Source: Phoronis australis (taxonomy: Eukaryota > Animalia > Phoronida). From it: a DNA stretch of 64,000 nucleotides. A program made the position numbers and the translations under genes. Below, piece by piece: positions 1-64,000 of the stretch; positions within the stretch are counted from its first letter, which is position 1, and each line of letters starts with the position of its first letter. A model generated the notes under the pieces. The model did not search any database and was not told where the DNA came from. It saw nothing but the letters and a program-made list of their open reading frames with translations. Where the stretch lies: positions 64,158-128,157 of the forward strand of contig NMRA01000745.1 in NCBI GenBank assembly GCA_002633005.1, written 5' to 3'.

Positions 1-852
1 CAACAACTTTGTCTGATGGAGAAGGTAATGACAACAGGAGGTGCGTTAATTTAGGCAAAACAAACGATTTAACTACGGTTATTTTTCCTAGCGTAGTGAG
101 CGATCTCCTGGACCAACACGTCAAATCTCTGTAAATCTCTTGTATTTTGACATTGTAATTTAAGTCTGGAATTTCTGATAAATTTGTGCTAAATGTGACT
201 CCCAGAATTGAGAATTTTTGTTTTTGCCAAGATAAATTTAATTCTGGACACAAGCGCAATTCACTTCCCCTCATCCGACCTATCCAAATACAATGAGTTT
301 TTTCTACATTTGGTCTCAGACCAGAGAATTTGTGAAATTGGTCCAGGAGATCAAGCGAGTATTTTAAGGATTCTGTTGTACCATCTAAAAACAAAACCGT
401 GTCATCTGCATATTGAGTACAAGTTGATGAACAGAACTGTCCCGGTGTTGTGAAATTTGTAGGTCTTTATGAAGTTTATACACGTCAGTCGCTAATCGTA
501 TTTTGCATTTGTCTTCATACCCCTAATGTAAATCCAGCTATTGGGTGCTTAAAATGTTTCTTTTCTTCCAAAACACAGTGTGTTTTAGATTTTGCAGTGC
601 CACAGACAAAACAGTTTCATTTGAAAAAAAAACGCTATATCAGACACCTCTTGCTAGTTTGAGCGTCCCTGTAAGATTTGGAAGATCGATGATTTCTTGC
701 GACAAGCCTATACGACTTACTAGGACCTACACGTCATATACACTATCATTAGGGCGGTGGGCTGTGTTAATTTAACGTAAAAATATGCTTGTAACGCTCA
801 CCAAGTCCCCGACACTTCCACAAAAACTCTCTTGTATTTTAGGGGCCATTGT

Positions 853-956
853 CAGCGGCGGATTTACATGTAGAGGGCAAACCTAAAATTCTCCCAGCTT
901 CTATTTGTCAGTTTGGAGATACGAATGTATGTCGGGCTAACTCCTGCCTGATACTC
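853..956 (+). repeat. MITE family A copy, split by the Academ insertion (remainder at ~5474-5495)
   Basis: CAGCGGCGGATTTA..CTAAAATTCTCCCAG..ATACTC is collinear with the intact copy at 7408-7569 and continues as ..AACTCAAAATC after the right TSD. Confidence 0.6.
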
Positions 957-959
957 TGG

Positions 960-3900
960 TAGTCCGGTCTCTTAGCATTCAAAAACCCCAAAACATTTAC
1001 ACCCCGGATTACAGCACCAAAGTTGGTACACAGATACTTTGGAACACGCTGAATCTCATGAGGGTCGGTTGCCCGAAATTTGGGGTCAAGGTCAAGGTCA
1101 AATCAAGGTCAAAGCTCACGTAGGTAATTTTTGAAATGACTTGACACAAAGTATCTGCTTCATTGCTGTTTCAGGTGATAAGCAGGATACTTTATTTTGA
1201 TTTCAAATTATTGTTGATAACTTCTAAAAACAAGTTAAAAGCATAAAAGTAATTTTCCTGACCTTTAAGATGGTAATTATCATAATTAATAGAGCATATA
1301 TATGTTCAATGGAAATTAAGTTTATTTGTTTTCTCTAGCTGAGAAAAACTGTCAAACTAGTATGAATATGCATTAAGTCAACTCTAGAATGTTTAACCTT
1401 TTACAGAAATTCATTTTTAAATCTCTTTGTCAAAATATTTATAATTAATTATGTAACAAATCGTCTCTGTAATTAAAGGAAATCGGACATCTTTCTAAAT
1501 TTTCAAAGAACAATTGCTAAAACCTTTATCATCATTTTTAATTTGATCATATCTAAAGGTTACTTTGTTAATTAATGTGTTTATATTTTAGTTTGAACTT
1601 TATGGTGACATAAGTTAAACCAATTAAGGTAATTTAGGTAATTTAAGGTTTACCAGAAGGATGAAATAACAAAAAGTCACCAGGTTTTACTTGTATCCTA
1701 ATGAGGTGAATTCCTTGTTGCACTATATTTTAAAACAGATCCAGACATAATTAATTGTCTTGAGGAACATGTTGTATAAACAAATGTTTATTATTAATTG
1801 CGTCCATCTAATTGTTTGTGGTGACATATTGTCTAACAGCTGAAGCTGACCTCTGCTCATTCGGACAACAGTACCCAAACAGGTGATATCAGCTCTGAGA
1901 CTTGCATAATATTGACCTCGAGTTCATTGTTCGTGTAATATTATTTTGAATGAGATTTTCTAATTTAGGTATGTACTTTTTTTATTAACTATGTATATAA
2001 ATAACCTAAATTGTTTTAACTGATTGGAGATAATACTTTTGGTTGGCTTCAGCACATCTGAAGACAGGAGCAGGGGTTTCCTGTTTAAATCACTACAGTA
2101 GCTATTCGCATAAATAGCCTACAATGTAAGTTGTTTAATAAGGCCTACAATGTAATTAAGAGACCAATTTTTCTAAGAAACCTATTCCAATAAATAATAC
2201 CTACAAAAATTACGCTTTAATTCCGCAGTACCTTATTCCCAAGGTCAAGTTGTTTGAGCAATGCCTTACTCCAGATTCATCACTTGTGATTGCCCGACAA
2301 TTTATTGTTCTAAAACGTTACCCACCATCCTGAAAGCAAATGAGACAATGTAGATTTTCTAAATAACAGGTCATAGGCACTATTAATAGAAATGTTTCGA
2401 AGACGGCTGGTTACTTGAGCTGGAACAATACGTCAGCTCTCGTTACGTCACTATGACGTATTCGTACCGCCTGCTTCAGGAGGCTTCAGTGGCTACAGCT
2501 GGTAGAGCTGATTCCTTTCTTTAAGCCTCACACTTGACTCGAACAAGACATGCACACCAGGTGACAGCTCTGTCTCTGGCAAAACTACAGGAAGAACCAT
2601 TTCTTATTGTTAAAAATGAAGGTGCTGTTTTGGACCGAAGAGTCTCCAGCAGGAAAAGTGATAACTCAATGAGAATTCCAAAATTTGAGTTTTGGAATGT
2701 TATCTTACATGTCCAGTTACTGATCTTGATGCTCGTCCTTGCTCATGGTGAATACAACTTGTCGCTGTGCATTGATGTCTTTGAATCTCTTGTGTCCTAT
2801 TTCTTTGCTCTTGACCTTCAAAATTATGCAAGATGGGTCTCTCTTCACATCCAAGACGTGAGTGCTATACCAGTTAACGTACGACAGCATGGATGTTTTC
2901 AAATACACGGCACAGATTCTGTGCTGATGCAATTGACTAGGCGGATGAAGAAAATAACGCCTTAGTCCAAGACAGTGGTGGGGCTATTGGATTAACTGAA
3001 AATCCAAACACTTTGACAGAGTGAATGGTGTTTGGGTCCGAGCTATAGCCAGGTTGCTGACTGCGTTTGATTGTCAATCGTTTTGAAGACAATAACGAAG
3101 AAAAAACCGCCACAAAGACATTCTATCCTTCCAGAACAACTTTTAATCCATGTGAACAGTTTTTGTGGTGTAAGGTGTCAGTTCAGCAAACTAAAGGGAA
3201 ACCTTTTCTTTGACCATGTTGATGAACTTATGACGTTAGATACGCTACAGGTCTCCAGACTATCGAAGTGACTGGAAAACAGCAATATGACAACTATAAG
3301 CAAACAGTCGTAATTGTAAAGTCCCAACCAATAAAGACCCTTATCAAGAAAAACAAGTTTGTTGTTTCCGAAACAGCTAACGGGAAGGCAAAAAGAGTGA
3401 CTCAGCAGCGCATGGATGACATCAAGAAAGACTGCAGCTTATTTAGTCAGGTTTTTATAGCTAGTCAAATTCTAGAAGGATGATTTTCTTATACATGAGA
3501 ATCATTCTTGGCCACCATCCCTGAACCTGAACGACAGTCTCGGTTTACCCTCACAGAAGTCACAATTGCTCAAAATGTTGGAATTTCCTCATCCAGACGT
3601 TCCTGAATCCGTCGATGTCAAAGTCTTTGATGGGCCAGCTATTGTGCGCAAATTTTCTCCAAACGAATCCGCGACATTCGGACAGTTCAGTGAAAACTGC
3701 TATGGGCACATTCTAACCTTCACAACTGCTGTAGAGTTGACATTGTGTTTGATGCTAACACTGAAGACAGCTTGAAGGCCACCGCTGATAAAGGTATAGG
3801 TGATCTTACCAAAGTTTCACACCAAACGCAACTGTCTCTGTACTTCCAGAATTTCTTGAAAACTCGAAGAATAAAGAGGAATTGTTCATGCTGTTAGCTG

Positions 3901-5470
3901 AAGATATCTTTAGCAATCGCCTATCCTCCAGGACAAAATATGTATGTTACCCACGGTCACTCTATTCTTTCCTCTGGTTCTGACATACAGCTGTACCGCC
4001 GAGAGTCGACACCTGTATGTGCTTGTACATTGCGGACGCTTTGATCAAAGGTAATCAGAGAATACTGGTTTCTACAGTTGATTCTGATGTTGTGGTCGTT
4101 CTTCTTGGTGTTTTTTATCAGCTTAAGGCTCTGCTGTCAGAAATTCAATTACGGGTAGTGGTTAAAGCTGGAAAGAACGTGCGGGAACTCTTCGTCAAAA
4201 GTTTGTTTGACTAGCTTAGGTACGATTTGTGTGTAGCTCTATCCATGTTCCATGCCTTAACAGGGTTGGACACAACGTCCCAGTTCTATGGAAAAGAGAA
4301 GAAAACAGCATGGGAGACATGATGCTACTCAGGCATTCTTGTGTCGGCAATCAATTCCTTTCAGCAACTCACCGTCGACAGTCAGGAATTCAAAAAAATT
4401 GAGACATTTACATGTTTCGTTTATGATCGAAAAGTCAAAACCAGCCAAGTCAATACTTTATGACAGGATCTTTTCCAATAAAAAGTTCAGATCATGCCCA
4501 ATCTCCTCTGATAACGCAATTTAGCAAATGCTAGTATCAAGCTGGCAGTCGGATGCCCATCCACGGGAAACTAAGTCCATAGAGGTTTGCATGGCAGAGT
4601 GACAAGGGCCAACAATGGACACCTTACTCGATAGACATGCCTGAAATCTCCAAAGCTGGCCAGTAGCTCATGGTTGCAAGAGCATACCACTATGGGGCAA
4701 GAGATATAAATTAAAAGCAATTCCTTAGCATGCACAACACTTAGCAAATACCGGGGAACATGTCAGTAACATGGTTTGTTATGGACCAAAGGAACAGATG
4801 GTAATGTTAATTGAATTCTTTGGTCTGCAATGACAATTTGAGATTAATCTGTTTTATTGTGTTGATATTATAAGCAGATGACAATCAGATTATATGTAGA
4901 CAGGAGCTAGAAGAAGCATACTAACGACATTTTTGAAAGCTGGCTCTGAGTTCTTGATAGTCTGTCAAGTTCTACGCATATATTGGTCTCTTTATCATAA
5001 GATCAACTGAATTTTCATAATAGTTGTACAAATTAATGATCAATCTAATAAATTTTGGCAAGAAATCCTATTTGTTGTTGTATTATTTGTTGTATTATTA
5101 GTCTTGCACCAGATCAAAATAGATGATTTTGTTAAAATTGAAGTTGGTTGGTTAAATTTTGGCAGCCATATTGGAATTATGCAAATGAGGGGTCTTAATA
5201 TTATGAGAAAAAGATATTGCGATGTCATTATGATAGATTTCTAGTTAATTAAGTACTGTTACCTAGCCTTAAAATGTGTGATCATCTCTCAAGCAATCAT
5301 AGATTGTGTTACTGGGCGGCCATTTTGTTTTTTGAGATTTGACCTTGACCTTGAACTCAAAATTTGGGCAACCGACCCCCATGAGATTCAGCATGTCAAA
5401 AAGTACTAGTGTGCCAAATTTGGTGCTTTAATCCGACGTGTAAATGTTTTCGGGTTAAGGGCCTGGACTA
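960..5470 (+). mobile_element. Decayed Academ (AcademX-type) DNA transposon
   Basis: Imperfect TIRs of ~140 bp: 960-~1103 TAGTCC...GGTCAAGGTCAAATC versus the reverse complement at ~5336-5470 ending GGACTA. Termini are TAG...CTA and there is a 3-bp TSD TGG (957-959 and 5471-5473), as described for AcademX. It contains an internal transposase/XPG-like pseudogene. Confidence 0.85.
2490..4769 (+). pseudogene. Frameshifted Academ transposase / XPG(PIN)-like nuclease remnant
   Basis: Fragments spread over several frames with stops: ADSFL*ASHLTRTRHAHQVT, FFALDLQNYARWVSLHIQD, SGGAIGLTENP, HENHSWPPSL, KVFDGPAIV, LVSTVDSDVVVVL, FHALTGLDTTSQFYGK (helix-hairpin motif of FEN/XPG-type nucleases) and a degenerate Cys-rich tail ACTTLSKYRGTCQ*. 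The N-terminal part appears deleted. Confidence 0.8.
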
Positions 5471-6359
5471 TGGCCACCAATAACTCAAAATCTGCTTACT
5501 TAGTTTGGCTCACCTCTCAGGATGGCAATTTTGGTGGATACAGCAAAAAACCAAGGCCTTTGAAAAGGCGTGGTATCACAAAGTCAAACATGTTGGTCAT
5601 TTTTCCGCAAGACGCGCGGGTCAATGAAAACGAAAAAACGTCAAAGATACAAATGTTGGGACGAAATTCGAGATAAATTTGCAAAGATGTGACTTTGAGA
5701 TATAGGTGTTAGGACATTTGGACTCATTTTTTGTTTTATGTCAGAAATAACTTTTTGAGTTTTGATAAGTTAGTTGGAATTCCATTAACGTGATGCAGTG
5801 TGCACTTTGGGGTTACCCCAATTGCAAACGACGTTTTGAGCTCCTAATGACACCACTGTCCAGCATGTTTTCATAACCTGCTGATTGGGAAGTTGCCAAA
5901 ATTGTATTTCGGTGAACACGTACATGTACAGTACAACAGGCAAACAACCGCATGCGAAACGTTTACATTACTTTACAATTTCAAAGCCATGAGTTTTCAC
6001 AAAGTCAATGGTGTGAGTATTTGAATAATCAGAAACAAGAATTGTCTTATTTAATAGATTCAAATTCCCGTACAACCAAATACCTACACTTGGTTTGCAT
6101 TGTCTTGTGAGACTTCACTCTGAAATTTGGAATCACCTGTGATAATGAAATCTCAAAGTAAAATTAGAATTTTCAAATGCATATCAGATTCACAATAAAT
6201 TTGAATTAGTCAATGTGATAAAAGAGTGACTACATGTACTTTACGGCTTTTGGCAAAGTTAATGTTTTCTGTTCCTCATCAAGTGGCAATAATCACTGTT
6301 TCGACGAAACTTAAATTTAGAAATTTTGATTTAGACCACTCACTGGTGTAGAATGAGTC

Positions 6360-9300
6360 TCATCTTGTTCCGAATCCTAAATGATATGAGATTGCTGGTA
6401 TTACAAACAACTAAACGTCTACTATTCCTCGATACCATGATTGGCGAAAGGAATTACACACCGCGACATGTCAACTTGCGGAGCATGATCCTAAGCAATA
6501 AAGAACTCGGGTTTCCGGGCACACCTATTTTGACCGAGGGATAATTTGAGGCCAATTTCAAATTGGTACATGTAAGTTATCTAAATCATAAAATGTTTGC
6601 CGACATTGGAAGGCGGGCATCTGTGCACAGAGATGTGTATTTCACCAAATGTATATACATGTACAGTGTACATTCATTTACTTGCGTACGTTTATGCCCG
6701 AAATAATGCGTTTTTGCACAAAAATTGTTGACTCAGTTGTTTCGCGCATGTGTGTATGCGCCTAAGTTTTGCTTATACACCTGTAGACGTAGGTGGTTAC
6801 CGTTGTGAAGGCGCATTCCTTGATGAGACCGCAAGGTCACACATGTATTGTCCTCGACAAAAGTGTCCGTGCGAAATTTTGATACGGTTTGACATCACAC
6901 AGGTTCCTGTATTAAAACCCCATTAACTGTTGCGAACTTGTTTGTAATGTTCCTACGCTATTTAAGGGATAAAATTATTGAACTACATTGATCGCCGGAC
7001 TTACGGGGGCCAACGGGGTCAGGCCCCGCATATTTCCCATGTCCACTCGAAATTGACTTGTTAGATTCGATACTGTAGGGAGTAGCTAGTTTTAGTACAG
7101 TATACATATTTACATGGTTTTATCCCTAATCCCAATTTGTATTGGAGACCACAACTGCAAATGCTACCGAAACACCTCAACATCTTTTTGCAGTATCTTT
7201 CATGCACAGATTTACCTGGACAGGCTCCTCCCACTACCTTGGTCTTGATTGCGTTCAACGCCATGAAGTCAGGCACTAAGAACACGTTTTTTGAGTCGGG
7301 ATCCGTGCCCAGAGCTTTGAGTTCTTCGGAATTCTGGATATTTCCGATACCTAAGGTACAAAAAATAGAGAACAGAGAAGATGACAACATGAATGTCAGT
7401 GCGTTACCAGTGGCGCATTTATGGGGGGGCAACAGGGCAATGGCCCCCTTAAAATTCTCGCAGATTCCGTTTAGCAGTTCGGGGTGCTGATCTCTGACGG
7501 GCAAAATCCTGGCTAATACTCTGCCCCCATCCCCGCCCCGACTTACTCAAAACCGTGGATCCGCCTCTGGTTACTACGTGTATGGAATTTTTATCACAAC
7601 AAACAGTATTGAATTTTCTATAATTCTTCTGGATATCCCTGTGCCAGTCCCGTTGTGCATCGACACTCTTACATGTACGTCTACAACTTACCGACAGCGA
7701 ACACGTGGATGGTGTTTCTGTGCAGGTTTGCAGCTGCAGATTTTGTGAGACTTGGATTTTCGGAGACAGCGTCAGTCAAAAAGATTGCAATGTGTGGAAC
7801 GCCAGAGCGTGAACCCTCGGCGGTTGTGAAACTATGATCCACGATGTATCTGCAGTGAAAAAAGTGTCATATTTCAGATGATTATAGCAACCGTTACACG
7901 CCAAAAGTGTTTATGATGTCAATCTCATGACAGCAGGTTTTTTGTGGCGGGATCCTGGTTTACAGGCGTTTAAAAGGACACCAGGACCTGTCTTGATAGT
8001 TTTCCAGAAATCCTCGTTCTGTCACCAGCTAATGCATCATTGGCGCCAATCTTCTAAGTTGGAGGTAAGAATCCGTGAAAAACTCACGCTCCCTATGTCA
8101 CATATTTCACATTATGGCCCTTGTTGGGTGTCGTTTAGCATACTTTGAACGGAGTCTTCAAATTTCCTCCAAAGTTTTGAGGGCTGTTGAGGTTTACAGA
8201 TCATTATTTAGTTTGTTTATAGGCCAAAACCTGGTGTGGTATCCTTTAAAGTTTTACTTCTACACCGGAAATATTGCTGTTTTGTCATATGTTTCCATAA
8301 TTCTACATCTGTCGCGTCTGCAGTAGTTTTCAAAATAAACTTGTGGGGGCGTTGCGAAGTTCATAGAGTGGTTTTGCGGGGTTCTGTTGCACTTATACGC
8401 TTCCAGAATAAAAACAGACTTCAACAGAACTTTGCCATACTTGCATGATCATCTTACAATAATTATTTACGGGTGCAAAAAGTTGGTGCGTACACATTCT
8501 ATGATATTCTGACTTCCCGTCAGTTGGTGACTGGAATTGGAATGGTTTTCGAACAATAAAAGTGGACAGTTTTCGTTCGACGAACTCTGCCGGACTGTAT
8601 TTTCATTTTGCGACATTTTTTCGGAGTAAAAAGTGACGTTATTGTGCTTACTCGTCCATATGATTTACGATTGGACAACTGTAACGTGGCACCATTCGAC
8701 AACATGCATGGAGCAATAATCGTGCACGCGGATCCAAAAAAATAAACATTCAATTCGAACTCTCTTTTCTTCTATTTTTTCCTTTTTGGGTACTGAATTC
8801 CCGATTATGATATACAAGGAAGGTTTAATTATGCTGACAATGTATTCACTTGCCAAAACAAAGTAAATGGTGGTTTTAAGCACTTTAGGTCAAAAAATGG
8901 CCTTACGTTCCACACAGCAATTTTTGGAAAGTAATGAAAACTGATTCAAACAAAAGTGAAAATTCTCCGCAATTATACACATGAATGCTACATGCGCTAA
9001 GTGAGATAATTTCCATAACTTATGCGTTGCACTGTTAATTACTTCATTAAAGCTTTATTCAGAAATTGCAAAGTGCAAGGGCAAGACCAAATTTCTGTAT
9101 GAAGTATTTCCGGTAATTCATTTTTGTGGAACAGTATCCCCGAAGTGTTCAGGATGAGTATTTTTAAGTATACAATGACGTCGTTCGAAAACTGAAGAAT
9201 ATTGTCATCGCTCTTGTCACCACCATTCTGAGCGTGATCCGAAATGGTTTATTCTTAATCAGCTTTCTTAACAATAATCCTCCCCCACGAGGGTATACCT

Positions 9301-12300
9301 CATTTTTTTCTGCTGTCGTGGATACTTACTGCACGGCTTTCCAAGTTTCCGTGCCGAGGCGCGTGTAGACGGTTGAACGTACTCTTGTGACCATGTCTGT
9401 CTTGTCATTGAACTCTTTCAGGCTGAACTGATTGTACACGTAAGAGTCAAAAGTAACCATACCTAAAGATTTAGAGTACTTCGTTTAAGAATACAATAGC
9501 GTGATATTTCGCGTGGTTTCAGAAATATATTTATGAAAAAGTTCGCCTCCTTGTTAAAAAACTGCTGAGTTCCTGTCATGAACCTTAGCAAAAAGATGTC
9601 GCGGCGATTTTGCCGTAAAACACTTTACGTGAAACCATGACTTGGTGAGACAGCCGTTTTTGTTGAGCTTTTGTTTTAATTGCTACCTAGTCTGTAGATG
9701 AAGTAAATATTTCAGAATAAAGTGGCGTCGGATAACCAAAACTGACCAAGGTTTAAAGATATTCTAAAGGAAATTCTCTACCGTGGTATTGCTTTACTGA
9801 GGTGTACAGTTGATTCCTTTACCAGTACAGTTGTTTTTACAGAAATTCTCTTTGGGAGCACATAGTAAATGTCAATCGTGCGTTAGAGCAATATCTTATC
9901 CATGACATGTTGTTACAAAATATTCACATCGACTTGTGTGAGAATGACTTGAAAACATAGTCAAGTTCACTGTTCATCAAAGACAACAGAAATGAAAGAT
10001 CACAGTAATCGCAGCCTCATGCCTCCTCCCACTGATGACCAATGCGCTTATGAGCTTAGTACGTCATTTTTCTTCCAAATCAAATTTTCTCCCCTTAAGG
10101 TAAATTGGTCAATGCGCCATATTTCCAAATAACTTCAACCAGAGAAATATATAATTTGAATAATATACATATGGACGGTTAACATGATTTAACTCTCTTT
10201 AACAACGGTCACTTACCAATTCTGACTTTATCCAGCCCCACTTCAAATGAGGTGATGACGTCTTCGACAAACTGCAGTTGTAAATCCCAGTTGGTTTGGC
10301 CGACACTGCCAGAGGCGTCAACAACAAAAACAATGTCGGCTTGCTTGCCCGAGCATCCTATGTAAAGAAAAAATACTAAAACTGAAACGATTAAACCATA
10401 GAACACTGAATAGTTCGTCAGTAAGCTAACAATATGGCGGAAAGGTAGACCTTTCTTTTTTAAAATTTCAAAAAAAAATGTAAAAATCCTTCGGTATATA
10501 CTGTGCAGGTAAAATCATAGAATGACACTTAACATCGTCAAGTTATTTATGTCAATGTGGTCATGTTTCAAGCAATAACAAGAGCGACACGTAGCTTTGA
10601 AATGCTTCTAGGTGTATTTATTTGTATCATACGAATGGCCATTCGCTCGCACAGAATACATTGAACGCATCCAAATGCGGGAAGGTGTCGTTGTCTCTCA
10701 AAGCTATTTAACAAAATTCATAAAAGTCTGGCAAAGATACAAAGGCAGATGTAATAAGCAAATTGCCTTTAGAAACCGCAGCAATATATGGAACCCGTCG
10801 ATCGGCTGTCAACTGAAGTTAATTGCAAACTTTCAAAAATGACCTTCAAGGGGCTTTGGAGATACTGCATTGGATGCAAAAAATGTCACTAGGAGGCACC
10901 ACACTAGTTGAACACGTTTGAAAATCCACGTCAGTCAAGCTTTTGTCATTAGGAGCACATCTACGTGGCCGCAAGAATGGGGGCTGGGGGCACGTGCCCC
11001 CAAAAATTTGTTTCAGGTTAAACCCTGACAACTCCCGTAGGCGTAAAGGAGATAAAGCCTTGAACCCCCCAAAAAATCTAGGAGGTGCCAGAATAATCGA
11101 ACACGTCTGCAAATTTTAGTGATGATCCTCCAAGCGGTTTGGTGAATGGAGACGGTGGCGTCAAAAACGTACTAAAGTTTTTTTAAAAGGCCAGCTGGTG
11201 GCGCAGAATACGTCAAATCCGTCTGGAAACGAGAGGGCATAGTCGTTTAGATTATAGAAACCTATTTGCAAAATTTCATGATAATAAAAATTTCACGAAT
11301 CTGAAAACGGGAACCTGTCATCGTCTCCTTCATTAGAAATATATCTATTTAATTTCCTAAAAGTCCGTCAACGAGCTTCAAAGTTACAGAGGACAACGGG
11401 AAAATTAAAATTGCCACTGGGGGAACAGCGGTAGTCGGATCTTTCCAAATTTCATCGTTGTCCATGGAAATACACTTGCCTTATTCAATAAACCTCCAGC
11501 ACAGGGTGTAAGAGATACTGCCATAGACGCAAAAACTGCAACTAGGAGGAGCCACAGTAGCCGAAGTCGCACGAAAATCATCATAAGCTGTCCTCTTTAA
11601 AGTAGAATCACACAAAATCATCATTAGAGTGATTTGGTTGATAGAAGGGAGGGTGCATAAAACACACTAGAACACATTAAAAAGTCCACCAGACGGCACA
11701 AAATATGTTGAATCCATCCGAACATAAGAACGTGTCATTGATTTTTCAATGGAACATTTTTCATTGGATGTCATAAATCGGTCACGGAACGTTTAACAGA
11801 GGAAAATGGGGGAAAACGAATTTAGGCTACCACTAGGGAACACAGTATTTGTCAGATTCGTCGGAAACTCGTCGTCCTCTGTTGTCAACTGTGCTTATAA
11901 ATACTCTTGCCAAATTTAATAAAAGTCCCGCAGAGCGTTTAGGAGAGTCAAAACTGCAACTAGGAATAGCTACATTAGTCGAAGTCCAAAAATCATCGCC
12001 AGGCGTCATTTTGACAGTAGGAACATATATTGCAGTTCTGACAATCCTATCCTCAGGCTCATTTGGTCGATAGAAAACCAGGCGCCAGAAAATAGACTCG
12101 AAAACAGTAATAATGTTCACAAGGTGACACCGGATACCTCAAATCAATCTGAAAGCAGGAAGTTAACGTCATTTCATTAATAGATACTAATTTGGTAATT
12201 TTTTGAAAATGCGCTTGGAGGCGCATCTGTAGTTGGAAACATATCGGAAAAAATATAAAAAATTCATGAACATACATTACAGGGTTTTGGAGATAACGCA

Positions 12301-14754
12301 GCGGACGCCGGGCGGACAGACATATGAATTTGTGGGGCATCAACATGACCGTCCTTGCAGCATTTTTATTCTCATTCAAAAGATCTGGAGTACAACTGAA
12401 GCGCTCAGTGTTTTCTGAATATAAAGGCCAAGAGGAATTCTTATGTTGTACATCAATTGTGGGTCAACAGATGAATTTTGTGTTTTACGCTGAAACAATT
12501 GGTAAAATTTCATTGTAACGGAAACTATAGAAACATTTGATGCTTCAGACAATGTCTTTTTGAGATATTTATCATTTACAGTCATCATTAATGGTAAATG
12601 TTGGAAGTAGTCTTCTATTACATCAAGTTAATTTTGCGGTTGCTTTCAGAAATAATTGATCTATTGTGTGCATTGTGATAGGGTCACGCGACTTCCATCT
12701 TCGAAACGATGGCCCTTAGCAAAGATGATGTCCACCAGAAGACCCGTCTCTAAAAATGTGAATACTAGAAGGAAAATTCAATAAGTTCAGTAAATTGAAA
12801 TCCTGGTATTTTAATAAGATTTTAATTAAGATTAGTAAACCATGTTTCCAGGCAGACTTTTCCACCTGCAGACTAGTTTTCTGCATGCATGTACCCAGGA
12901 TGTTCAACCCTTCATCCCATTTATAAATATGTTCAGTCTGTTGACCACGAGCCCAGTTGTTTTGGTGCGTTTTACACATGCTAAAATCAACGGTAATGGA
13001 GCAGTCGATTAACAGATTTCACCGCTTTCAAAGTAGTCCACACTGTACAATAAGTTACATGTATGCCTCATTATGAAATAATCAGCAATGTTATATCCAT
13101 TAGAGGTTACACACGTTACACTGTCAATGTCTTCATCTCTCCCAAATCTTCCATTCAGTATTTTTATCTCATTTCTTTGGCAAACTATGATTATTCTGTA
13201 AAAAACTCATTTACCTCACCATGATGATCTGTTGAGGTCTTAAAATATAGGTTATCTTCTACATGTACGTAACCAACACAATAAAATTAGCACTGGATTC
13301 ATTCAATGAAGTTTCGCCTGTTACGCGTACGAGTATTAAAATCCCACATTTATTGAAAGGTGACAAGCTCCCTTTATTTCTGCTGAGAAACCATGCAACT
13401 ACTGCTCAAGTATTTTAATCGTTTCCAATTGTTTACAAGTATACTCACCGGAACAAACGACCGCAAGCAACTCTCACGCATGCGCGGCGCAACCTCAGGG
13501 GCTGCGAGAGGAGTTAGTATTCCAGCCCTAGAGTTCTATGGTTTAAAGAGGAAGCCACTGTCGCTTCCCATAGTGATGGCACAAACTAACACTTCAAACT
13601 TATATTTGCGATATAACAATATTGAGAAACATGGGTCAAATAAACACTTTTATTGCAGTGTATATCTCTAATCTTTTTGGCGACCGTGCAAAGACATCAT
13701 CGACCTGCCTGACCTGATTAAATATTAAATGGCATATAAATGAACTTTTGGTAGTATTGCTGGTGAATTAGCCTACAGATGAATAGATTTCCAACATTTT
13801 AGTACCCTACTCTGAACGAACAGTGCGTCCAGACGACCCGTTCATGTATTCAAATTTGTTATTTTTGATAGTAAGTGTTCCTATTTCAACGAATGCACAT
13901 CATTGATTAACTCGGAAGACATTTTGTTTAGGTTATACTGATGGCCAAAAATTAAAAAATGAACTTGGAAAATGTACTTTCCAAAGTCTGCTTGCTTTGA
14001 TTAGCTTATCAGTTTTGACTGAAGCGTGCTTACACAGTCGTATATACATCTCTGATAAGAACTCCTGATCTATAAACAGTATTATCACATGTCAAAGACG
14101 AAATGATTCGGAGGTAACAGTCTCGTGACGCTAACACTAGTAGGACTCCACGTGTATGCCACTATTTCTTTTCCGAAAGTTAAGCCTACTTTCAACTGTC
14201 TCTTCTTTCAAAAAAACGTCGTTTTTATCGTCAATAACCGTCTCATCGCTCGCTGTTTTATTTCAGAGTGGAATGGTACGTTGCTAGCCAGTTAGAAAGT
14301 AGAACGTAATAAAATGTCAAAATTAATCCCGAATTCGCCAAAGCTGACTAAGTCTAGACCCCAGGCCCTGAGCTATGGAAATGCCATTAGTTACCTAAAA
14401 TCTGGCTTCGCAGTGTCACACATTACGGTAGCATGGCGTTGCCCGGGTTCTGGGGTTCTTTTATACAGCTGTCACAAATATCTCGTCCAAATTAAAGCGA
14501 TATTTGCGCCAAATCTGTTTCTGTCAAACTAAGGTTTGAGGGTTGGCGAGATGAAACAGCATCCGGCGATGGTTTCAATGATTTCAGAATAGTTGTAAGT
14601 AGTACCTGTTATTACACTGTAGGTTAACGCAGGTTTGGTACCCTTAAAATAACTCAAGGTGAAACTTTTTCTTACCTAAAGAGAAAGCTACATCACAGCA
14701 AATTACCATAACGCATGTGGCCAGTAAAACTCCCTTTGAGCGCAAATCGTCCAT
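6360..14754 (-). CDS. Secreted single von Willebrand factor A (VWA) domain protein, ~220 aa, matrilin/collagen VI-type VWA
   Basis: Exons (minus): 14754-14676 (MDDLRSKGVLLATCVMVICCDVAFSL, signal-peptide-like), 10357-10217 (CSGKQADIVFVVDASGSVG, MIDAS DxSxS), 9462-9330 (..YTRLGTETWKAV), 7849-7692 (..GSRSGVPHIAIFLTDA..), 7350-7216 (IGNIQNSEELKALGTDP..GGACP), 6376-6360 (GFGTR*). All introns are GT-AG and the total of 663 nt is in frame. The first and last exons are less certain than the four VWA exons. Confidence 0.85.
7408..7569 (+). repeat. MITE family A (~160 bp, CAGTGGCG...CGCCTCTG termini)
   Basis: Short TIRs and the shared core GCCCCC.TAAAATTCT..GCAGTTCGGGGTG..GGCAAAATCCTGG.TAATACTCT..CTCAAAA..GGATCCGCC. 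This copy is flanked by GTTAC on both sides. Confidence 0.75.
10870..12360 (+). repeat. Non-autonomous element with degenerate internal tandem units and a GGAC-rich end (Helentron/HINE-like); related copy at ~54040-54410
   Basis: About eight units spaced ~120-220 bp, each with AAAA...CCACTAGRNGGCRC-like cores. The 3' end AGGGTTTTGGAG..GCAGCGGACGCCGG.C.GAC is shared with 54331-54380, and AGACTCGAAAACAGTAA occurs at both 12094 and 54071. Confidence 0.5.
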
Positions 14755-14813
14755 GTTTAGTCAGTCACAATCACACATCCTTTGGACTACAAAGACAACT
14801 TCCTGCGGACCTC

Positions 14814-14820
14814 TTTATAT
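14814..14820 (-). promoter_or_regulatory. Candidate TATA box of the VWA gene
   Basis: ATATAAA on the minus strand ~60 bp upstream of the proposed ATG at 14754. Confidence 0.4.
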
Positions 14821-15530
14821 CGTCACTTGTCGGAAATATACCTCCACTTCCTCAAGCATGCTGTTTCCTCGAAGCTGATAAGACGCGCTCAGACTTCCGA
14901 TAAGCCAATGAACTTAAATCAGACGTTTGTACAGGTTTTTAGCTGATAGGTACAGTTGACAAATATATCAAAGCCATTTAAGCACAAATTCACGAAGACA
15001 AATAATCGTTCAGAAATCTTGTCAAAAGGCGACAAGTGAACCCCGTGCACTTCTACTCATCAAACTTTGAAATTGTCAGTAACAATTAAGGTTGTTGTAA
15101 GAGAAAAAATGTTGAAATTGATTGGCGTAAAGTGAATCCAATCTCAGTGTTTTTTTTCACAAAATTGTATATCACTTGAGAAAAATTGATGACCTGATAG
15201 ATAGCATCAATTGCTCCACATTTCATGATTTTTGAAAACATAGATCTTTTATTGTTTAGGCGTTCAGGCTTGGAAGGGTGAGGGGATTCATTCAAGTGGC
15301 CACCTTTTTCGTGTTTTTACTGAAAAACTCTTAAGGGGTTTCTTACTAAGAGAGGGACCAATGTTGGAACCGATAACCTCTATTTTCCTGTTTTTGAAAT
15401 CGTACAACTGCGATGGGATGAACCATCAGTCTTAATACTGCTTAGCTGTCAATTAACATTTTTGTGAGAGACTGTGACGTGTTTGCAATTCGTCGGCGCC
15501 CGAAAAAAGCGAGGTAATTTGTTTTTAACG

Positions 15531-15772
15531 CATGCGCGCTCCCAGCCTGAAATACAAAGGGGCTCGAATTTTTGACGATGTGGACCTTTTACTTACAAAA
15601 AACGGGGAAATGAAAAAATGGAATACCACGTATGTCGTTAAGAGCTCACTATTGTACATTCGTGCGCCTTTTTAATGGATTTTTGTGTCATTTTCTCGGA
15701 CTTTTTTTTCTCTGAGGAGGACCTTTTAGCCCACTTCGCCAAATGGGGGTTCGTTCATGTTCCCTTCCCATG
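15531..15772 (+). repeat. MITE family B copy (~240-265 bp, consensus CA.GCGCGCACCCAG...CTGGGTGCGCGC.TG)
   Basis: Core GGGGCTCGAATTTTT..ATGTGGACCTTTT..CTCTGAGG.GGACCTTTT..CCACTTC..CAAATGGGGG is shared with 47697-47963, 49177-49444, 61462-61686 and 63036-63292. Confidence 0.7.
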
Positions 15773-16299
15773 TAATGAGTTTCATATTCACCAGTCTGCA
15801 CGATTCAGCTTTATTTTGCAAGTCGCAGGTTATGTTTACATTTTCGGACCTAAATGTCTTGCTCATCAAAATGCCCATGTGACCGGCGCAACCCCCNCCG
15901 GGGAACCCCTGACAAAGTTTTTAAGGTCAACATCATGTTGGCTGGCATCCCCTCCAACGTATTATGTTCCCAGATGGCATTGGAATGTTGATAATTTTTT
16001 TCTTACGGCAAACTTCTTTTTTTATAGTACATGAAAAGGACCCGTGCCAATAAGAAGTTCGGTCCGTGTAACAACAATTACGGGGATGGGGAAAGGAGAA
16101 GGTATTTAGCCGATAAATTTGGAAAATGGCTAAAAGTTTTCAGATGATTTAGCCATGTTGGCCAATACCAAGAATAGCACGAGCCCAGCCTTACTGTTGC
16201 TATGTCGTGAAGAAGACGACACCGGTTGGTCGACCGAGGAGGCTGTGAACGCAGGTATCGTAGCAGACGACGAGAGTTCACGTGAATTGAAAAACAACA

Positions 16300-19200
16300 A
16301 TGGCGGCGAAAGTGCAGTGTGTTTCCAGATTTGCTCTATTAAAAGTAGAAGATGACGACTCAAGCGACGATAGTGACATTAAAGCGAAGAAGACAAGTCA
16401 AACATCTGGGCAGAAGACCTCTAATTCTAAGAAAAGGAACAAAAAGAAGAAAAAGGCTGAGGAAGATCGCGAAAAAGACGAGGTATTTACTTTTTTGGCG
16501 TGCATGTTTCGTTTGCGACCGTGTTTCGATTGTTGAGCTGGCTGAAGCACGTGTATACAAAGCAACGCAATTCACTTGATTCGCTGTACTTATCAGTACT
16601 GTGATATTTAACTGTTTTGGAAATGCAACCAATGAATTATTTACAGCTGAGAAATCTCGCCTTTGGCAAGTCGGGTCAGAAGAAAGGTCCAAATGTCAAC
16701 ACTCCCAGCAGTTCATCATCTTCCAATGCCACTCCTAGCACGAGTTCACATTCGAACGATCCAATTGGTTCTTCACATACCGACAGGTCACAAGAGCAAT
16801 GGGAAGAGTGGAAGAAACTCGACACCGAGGTTTGTGAGACATATTCAAAATTGTCCTGATAAGGATGGGTGGTTTTTAGACAACACGTAGCCCCTCAGCT
16901 GGCTGGCTGTAGGGTAAAAACTGACAAGAACCGCAGTTATCACATACAAAGCCGACTTCCGTGTTTTTTTATTCACAAAGACGAAGGAAGCAGGCGCTCT
17001 TTCTGGAACGCCGAGTCTCATGCAAACCTCCCATTGGACGTTGCTGTCTTGTTTTGGCGACAACTCCAGAGCTTCACAACATAAGGCTACAACACTCCGC
17101 TTTGAGCTCTGTATTAAATCCGTTTTGAACAGGCAGCAGATCGAATCTGGTTACAGCGGCAGATTTAGGGGAGGGGGAAGGGGGCCATGGCCCCCCTAAA
17201 ATTCTCCTAGATACCATTTGGCAGTTCGGGGTGCAAATTGGTGACTTGCATATGCGCGCACAGGGGTGTTCATGGGGCGAATGCACAATGCATGGGCCTT
17301 AAACAAATCCTGTTTACCTTTTTTATAGTAATAAGGTTCACAAACCCAGAAATTCGAGACCACTGCATCCCTTCATTTTAGGCTAGGCGCGGCCGTGTGG
17401 CGAAATTCTGGTTATTCCTGAGCCCTGCCCCCCCCAACTCAAAATCCTGGATCTGCCCCTGCAAAATAATTCAGCTATCAATGCAACTTAAGTATGAGTT
17501 TCCCTTCCAAGGAGACGATTGCACATCCTAATCAAGCCTGAACTATGCTGGAAGATTTTTTGCATATTGCGCTTAACTCTAGGTATATTATCAAAGTTAC
17601 TTTAATTACTGCGCCTTTTACGTGTAGGTGGGCACGTATGCAGTTAGAGTCTTCAAATCCTTCCGTCTGGACATTTTTAATTCTTCTTTCCATAAATCAA
17701 ACTGAAGACTGGTCGACTTTACAGAGAATGTGCTCCAGGTTAAACGGAAAAGGTACAGAAGGTCATAGGGAGGTCTCCCGTAAGCCAGCCATGACACCTA
17801 GAACCTTCTGAGCCGTTTCAGTTTGGTGTCACTTTACAAATACTAAACATTGAAAGAACTTTGGTGGAATAAGAAAATTTATCCAGAGTTCGATTTGGTG
17901 ACCTGCAGCTCACAAGTGTGTCTTAAGATGTAATGTGGTGACCTGGTAGAAATCCCAAGTCCACGCGAAGTCACAGGATTTTTGCAACTCCCGACCAAGT
18001 CGAAAAAAGTCAGACAGGTGTAATTCGTTTTGAAATTTGTGGTGACTTCCAAACTTGAAAAATTAATGATTTTTTCCCACCGACTCAAAACACTACAAGA
18101 AGTAAACAGGTGGTAGTCATGATTTTTCAACAAAAGACAAAAGGTCCCATTCATGCCGATACATTGTTAATGTACAATATGTGCAAATCCATTGCTTGAT
18201 CGAAAGTTTTTGAGGATTTTGCCCAATATTTGTCCAGTCACTCGAGTTTGTTTAATGGTCTTTCACTGCTTGACAATTGCAGCCTCCACCGGTGTGCTTC
18301 TATTCTTGCACTCAAAAGACATGACAACATAAAACTTCCTGCATATAGATGCCCCATGGAATTGCCACCATCAGTAGCACTGTGAAACATACAATATATC
18401 CTTGTACTCTAATTTCAAAATACAGCTAGGTATTTATGGCTGTATATTTCTGCAATCGTGTGTCCATGCTGAGGGGATTGTAACCTTTTTGCGAAGTTGT
18501 ATATAGATACCATGTGAAACATAATTTATCAAGTGCTAATAGTATTGATAATACTGTTACGTTTGTTCCAGCACACGCTGGACACATATGAGAAAGAACT
18601 CCAAGAAGCCATGATACAGAGTAAACTAGAATATCAAAAGAGGATTCAGGTAATCTATTGCCGTGGTCACTGCGCACACAGCTCTGATTTTGTGTTAAGT
18701 TGTACAGTGTGTGCACCCAAGTTGATCAGAAAGCATGACTGGTAATTCCCTGCCATGACGGACGGATACAATAGCATTGACTTCCTCTCTTCTGTGCATA
18801 GCCATGATGGTGAGAAGACGACTCAAAATCAACCTGGTGGAACAATGAAAATGATTGGTGATGACCCTCCAGGTGACTTAACGACATTCTCAAGCTACGT
18901 TTACTTATATTCACGTCCAGTTCACGAGCTCCACTAAGTTATTCATTATTCTCGGCAATCTAAAAAGTGCAAAGAATTGTATAGGCTACTGTGATGTCCA
19001 CGGTGAGTGAATGAAATCGTGGTTGGTCCGCGGCCATGACTAAACGCTTTGATTCACTAAACTTCGTTACGTGACCAACCACTTTTTTTCCTGCGTGCTC
19101 ACGCCGGCTCCTACCTGTGTCCATTGGAAGTTTCATGAGACACATCAAGGTCACCTTGACCGAAAAACAACCATCAGCGTATAAGCTTAGGATGTTTTTT

Positions 19201-22200
19201 TGTATGGGGGCAAATCTCCTAGTTGACCCCAGTTTCGTCCCACCCCTTCCATCATTCCCATGCGCCCCAGGTTTTGTCATCCCAGCGGATATTACGTGTT
19301 GCCTCCAACCCCGACTGCATGCACGACTTTAAGCTGTTGTCTTGCTTTACTTTAGACCCGGTGTAGTGAGCAATTTGACTTTACAGTGCGACACGAGATT
19401 CTGTTCGCTGTTTCTCTTCCCCCTCCCACGCCAGCCCCCTCAGATTGCCATGCCTATAAAAGGCCAGTCTGGCCCATGTACCTTTCTATGCACCCACATA
19501 TACAATACTTTCTATGCGAGTGTATGTTGGTGTCATGTGTTTAGATGTCTGGCGCCCGCTGCTGTGTCTCTTTAACCCTTGCAGGATTTTAATGAGATTA
19601 CATGTAAGCAGATGACTTTGTGTACTTTGTATGGTCCTGGCGACAGACGACGACGAGTTTTGGACTGATCCGACTGCTGCTGTGCCCTCTAAAAACATTT
19701 GGATTTTTAGGTTTTAAAATTTGATCCGGCGCGATTAAGGGCGAATATCGGCCCCATTCCCCTCTCAAAAGTATTAAAAATCACGCAAAATTCCCCCATC
19801 AGTTAAAAAAATTCCCCTCTGAACAATCAAAGATTCCTGTCATGGTTTTAACCTCAGACAATCTCAAAAATATTGTATTCAAACCCATCGACTTAACTCG
19901 CAAGGCCGTCAGAGCCCGGAATCCCTGTAAGGCAAGTTTCACATATAGGAGTGCTAGAGCCAGTTCCGCAGTGTTTTACACTCACGTATTAAAAATACAA
20001 AACTAAAAGCAAACTCTCCTCTCCGTAGCAATCTCAAGCAGACCTCATTTGAAAAGCTAGCTCCCCTGAATTATATGCTGTGAGCAACAACTCTGTCAGT
20101 TAAATGTAGAAGCAGTTAAGCATTGCTCTTTTTATCAATTCGCTGAGGTGGGAGAACGACTGAATGGTCAAATTTGAGGACATTTTACTCTATACACTGT
20201 TGTGCCGGATTAAAATTACAGGCTAAAACCTTTCACTTTGTCTTTAAGGTATTGGTAATGCTGCCATATTTAAGAGTTAGTTTTGAAAGTCCCCCCATGG
20301 ACGTTTACTCATAACTCCATTATTTTGTGCTTGTGTGAAAAATGAACCACTGTATTGGTTTTACGTTCGTAACCCAAGCAGTGTGACAACAGTAATACAC
20401 CGTATTTGGATGCCGAAGACATATCTAGGTTGATGAATCAGCGACTGTATGTGGCAAGAGGTCATCTTCACTTGCCTTTGTGCAAATACATGGCATATGT
20501 AATAATGACTTACTTTTTGTAGTTGAAGTTGACACTTGCTTATTTGTGAAAGCACAAAAAGCAGTGCAATAAATATGCATCACAAAATTACCCTTTAAGT
20601 ACAATATTACAAGAAAATTCCTTTTTTTTAAAAGCACTTTGAAAATTGTCCTTTTTGAAGATACAGGCACCTTTTCCCTCGGGTGAGATTCACCTTTTCT
20701 CTCAGGTGAGTGAGGGCGCTGCTCTATCTTCAGAACGCCTCCGTGGGTTTTCAGGAAATTTGGCTGGTAGGAGTCTGTTACAGACAGGCTGATGCCTTTT
20801 TATTTCCGGATGGATTTGACATGTTTTACGCCATCTTCTGGCATTTTTACCATTTTGTATCCATTTTTGGCATCCGCCTGCATATCCATCAAACTACTCA
20901 AAGGATCATTATGATTTTTGTCAGCCTCTCTTTAAAAATTGACTGGTGATTTCCTACTGGTAACAACACGACTGACATTGATTTGAGGTCGAGTATAAAC
21001 ACCGTTGCAGCAACTAGAGCCAGAGTTTTTTTTGGCATCCACAGCTGTATCTCTTGGTCTTCGCAAAATATGACAAGTGTATGCCTATGATTGTGGCAAC
21101 AGATGGCATTTTCTGTCTAATATCCCTGACTACTGCTGAGCCTCCTTGTGCCACTTCTTTTTTCCCTCTGTATCTTTCAAGTTCCTGGGCAAATTGTCAT
21201 GAAATTTGTCAAATAGGTCTCTATTAAGGAGTTGGACAGGATCACCCAGTTTATGGATGGGTTTGACTCGTTCTGCACCATATAGCTGCACCACCCAGTG
21301 ACTATTTTGATGCATACATCCCTAGCATACCATTTGCGATGCGGTGGCTTAGTATTGTCCTTGTTAAATGATGAAGCGCTTAACATGTAGACGCGTGCAC
21401 CTCGACTCCACTTTTGTTGTCTCACTTCTCATTTGAATTGCATTGTCTGTTATCAGTTTCTCGAGGCTACCAAAGACATACCAGACACAAGTGACTGCTC
21501 AGGTAAAGATGGAAAGAAGAAGAAGAAAAAGAACTTCCTCACGCTCGATGAGTTTAACAAACTTGGTGCTGGTGACTCTGAGAATACAAGCCAAAATATA
21601 AATGGTGAGATTTACCCGTAACGTGTTGTTCAGTGGGTGTAGACAGTTTCTTAACGTAGCTATTTCACACACGGTCGTGAGTGCTCTTGATAATAAAGTA
21701 ACACCGTCAACGAGAAGAGTGGTTTTAGCAGATCAGCCCAATCAGGATCCGGATTTCGAACTTCCGTGATTGTCGTCCCACTCATAAGTGAACGGGTATT
21801 TCAAATGTATTAAACTCGTCAACTTTACCAGTTCTTAGCAAAATCTCTTTTTGGATCTGACTCGTACTAGTATTAATATACTCAATAACTCCCGCCATTA
21901 TTACTGTAGATTCCATGCCAACATCAGACCTTTAACAGATCTGGTTTTGTTTGTTGTCAGTTTGCTGCGGTTTGTTCACCTTCCCTTTGTGTTCATTAGG
22001 TGGCGCCAGTAACCCCATCCAACAAAGCAAGGTGCTCAACACAAGTAACCTCTCGGCGGGGGCAGACGACGACAAGAAGTTCTTCAATAGAGTGGAGGAG
22101 GACGCCGGCCGGGCCATCCGTAAGGAGCTGATACACGAGGAGTACAGGAAGGTACACACACTTCCTGCCAATAGGTGGAGTTTGTAGTGAGGAGCACTAG

Positions 22201-25200
22201 TCGGCACTCAACGATTTCATAAAAATTACAGGTCCCCATTGGAGTATGGTTCAACAGGGAGCAGCATGATGGAATGTTGCAATTAAGTTTTTAACTACTT
22301 TGACCTTTCAGGTGCCCTGGCTATGTGATCTTTATGAAATAGGGTGGCATTGATATGATGTGTTGTCATTGGGTAGATGATCGGCGTCTTTCTGTGTTTT
22401 TTTTATTGTAATGTATTGTAGTATTGGTCCTCCCATGACTGACTCCAGTCTTAGTATCTGTCTCCCAATCACTGACTCCAGTTTTTGTAATGTATTGCAG
22501 TATTATTCCACCATTCACTGACTGCTGTCTTAGTATTTGTCTCCTAATCAAGGACTGTAGTTTTGTAATGTATTGCAGTATTATTCCACCAACCACTGAC
22601 TCCAGTCTCTGTTGATGCACACCGATAATTCCCAGATTGCCAATAATTGATCTGACATTGTCACTTTTCCATATTTAACAAGGTGGCGCTGCTGCGCTTG
22701 CATTCAAGTTATCACATTGGACCGTTAGTTCTGCTCTCAAGCTGTTTAAATGTTAAAGGAGGAGTCTTTAATACTCACAGCTGTTTACAGAAAGCAGTCG
22801 ATCTAAGGCAGGGTTACGTAATCAGTGCCAACTGGTGACTGATGTAGGAAACGTGTTGCCATTATTGTGTATGGTCGAAATCCCATAATTATTTTAGAGC
22901 ACGTGGTAAATTGATAGCTGGAGACTGACAGAACATCAAAAATATCTTCGGTCTTAATCTGTCCCATCATTCACTTGCTGTCAGTATCATGTTATCTGAA
23001 TTTGCGTACCAGGGCTTTCTGCACGTGAGCATGATGGCAATTTTGGAAGCAGAAGTTTTGGTAGCAGAAGTCACCGCCCAGGATTCTCCTAGTCATGTAT
23101 TTGACAGAGGGTGTATACTTACTGCAGCCAGCTCAAATGAAAAATTCCAGCGACATTTCAACACCAATGTACGGTCATGCCTTTGCTATCCATTTCCTGT
23201 GGAGTTCGAGGAGAGTTGGTTGTAGATTTCAGTCATGTCTATTTTCCCAATATGCACCCAGGGCGTATTTTCAGAAAAATGTTCTGGGCATATATTCAGG
23301 TACCAGGGCAATCAATCCCTCGATTTTGGGGCCGGATATTGTCCCCATTCGCTTATAAAAAATTAAATAATCAAGCAAAATTCTCCTTGTCAAGCCAAAA
23401 AAACTCCCTCAAAAGATTGAAAATTCTCCTCGGTATTAGAATCGCTTGTCACACAGGCGTCAGTTTGAAACAGTCCAACTTGTTTCTTCTGGCAGAGCCA
23501 ATGAGTGGTGGCAATGGGGTAGAGTACTGTCAGTTGCGGTTGACCTGTGGAAGGTCTTGCGTACCCAACTCCTGCCAACAGTGGCCATGATTTAAGTGTG
23601 TGACAGACTGATATGTGTTTGTGTGTTGTAGCAATATGTTGCTGAGAATGCCAGGTCTGCTCAATACCAAAAAGAAATGGATAAACGGGACAAGGAGATC
23701 GCCATGTTAAGGGCGTCGCTGAAGAACATGGAAGTAGGTATTGTTCTTGGAGCGAAGCTATAATTTCTCTGTAGGTTCAGCACTCGACGCTTAGCTAAAT
23801 GCATTTGGTGACCTGACATAATTCCCAGATCACCAAACGAATTCTAAGGCCACCAAAACGGAAGATCTCAGGCGTCCAAATCAATTCTGAGATTTCCTAT
23901 CCTCCTACCAAAAAAGGTCGAACGGACGTAGCGTCACCCACTCCTCCGATTTCCCCCGTAAATGCCTAAGTGTCAGCGTACCTTCATTCTCTATCTCAAG
24001 TCCTTCCGACAGCGAACTAACATAGAATGCAGACAACCCCATGGACTGGTTGTGCAAATTTCACTGATCTTGCCGGATTTTTTACCAAACAATTCCGACT
24101 TCTGTCTGTTTACTTCCTGACTTTGATATTTTCAGTCACGACTTTGTGGCGACTTAGGAATTTTTCCACGTCCCCAAACACAACCGGAGGTCACATTGGC
24201 GACCTGTGGGTAGCCAAATTGAGTGCTGAGGTTATCACAGTTAGTATTGCCGCTCTCGTGTATGTGGAGTTCAGTTTTGATGTTGTAGATACAACATGGC
24301 TAAGCAAGGACTTGAGCATTGTTTCGCATTTAATGTGTATTACAAATACAGGCTATGTTGAATGTTGGCAAAATTCTGATTGGCAAAAGTGTGACTAAAT
24401 AATTCTGCATTATGACAAGAATCTTTGTAGAGGCTAGCTTTATAAATAGGGGACAAATGAGTTTTGTCAAAAATTCTCTCTCTATCGAAGTTCTTTTATT
24501 ACCTAGGTGGAATATGAATGCGTGGTTAAAACTATTACCAAAAGTCTTTTGACAATTTTGTTGAGTGAAGCTTTTTCGAAAAAATTTTGAATTTTTTTGA
24601 AAATGTGTTTAGTGTTGTGTGAAAGTCTGCCCAGTTTACTACGAGAACAATGGTATGTCAAGTTTTGACTCGGGTGTTGCAGGATGAGCTCAAGCAAGTA
24701 AAGAAAAGAAATAAGCAACTGTGTGTCATCCTGGCCCAAGGAGAAAGTGAGTTGATTGGCTTACTGTCTCCAGCCTTCTCTTTGATTGGATAAACTTCTT
24801 CTGTCGATTGTTTGATTGGCCAACTCTCATCTGTGCATTATTTGATTAGCCAACTGCCATCTGCCTGTTTGATTGGCCAATTGTCAACTGTCTATTGTTT
24901 GATTGGGCAGCCGCTATCTTTATGTTCTTTGATTGGTTAATGGCAGTTTTCAGGCTTCTTCCTCATTGGCCAGCAGCCATTAAGGCCATGTAGGACCTTT
25001 TCAACAACTTTGTACATTTGGCCAAGTATCTTGCAAACTTCAATTTTGAAGCCGAACTGGGTTAATTTGTATCTTATATGAAAGTAGAGAGTCCGTAGAA
25101 AATAATTTTTGACTTTATCGTAATCTGAATCTGCCATTTATGGAATCGTGTGACTATGTCTTTTTAAAAAATTATTGTAAATGTAAAGGGAAAGGTGCAT

Positions 25201-28200
25201 TCATACATGTAACTTGGTCAAAGCTTTTTCATATGGATGTTCATTCTTAAGTCTAAAAGATAACAGCTGTTGCAGTTCTCTTAATTGTTGTTTCATGCTC
25301 ATTTATGCAACTCACTGTACTTTACTTGATATGAAAATTGGCCCATCATATCGCTTGAAATTACTCGGCGGGCTTTTATGGTCCATAGTGGCAGGATTTC
25401 ACCTTGCTAAAAAGTGTGCACAGCATTCAAGATTGACTAACATTGTTCAAACTTTACCCATTTTATTAAGGCTTGGCTAATATTGTTCTGTTTTGGCTAA
25501 TGTTATTCGAGTTTGGCCAATATTGTTCATTAAGCTTTTTGGTTCTACCTCATTCAACATCCCCTCCTCGAGCTCACATAACTTCTCCAAGCGTCTTAAT
25601 GTTAATGCACTCGAGTTTACTGCATGAGACACACGTACGCTCTAATGGATACGTTAATTTTCGTCACCATTTTGTAAGAATCTTTTTTCTTGTGTTCGCG
25701 AGAGGTAAGCAACTTGAATTATCTTTTTTCACCAGCAAATGAATTTCACACTTGTGCACTAACGATTTCCAAGAAACAAGATTTTCTAACCTTGAAACTG
25801 AATGTTGAAAAAGGGAGCAAGTTTTTCAAGGCTTTTAAAAGCCTGCTTTTCCTAACTGGGTCACCGTTTTTGGTTGGTATAAACTGTGGGGGCAAATAAT
25901 TTTAAACTTGGAGGAAAATATCAAATAAGGTAACGTTTGATCAAATGCGGCTTTTTTGTACATGTGTATATTGGTACCTTAAATTGAGCCTATGATGAAT
26001 TCAGTGAAAAAGCTCGCAAGTTCATCTTAGACACTAACAGTGTGTTTTCTTCTTGAAAATTTTTGTCCAGAGAAATTTGACAACTATTATTTTGTTGTGA
26101 AAACACCTTGGTGTTCTTTTTGCTCTTGATTTCTTCTCCACGCGTTATGGAGAGGCTGAGTTGTCAAGCTTTCTTCTTTCATAAGATGATGATTAAAGCC
26201 GTTGTGAATTATATTGTGATACACGAAACATCAATTTCTTCCCATAAAATTACCATCGGTGTAATAAGGGACAGGGGGATAGTTGTGATCTCTGAGAATG
26301 TAACAGTAACCGAAGGTAACCACAGCACATTGGGTGTTCCTGCATAAAGGGCCACTGTTTACAGGCCACTCTTATTTAAAGCACCTGCTTTATTTATGCA
26401 ATGGGAGATTTCCTTGGTTTGATGGCGAATCAACGACGTGGTCAGTCGACTCTGCTTCGTGTGTAACAGATAATCGGAACTGTAGTGGCCGTTTTTCTTT
26501 TGTATTTGTCAGTGAAAGACAAAGCTGACGTGCTGATGCAGCTAGAGGACCTGACCGCAGTCAAAGATGAGCTGACAGAGCAGGTAACTCAGACTCCAGT
26601 ACTCTTTTGATAATGGAAACATTCACGAGTAGGCAGTGACCAGTGGTTTGCATTGTGAATAAGAGCAATGTGGGTGTTGTTGTCTTTGGGGGCATGTTTT
26701 TGGCCCAAATTGTTGAAGTTTACTCGCCATCATTAAGATGTCGTCAGACATTGTGAGGCCCAGTGTGGAGTTATGGAGCTTGTAGACGGCATGTAGGTGG
26801 GTTGTTTTTGGATGACGTTCAGGGCATTTGAACCAGATGACCAGCAGGCCTCTGTAAGGCATGCTTTTAGCTGACCAATGTCTAATTTAGACACTTACTT
26901 CACTGCTTTGCTCAGTTGCTGTGTGCTAAGTTTTGGCCTTCTGGTCAGTAATGCATCGCAAGCTGTATTACTGTCAAAAAGATCTGTCCTTGAGGTAATG
27001 AGCTGGTTCTTTTAAGTGATTCCTTTCCCAAAGAACCGTAGTTGTTTACTCTGTCAACAGGAATGAGTAAAGACATCAATCATGTTGCAGCGCATCAAAA
27101 CTGTGTTGTGTGTGAGAACAGAACTGTGGTGCATGAGAAGTAGAATACAGCTCACGTGATCAGAATTTATAATGATTTTGTCTTCTGATCTGTCTATACG
27201 TCAAATTTCAACATGTTGACTCTGACGGAAAGAGTGAGTTATGACCTCGTGGGAAAAAAATTGATGAAAACAAATAACCGAATATATAACAACGGTCGAT
27301 CTGTACGTAATAATAACCAATGCCAGTTGAAATGTGAACGACTTCTTTACTTAAAATCTGTTGAGATGCATTGTTCAGGAGAAGCTATGCTCCGTAGACA
27401 AAGACTACTGTAACTGTGTTTTCTGACCGTGGGAGTTTTTGTCTTTGTCTTCTCATTCCTGACGACTTTCTTTGTTGTCCACCAGCTGACCGACATAACA
27501 GGCGAGCTTGAGAGAGAACGGTCTAAAGTACACGCCCTGCAGAAGGAGCTGGACAAGTTTAAGGTTGGTGTTCTCTGGGAAAATGTCTTCTTGTTCGAAA
27601 TCACTCGAGTCACAGGTCTTCATCTTGTGTTGGCTGAGATATTTATTCACCAAACCTCTCAGTCGAAAGTGGGAAACTTAATGTCCAGTAATAGAGATGA
27701 AGAACGGTTCATGGTTTTGTTATGTTAAGAGATTGAGAGCAGAAAGCTTTTAACCAACGAGGGTCCCACCTGGCTATTAAATGTGTGATTGTTCACAATA
27801 TGACCTGCTGCATCCATAGTAAAACCTAGTGAATGGTTTTCATCTCCTTCAAAACCATTCGTTTTGAAAGGTAACTTTGGCGTGTATTATATTTCTGGTA
27901 TCAGAGTTATCTGCTTGTGTTGCCAAATACTGCATTTTCAGATGAAGTCATGGAATTGTCATGTAACATCGAGCATCAAAGGCAATGCCAAGTGACCATT
28001 TCTACTTTAAATATTATTCCTTTTTTCTGCTTCCAAGTTCACTTTCTAATCGTGTAAAACGTTTCTTTGCTGAACTATTTTTGTGCGGATGTCGTCCATT
28101 TCCATGACTTGTTCTTTGGCAGTTCCTGGTGAGCTGACGCGCGGTTGAGCCACATGGTGACTGCATTCAAAACCTCTTTACCTTTGAATCTCTCTTGCAG

Positions 28201-28224
28201 GGTGGAAAACATACCAAGAACTAA
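16300..28224 (+). CDS. GKAP1: G kinase-anchoring protein 1 homologue, ~360 aa
   Basis: Ten coding exons: 16300-16482, 16647-16829, 18572-18649, 21457-21604, 22000-22151, 23632-23733, 24683-24746, 26513-26583, 27486-27563, 28201-28224 (1083 nt, in frame, all GT-AG). Motifs recognisable from vertebrate GKAP1: SRFALLKV, ELRNLAF, QWEEWKKLD, SKLEY, FFNRVEED, VKKRNKQL..LAQGEMKDKADVL, LERERSKVHALQKEL..KGGK. Confidence 0.95.
17154..17461 (+). repeat. MITE family A copy containing a ~150-bp nested insertion
   Basis: Family A 5' half at 17154-~17245 and 3' half at ~17399-17461, separated by a GCGCGCACAG...GGCGCGGCCGTG segment. Confidence 0.65.
22406..22610. repeat. Tandem repeat, ~78-bp unit x ~2.6
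   Basis: TTGTAATGTATTG recurs at ~22406, ~22485 and ~22563 with CACTGACTCCAGT subunits. Confidence 0.75.
24752..24972. repeat. Degenerate ~30-bp minisatellite with a TTGATTGG core x ~8
   Basis: Cores at ~24752, 24782, 24812, 24842, 24869, 24899, 24929 and 24963 (two are variants). Confidence 0.75.
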
Positions 28225-29111
28225 AGGCGTCCGGTCGCTAAAACAATTCAGGGTCTTGACAGTCGTTTTTATTGACATTATCAGCAACTTCGATCACATT
28301 GTTTGCCATGTTAGAGTTGACAAGCCGAAATCAAGAATCTGGTCCCAGGTTTATGAATGGATGTCAGACATTTGATGATCAGTGCCAAAAGTGGGATTAT
28401 CATCATTGGTTTTTATGTTCTGACCTGCATAAATTAGGAATTCTAGTCGAGAGTATGGAGTACACTGTGATTTGCAATAGTCTGTCTGAAAGTAGGCATA
28501 CTTTTATTATAGTAAATTTAGTGCTGGATTTGCTGAATGGCATGCTGTGTTAAACATTTGCAACAAAGGGTAATTCCTGGACGCTCATGTTCATTGTCCT
28601 TTTACCACATCTAATATTTCTGTATACCATACTCCCCCCGGTTACTGCCCACCCCTGAAATTTTCAATTTATCATTTTTAAGCGACCATGACAAGCTTAC
28701 CGCCCGTCCCCTGTTTTTTAGATTCCCAATTTAAATGCCCTGGGTTGTAACCTGACGAGTCCGGTAATCAAAAGTAAAGTCCTTTTTGATTAATGGCATG
28801 AGGTCTGAGCTCTGCTTTTACCGATCACTACTGCCTAAATGTTTATTTTGGCTTTGCATCCAGATTCTAGAGTTTTCACTTAGTGGGGTCTTCAAACTGC
28901 CTTTCTCAACTAACCACCCCACTTCATTTGGGGTAAATAGCTAAATACCTGTCCGTAGTTCGCTTTGCTGAAGTTAAGGAATACCTTTTATTGCCATCTT
29001 CTGATGTGGACTGACCGATGTATTGCCTGTTTATGTTTTGTACTTGAGCACCATGTGTTGTTACTTCAACCAAAAAGTGTACATTAACAATGGTTTCATT
29101 GTCTCATTTGT

Positions 29112-29117
29112 AATAAA
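29112..29117 (+). terminator. Candidate polyadenylation signal of GKAP1
   Basis: AATAAA ~890 bp after the stop codon, followed by a T/GT-rich tract. Confidence 0.5.
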
Positions 29118-32100
29118 CTTTCATCACATTTCTTTGGTGTTTCTCTCAGTGGTTCCGGGAGCATTGGAACATGGCCATTGAGACCCTTGGAGTGAATTGT
29201 GACTTAGTTTAAATTAGTCTTATTGGAACTGATGTTTTAAGTTAAAGCCCATGGAGTAGTAAGTGAACTCTGGGCTTCATAGACGGCATCGAGGAGGTGG
29301 GAAGGAGCGGCAATTTGGTCTTAAGCCACCATCGCAATATTTCCACGGGATAAATATGCTTTGAAATTGTTTCTTCTTTCAAAAGTACTCTTGAAGTGGT
29401 TTGGCGTTGGAAAATTTGCGTCACGTGGTTTCCGAACTTGGAAAGAACTGGCACTATGTTATGGCTTGAATCCATACTCGGCGGTTCGTCACAAAAGTAT
29501 CCAGTTTGGTTTCAACTCTGGAATACGATTTTTCAAATAATATTTGTTGTACTACTGGGGTCGCTCGAAAACTAAAAGTAAACGTTTCTGAGCCACACGT
29601 ACATGGAATTTGTAAGCACACTTTGAAGTGCGCATGTCGCTCCCCGGGGTTAGAGGTTCGGGATTTTTGCTGATTGGTGGAAGGGCATTTCCGGATGATA
29701 TATGTAGGAAATAAATGGGCGCATTTCAATGAAAATTGAAACGGAGTTGTGCGATTTCAATGCGCTGGCAACATTAAATTTCAGCTCAAATTTGGCCAAC
29801 AACCGCCAAATAGCGGCTGCTTCTGGTATGGACAAATCACAAGACCAGGGCAGAGTTCAATAACAGCACCTGGCTAGAAAAGCAAGACTTCGCAAAATTA
29901 CGTGTGCGCGAGATGTTATCTTGTATTTTCAATGAAAGCACTTGATTTTGGCCAGATTTTCGTTCCGCGAGACAGCTGCTCATAAACTCTACCGTGTTCA
30001 TCTGTTAATTTGTTCTGCCTTGTGCTCACGTGGAGTGCAACAATTTCCGCATTCAATGATGGCTTCATGTTAGTATACATGTCTCAAATGAAATGGTATC
30101 CCGTGAATGTTTACCTTCTGAAATTAAGCTTATCGTAAGAAGTCAAGTTTGGGTGATTTTTACCCAAGGGAATGTCGGGCGAGAAAAATTAGCAAGAGTG
30201 CAAGCGTTTGGTTTCGGTCCTCTGTCAGTTGTAGCGAATGGTTTGATTCTTTGAATTATGAGTTGTGATGCCGGGTTGAAAACTGTTTTTAAACAGTTTG
30301 GTTTTGTGATGGTTTAAAGTTTGAGTTGCCAACATTTTTTTTGCCAACTCTGACAATTGCAGATACCATAGTGTGGTCTCCTTGAGATCATAAACCTCGC
30401 ACATTGAAACATACAATTTGCGGTACATTCGTGGGCATTGCCGTTGTTAGCATGTTTCTTTGGTAAAATGATTCGAACTTATTTTTTCACGACGAATTCA
30501 ACTTTTAAATTGTCCGTGTAAGAATGGGGTGAAACTAGTTAAATTTGTTGCTGATTCGTATCTTTGTTTAACATACGGTTTAATAGATTTATACTGGTTT
30601 GGAACGTGTCAGTGCAAACGAATCTGCCAACCATTTCGAAGTGCACAATAAACAGAACTTGGACACATTATTATGAAATGCTAGTCGTAGTCAAAATGTC
30701 AGCAAGGAAAGGATGACGTTTTTGACCGACCATGAGCTTGTGGCTTGAAAACGTCAGCCTCGACTCATAGGCCTATTTAAGATTCCTTCCTGTCAGGAAC
30801 AAAAGATAAAAACGAACATGAAAAGAATCTTACATTGACACTCTCACTTAGGCAACTCGACCAGTTTGCTATCTTTGAAATTCTCTACTTCTTCAGTGAG
30901 ACCACCCAGCTGTAGGCGACCGCAGGCTGCTGTTATCGTCCTTGCTTGGCTAACTTTCCTATCTACAGCTTTACGATTCAGCTAGATGTGCTACAAAATG
31001 GGCCCCTACCAAGGGCCATAAGCCTGCAGACAGCGGTTGGACATTGCCAAAAGCCAGGTGTCATAGTACATGTACAGGTCTCGGTATGAAAGAAATAAAA
31101 ACATGACGTCAAGCTGTTTTAGAGTTAACGAGAACTTAATATGCCCTTCCAAAAATGTTTAAACCACCCTGTGCGACATCCGAGATCCGCAGTTTGACTA
31201 TTTACTAAGTGGTATTATCAAGATAACAGTCAAACTAGCGCGACCTCATCCATAGCGGACCATCCAGGTGTTTCGTATTTTTACCTTACAACGCGGAAGA
31301 TTGTCAAGAAAATGGAGAAAAAGTGTGAGTTAGATACTTACCATACTAACCACTCGTGCTGACTGGACTGGCATGCTGAATTAATTCGCCATCGTCCACC
31401 GTCAACGAAATTTTAGGGTTAGACATAACCTCCCATAAGCTCTTTCTGATAAGAAATTTTACAACAGGTACGCCTGGTGGATAACTAAAGTGCCGATAGT
31501 TTACCTGTGTTCGAATTCTTATAAACTATGTCTAATCCAACTTACGTGTGTAACCGTTTTGGTTAACGTGTCCCAGTCTGTCCCTAACTTTTTTTACTCG
31601 TGCAAAACCTAGAGAGCTACCGACGTATGACATGTGATGGTATTGTAAATTAAACTGAATTGGTCACAAATTCGCTCTTCCTGTCGGCAGGACGCTTTTC
31701 GAACGCTCCGGGCTGCTGCGGAGAAAAACATGTTTAGTCTCAAAAACTCCAGTAGGTGGGACACACCGATGCTATTGGTAATGGAATAAATTAAGGTGCA
31801 TATGTCATCTCATTCAATATTTGAGTAGCTTGTTTAAATCCTGCATTCCTATACTGGCACACCGTTATGACTTCAGATGAAGCCAAATAAAAATTTAGGT
31901 TACCTCTATACTCCACCTAGGGAATTTTATAACAGTAAGTGACAACTCAGTCTTTGGCAAGGTTTAATTAACGCTATTTCAATTATCGATAGCGTACATT
32001 AATAAATTCCGTAATTAGTTTATGTACGTAGCTTATATATTAATAATGAATTACTATTGTTAATCAATTCACGTCGTTATGATTAAAGCAGCTTTTTGTC

Positions 32101-35100
32101 AACAATTTTTAATTTGGGCCATTGATCGTCATGAAATTTGTCGTGTCTTTTTCTTTACTCAGTTAAGAAGTCACTCTGGGCTAATGAAGAGTTGAAAACT
32201 CGTTATTTCTTCAGACCAAACTAACAGAGTATCAGGTCACAGTATGACTCGTTGTTTTGTGAGCTTGGTATAGACAACAAATTGTCGCTTCTTTACAGGC
32301 ACCGAGACCACACTTAATTGAATTGATTAAAAACAATCAGAGATTTATCTCATAACCTTGGGGTCTATGTCGAAACTTGTTTCATGACAGAAAGCACGAT
32401 TTTATTGCTACTTTAATTTACGCGCGTAGTCGATTAATTTGCGACATTAGCAATTAATTCACACTTTTTAGTAATTAATGTACGCGTGTTGATAATTTGT
32501 TACAAGCTTTTAAAATAGTTAATTTAGGGAAATGACATTGCTCGACAAAACTTCGATCGGGGCATTCTAAGCGGCTTCACCTTTCCTTACTTTGTACTTT
32601 TTGTATAAAATCAAAAAGATGAGCCTCCAACTCAAACCCATGACCCACAACGTTCAGCCACTACGCCTGGATTACCTTCACAACATGCATGTGATATAAG
32701 TGGACAGTGAGCATGTGGCCTTTTATTCATTTCAAACACAACTGTTTTCTTATCTAAAGATTGGCAGTTCTTTAGGGTATCATTTGTCGTGGCTAATGTC
32801 AAGGTTGTTTGAAAGTGTAAGGACACTGACACGTGTTTTTCAGCGGCCGGCTCGGGAAGAATCTCGTAAACAGTTACATTAAAACTATTTTTTATTAATT
32901 AAAAAACGAAAGTAGCCAAAATTTATTTCAATTCTCGGGTAACCGTTGATGAATATTTGTTGTAACTCTGAACCGTGGTTGATAACAATTGACTTGCGAG
33001 TTGTGATGCATGACAAAACAGCACGGTAACGTTTATCAGTGGACTAGATTGATATCTAAGGGCCGAGTTCAATTACTGTCTCCTTGCCAGAAAAACGTTG
33101 CCAAACCCATGCGGTCTCATTGAAAATACACTGCAATATCTTGAGGAATCTCACGAGATATTGTCCATGCCTGGAAATTACTATGCGCGTAAACGTGTAA
33201 TAAGAAAAAAGGGCTAAAAACCTTCTCACAAGCCATTCTGTTCAGTACAGGTAAAACACCGCAGGTTGTAACTTGAATTTCTTTGATTTACGATTTTCAA
33301 AAACATTTAATTCCACTGTATGTTGCACAGGCCCCCTTCGTACAACCGTTATCGGAAGTTATCCCAAGCCGGCATACCTTAAAATCCCGGACTGGTTCAG
33401 AAAGGGAACGAACCACCTGACGGAAGTATCAAAAGAGTACAACGCAATTGTAAACGATGGAAATCACTTGGGTGAGTCTTCTAAGACCTTCTCAAGAATC
33501 AGTTCTGACGATTGTTCTTTCAAATGGCATTGCTTGTCATTTTAATCTTTCTTTTTAACGGTATGGTCTGACATCATTCCGTATTTTTTCTCAATCCCAT
33601 ACCGTAAAATTGCACACCTGGTAAGTGTAAATTCAACAATGCACTCAGCTTCTAAATTCAATGTAATTCATGGGCGGTGCACCACTTTTTTCAGTGCTAC
33701 GCCGCATATGGTCTAGGCCGTGCACCACAGGAGGGCTGAAGTGGCTTTAGCCCCCCACTTTTTTCAGTGCTGCGCCGCCCGTGTAATTATTGTACTACAT
33801 ATACCGTATTTTTTCCCATCACAAAACACTTTGAGTAAAAAATTGCCAGTTTCACGCCCTTTAGGGTTTGTATGTATTTGAGTGGTACCCTCTCGTTTAC
33901 ACGTATTCACGAGTACAGTTCGTACACCATCTTGAAAGGTGTCTAGTACTATAAAGACACCATTTTTCTCACATAACCTGGAATGTGCCAGGACACGACT
34001 GGTTAATAACACCGATTACGTAATTTAGTTGATATTATATGTGGGCGAATCACAATGTCACAAAGTAGTGGAAAGTAGAACAACACACGCGCTCAATTTC
34101 ATCGTTTGCAAAACACTGTACCAACAGCCAAAACACAAGCCAACGTCAATCAAACAATGCCGAAAATCTGTGAAGGTGACAAGTTTATGATAGGTGTCGC
34201 AAGCGAACGTACTCACAGTCGATAGGACATGCAAACAACTCATTCTTAAACAGAGCCTCCTTCGGCGGCGAATTCACTATCAATGTTCATTGAAACGGAG
34301 ACGTACCTCAACTCAAGAAATGCTTTAAACCTGTCCAGCTGTGCTATCTCAAAGTCAGTCCAACGCTCACTCATGAGGAATCCCTGCTGATTGTGTTATT
34401 TGTAAATAATTACAAAGACTATTTATTATAGTCTTACTTGCACATTTGCAACGAAAGCTAAAAGTAATTTGTAGTGTTAAGTAAAAAATAAAACTATTAA
34501 CAAAAACTAATCGAATTACTTTGCATTGCGTAAGCATGTTTTTACAAAAGTTGCGTAATGTGGTTGAAAGTTTTAGACACCTCAGGTTTTCCTGCAAAAA
34601 GATCGTTTTACGATTCATGTGCGAAAACAAGTCCTACACTGGTCTCAGGTTTATGACATGGGTTAATCCTCTCGGAAATTTCGTCAAAATCCCTCGGCAA
34701 GTTTTTGACGAACGTTCCAAGAGGTTTTGCCCATTTTATAAATTGAGACGAGTTAAGGATTCACCATCCACGTTCGTTTCCCATGCACATGTAAGTGAAC
34801 TGGAAAGTACTAACATTCTCTGACGACATTGGTATTAATCCTGGTAATTTGCAATGTCAGTCAAGTTTTCACAGCGTTCTCTCTTGGGCCACTGGTATCT
34901 TGCCCAAACATTTATGTGAACTGTGCCAAGTTCTAAACTAGATTATCACAGCTTTAGGCATGATGGCTATCACTCAATTTAAATACATTGCATGTGTTTA
35001 AATTAAAATCACAATGCCGAATACACCATTGAGTAAATATGGAACTTAAGAAATGTCGCAACGTTTAGAGGCCTGGAATTCAATAAACAGCTCGAAAAAC

Positions 35101-35883
35101 ACAAAGACATCAGAAGTAGATTTAGATGGTGTCAATTCAGTTTACTCAAACCTAAAAATGGTTTAAGTAACTAAAACTACCAGGGCAAGGTTGGTTAGTG
35201 TCAAAAATACTATTGGGTGTGCGATATGACCGGATGGAGCAAAATAGAGAAACAATTGCCGTATACAAACTTTTTGTAAAATCTACTTTTCTTTCACAGA
35301 GGATCTAAAAAGAGCGATCCAACAATGTCTCACTGAACAGGCTGAGTTAGGTATCGACGTAGTGACAGACGGAGAATTGGGGCGCGAGAACTACGTGTTC
35401 GACTTCTGGTAAGTTCATCCCCTCACATGTCTCCAGTGAACTCACCCAGTGATGTTCCAAGAACATGGCTGAGACGACGATGCTACAATATTGATACCTG
35501 TAGATACATGTACAATGTCACTAACAGTAGTTATACATATGATAAGGGTTGTGAGAGGAACACTAAATTATGTTATAGAATTAATGCCTAGGATGCTCGC
35601 ATTTACAGTCCTGCGCCTACATGAGCCTTTCGACATAGAACAAGACTAACTGGAATGCTAATTTCAATTTCACGTGGCAGAGGTTGAGCTGTACACATGT
35701 GGGTAGTTGTTTACATTTATCGTAAACTATTTTGCCCGGGGTACGCCGCGAGCTAAGTTGCAGAGTAAAACAAGAGGACGATTGCGAATACTGTAATTTA
35801 TTAGGACGTAAAAAGGTAAAACTAACTAATACAGTCCTGCGCTTTCGTGGGCCTTTCGACATAGAACGAGACTAACTGGAATT

Positions 35884-36709
35884 TTGATTTCAATTTCACG
35901 TGGCCGAGGTTGAGCTGTGCACATGTGGGCAGTTGTTTACATTCCCTTGTTCCGCTGTTGTTTTCTTGCTTTAAAAAACAAAGTCACATTGAACTCTTTG
36001 GAAGGAACTGTTATTTCATTGTATTTATTTTTCTGTCGCTATTGTCGCGTACGTCTTGGCTAATTAGAAACGCACACAAAACTAATTACATCAATACGAC
36101 CTCTCAAACTTCGAACTAAAATAAATAAGATTACCCTGGACATTTTCACTGTAATTGCTTAACGAAAATTGGGCAAGGGCTTGCCTCTGTCAGTTGTCTA
36201 GCTTGAATGGCAGCTGGCCGGCACAAAGGATGGCGTTACACAATGCCCAACGCTCCCTAACATTCACCACTCCGACCCTACTCCGTTACGCTACANGTTG
36301 ATTTCAATTTCACGTGGCCGAGGTTGAGCTGTGCACATGTGGGTAGTTGTTTACATTCCCTTGTTCCGCTGTTGTTTTCTTGCTTTACAAAACAAAGTCA
36401 CATTGAACTCTTTGGAAGGAACTGTTATTTCATTGTATTTATTTTTCTGTCGCTATTGTCGCGTACGTCTTGGCTAATTAGAAACGCACACAAAACTAAT
36501 TACATCAATACGACCTCTCAAACTTCGAACTAAAATAAATAAGATTACCCTGGACATTTTCACTGTAATTGCTTAACGAAAATTGGGCAAGGGCTTGCCT
36601 CTGTCAGTTGTCTAGCTTGAATGGCAGCTGGCCGGCACAAAGGATGGCGTTACACAATGCCCAACGCTCCCTAACATTCACCACTCCGACCCTACTCCGT
36701 TACGCTACA
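35884..36709. repeat. Near-identical 414-bp tandem duplication joined at a single N
   Basis: 35884-36295 versus 36298-36709, two substitutions seen, N at 36296. An older partial copy lies at ~35606-35716. Confidence 0.9.
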
Positions 36710-37510
36710 TGTATGCCAACTTGACTGCGCTAGCTACGCCAACGCTGCTGTCGCTCTCCATTTCCTCCCAACTAAATAGTCCTCGAGGTACGCTGCTACT
36801 TAAGATATATCTTGTCTTTCTTGTCTCGTTTTTGTCACCTGGACGATACTGTGTGTCAGTGGCGACGATGTGAGTGAATACCTACACATATTGTCGCTCC
36901 CAAAATGAGTTAAAGTGGTTCTTGGTTCTTAGGTGGGATGACTCAATTGGAGGTCCAATGAATTATAAGAGAGTCAAGAACGTGAGCAGGTAGAACTTAG
37001 GAAAGATTTGGTATTTTTTATAATACCTTCGCCACATGCCAGGATTGTTATTTTTCATTTTATTTTAATTTGATTTTCCAAAGAGAAACATTGGAAATAT
37101 GACAAGAAACATGTTTCACTCCCTTCAATGCCAATAGCCTTCAACTAGACCTCTTGGACGACAATACATGTTTGTATCGTGTGCGTTAATGTGTGCCGTG
37201 AGCGCATAAAAAGCACACATATTGGTTCCTTTTTTCTTTCTTCTCTACCCCCTGTTTCTTTCTTTTTTCTTCTTCTTTCCTTTTCTTTCGTTTTTCTTGT
37301 TTCTCTCTTTTGTCGCTCCTGATAGGATCCTTCATCACAATAATTCTCTGTTACTTACTTTTGATTTGATTCCATGTTGAAGACCGCTGGGTAACGTCAA
37401 CACATTTATAATCCCGACCACTATCAGCAAATACTTAGAGCCAATTCGTCGTCCTCCGAGTCAGCTTCTAATCGTCTCAGATGTATAGTACAAGGTATGA
37501 CACTCGTCAC

Positions 37511-38089
37511 GACTAGGAATTCCACGGGTGTCACTTCAGCCGTCCCTATCAAACACATAAAAATGCGTTAACTTAAAAAAATGCGAAAGACAGGGATCTA
37601 ACAAATCAAGAGCAATTGTTCTTTCTTCTGATAACATTTACGGTGTCCTGCTCCAGCGAGTTCGCTACAAACTCGCGGTCAAGGTACAAAAATCTTCCCA
37701 AAAAGCCGCTGGGTACTGTCAAGGTCTCAAACGGAAATTACCGATTTGTCACGGAAAGTCACAGCATCAACAAAGATACTATAAAATCTTTGACATCAAT
37801 AACTCCACACTTATTCGTAACCTTCCGTGATAAACTGGCATTTGCCGTCCATCCGTAAATCACCGGATAATTTCGTACTGGCACATTGACAGTACGTTGC
37901 GGCCTTTGGGGAAGAATTTTGTGCTTTGACCGAGAATTTGATGCGAATTCGCTGGAGCAGGACATTGTAAATGCTATCAGAAGAAGGAACAATTGCTTAT
38001 GGTTTGCTGAAACCCTGTTTCGTGAGAATTTATTGAGTTCTGTGTTTGATATAGACGACTGAAGGGAAGCACCCGTGGAATTCCTAGTC
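37511..38089. mobile_element. Foldback MITE-like element with ~240-bp imperfect inverted arms
   Basis: GACTAGGAATTCCACGGGTG (37511) is the reverse complement of CACCCGTGGAATTCCTAGTC (ending 38089). Internal blocks such as GCAATTGTTC.TTCTTCTGATA.CATTTAC and TGTCCTGCTCCAGCGA.TTCGC are also mirrored. No clear TSD. Confidence 0.8.
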
Positions 38090-41000
38090 CCAAATGTGTA
38101 CTGGGGACGATCAAAAGCTGAAGACGCATGCACTGGTGGTAAATGTTCACCAGTGATGCGGCAGCGCTCCAACGCTATACTCCTAACAACTACTTGTTGC
38201 AAAATTTGGACGAGTTCATTTCCTGAACTGGCAGGGCTGGATTTTTTACGGCAGGCGTGCGTTCATTTGTGCTGGAACCTACGCTAGGACCTAGATAAAA
38301 TCTTGCCGAAATCACGTGTTCTCATTTAAAATACACGACAATCTCTCACCTACTGCCGCGAAATCTAGCATTACTGGACAGGAGGGGGGTCTTTCTTTGG
38401 CAGAAACTGCTGTCACGCAGTCACTTAGTGGTTTTTCATGTCCTGTCGACGGCCGGGATACCTGGGATTGAGCACAAAATAAGTTTTTACTACACATTTT
38501 TCCAAATTTACCTTTCCAGCAACATCACCTTCCTAGGGCACACGATCCTCGCATAGATGTCGGTAGATAGGCGTATCTATTTTTCACTTTGTTTTTCTTT
38601 CTAATAACAATTACATAATGGTGAGCATTTATTGGCAACCGGCTGATGACCGCCTAAGGTACGATATCCGTGCAACGTGTATTGTTATATCCAACAAATA
38701 CGCAACAAAGGAAAACAATGGTAGCGTCCCATAGGCGATAACCATGCGACGTGTATTACTCCCGTCGCATGGATCTTGCAAGTTAAGCAATAGCTTGCAA
38801 AGTCCATACGACATAATTTTGCATTGGTCATAGCAACAGTCATGAAACTAAGTTTCAGAAAGTTGGAGGAAACTGATATTAGAAAATGTAATAATGTGGT
38901 CTTAAGTATGTTTCGTTTTGTAGCCGTAATCTAACGAATTTCGACTTTGAAAAGTTAACTTTCAAAGTCTATCGTAATGGTGCAGTACAGAACCACGTAC
39001 CGACAGTGCGTGGGCCCCTTGCCCCGAGATCACAGAACTCTTGGTGTGTTAACCAATGGAGACTAGCGCAATCGATGAGCGATCGACCAGTAAAGTTCAC
39101 CATCCCCGGCCCAATGACGATTGCAAACACTACTGCAGGTATATGAGTTAGTTTCTTCATAACCCATATTTAGCAGAAACTCGATGCTTCCAAAATTTAA
39201 TGTACATGTATTCTCAAAGCTAAGCCAATTCACGGGATACTGTATCCTTGATGCGGCATATTCAGATTTTTCTAAGTAGGTTGGTAATATATCTCAACCG
39301 TGGTTACTAAAGTTGCATTTAAAGAGGTTTTGTGGATGAGCGCGTTTAGTTTGGTGGTCTGGTAGGAAAGTGGCGTTTACCTGTTGAAGCGGCGTGGTGG
39401 TGAAACAAGTTTATCATGATTTTTCTACACACGTGAGATGATACATGACCGTAGTCTTAGTCGCAATCAGATCCGGTTAAAGTAGTACATTCGGTTCCTG
39501 TCGGCTCCCCGACTCATTTCCAAACCAACACCATACTGCTTTAAAAGAAAACGCGCCCGTCAATCTCATTTTAGCACAATTCTGGGTTATCAAAAAAGTA
39601 ACTTCTAAAACACCCTACTAGTAGGTAGCTTTTTACCTTTATCACAACTAGCCTCTCCGGGTACTTAAAGGGATGCTGAACCCTTTGTTTATGTGTAAGC
39701 ATCGACCTCGTACTAAAATTATTGAAACTAGGCACTACTCAGTAGATCTTGAAGATTTTATTCAAATCCTTACAAAATCGATATTGGCTAAATCGGCACA
39801 AGAGACTAACGCTTTTGGGCGACTTAAGGTTACTGGACGACTGTAGGGAAATTCTGCTTCGTCTCAATCACCTGATTTTTTGTTGTTTAGAATCAAACAG
39901 TTAAAATACATCAGTGTGTCAACCAACCTTGTTTTTGGATGTTATGTTTACCAACTCTATTGCTGTGTCGGTCACCAGTCGATGGAATTTCGCTATCAGC
40001 AATGTGTGTAGCTTAGGTTTGTTTACTGACATCAATAAATGAACACCAGTGGCCTATGTCACACTCAAAGGTGTGACACTTTTCAATACCATTACTGTCA
40101 TCAGCCTCATATAACGTGAACAAATCGATAATCTAATTTATTAGTTTAATAACCTTTTTGATTCCCACTAGTGACACAATGGAATGCTTCATCGAGTTAT
40201 CGTGTTTTTAGTTCCCCAAAATACCTCTAAGTATGCTATGTGTGTGCAGATTTACTTTCCCAAATTGTCCACAGCATGGCGCTGCATTAATATTTCATGA
40301 TGGTAATGGAATGTTGTCAAGCAAATTGTTATCAGTGTTGAATGTTTCTCCAAGGGGTACTTGGGTTTCACATGATGTCTTTGTTTCACTATTTATTTTC
40401 AAGTTCATGATTATCTACGTTGGCCGAAGGGAATTGTAAAATTTTGCCAATGGGCCCTGATGATCAAACTCAAAAAGAAACATTCTATAGCCCTGACATT
40501 TACTGGGGTTTGTTTTATGAAGAGTCACGTTAAGTCACAATTTTGGTCTTACGCTCCACGTATCTATTCCTGAAATATATTTCGTCCTCACTTGAGCAAA
40601 AGTGCAAGCTCTCTGGGAGTATACACAAAAAATTCATTTCTTGGTTACTGTGATAATTTATATAAAGTAAATTATTTCTTGACAGTGATGCACTCATAAT
40701 TACTTGAGTAAAGACCTGTCGCAAGCTCCGCCCCCTAACGAAATGTCGGCACAGGAGCAATAAGTTTCACCCGGCAACGTTTTTGTCGGGTAAAATGGCG
40801 GCTTGGAAACGAAGGTGTGTCGAGAATGCAGCGTTCTGATTGGTCAATTAAGCTGTCACTCAAAATCCTGGCGATAGGTCAAATGAAGTAGATGCGTAAG
40901 ACCAAATTCCCGTCTTTTAAGTCTTAAACCACTTTCATGAAACAGGACCAGCCTCTAAACTAAATCACTAATTTGGTTTTCGTTGTTCCAAAATAGGGTA

Positions 41001-42666
41001 TCCACACTACTGTTGATCAATTTGTGTGCATTTTATTACTCGTAACTGGAACAATGCTGCTGTATAAGTAAATGAGAAGTTATGTTTTATATTTTTTTTA
41101 GACGACTTTCATAACAACCCAAAAGAACTGAGTGAATCTTTGATAAAGTGCATCAATCGCGAGGTTCGTGCTCTATCAGATGCTGGATGCAAACACATTC
41201 AAGTCGACGAGCCTTTGCTGGTGCGTATTCCGGAAGTGGCAATGGATTATGGTATCGACCATCCTAGGAGGTGCTTTTAAGGAGTGGACAGCGATGTGAC
41301 GAAGACAATCCATTTATGTTGCGGTTATCCTACACATCTGGTAACTGTTTTGTTAATACATTGTACTTTCATGTAAGCAATAAAGGTGCTTGTGTGGGTC
41401 GAATGGAATGCTTTTAACAGAAGATCAAGCAGATTACAAGAGTAAGCTTACTTAGTGATCCAGACAGGCTCGGCTATGTTATGTGCTTGAGGAACCTGGC
41501 TGCCGTGTTCCTCTGGGTTAAATCACCTGCGGAAGCTAACAGATTAGAAACTCGGCCTGTTTCACTGCACCTTTCTCTTTTTGACAAATGTATAGACGAA
41601 CCGCTGAAGTCAGGAAGTCTTGTTTGTCCGGAACCACGATGGTATACCGAGGACAATAACTGGCGAGTTTTCGAACCGATTACAATTATTTCCTCGTAAA
41701 AAAATTATCAGGATTACTTTGGCCCGAAACTAATGCGATAAAAATAGGTCAAAACAAATGCGTTAAGGTTCGATTTTCTGATACACCGGTTAACTCATTT
41801 GGTTTTAGAGCTGTAAAATCTCACTGTTTCTAGAAATATACTTGATTTCAATCCCTTAACGTATTAAATCTGGTGTCGCATATTTCTTTTCTCACGTTAG
41901 TGATCTGTGAGTTTAGAAAGAACTGGTACTTTGCTATTGCTTGAAGTCAGATTCCATAAGTTAGCTTGGCCAGGGAGATGTACATGTACATGTACTTGGC
42001 TAGCATTGCTTCAAGCCATAACGAACTATCAGTTCTACTGTAGTGCAAGGACTCGAGTAAGAAAGCTGTTGACAACGTTTCATAACACATTTCTATTTTT
42101 GCATGTGCAACGTAGGATGCTGAGAACTATCTCAAGGCAGAGCAAAAGGTGTATTTTGACCTGGCAGAAAAGCTTGACAACGCTGGTTTCGACGAAAGTA
42201 TGTGATATTTAATTATTGTCTATTCACATTACGAACAACAATAGCTTGGTTTGTAACTCACACATATCTGCTTCAAACCTGACATTCAACAATAAACTTT
42301 ACGAATTAGAAGCCTTTTATTTTGTTTTATTTTGTTTAACTTAAAATGATATTCTTTCAGTTTCCATCGAAGATGCTTGGCGATACAACGACCTCTCATT
42401 ACTCGACAAGTTCAAGAAATCTACCATTGTTTTCGGGGTTCTTTGCATCGCGAGAAGTCAAGTGGAAACCGTCGACGAAATTGAGAAAAGAATCAAAGAC
42501 GCTCTTAGTCATATTACCAGAGAAAGGCTCGTGATAGCACCCGACTGCGGCTTGGGGTTTCTTCCTAAAGACATCCTTCTCAGTAAACTGAAAAACATGG
42601 TGGAGGCGGCTACGAAATGTTGAACACGCGTTATTCTCGAGGAAATAAATATGGTCAGTCTCCATA

Positions 42667-43644
42667 GGATACATGTAGCTCTAAAAACCCTTCGCCCCCC
42701 TCGACCCACAACCCAAAAAGCCCTCGACCCAGTCAATGCAAGCTCGACTGGATCTGAATATAGAACCAGCGCTGACTTGCAGGACCAGGGAGTTGGGCCG
42801 TGATCTCGGCTGGGTTTTTCCTGTTTTTTTGAAATTCAGGAAGTCTATATTCGGCAAGTTTGAAAGCCAAAAACAGAAACAAACAACGCGACCAAATCAA
42901 ATGAAAGACCCGCTACCAACGTTACAAATGTTGTTCTCGGCAGAGCGTAATCGTCTCGTCTGATCTTGAGTGAATAGCAGATTCAATTTGGTTGTGGAGA
43001 GAGCGAGGAACCTACAGAACTGTAATTTCATCAATAAATGCAGTTTGATGAAACAAACTCTTGACTAAACGTATATTCTAAACGAGTATACAACAGAAAG
43101 CAAATAATTAAAATGTAAAATTATGTACATTCGCGTTACCGTACTCTTTACCTAAGTGTAGTAGAACTGGACCATGGGTAGCCGCTGGTGTAACTATTTC
43201 CGTAACAACAATACCGCGCTCTCAGTGCCTTATTTCAGATCACGTTCTCACGCCACTTAAATCACCAGACTAGAGCAAGAGCAGACTCGCGTGTAGGCTT
43301 GTACGTCCTACGGGATAGTCACTCAGCGGCATACATGTGTTGTGAAGCGTGACTTCCGGTTGTGATGACTGGTACACTCAGATAAAGCCTCTCTAAGCCG
43401 CTGGCCAAGCAGCAATTTCCTCTTTATCGCATGGTTTAGACGCTTGGTCGTCGCACGTGCAACCTGGGTTAAAGTCCCACCGGAGACACCGAAATTGTCT
43501 ACACATGTAGTTCGATGCAATATGTAGGAATTGCAAAAACACACCTGTTGCCTCGAGTCGAGGGGCTGTGCGTCGAGGGGGTCGTTGGTCGAGAAGTGTG
43601 AGCAGTCAATGAGTTTGTGGATCGAAGGGTTTTTGGAACTATCC
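42667..43644. mobile_element. Putative non-autonomous TIR element just after the MetE-like stop codon
   Basis: Left TAGCTCTAAAAACCCTTCG (42676) versus right reverse complement TAGTTCCAAAAACCCTTCG (43641), with mirrored subterminal CCCTCGAC repeats. No clear TSD. Confidence 0.55.
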
Positions 43645-44415
43645 GTTTCCAAGTGATTAAGAACTGCTCCTAAGCACTGTATCACTGGCAATTTCCCCAG
43701 CTCGTTGCATTTATATTACCCATGTGCAGTATGCGGCAAACCACGTGACTTTTGGTCAGCTGATGATATTACACGCCGCACATCTAGTGAACGTCTTGCT
43801 TTGGATACAATGACTGGTCTCGAGAAAAGTGCAATATTTTGCACGTGTGAAGCACTTGTACTGTACGCGGCTTGATTTTAGATAAGATTTTAAATTACAA
43901 AGACGGATATAGGGGCTCATCCCCACTTCAACCCCTCACAGACAGAGAGGGGCAAGAAAAAACTCGATCGTTTTCCTTCGAAAAATATGATATGTTTGTA
44001 TGCCCTCTCCCTTACGACATCCTACATGTAGAACCGTCAGCACATTATTAACTGAACCAGAGCTGAATTTTGAATAATTTTAGAAGAAATTTAAGGAATT
44101 TTTGATTGATTTAAACCATTCGATTAACACACCCAATAAAAGTACGAACAGCATGCAAGTGAATAACCAACTAATTTATTTCGAGTTTTTAGAAAGGTAA
44201 TTGCGAATTAAATACAGTTACATCTAGTAGCGTTTAATTAGAGCCCCAATTATATTCTCATGTTTTTTACTACATTCAACACGGAGTCAAGTAACAGAGC
44301 ACATTTTTCGCATTTTCTCAATTCAAGTGAGCTGAGCCTAAATGTTGACCATTGCGTCCAAGTAGGGGGTGCACTTTAATCGTTCCCGTACAGGCGCATG
44401 CTCCTTATTTCAAAT

Positions 44416-44804
44416 AGGGCTGTCCCAGATTTTCACAGCGACACTCGAATCTCACCGCATTACCAGTAATACCGTGAATATTTGCTGCCTCGTTTTCTTG
44501 CCGCTGGGGTTTCAAATGTTATTTATTGCTTTCTGATTCTTGAAAAGATTTTTTCTCGGTTGCATTACTCAATTTGCCCTACCAATGACAACGAAGTATT
44601 TCTGCTGTACTGTGGACAGCAACTCCGACGTGGGGAAGTTTGATAAACTGAAAAAATACCCAGAGATGGCGTGATCTGAATTTCTTCTCCTTTCCGACAT
44701 CAATGAGAGACAAAAAATGCGAGTGACGTCCAAAACAAGGTCACGAATTTTCTTAACTCCGGGACAAGGGAGAGTTCTATCGCCGTGTAATCCGGGACTG
44801 TCCT
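44416..44804 (+). mobile_element. Short non-autonomous DNA transposon (ISL2EU/PIF-Harbinger-group-like) with a THAP remnant
   Basis: TIR AGGGCTGTCCCAGATT versus right-end reverse complement AGGACAGTCCCGGATT, flanked by AT on both sides. Internal ATG at 44585 reads MTTKYFCC..NSD..K..YPEM and, after a frameshift, FFSFP. Confidence 0.55.
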
Positions 44805-45155
44805 ATTAGGTAGATTAAACAAACCAATTCACGTCCGTGTCCCATGTAAGAGGACAGGAGAGTTGTACATGTACGTGTATAAACCAACATTTTTCGAAAT
44901 GCAGAAGGGCCCAAATGAGTATCTGCATTTCATATGGTAATACCTGCGTTTTTATTGACTTATATACGATGTTAATGAATTTAAGTTCATAAAATGTGGT
45001 CTAAAATAAACTAGGCCTTCTAAAGTGGACACGTCAGAGCAAAGCGATCAAAATATCACAAGAAGTAAACAGACGGGAGTCGGAATTCGGTCCAACAAAA
45101 ACAGGCAGGGCCAATTCGTGTAGCATGCACAGACGGCATGTGGCGTGTTCTGATG

Positions 45156-45316
45156 CTGTGGCAGATTTAGGGGGGACACAAGAGCCATGCCCCCCGCCCC
45201 CCTTAAACTTCTTCCAGATTCATTTTGGCAATTCGGGGGTGGGGATTTCTGGGGGCAAAATCCGGGCCAATACTCTGTCCTAAACCCTCTAATCCAAAAT
45301 CTTGGATTCGCTCCTG
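45156..45316 (+). repeat. MITE family A copy
   Basis: Collinear with 7408-7569 (GGCAGATTTAGGGGG..GGCAAAATCCGGGCCAATACTCT..AAAATCTTGGATTCGCTCCTG). Confidence 0.7.
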
Positions 45317-46286
45317 TAATGATATTTCTTTGCATTAGGTACACACCGAGTTTGAGCGGGACCTTAAACCAGGTGCTGAAATTTGCTGTTACTGAGCAAA
45401 TGATATACCGTCGAAAAAGGCGCATGGGCGTTTTCGGATAATCCTGCAGACATTTGTTTGTTCTGGTTTGTTATTGTGTATATATCGTGTGACGTACCAG
45501 CGTCGATATGACACAGGCACATAGGCGGATTTAGGGGGACAGGGGGCTGCGGAAAAAAGGAAACAGTAAGAGCGTGAGGAAATACTGATTTTATCAACTA
45601 ACTCCCGGTAAGAAAAATGGAAGATTCAACAATGTGGGGGGTAGGGCTCAGAGCCGATTGGAGACAGTCGGCGCAATCAGTTCCTCCATTGTTTTTAGTC
45701 GCCCCACATCTCCAGAAACTCGACTTCACCCTACATTTTAGGCTCGGCCTGCACACGCAATCGTGCTTTGCGTGATTCACCGAGACAAAATGTCGGATCT
45801 CCCCTTATGATATCCTACATCCACCACTGGGACTAATGTCGGTATTTTTGTTTGGAGTCAACTTTCAGCATAGTAAACGGTTGGCAGTTGTGGTTGAGGA
45901 TTAAAATAAAACCGTTTCATGGTCGAAAACTATGCATAGATAATGGCGTTTAGGCCGTATCTTTGTGTTGGGTATGGAGTTTTTTATAGGTCTAAGCCTT
46001 TGTGCATGTGCATTTGTTGGTCGCACTTTATGTCGTTTGTGGAATCTCCAGGCATAATTATACATGTATGTCGTCTATCGGATTTTAACCGGCGGACCTA
46101 GTCCACTTTTTTGTTTTATTCAAAAATATCTTACGTGTATTAAATTTGAAATGAATCACTAGAAATTGTTATACGTGAATCTTGAATTTTCCCAGTGCTA
46201 AATTATTCATGCACAGAACATTGGATAATTGGATTGACCTAATAAGACACGAAAGGCTCATGTAACTAACAATCCGTTTGGGAGTT

Positions 46287-49200
46287 TCACGTATGCTTAG
46301 TCTTGACAAAGATAGCCATTGCATCCGCTGTGCCCAGCTCAGGTCCGTCTACAAAACATAAAGGGATATCCATTATGCAGAACATTGGAAAGGAATTGAT
46401 TATAATTTGCATTCTGTGCGAACTCGTTAGTGATATACAGCTATTCCCTAATAATCAAACACGTACATTCATCACTAGACTAATGGGAAAATGCCATAAT
46501 CTAGAAACGCTCTACAAGAGTGAGAATCCTCTTGTCGAAACGAAAATGGCTATTAGGCATGTTTTAGAGGTCAAATTCACTTGAAAAAGGGCGTCGACGG
46601 ATTGATCTCTCACATCACTGGGTCATGACACATTAAATCCGTCCTTCAGTTACGCAGATATCTTCCGAAAACACTCTTCTCCACAGAAGAAGTGAACGCA
46701 TCCCTTGTCGAGATTGAAGTGGCCATAGTGTTGCATCTATGAAATCTGCTCGAAAATCAACTAGTACTGGCGTATTGTTGTCAAATACCGTGTGTAAAGT
46801 ACTGTATGTGCTTTAGCTGTACACAAATCAACCAGAAAATCTTCTGCAAAAATGCCGAAACACTAAAGCCCTCCCCCTTGCCCCTTAGCGATGCCCTACG
46901 TCCTTGTGCCAAATTTCATCAAAATACAAATAGATTTCGTGGTAGCGAGGAGACGGCAACTGGACAAACGGCCAATTGGCCATGGAGGGGTGCTGTATTA
47001 GCCAATCAAGTGATGCCAGCACACATCTGTTACATTCCTCTGTCCCAGGTGTTGGATTGGAATCTGTACAAAGTTTTTCACATATCCACAATCGCTCATC
47101 CTCTCAGCAAGGAAAACCCTTGTCGAGACCAAAATGGTCTCCAAGAGGTGCTGCAGTGGTCTTATCTGCCAATATAAACGATTGTTGCCGAAGCATTGTT
47201 GTCACATACATTAGTGTAGAGATTTAGGTAAATCTATCAATTTCTTCTCTAGATATTACCCGGAAACGCTAGTCTTCCCTAAACTACAGCTGAAAAAACC
47301 TTGTCGGGACCGCAACGGTGTGGCTGTATTTGTCGAATACGCCAGAAAACCGATTTGGGCCAGCGCGTTCTCGTCACATACCTCTGTGTCAAGTTTTTTT
47401 GGCGTCCATCGATTCTATCAGAGATGTGTTACTCAGAGAGTAATACATTTCTAGTTCTAGTGATGACATTCGGATTCGCTATTCCTCCAAAAAATACTGA
47501 AAAGACCCACTTACCTGCCCATGAGGTCGAGACAGATTGAAAAGTTTGATGGCGCGAAAACGTACAATTCCTCGGAAGAAACCATGTTTCCTTATTTACA
47601 TGTCTGGTTTCATTTAACTTGTTTTCGTTTTATTTTACTAACATAATTAGGAAACGGCGATAGCTGTTTAAGGGTATACATGTACTGTCACTCTTGTAGG
47701 CCAATCTCGCACCCTGCCTAAAATAGAGGGGCTCGAATTTCTCGGTATAGGTGTATGTGGTCTTTTCGCTGTAAAATGAACACGAGGACTATAAAAACGC
47801 GGTACTGGGTCCAGACCAATGGATCATGCAATCGCGCCGAATTCTTGTGGACTTTGTCTCGTTTTTTTCGGACTTTTTCGTTCTCTGGGGCGGACCTTTT
47901 TCCCCACTTCGTCGAATGGGGGACTCGTTCGAGCTCCTTTAGTCTCCTCTGGGTGCGCGCATGTAGGTAGAATTATTTTGGTTCATGTATGTTATATCAG
48001 TGTGAATTTTACCTATTGCAGAGCTCCACTTCATCTTGGTCGGAGTCTTACTGTACCAAAACTGTGGGTAGTTGGAAACTCCGTTCTCCCAATCACAAAC
48101 ACCTTCACCGTCTATTACAGCGACCCATCCTGTGTCTTTGTCACAGCTCTCGTACGCGGTACTGATGAAAAATCGGCGGTGGGTAGTATATTCCCTAATC
48201 ACATCAAAACACATAATTATTTATTTATTATTTATTTATTTATTTATTTATTATGATATTTAAAATGAGGGTGTTCTCTTCATTAATAGCACTGCTTTCC
48301 AAGAGGGCCCTCAACAACAAATAGCAGTATAATAATACAATGAAGTAATAAAACAACGATTTAACATACGTACATGTAACAAAGGTACAATTAAAACAGG
48401 TTGAGAATTAGGACAATAACTAAATGACAAAGATTGGCGAAAATTTAACTATGAGAGATCAAATTAAAAAAAAGAGATGACTCTTAACAGTGAGACTATT
48501 TACGACCACGAAAAAATGACATGATTAAGATAAGTAGGGTATAAAAGATTAGGTAAATTACAGCCACAGTGTGCTCTTTAAAATTAATATCCTCACTCAG
48601 TAGGTAGTGTAAAGGTCAGCTTATTTGTATAGATAAAGATTTTCAGCGTAAACCTGGTCTCTTGGCGAACTGGTCTTGTCTATCTTTTCACAGCGTACAG
48701 CATGTTTTGGTTCTGTGGAATTGTGATTTGTTTAGGGATGCATTTGACATTTTTCGAGTATTGCGACACANAACCTTGTCGGGACCGCAACGGTGTGGCT
48801 GTACTTATCGAATACGTCAGGAAACCGATTGGTGCCAGCGCGTTCTCGTCACATACCTCTGTGTCAATTTTTTTTTTTTGGCGTCCATCGATTCTATCAG
48901 AGATGTGTTACTCAGAGAGTAATACATTTCTAGCTCTAACGATGACATTCGGAAACGCTATTCCTCAAAAAAATACTGAAAAGCCCCACTTACATGTACC
49001 TGCCCATGAGGTCGAGACAGATTGAAAAGTTTGATGGCGCGAAAACGTACAATTCCTCGGAAGACAATCATGTTTCCTTATTTACATGTCTGGTTTCATT
49101 TAACTTGTTTTCGTTTTATTTTACTAACATAATTAGGAAACGGCGATAGCTGTTTAAAGATATACTGTCACTCTTGTAGGCTATTCGCGCACCCTGCCTA

Positions 49201-52200
49201 AAATAGAGGGGGCTCGAATTTATCGGTACAGGTGTATGTGGTCTTTTCACTGTAAAAGGAACACGAGGACTATAAAAACCCGGTACTGGGTCCAGACCAA
49301 TGGATCATGCAATCGCGCCGAATTCCTGTGGACTTTGTCTCGTTTTTTTCGGACTTTTTCGTTCTCTGGGGCGGACCTTTTTCCCCACTTCATCGAATGG
49401 GGGACTCGTTCGAGCCCCTCTAGTCTCCTCTGGGTGCGCGCATGTAGGCATAATTACATGTACTTGGTTCATGTATGCTATATCAGTGTGAATTTTACCT
49501 AATGCAGAGCTCCACTTCATCTTGGTCGGAGTCTTACTGTACCAAAACTGTGGGTAGTTGGAAACTCTGTTCTCCCAGTCACAAACACCTTCACCATCTA
49601 TTACTGCGACCCATCCTGTGTCTGTGTCACAGCTCTCGTACGCGGTACTGATGAAAAATCGGCGGTGGGTAGTATGTCCCCTAATCATATCAAAACACAT
49701 AATTGTTTATTTATTATTTATTTATTTATTTATTTATTATGATATTTAAAATGAGGATGTTCTCTTCATTAATAGCACTGCTTTCCAAGAGGGCCCTCAA
49801 CAACAAATAGCAGTATAATAATACAATGAAGTAATAAAACAACGATTTAACATACGTACATGTAACAAAGGTACAATTAAAACAGGTTGAGAATTAGGAC
49901 AATAACTAAATGACAAAGATTGGCGAAAATTTAACTATGAGAGATCAAATTAAAAAAAAGAGATGACTCTTAACAGTGAGACTATTTACGACCACGAAAA
50001 AATGACATGATTAAGATAAGTAGGGTATAAAAGATTAGGTAAATTACAGCCACAGTGTGCTCTTTAAAATTAATATCCTCACTCAGTAGGTAGTGTAAAG
50101 GTCAGCTTATTTGTATAGATAAAGATTTTCAGCGTAAACCTGGTCTCTTGGCGAACTGGTCTTGTCTATCTTTTCACAGCGTACAGCATGTTTTGGTTCT
50201 GTGGAATTGTGATTTGTTTAGGGATGCATTTGACATTTTTCGAGTATTGCGACACACGGTAGCCCAACAGCCAAAGTGATTCAACTTAATAAAGACAATT
50301 AGTGATATTAATGCGTTTATTGTCACTTTTAACAACAGATTATGAGCTAATATCACCGCTGCTTGTTGCCGGTGTTTCTCGAAACAAGACAGGACAACAA
50401 CTTGAGGCTGCTGTCACACGATCATCTGATATTCAAATGTGGCTCTTGAACATTTGGTACATGTACACTGTAGTTGTCTAAACCAATGTATACACACTGC
50501 ATCTTTTCGTATACGAATTCTCTTATGCTAAAATTGATGTATGTAGACAAATGTTCCACATAGAATTTTGCTGGTGGTGTGATTCATACCCAGGTGTGCG
50601 CAAATATTAGTACTCAACTTATGAGCCGAGTTCACGAGGTGAAATTGAGAAGTTTCAAATCATTTTAAAACAAACTCCAGAGACAGGTTAACTGCCGCAA
50701 AGTAGCCAGAATGCATGGAAATTGTACTATTTGGCTACAAAAACAAAAAATTCTCTTACAGAGATTTTCCCCGCCCAGGTTGACGCTACAAGGTTCGGAT
50801 TCGTCCGAATCCAGACACCCCTTCCCCGAAAACTTAGATCCGCCACTGAATACACCTGTAGTGTGCGTGCTGTGATACGCCGTAATATATAATAAGTTTG
50901 TAAAATGTGCTATTGTTACATTTTACGAAACCTACGTCATATTGCAAGGAAATTAACCGAAATCACGAACAAGTGGTATCTGACACGACCAGGGACTACT
51001 GGAGTATTTTTGTGCGAGCGGTGATGCCCGAAAAATTTGAATACGTACCTGTGGGCTCGGACAAAAAAGTGAACCCTTTGGGGACAAATTTGTGTAGAAA
51101 ATCAGTTTCGCACAGTTTAGTTCCAGGAATTCAGGAACGTCACCTTTTAGATATAATTTTTTAGAAAATCGCACCATTTTGGAGAGTGTTTTTTCTATGA
51201 AAAAACACCCTTTTGGGCTGAACTTTTCGTATACATCTTGTATGGAAAGCCTTCCTGGCTAACACGACATGAAATTGGATTATCATTTTTATTAGTATTA
51301 CATTACTAGTACTACTGCTATTATTATTACTTCTATCACTATTGTTACTCGTCATCGTTTTCGTTATCCTTATTATTATCATCAATATTTTTAAATTGAT
51401 TTAACGAGGACACAATACATAATTAGCAAACTGCTAATACATCATGGTCCTCAAAGATTTTAAAACCGTCTCATTTATGGTTTAATGTTTTCATCGGGCT
51501 TTCCATAGTGGACAGCGAGTGCTGTTCCAAAGGATTTTAAAGGGGTTCCCATGTTCAACCTCAACGATATTGTGAGGAACGTCTTGACAACTGTGGATGC
51601 AAAGTACGCCTACTTCTTGGAAACGAGGAGGATGAGATTTAAAATCTTGTTTAGACGTGCACCAACTTCAAAAATTGATTATTTCTGGCCTATCGGCAAG
51701 CCCTGTATTGTGTGTAAATATAACAGTACTATATACATGTACATCTGTAGTTTGCCAAGAACTTAATTCAGACTATTTTACTCGTGACTTTCATCTAAAC
51801 GTGAGGATACCCACCGTGTAACCATTTTATCTCGTGTTGGAAACATTCCGTGTTAAAGATCTGGGGATTGTTACACGATTATGTTTAAGTTGGACTCTGG
51901 ATGCAGACATTTTTCGAGAACTGACGATTCGTCGGCTGCGGTCCCTGGGACATCAAAATTGCTGGTAATGGACATACAAAACGCGCAATAATTTTCTGTG
52001 GAACGGGGCCCAATACTCTTAGAAAAACACAGTGATGTAACAGAGTGATTTGAACTAGGTTTCGTTGAAAGTGGATTCTATGGAACAAAAACCGCCAACT
52101 TCAAAGTCAATGATGTTTAACATGAACATTTTATACAATGTATAAAAGCGTAAATATACCAGAATCGTTTATGTGCGAGCTGCAACACAAAAATGGCGCA

Positions 52201-55200
52201 TCATGAGACACGTGACTTCACGACCATTAGTAATACAATGTCAAACCTTGTCATTATTTATAAGTATTTCGAACTAACGAACACTGACCAAATACTAATT
52301 TCATTTCATATTTTATTTTAAAAGATAATTGAAAGAGAAAGTGCAGGTTTTTATATTCCGAAAGGTCGACAGTCAGCTTTTTGGACTATTGCCCCTTGCA
52401 AAATATCCATGTCCTTTCAGAGCGCAAAATATGTTCTATTTCCCCCAGCTAGACATCTCATTTTTACATGTACAGGTCACGGTTTGACCTGTTGTTACCA
52501 CCACTATTTCAGACATGTTTGACGTCATAGGGACAATGATATTTCTTTCAGCTTTTAAGCTGAATAAAATACGTTACTATGCCGCCACTTTTTTAAACTA
52601 TTGGCTTGCCCTTCTCAAAGGCGAAATTTTGCTGTTGTTTTGGGAAAATCTCTCAACCAGCCGGCAAACAAATGCGTGATTCTACTTCCGTTCACCACAA
52701 TGTCTCTACGAAATTGTCATTCGTAACTAAGGTGGTAGACAGAACCTGTCTGCATCAGAAACATTGGTTTTGCTCCTTTAGTGTGGAGCAGGTCAATTAT
52801 AAGGCAATAAAACACTGGTCGAAATAAACCAAACTATCGTTTTTTCAATGAAATTGGCTTCCAAAATTTAATTCTCCATGAAAAAATTTGTTACTGTCGT
52901 TCGTTTCCAAAGAAATACGAAACTGCACGGTGTGCATTTCTGACTATATCATGAAACTACTCATGTTAAAAAACATGTAAAGCACATAGAGATACTTCTA
53001 AAAGTTCGACCTGGCACATTTGGTAACATTTCATTCACACAATCCGAGAAGGAAGGCGTCAAGTGTGTGAACGGTTTTCTAACGTGTGACAAATATCATA
53101 CAAACACATGCAATATGACGTTGCTTTCGTAAAATGTAATAATGGTACATTTCTCACATGTGCATTCGACGTAAATTGTAACAATTACATACTGTAACAA
53201 CTTGTTTTATTTTAGGAGAGGCCTTGCAACATAAAATGTAACAATTTCGTGAAATGTAACAGTTGTTACATTTTACGAAATTGTTACATTTCGTATTGTG
53301 ACAATTTTCATCAATAATACTTACAATTCTAAAATTTTGAAGTTGCTGACGTCGATCAAGTCAATAAAAGAAGAGTTGATAAGTCTACCTTGGCTGAACC
53401 AGTCTAGTTTGGTAGAAGATTTTCCTTCGAATTCCATAGTGAAAACTTCGCGCCCTTCTTTGAAGAAGGCGAATTTTACCTGCAATAGTAGGATTTATCA
53501 TCACCGCATTGTATGGGTCATTATCTATTCTTACCAGCAAAATCAAAAGCGCACAAATCGTACATGTAACTTTGTTGACTAGCTTCCTCAAAATAAATTA
53601 AACAAATAACGATTCTTATATGTATCACCGTGGAAATAATTCCGAAAGTTGTGTTAACCGGCTGTCATTCACCATAGCTCTCGGTCTATTGTCGCCGTAA
53701 TCACGAGCGAAAAACAATACCGTGGCTAACGTTAAAGTGACTAACATCACCAATAAGATAAATATCCGGTGTCTCAAAAACTGAGCCACTATTTGACAAG
53801 GAATTTCTCAGCAATTGACTTGATTCTACAGTTGGTTTACAAGATACAGCTATGGGCACAAAACCAAACTAAACTGCCGCAAGGAGGCGTTAAAGTAGAT
53901 GATGTCGTCATCGGCAATTGTCTTCATCACACTGAGAACACAGTGGTCAAAGTAGTCAAAGTCGTTGAAAAATCATCGTCAACCGTTCTCTTTAGCGAAA
54001 AACATACATGCAAATTTTTACAATCATCCTTAGAGCGGTTTGGTTGGTAGAGGGTCGGACATCACAAAACAGACTCGAAAACAGTAAAAATAGCCTCTAG
54101 GTCGCGCGAAATACCTCGAATCCATTCGAAAACGGGTGAATAGCGTCATCTCACCAATGGATGCGTCTATGCAAATTTTACGAAAATTTGTTAAAAACCT
54201 TGAAAAATACAGAGCTAAGGGTAAATTATTGCCACTGGGGTGCACACCGGTAGAGGGATCATTCCGAATGTTCGCCTATGATGTCCCATCCATGAAAGGA
54301 ACACGTGCAAAATTCCTTGGGCATATGTCATAGGGTTTTGGAGCAGCGGACGCCGGACAGACGCCGGACGGACGCCTGACAAACGTGGATGACGGCATAA
54401 TGCAACCACATATCATTATGTGTGCGCACAAAATCACCGAAATGATCGTGTTTATGGGAAACAAAAACAGATTTTTCCAAAAGCAATGATTTCCGCTAGA
54501 GTATCCAGTGAAGGAAAAACAAATATTCATTTTATTGACACCGATGGAGCCAAAGTTAACAGTGAGTCAACGATACATGCAATGATTCAATGAAAACCTT
54601 CTACCGGATACCATGTGACTTTATTCAGGAAACGATTACGTGTTTCCGTAAGATGGGGCTCCTTCACACCAGAGCAAGATAACCAAGGCTGATCTGGTGG
54701 AGGCCACACCAAAACTCATGAAAAAAATTGTGGCCTCCGCTCAATTCTGATTGCAATCCAATGGACTATGCCATATGGGACTCACCGAGGAGAAAGTTTA
54801 CCGGGTAGTGAGAGACAACTTGATTTAGCAGGAGATAAAAGACACAGTAAATTAGTCATGAGAGGAAATCTTGATGGCAGCATTTCTGATTTGGTAGTAG
54901 AAGAAAATGGAGGCCACATTGAGAGTAGGCTGAAATCAACAAGCTTCTGTTCGATATTTTAACTTTTACCTGATGCATATGACAGTGCTCAGACAATTTC
55001 AAGCAGATCTCTGTCATATTTTGCACATTCGTAGATGATATTCGAAGTTTTTTTAGGTATTAAACTTAAACATAATTCAATATATCCGTTACGATGCGAT
55101 TTGCTTTTATTTAGTTGTCATAGTAGTCAACCATCAAGTTGGATATCAGCCTGGTTTGAATTGCTCGTGCATACGATTTTATGGTATTCCTGATTGCATG

Positions 55201-57286
55201 TGTGAACATTTTTGAGAACGACGCGAGAAACGAAATGTGTCCGTGAGAACTGAATGCTTTGTCAATGAAAACTCCTTTAGGAAGGAGGAATTTATCTTGT
55301 CTTCACAGTTCTGTTTTCGTATGGCGATAATTCAGTCCAAAAACTGACATTGATGGATGTTGGCACCCCGTTCATGTACTTCGCCTCGATGCATAATTTT
55401 GCTTATACTCATAATTTTGCTTATACGCATAAATTTGCTTATTCGAACGTCATGTCCTCCAAGCCCACCATTTTACTCCATCACATCTTAAAAACTAACG
55501 TCATCCGACTTTGCAAGCCCTATTTGTTAATCATAGAACAGTTGCACCTGGTCCATCTCAAAAGGAACATGATGCTTGTATACAATAGAAAGGCCCGAAA
55601 ATCGTGTCATTACGTAAAAAAGCTGTTGTTAGTCAAAAGGTTCCGAACAGTTTGACCATGACAGGGCTAGCCAAAAGAGCAACGAGTGTTGTAAGTGGTC
55701 CCTGCCACACATTTATGAACTCGATAACAAAAGTCGATCACGTGCTAGCACATCAATTTAAACTACTCTTCATCAACGTCGTATATTAAATGGACTTGAC
55801 AGAGTATTTCAAGGATCTACGAGTTGGAAGGAGTTATGACGATCATATTGTTCAGTGTCAAGCGCAACATTTGTTTTATGTGTAGCAAGCAGCAAACATG
55901 GTTGTGTGTCAAATGTGTGATTACTTTGTTGCGAATGGAAGGTTGAAGAAATATTTGGCGAACGGAGGAAATGGTGTCACCAGACAGTGTAAAGGCTTAG
56001 AAGACGCTAAGTTTTGTGCACGTGCTTTTTTCCCGTCCACTATACATGTAAGACGTACCTGATACACGCCAAACTTGTCCCAGTTCTCCACAAGATGGCT
56101 CTTGTAATGTTCTACTGACGGCACCATTTTGAATACTTCCGCCCCAGGCTGAGCTGTGAATGTTGACCCCGCCCAGAGGTTATACACACTTTTGTTGTTT
56201 GCGCTGCTTACTTTAAATGCAAGTTTCCAGGTGTCTATAAAAGAACATACTCACAAACATTCGGAATTCAAAAAAATCAAATTTTCTACAGATTTTCCGT
56301 AATTTGAAACTATGAATTTTAAAAATACCACGTCGTCGTCAAAATTTTCTTTAAACTAATTTGTACAGAAATTAAAATTTTTCGAATTACAGCTGCTTAT
56401 TAGGTTTGTCTTTGTCTTTGAACGACACCCCGCTAATATTTCTAAATTTAAGAGTACGTAGGGGTCTACTAGAAAAGTTTTAATTCTGACCAATTTCGAA
56501 GCAGTGGCTGGTTTGACTTGAATGTAATGAACACACTCGGCCGCACTCCAAAACTCTGTTTTGAATTGTTTCTAAAACGTTTCTTTTCACGAGGGGCTAT
56601 GAAATATTGGTCTTAAATGACTCAAATGTTGCATTAAAAAAACCGAATATTTTCAAAATGTGTATCAACATTTCTGAGATTTCATCTGAACGTTTAATAT
56701 GTGAAAGACAAGTGTTACTGATATCGTTGTTTTGCTCTGCATTTACATTTTTATTTGGCTAACTTTTACTAAAATCTCACAATAAAATGGATGAAGTCAA
56801 ATTTCAAATTGTATTGGTTTGCTCATTTTAGATGATACGTTTACCGAGTTCAATTTAAACGTTTTGTGAATATTTCTTTAACAAACTTAACGATAAGGTT
56901 TCACAAAGTCATAACAATGGGTTACGTAGGGTGCTCATTTTTACTTTCGGAAAAAACTAATTACCTGTGCGGGCGAATATGCGCCAACTGGTGTCTACCG
57001 TCTGGTACGTCGCTAACCACTTGTAACTACTTATTTCACAAGCTTGGTTCTTTCCACTGTAACCCAAGAAGGAGCAACGCCGTAACAAGCATAGAGACGC
57101 ACACCACATCTGGGAAGGAATGCAGCTGTATGCACCATCCAGGAAACTCGGGAGGATTCTGTGACCAATGTAGGATAATTCCTGGGACAGTAGCACATCA
57201 CGTTTCTGTTGTTTGGACACTGCTATGACACAGGACAGGCATAATGCGACGACAAGAGAGTGCCTTCTGTAACCTGGCATATTCAT
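46287..57286 (-). CDS. Secreted protein with a PAN/apple-like domain followed by an unassigned ~190-aa Trp/Cys-containing domain, ~298 aa
   Basis: Exons (minus): 57286-56965 (signal SLVVALCLSCVIA; CASLCLLRRCSFLGYSGKNQACEIS), 56234-56059 (WKLAFK..VYNLW..HYKSHLVENW), 53479-53325 (VKFAFFKEGREV..DWFSQGRLINSS), 49680-49499 or its duplicate 48194-48013 (RRFFI..YESCD.DTGW..CDWE..PQFWYS), 46348-46287 (ADAMAIFV..*). The model is 897 nt in frame using one exon-4 copy. AATAAA on minus at 46120-46115. Confidence 0.8.
47697..47963 (+). repeat. MITE family B copy (duplicate at 49177-49444)
   Basis: CGCACCCTGCCTAAAATAGAGGGGCTCGAATTT...CTGGGTGCGCGCATG. Confidence 0.7.
48215..48770 (-). mobile_element. Possible decayed 3' end of an L2/CR1-group LINE (duplicate at ~49705-50255)
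   Basis: Minus strand GAGGGCCCTCTTGGAAAGCAGTGC..GAGAACACCCTC stem followed by a (TAAA)n tail. No intact ORF. Confidence 0.35.
55371..55445. repeat. 18-bp tandem repeat x3
   Basis: CATAATTTTGCTTATAC(T/G) units at ~55392-55445. Confidence 0.7.
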
Positions 57287-59679
57287 TACTGCGGCAACTT
57301 TACCAAACACAGCTAAATGCATTGTGCGATGAACACGTATCCGGCACTGTCAGTTATACTGAAGAAATCAATGCATGAATATCTGTGATCGCCTGGCAAA
57401 TACTTTGCATAGCGTTGGTGCACGTCATCGTGCATTCTCCAAATGGGACACCATGGAACTTTCATGAAAACTGTTTACAGAAATTGTGCGTTACTTCGTT
57501 GGGAGTAAAAAGAGCAAAGTGAACCACTTCCACGGACCCCACCAAAGCGAAGTGAAAACTGCAAAGTTCGACAGGAAACTGCTGACAAAAAGAAGTGTAA
57601 CAAGTTGGTGTGTTTGTTAGGGTTGTAATGTGGAAATCTTGAGCACATGTCCTCAGAATTCCTAAGTACAGTTATGACCGAATATAGTTAACGTTAGGGG
57701 TTTCTAAGGAGGACCTACTGCAGGGTAACTAGGTTATGCTGCACAATAGTTTGATCAAACTATTCCAGTAAGCGAAAGTCTTGTAAGTTAGACGAGGTTT
57801 ACAGTACGTCGTCCTGTTGTTTTGATGTCTATTGCTCTAAACTCAATGAAAGAGCACTGCTGATAACAATGTTAAGTCGATTTAAAACGGTTGTTGTTTT
57901 CTAATATTTTTGGCATGAAATCAATAAATTGACAATGGAGTTATGAAGAAATGATGAGTGAAAATATAACGCAGCGCTTGCTTTTGTAGTTTTGTCAGGA
58001 TCTCTGATTTTTCGACGCTTTTCTGTTGAAAGATGCTATCGAGAACGCAACGATAAGCGACCGGAAACGCAAATTTGTGTTTGTTTTTGCGACCGTGAAC
58101 GCATCGTGGTGTGTCGAACAGTAATGAACTTTTAAACGTGAAAAAGGTTACACAATAAGTGTGGTGCAATGAATTAATTTGCACTCTATCTACATCATGC
58201 ATAACTTTAGTTTCACACACGGTTTTATTTTCATTTCAAGAAACTAGTTTACTGTTAGTGTGATGCGAGCTTCAACGAACATGTTACCCACGACGTGAAG
58301 GTACACCCTACCAAGGTTTTAAAATACAGAGATCTACTTTTAGACGAAACCACTGAAAACAAGAGGTTCTAAACTGAAGAGTCACCCAGGACGTATTCCA
58401 TGTGGCGTGTCAGGCACGGGTAAACAAATTGTTGCAGCAGACAAAGCGAGTGTAGAATCTTCTTGTAAAATTGTGACAGCAAAAGGAAGAAAAATAGCCA
58501 ATGAAGTCAAATGATGATGTTGAGCTTGCCCGTGGTAAGATAGAGGAGTGCGGCAACACTAAAAATTGGGAAGAAGTTGTGTAAACTGGTGTGCTGATAA
58601 AATCGGTGGGATTTTCCTTATGATGTTTTACTGATAACATCGATACAGGGATGAACAGATTGAATTGTGGCACCCGTATGGCTTGAATGTACAGTGTGTT
58701 TGACTCTTCTGTTTTGTAGTCTGGGTCCTAACTTCACTTGCATCACCAGTTTATGATCTCCAGTTTATTGTGACAGTGAAAAAGGTCAAGACATGTATAA
58801 TACACGTACTAAATTGTGATTTTCTCAAAATGTAGCCAACATGTTGTTACTAACGTCACTTCAACTACACACTGTAGTGATTTTCACAGGAAATCAACAA
58901 CAATGTTATAGCACTTCTATTATAATATTAATCTTTTATCAAACAAATCTCAAAATTAGACATACAAAAACAATATTGCTTCAGGGAAATCAACAATACA
59001 ATTCCATTGAACATTTCCCACGAATTAATTAAACTAAATCTCCAGTCGCGGAAAGACTTTAACCGTGAGCTAAAAAATAACGTGCACGTAATTATTTATT
59101 TGAATTAGCCACGAAACTGAAAATCTACTTACATGTATTTGACGGGGACTGCGAAGTCGGGTTCCCCTTCTACAGACAGTCAGGGAAAAGCTTGTACAGT
59201 AACAATGCTTTGAATAATGCATTTGTATTTCTAAATAAATATTCCCCTAAAATGTAACCATAGCGTATAAAATCGAGTAATTGTTTCACAACTGCTTTCT
59301 GTCAGCAAACACTGACTTAGCATGCGCTCACACGGCCTCGATGCCCGGTCAGTTACCTTGTTGCCGGCATCTAAAGCCGGTAACGCAGTGGTTTATTCAT
59401 TGCTGGCTTCTCAACACTTTCACTTAGGAATACTGCAAAGACATTGCAGATTGTATCTAATAAGACAAACTTTGTTTCAGTTTCATATAAGCATTGGCTA
59501 GCATGAGAATAATTCATTTTGAAACAGAACGCAGAATAATAAACGTCTACATGGCAACTCGCCCGGTGCCAGTCCCGACGTAGTCAAGAGCTAATCCGAC
59601 GAAGACTTTACGGTTAGGATCTTTAGGTTCCACAGGCTATCAGTTCTAACCGGAATACACTGATCAGTAAATCATCGAG

Positions 59680-59952
59680 AGGCGCCGTGAACATGCAGAG
59701 GAAACAGAACGAGTGGATAATTCTTTGGTAAGTTGGAATTCGTCAAAGAAATCACTGTCAACGCAATTTCGGCCACAGACACGGAGATGTTTCACGGCCT
59801 CATACATGTACTTGCTCTTAACAGCGTATTTTTCATTCTTCATACCACGAGCAACTTCCTCTCGAGGAAGTCGAAAAACGATATACCCGTTTTTTTCGCA
59901 GCTTCATATATGTATTTCGGACAAACGGGAACGATGCACCGCAATATAGCGG
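59680..59952 (-). pseudogene. Degraded THAP-domain relic of a DNA transposon, interrupted by the LINE
   Basis: Minus-strand frames give RCIVPVCPKY..KTGISFF and KHLRVCGRNCVDSDF..EL..RRL, resembling the THAP C-x4-C...FP...W...C..HF pattern with substitutions and frameshifts. Confidence 0.4.
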
Positions 59953-60864
59953 TTTGATAAAATTGCTGTACCAACTGTGTGCTACGGCGAGGAAATCTGG
60001 GGACTCAAAGAATACGAATGGCTTGAAAATGTTTATGTTAAATTCTGTAAAATTGCTCTTGGAGTTGGAAACTCTTGCTCAAACGCAGCTGTATTGGATG
60101 AATGTGGAATTTATGCAAAGTATTATGTCACGTGTGTAAAATATTGGCTAAAGTTATTGAAAATGCCACCTACTAGATACGCTAAAGCGGCTTATGACAT
60201 GTTAGTTGATTTAGATAGGCATGGAAGAAATAGTTGGGTATCTTCTGTTAGACAATTGCTATCAAAATACGGTTTTTATGAAATTTGGTTGAATCAAGGT
60301 GTCTCGTGACAAGTCTCGTTTTTAAGTTTCTTCGCGCAAAGAGTTAATGACTGTTATGAACAAGGTTGGCGATCAGAAATTGAGCTCAATGCAAAACTTA
60401 AATTCTACTGTAACTTTAAGACTCTGTACTGTTTTGAACCATATCTTAAGTTACCGCTACACAATAGCCTTATTCCAGCGTTTACTCGTTTACTTTGCTC
60501 CAACCACAGACTACAAGGGGAAGTGGGTAGACACGAGACAGTGGATTATTACAATAGATTATGTATGGCTTGCAATGATGGTCTTGTAGAGGATGAGTAC
60601 CATTTCGTGTTGGTTTGCAAGGGATATTGTGAACTTAGGTCACGTTTTATGAAGGAAGTTCAATGGAGGCATCCAACTCAAGAATCCTGTATACTCCTGC
60701 TCGCTAATCCAGATATATCTGATATTAAATATGTGTATTTTTCCCTTAAAAGACGAGAACAACTCTTAAATGGGTTGACTGCTTGTGCAAATGTGCCTGT
60801 TTAATTGTTTTGTTTATTGTACTTTGGTCCAGAGGCCTTCAATACAAATAAACGTATTATTATG
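59953..60864 (+). mobile_element. 5'-truncated non-LTR retrotransposon 3' end (RTE-X-like)
   Basis: Post-RT sequence FDKIAVPTVCYGEEIWG..KFCKIALGV..VKYWLKLL..YEIWLNQGV and a C-terminal Zn finger RLCMACN..EDEYHFVLVCKGY, with stop/frameshift damage. AATAAA plus a (TAT)n tail. The 9-bp TSD ATATAGCGG is at 59944-59952 and 60865-60873. Confidence 0.85.
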
Positions 60865-61461
60865 ATATAGCGGCATTCACTCTGCAGACGAACCACTGAC
60901 GTCGCTGCGTCGTTTCTCACCTTCCTCACATGTTATCACCACACCTCTCGGCAAAGTGAGGTCGATTGTATTAGAGGCGATGTGGATATAGACCGATTAA
61001 GACGGTAAATATATTAATTAAATCGGGTGGCATTCTCCTTCAAAAACATTTAAGCTAACCAATTCATTTAACTGTTGTAATATACCACGGCATTTAAAGC
61101 ATAGAAACGGCGCACAACTGGTGACTGATTCAACACGAGAAAGACACACATGTGCGGTCTGAAAATAGTGAAATTCAGATACCTATTACCAAGCCTGCCT
61201 GAAGGGCTGACAATTTTTCTTGTACTAATTTCAAGGGTATGGAGCAGGCCCGTAGCCAGCATTGCGTGGGGGGTGGTTCAAATTCAAGAACGGTGGACCT
61301 TTGATATTTTCCAAACGTCGACACTAGAGTTTTTTAAAGGCAATGGGCGCAGCTTAATTAAGGGGAAGGGAAATCGGTATACACCAAAATGACTCTCAGA
61401 TCTATGTTCCGGAGATGAGACGGAATTCGTAATACCAGAAATGCGGGTGTCGTGACGGTTG

Positions 61462-61686
61462 CATGCGCTCACCCAGCCTGAATAATGGGGAGCTTGAATT
61501 TTTGAGAGCTATGATGACTTGTGCATTCACCGAATTTTAGCAGTTCCTGCCTTTTTAGCAGACCTTTGTCTCGCTTTCAACTACTTTTCGGAGTTTTTGT
61601 TTCTCCGAGGCGGACTATCTTGCTAACTTCTCCAAAAAGGAGCGGGGCTTGTTCGAAGCCGCCGAGCTCACCTGGGTGCTCGCATG
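61462..61686 (+). repeat. MITE family B copy
   Basis: TIRs CATGCGCTCACCCAG / CTGGGTGCTCGCATG plus the shared core. Confidence 0.7.
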
Positions 61687-61892
61687 CAGTTGCTCCCAAG
61701 AAGAACGGGACTCAAATCCGAGACAATGTTGTTTTTGCGTTGCTTCCTGCAAAACTTTCAAATCAGGTGTAGTTGAATGAGATGTTACACCTCATTACAT
61801 ACTCGGAAGGAAACATAAAATCACAGAATGATTTGAAATTTTTTATCTAGTTATGGTTTTGCGTGTTGCTTAAGTTGCCAACATCGCTGGAA

Positions 61893-62970
61893 TTGGGTAC
61901 AACCCACTGAAACGGAGGTTCACGGCTCCTAAGGCTCACTACTAGTCCAAAGGTTCACTACTTTGAAGGTTCGCTACTCCAAAGGTTACCCACTATAAAA
62001 ATCTATAAAGTTTCGTACTTAGTAACGGACTTAGGGGTGAGGGGCAAAAAGATCATGCCCCCCCTAAAATTCTTCCACATTCCATTTCGCAGTTCGAGGG
62101 TGCGAATATCTGACGGGCAAAATCCTGACTAATACTCTTCCCTGACACCCCTAACTTAAAATCCTGGATCTTCTCATGGCTTAGGTGTATGTTTTTTCTT
62201 TTAAATGCAAAAATAAATGACGCATCTGTTAATAGAAGCACTGAGTGATGTACCGAAAACAACGCCCTGGTACTAAAACACTTTGTTTGGATTTCATACT
62301 AATGCGAATGTCTTACGAGTACGGAAATGAGTACATACTTGCATTTTAAAAGATTATGAAGTAGGAATACTGATGAATTTTCAAGCACGATACATTCATC
62401 AAATTCATGTCAAGATCGTATCATTTCACGAGCGCGGCTGACTGAAAAGTTTTGGGTTGCTGCGCCTCAACCTTACCCACTAGAACCACGCACATGCACA
62501 GCTGGGCCGAAAGCATATAGTACTTAGGAGGCTACCGGATTCCCTGCCGGTGTTCACGAAGTCAGAGAGTTTCCATTAATAATTCTTACATTTAAATCCG
62601 CCGTGGGTCGACCAGATGCTGTCCCTGCTTGAGGATGAGTCGCTAGTTAGATTCAAGTTTGGCAGTGATTGGAACAGGGGTCATTTGCAAACAATGTAAT
62701 CAACGTTTTTAGAATTATTCAGTTCTTCCACACCCTTTAAATGGTTGCTTAATGGACACAAATACAATACTTTATTCAAGTCAGTTCCGACTCCTTAGCA
62801 GACAATCAGAGTAATGAACTTCGGAGCGCTGGTGTCAGAATATGTGGACATTCGAAGTATTGAACTTTCGAAAGTTGCAAATCTTCGGACTCGGAGTATA
62901 TAGTGAATCTGCGGACCGGGAGTAGTGGACCTTAATTGTAGTAAACCCTCGGAATAGTGACACGTAACCT
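61893..62970. mobile_element. Old non-autonomous element with inverted arrays of short subterminal repeats
   Basis: AGGTTCACTACTCC-like units at ~61915-61990 and their reverse complements (TCGGA.TAGTGAACC-like) at ~62810-62970. A family A MITE lies inside. Confidence 0.4.
62020..62178 (+). repeat. MITE family A copy
   Basis: Shares TGACGGGCAAAATCCTG.CTAATACTCT and AAAATCCTGGATC with the other copies. Confidence 0.7.
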
Positions 62971-63035
62971 TCGAAACCTTCTCCATCAAGTTTGTTACAT
63001 CCGTTAAGTGTCTGTAACACTGCTTGTGATAGAAG

Positions 63036-63292
63036 TATGGGTGCACCAAGCCTAAAAATGGGGGGCTCGAGTTTTTAAGAATGTGGACATTTATTAAGAT
63101 TCACGGGGTACGTCAGAGCTACGAATTGTGTATTCGCCGAATTTTGGTAGTTCCTGCCTTTTTAGTGATTGTTTGTCTGGTTTTCTACTTCTTCGGAGTT
63201 TTTGTTTCTCTGAAGCGGACCTTTTCCTCCACTTCCCAAATGGGGGAGGCTCGTTCAAGCCCCCAAGCTCCCCACCCTTGGATGCGCGCCTG
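63036..63292 (+). repeat. MITE family B copy
   Basis: GTGCACCAAGCCTAAAAATGGGGGGCTCGAG...TTGGATGCGCGCCTG. Confidence 0.7.
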
Positions 63293-64000
63293 ACATGAGC
63301 TCTGTTTTTTCACAAAAACTTAAACACTTATCAGCAACGATACTGCTCTTGAACTCCATGTTGTTTGCAGTAGCCTTAGACCAGCTACTATTTGAAAATT
63401 CCAGCTCAGAAATTTGAAAAGCTGACACATGGTTGCAACAAGGGGCAGACACCTTGCTAGTCTATTTTGAAGTCGCACACTCGTTCAACAATTCATGGTT
63501 TCAGCAGAGTCCTAGCTGTCCCAAAGCTGTTCTTTGCGAAACACAAAGTGATTCAGGAATGTGCCAAGAATTGATTCAGTACAATGACACTCGTGGCCAT
63601 TTGATTTGGCTTTCGTCAATTCCTAACTGCTGGCTGTGGGTTTTTGAGCCTTGCGTGGCCCTTGGTAATTGCCTATTACTTGCACACCCATCCAAGAATT
63701 AATGCTATCTAATGTAGTCAGTAGCAGTATACAAGTTAGCTAAGCCAGTAGGATAAAATCAGCTGACTGTCCTCTGGTGAATGTTATTTATGCCATAGAT
63801 ACGAATTTTGAAGGGGAAAAGTATAGACACAATATTTTCCTGGCAATTGATTAGCTGTTTATATCATTTTGCATTGACACCTGGTGGCTAACATATTAGT
63901 TGGGGTTATTTTTTTCCACCTTTTATATTAAAATTTCTATTAAACGTGCAAGTGTATTCTTGGGAACTTTTTTGAAATTGACTTTCGAACATCTGTAGAT

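Follow-up and report, generated by a model that had tools for sequence, protein, structure and literature searches.

A Spliced MetE-Like Gene in Phoronis australis

The window, the whole stretch of 64,000 nucleotides of Phoronis australis DNA that was analyzed, contains on its forward strand a gene of seven exons, which join in frame to encode 354 codons and a TGA stop codon (Table 1). The six GT..AG introns measure, in order, 305, 1828, 3515, 1963, 775, and 163 nt. A sequence-only reading of this stretch had proposed six exons plus a tentative micro-exon and a protein of about 350 residues; this structure is borne out, and all the MetE motifs that it quoted are present in the joined protein, but it had passed over an in-frame TAA in exon 5. 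There is no in-frame ATG in exon 2 ahead of the conserved start, and exon 1 is kept as tentative because RNA coverage is limited to exons 4–7. Matches to the Meth_synt_2 domain were obtained from three of the five exons scanned singly, of which exon 7 alone exceeded the Pfam cut-off. The upstream neighbor may be GKAP1, judging by its motifs; an Atlas search with the upstream exon did not confirm this identity.

Table 1. Exons of the MetE-like gene and the premature stop codon, in window positions.
Feature	Position	Strand	Content
Exon 1, tentative micro-exon	33010..33025	+	Start ATG, phase-1 GT donor; in frame with exon 2
Exon 2	33331..33471	+	TTVIGSYP motif; S15 (E. coli MetE S433); family-conserved W27-F28
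Exon 3	35300..35408	+	TDGE motif; E78 (E484); invariant R81, Y84
Exon 4	38924..39138	+	Conserved R106; PGPMTI motif; T158 at the position of MetE folate-site W561; RNA depth and junction to exon 5
Exon 5	41102..41340	+	QVDEP with D196 (D599); HLCCGYP with Zn ligands H231, C233; both junctions in RNA
Premature TAA, codon 220, within exon 5	41278..41280	+	Present only in the window sequence; reads have GAA
Exon 6	42116..42197	+	Conserved Y245, K247, A248, Y253; both junctions in RNA
Exon 7	42361..42623	+	ISIE with Zn ligand E271; APDCG with Zn ligand C330; stop codon; PF01717 E 3.4e-14

Transcription and the Premature Stop Codon

The window gene is confirmed as a genuine, spliced, and transcribed animal gene. 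About 18–19% of each of three RNA runs, chosen by species label, was read. Reads cross intron 4 (7 in run X5 and 6 in X6), intron 5 (10 and 4), and intron 6 (7 and 7), and the portion of run X7 that was read held no exon reads of the gene. Bacterial contamination, already argued against in the sequence-only reading, is ruled out by these spliced reads and by the position of the protein as sister to Lingula in the tree.

The TAA at codon 220 would end the protein upstream of all four Zn ligands. This codon has a G (GAA, Glu) in 9 of 9 RNA reads of X5 and 7 of 7 of X6, and the single X1 DNA contig across it likewise encodes Glu; since all 16 RNA reads and the DNA contig have GAA, the TAA of the window reflects either a null allele or an error of assembly. 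The copy in the window would be null, with other copies in the species intact at codon 220, and a pseudogene across the whole species is rejected as far as this codon is concerned. Of the 10 exonic differences listed between window and reads, a list beyond which lie 87 further difference rows, 7 alter the protein. The window protein also departs from the family at the near-invariant sites G80, N94, H164, and W274, and its branch is long (0.59 vs. 0.22 for Lingula).

A Single MetE Barrel With Intact Zn and Homocysteine Sites

Identity of the joined protein is 59% with its Lingula orthologue, 54–55% with those of Saccoglossus, amphioxus, and Owenia, and near 50% with members from bacteria. Alignment shows the predicted enzyme to be a single MetE C-terminal barrel in which the Zn and homocysteine residues are intact and the folate site is absent. 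The ligands H231, C233, E271, and C330, the His/Cys/Glu/Cys site recognized in the earlier reading, align with H641, C643, E665, and C726 of E. coli MetE (28% identical), as do the three homocysteine-site residues (Table 1), so that all seven positions correspond. Conservation among 107 family members is 100% for H231, C330, E78, and D196 and 99% for C233 and E271. At the position of the folate-stacking W561, T or S is found in 107 of 107 members, which agrees with the missing folate-site features of the earlier reading. That reading had also stated that the N-terminal barrel is absent and that upstream exons encoding it would count against its claims of horizontal transfer and novel function: the N-terminal half of E. 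coli MetE found no match in the 64-kb window (best E 0.95), and the C-terminal half matches exons 7 and 4. The 120 matches listed are at most 394 aa long (search range 152–2000 aa), and orthologues measure 340–409 aa, except for tandem or partial gene models.

The domain found by Pfam is PF01717, whose cut-off is exceeded by exon 7 and the orthologues, and not PF02574 (the S-methyl_trans domain of BHMT). The predicted model of the Owenia orthologue (pLDDT 96.0) has as its closest solved structure MesD 3RPD (Z 41.8, rmsd 2.0, 329 aligned residues, 28% identity), a methionine synthase structure with bound selenomethionine. The family passes no NCBIfam cut-off of any methionine-synthase family. 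Scores for canonical MetE (TIGR01371) are about 105–129 bits against a cut-off of 930, and the family thus lies outside canonical MetE, as had been proposed. For MesD (PRK09121), 13 members score 146–199 bits against 392, and for PRK00957 scores are 98–127 against 258; those for PRK09121, PRK04326, and PRK00957 are about half the curated cut-offs. Nine members fall far under the cut-offs of PRK00957, PRK04326, PRK01207, PRK08575, and PRK06052, by which MesB and MesC are judged only indirectly. As a control, the MesD-like protein of a carrier genome (L212) passes PRK09121 with 551.9 and lies outside the family in trees.

These scores bear on whether the enzyme could belong with the core methionine synthases (MesA/B/C or MesD) and require a methyl-corrinoid protein or a partner such as MesX. 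Like MesD (PRK09121; 3RPD; PMC7857596), the family has a single barrel, Zn and homocysteine residues, and predicted independence of folate and B12, but MesD forms a separate clade with different gene neighbors, whereas the family occurs in eukaryotes. MesA, MesB, and MesC share the single barrel, the Zn-homocysteine site, and a non-folate methyl donor, but belong to methanogens and Wood-Ljungdahl anaerobes and take their methyl groups from corrinoid proteins (PMC7857596), whereas the family is found in marine bacteria, protists, and animals. Corrinoid-pathway genes adjoin the family gene in only 2 bacterial loci, as an MttB-family gene (L167) and a fusion of URO-D with a B12-binding domain (L125). 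Despite these and the likeness of fold and residues, the low scores, together with the separate MesD-like protein of a carrier genome, make such an enzyme decidedly unlikely. MesX (PF08908) was not seen beside the family gene, nor was it found in two sets of 5 and 16 carrier genomes with one genome in common, and 0 of 81 class-wide were over the cut-off; no positive control responded in these searches. Animals are not known to have a free methyl-corrinoid partner.

The residue equivalent to the carboxylate-binding S433 is Ser in 22 of the 25 named animals. Ala takes its place in 46 of 107 aligned proteins and in 154 of the 165 bacterial locus proteins scored, and the thiol acceptor in bacteria could therefore be another one. 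The enzyme might then alkylate cysteamine, 3-mercaptopropionate, or coenzyme M, or move a non-methyl group as epoxyalkane:CoM transferase does, in metabolism of the taurine or beta-alanine type; its bacterial neighbors (below) act on C2–C3 amino acids and sulfonates, and a cluster automatically named 2-hydroxypropyl-CoM lyase stands at rank 22 of an Atlas feature search, a lead only. We regard this as rather unlikely, as the amino-binding acids E78 and D196 are both invariant, MetZ is adjacent in three lineages, the closest solved structure holds selenomethionine, and the named animal members mostly keep the Ser.

Phylogeny and Distribution

The whole family forms a clade of its own (100/100). 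Within it the eukaryotic members, namely animals, dinoflagellate ‘MetE 2’, and Ancoracysta, form one clade (99/99) nested among marine bacteria, and the animals, from corals to amphioxus, form one clade in turn (98/99); a quick tree of 92 rows also joins dinoflagellate ‘MetE 2’ with the animals (97). The alphaproteobacterial sister group has support of 88/92 and is not starred. The root shifts with the tree, falling among eukaryotes (weak support), between eukaryotes and bacteria (92-row quick tree), or within bacteria (third tree).

As all sampled eukaryote copies form one clade, an animal-specific transfer of the gene from bacteria is not supported. A tree uniting the animals with the nearest bacterial rows, with the protists outside this group, had a p-AU of 0.033, for a grouping named after seeing the tree. 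Of the ancient acquisition or patchy retention proposed earlier, an animal import from bacteria is thus not upheld, and horizontal acquisition of a bacterial-type gene could only have been very ancient; patchy retention is supported. Carriers include corals, starfish, amphioxus, dinoflagellates, and marine bacteria, with at least seven animal phyla represented. The family is present in 24 of 301 genomes sampled from one alphaproteobacterial order and in 2 of 401 Pseudomonadota genomes (centre genome included in both counts). Plasmids yielded only distant relatives (8 records, 33–36% identity).

The top matches include the dinoflagellate ‘B12-independent methionine synthase 2’ of Karenia, Karlodinium, Scrippsiella, and Gymnodinium, likewise a single C-terminal barrel. 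The family is linked to the short metE genes of PMC11197592 at the level of the family, not of the subclade. Section 3.3 and other passages of that paper call the dinoflagellate metE genes without N-terminus non-functional, and these passages contain no mention of animal members or gene-neighborhood evidence. By analogy, the animal genes might be decaying MetE relics after loss of the N-terminal half, and the premature stop, the protein-altering differences, the long branch, and the RNA run without exon reads would fit. This is very improbable, however: the catalytic residues are 99–100% conserved across bacteria, protists, and animals, the family is no truncation of eukaryotic MetE, and no RNA read aligned to the gene carries the stop. 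Decay would concern at most one allele or one lineage. The MetE-fusion of Phaeocystis and other protists (PMC10861871) also has one C-terminal MetE domain in a eukaryote, but with further domains, whereas the family protein of about 350 aa stands alone in nearly all members found; the words metazoa, animal, coral, and invertebrate are absent from the main text of PMC10861871.

Bacterial Gene Neighborhoods

Of 183 loci fetched, 179 remained after three duplicates and a locus that the ORF script did not recognize (L051) were removed. Neighbors were counted in the 112 bacterial loci that span 9 kb or more (67 shorter loci were excluded), grouped into 47 lineages at 75% identity and labeled by reference to NCBIfam. 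Genes for the breakdown of beta-alanine, taurine, or aminoethylphosphonate adjoin the family gene in 49 of 112 loci (18 of 47 lineages), and 63 loci (29 lineages) have none of these three pathways. The omega-aminotransferase AptA is found in 19 loci of 11 lineages, in different gene orders, and CoA-acylating MMSDH in 28 loci of 8 lineages. Also present are taurine genes (9 loci, 7 lineages), aminoethylphosphonate genes (8, 4), dimethylglycine-dehydrogenase-like (DMGDH-like) genes (15, 7), alanine dehydrogenase (13, 8), a PotD-type binding protein (33, 16), and the homocysteine-making MetZ (8, 3). The closest PDB entries of two AptA neighbors are beta-alanine/omega-amino-acid:pyruvate transaminases, a neighboring flavoprotein has dimethylglycine dehydrogenase as its closest match (E 2.5e-132), and aptA, an ABC transporter, the family gene, and MMSDH form co-directional runs (e.g., L039, L042, and L049). 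One family member is fused to a SAM-dependent methyltransferase, which fits a possible recycling of homocysteine. A small recurring neighbor, considered as the cupin BauB, was left out of the counts, as its sequence and an empty Pfam result disagree with this.

Of 14 closed chromosomes, 13 have a single copy of MMSDH, and in 10 of the 14 it lies at most 8 kb from the gene, where 0.07 would be expected; these 10 are mostly related Arenicellales-type gammaproteobacteria and thus not independent. AptA occurs in only 5 of the 14, beside the gene in 2, so that many carriers are without the predicted transaminase. Since other homocysteine methyltransferases (PF02574) were found in 18 of 18 carrier genomes tested, none of these depends on the family enzyme for methionine.

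The 29 lineages without the specific neighbors would suit another methylated osmolyte or amine as donor, such as glycine betaine, choline derivatives, proline betaine, or homarine, with the beta-alanine and taurine genes marking a general amine-catabolism island; choline dehydrogenase (5 loci), choline-sulfatase-like, glycerophosphodiesterase, and betaine-aldehyde-dehydrogenase-like genes lie nearby. This appears quite improbable given the recurrence of the omega-aminotransferase in 11 separate lineages with varied gene orders, and given that carriers already own PF02574 enzymes, the family that includes the glycine-betaine enzyme BHMT.

Unlikely, too, is a main role as a methyltransferase from DMSP (or another sulfonium) to homocysteine, yielding methionine and methylmercaptopropionate. 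Dinoflagellates and corals are rich in DMSP, MMSDH also serves for DMSP cleavage products, and a DmdC-like acyl-CoA dehydrogenase (best PDB match 6IJC, DmdC, E 2e-145) is near the gene in 8 loci. These 8 loci, however, belong to 1 of the 47 lineages, and other acyl-CoA dehydrogenases score nearly as well (E 3.5e-135); dmdA, dmdB, and dmdD were not identified among the scanned neighbors, and the presence of aminotransferases, alanine dehydrogenase, MocR regulators, and DMGDH-like genes points to a substrate that contains nitrogen. As DMSP is the sulfur twin of beta-alanine betaine, the enzyme may act on both.

Proposed Function and Significance

The best reading, which we hold tentatively and give a nearly even chance of being right, is that of a BHMT-like beta-betaine:homocysteine methyltransferase on the MetE fold with beta-alanine betaine as lead donor, an identity that we infer from gene neighbors only; DMSP, corrinoid donors, or another thiol are less likely alternatives. 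Passages of PMC9321204 and PMC11965087 report beta-alanine betaine in marine plankton and in a cultured dinoflagellate. The sequence-only reading had suggested DMSP, betaine, or S-methylmethionine, which comes close, and a non-folate donor is probable, but the neighborhoods favor beta-alanine betaine and its sulfonate and phosphonate analogs first.

The intact gene would encode a Zn-dependent, B12- and folate-independent enzyme that transfers one methyl group from a beta-betaine osmolyte to homocysteine, whose thiolate would be activated by Zn as in MetE and BHMT. Assigned from sequence position, the family-invariant aromatics W27, F28, Y84, Y236, and Y253 would cradle the trimethylammonium group and the invariant R106 would hold the acid end of the donor, the products being methionine and N,N-dimethyl-beta-alanine. 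In bacteria the neighboring DMGDH-like flavoprotein may remove the remaining methyl groups, after which the omega-aminotransferase would give malonate semialdehyde, with pyruvate recycled by alanine dehydrogenase, and the CoA-acylating dehydrogenase would form acetyl-CoA. The Me3N-CH2-CH2-acid shape is common to taurine betaine and trimethyl-aminoethylphosphonate as well, and these two could enter parallel Xsc and PhnW/PhnY/PhnA routes, genes of which also adjoin the family gene. In animals the enzyme may provide a second BHMT-like salvage route for their own or dietary osmolytes. The proposed Zn-thiolate attack on an onium methyl group, with the remaining methyls passed to a DMGDH-type flavoprotein, resembles BHMT with dimethylglycine dehydrogenase as a functional analogy only, since BHMT belongs to PF02574 and uses glycine betaine, whereas the family belongs to PF01717 and is predicted to use a beta-amino-acid betaine.

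In its fullest form, to which we give somewhat less than an even chance, the proposal is that of a fifth core methionine synthase family and the first to be retained across animals. It would be an enzyme that stands alone, needs neither B12 nor folate, entered eukaryotes once from bacteria, possibly alphaproteobacteria, and persisted in marine invertebrates and dinoflagellates. Its methyl donors would be beta-alanine betaine, taurine betaine, trimethyl-aminoethylphosphonate, and perhaps DMSP. It would serve as the bacterial entry step of osmolyte breakdown, and would make the dinoflagellate short metE genes active enzymes and not relics.

The earlier expectation that novelty lies in function rather than presence holds in that the gene is automatically annotated in many marine invertebrates, and the family is already published from dinoflagellates (PMC11197592). 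Searches of the open literature turned up no report on the animal members or on genes for beta-alanine betaine demethylation. Because automated annotations had already revealed the gene in animals, what is of value here is the predicted function, along with the single, ancient origin in eukaryotes. If true, the proposal would assign a function to an uncharacterized enzyme family found in marine bacteria, in dinoflagellates, and in seven or more animal phyla, and the short metE genes of dinoflagellates could no longer be regarded as dead. Animals would have, besides MetH and BHMT, a further route in methionine metabolism built on the MetE fold, and a candidate would be in hand for the first step by which beta-alanine betaine and related osmolytes are turned over in the sea.

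Gene Structure, Transcription and Allele Quality

The half-MetE gene (positions in the table below) comprises seven exons, the tentative first of which is a micro-exon with the start ATG, separated by six GT..AG introns. The sequence-only reading had described six exons plus this micro-exon and a protein of ~350 amino acids; the joined exons comprise 354 codons. Three RNA runs (X5, X6, and X7; 18–19% of each sampled) and one DNA run (X1), all labeled as this species, were mapped to region 38850–42800. Within it, reads spanning introns 4, 5, and 6 were present in X5 (n = 7, 10, and 7, respectively) and X6 (n = 6, 4, and 7), bearing out the predicted splicing of these three introns. In every case the first mate mapped to the minus strand, which is what most stranded libraries give for a plus-strand transcript. 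The sampled part of X7 gave no exon reads over this region. Gene-model gaps or an insert in Saccoglossus, an amphioxus isoform and one other protein coincide with introns 4, 5, and 6, respectively, which suggests that these intron positions are common to the genes of other animals. Coral-clade fragments appear continuous across the first three of the exon borders associated with these introns.

Features of the window, in window positions
Feature	Position	Strand	Remark
Exon 1 (tentative)	33010–33025	+	
Exon 2	33331–33471	+	
Exon 3	35300–35408	+	
Exon 4	38924–39138	+	
Exon 5	41102–41340	+	
Exon 6	42116–42197	+	
Exon 7	42361–42623	+	
Codon 220	41278–41280	+	TAA
Duplicate, intron 3	35884–36183; 36298–36597		two 300-nt copies, 99% identical, either side of N at 36296
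Inverted repeat, intron 3	37590–37740; 37868–38018		151-nt arms, 79% complementary
High-copy repeat, intron 4	40700–40900		
Multi-exon gene	about 16300–29200	+	
Von Willebrand factor A exon	10212–10514	-	domain start, Pfam E 4.9e-9
Similar-looking exon	near 7061–7546		
Open-frame blocks	about 47200–48260; about 48600–49750		near-identical, around N at 48771
Open frames	59950–60804	+	

Codon 220 is a stop, 5′ of the codons for all four zinc ligands. All 16 covering RNA reads and the single covering DNA contig have GAA at this position, so the window sequence carries either a null haplotype or an error of assembly. The window differs from the reads at no fewer than ten exonic positions, and seven of the ten listed alter the protein; 87 further difference rows fall in region 38850–42800. 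The duplicate in intron 3 is probably an assembly gap artifact, and indicates an assembly of draft quality. The window protein also deviates from the family at G80, N94, H164, and W274. As assembled, the window's own allele is broken, and constraint may be relaxed in the Phoronis lineage; the half-MetE family itself is a real, ancient enzyme family, and that the gene is a relic we regard as very improbable. PMC11197592 calls the metE of dinoflagellates that lacks the N-terminus non-functional.

Elsewhere, the inverted repeat in intron 3 is possibly a small non-autonomous transposon, and the intron 4 repeat reaches a DNA contig depth above 10,000 and is covered by RNA reads of either strand in X5, X6, and X7 alike. 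The multi-exon gene has motifs that we take to resemble GKAP1, an identity confirmed by neither the Pfam nor the Atlas search. The two open-frame blocks reflect a tandem duplication or an assembly artifact. The open frames near the window's end resemble the C-terminal portion of LINE-type elements and gave no Pfam match.

Fold and Catalytic Residues

Alignment to E. coli MetE showed that the zinc ligands (H231, C233, E271, and C330) and the homocysteine contacts (S15, E78, and D196) are all kept, residues that PMC7857596 uses as a criterion for core synthases. Canonical MetE shares these residues but differs in its N-terminal barrel, for which no match was found anywhere in the 64-kb window, and in W561 of its folate site, a position where each of the 107 aligned members has T or S. 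The zinc site, the missing barrel and the missing folate-site features thus agree with what had been read from the sequence. The predicted structure of the Owenia orthologue (pLDDT 96.0, pTM 0.94) is closest to MesD (3RPD; Z 41.8, rmsd 2.0, 329 aligned, 28% identity), followed by MetE C-terminal barrels (Z 33.7). None of 13 members reached the NCBIfam cut-offs, whereas a MesD-like control passed. A core synthase dependent on a corrinoid or a partner is unlikely.

Distribution and Phylogeny

Among the matches listed, at most 120 per search, the named animals include scleractinian corals and one jellyfish, all echinoderm classes except holothurians, hemichordates, three amphioxus species, Lingula, two nemerteans and Owenia; none are vertebrates, molluscs, arthropods or sponges. 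The same matches include six dinoflagellate species, Ancoracysta, and marine alpha-, gamma-, and deltaproteobacteria, Nitrospirota and Chloroflexi (about 45–52% identity). A careful 37-row tree unites the family in a single clade (100/100) and does the same for its eukaryotic (99/99) and animal (98/99) members, with Lingula as sister of the window protein (97/87). In a quick 106-row tree, cnidarians, echinoids, asteroids, crinoids and Ambulacraria each come out as a group, the pattern expected of vertical inheritance from the cnidarian-bilaterian ancestor onward. The root position shifts from tree to tree. Judged from these trees, an animal-specific transfer fits less well than one early acquisition by eukaryotes or spread among them; in the earlier proposal of an anciently acquired or patchily retained gene, the acquisition could be no more than a very old event.

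Bacterial Gene Neighborhoods

From 183 bacterial loci fetched, one unrecognized and three duplicate loci were removed, leaving 179; neighbors were counted in those 9 kb or longer, 112 loci that fall into 47 lineages at 75% identity. They were called by BLAST thresholds against references labeled by NCBIfam and Pfam; the "Tpa" reference, which at 486.9 bits falls just short of its cut-off (488), was labeled by its context beside xsc and tauA. Near the gene we found the omega-aminotransferase AptA (19 loci, 11 lineages), the CoA-acylating (methyl)malonate-semialdehyde dehydrogenase MMSDH (28, 8), taurine genes (9, 7) and aminoethylphosphonate genes (8, 4), with any of these in 49 loci and 18 lineages. 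A dimethylglycine-dehydrogenase (DMGDH)-like flavoprotein (15, 7), alanine dehydrogenase (13, 8), a PotD-type binding protein (33, 16) and MetZ (8, 3) were also present. MMSDH is linked to the gene in 10 of 14 closed chromosomes, against 0.07 expected.

A small, apparently secreted protein with conserved cysteines and of no known family adjoins the gene in at least 12 alpha- and gammaproteobacterial loci (among them L013:6260–6634, L030:2418–2807, and L027:12031–12417). DMSO-reductase-type molybdoenzyme subunits, outside the taurine counts, adjoin it in L014, L035, L068, and L161; these may belong to the sulfite dehydrogenase that acts in taurine breakdown. Hopanoid genes (squalene-hopene cyclase, hpnE, MlaC-type) do so in several Rhodospirillales-type lineages (L003, L006, L009, L017, L073, L112, most of L118–L124, L145, and L183), possibly mere inherited gene order. 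The alphaproteobacterial genome G023 has 25 PF01717 matches, a large expansion of MetE-like paralogues (L210, L214, L216, L218, and L220–L239). Members or close relatives (P0333, P0408, and P0389) are fused to a SAM-dependent methyltransferase, a TenA/THI-4 domain and a weakly matched glycosyltransferase-2 domain; a separate SAM methyltransferase lies nearby in six loci.

Proposed Methyl Donor

Beta-alanine, taurine and aminoethylphosphonate have the common formula H2N-CH2-CH2-acid, and the N-trimethyl forms of the latter two, taurine betaine and trimethyl-aminoethylphosphonate, are present in marine organisms. So is that of the first, beta-alanine betaine, according to PMC9321204 and PMC11965087. 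The grouping of a putative homocysteine methyltransferase gene with a DMGDH-type enzyme and a beta-alanine pathway parallels the way in which BHMT and DMGDH process glycine betaine. To the observed fold, zinc and homocysteine residues, folate-site loss, splicing, transcription, animal monophyly and neighborhood counts, the mechanism that we tentatively prefer, at somewhat below even chances, would add that the homocysteine Zn-thiolate attacks a methyl of Me3N-CH2-CH2-COO, or of a sulfonate, phosphonate or sulfonium analogue, giving methionine, with family-invariant aromatics and R106 binding the donor.

This beta-betaine reading is weakened because 29 of 47 lineages have none of the breakdown pathways near the gene, because the MMSDH link stems mostly from related gammaproteobacteria, and because AptA is missing from 9 of the 14 closed chromosomes. 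It is weakened further by Ala in place of the carboxylate-binding Ser in most bacterial members, and by other homocysteine methyltransferases in all 18 carriers tested. DMSP as main donor is unlikely, if the foremost of the alternatives; transfer to another thiol, or of another alkyl group, is slightly less likely still, just ahead of the corrinoid- or partner-dependent synthase, and another osmolyte as donor is less probable than any of these.

Our literature search found no beta-alanine betaine demethylating gene and no characterized animal member. Animal sequences may be among those given in the supplements to PMC11197592 and PMC10861871. PMC10861871 describes a MetE-fusion, and PMC12478193 reports core-MetE homologues in cosmopolitan marine bacteria, with questionable function in aerobes. 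The presence of half-MetE in animals is semi-known from annotation, as the sequence-only reading anticipated; what is new is the single eukaryotic clade and the prediction of a specific methyl donor.
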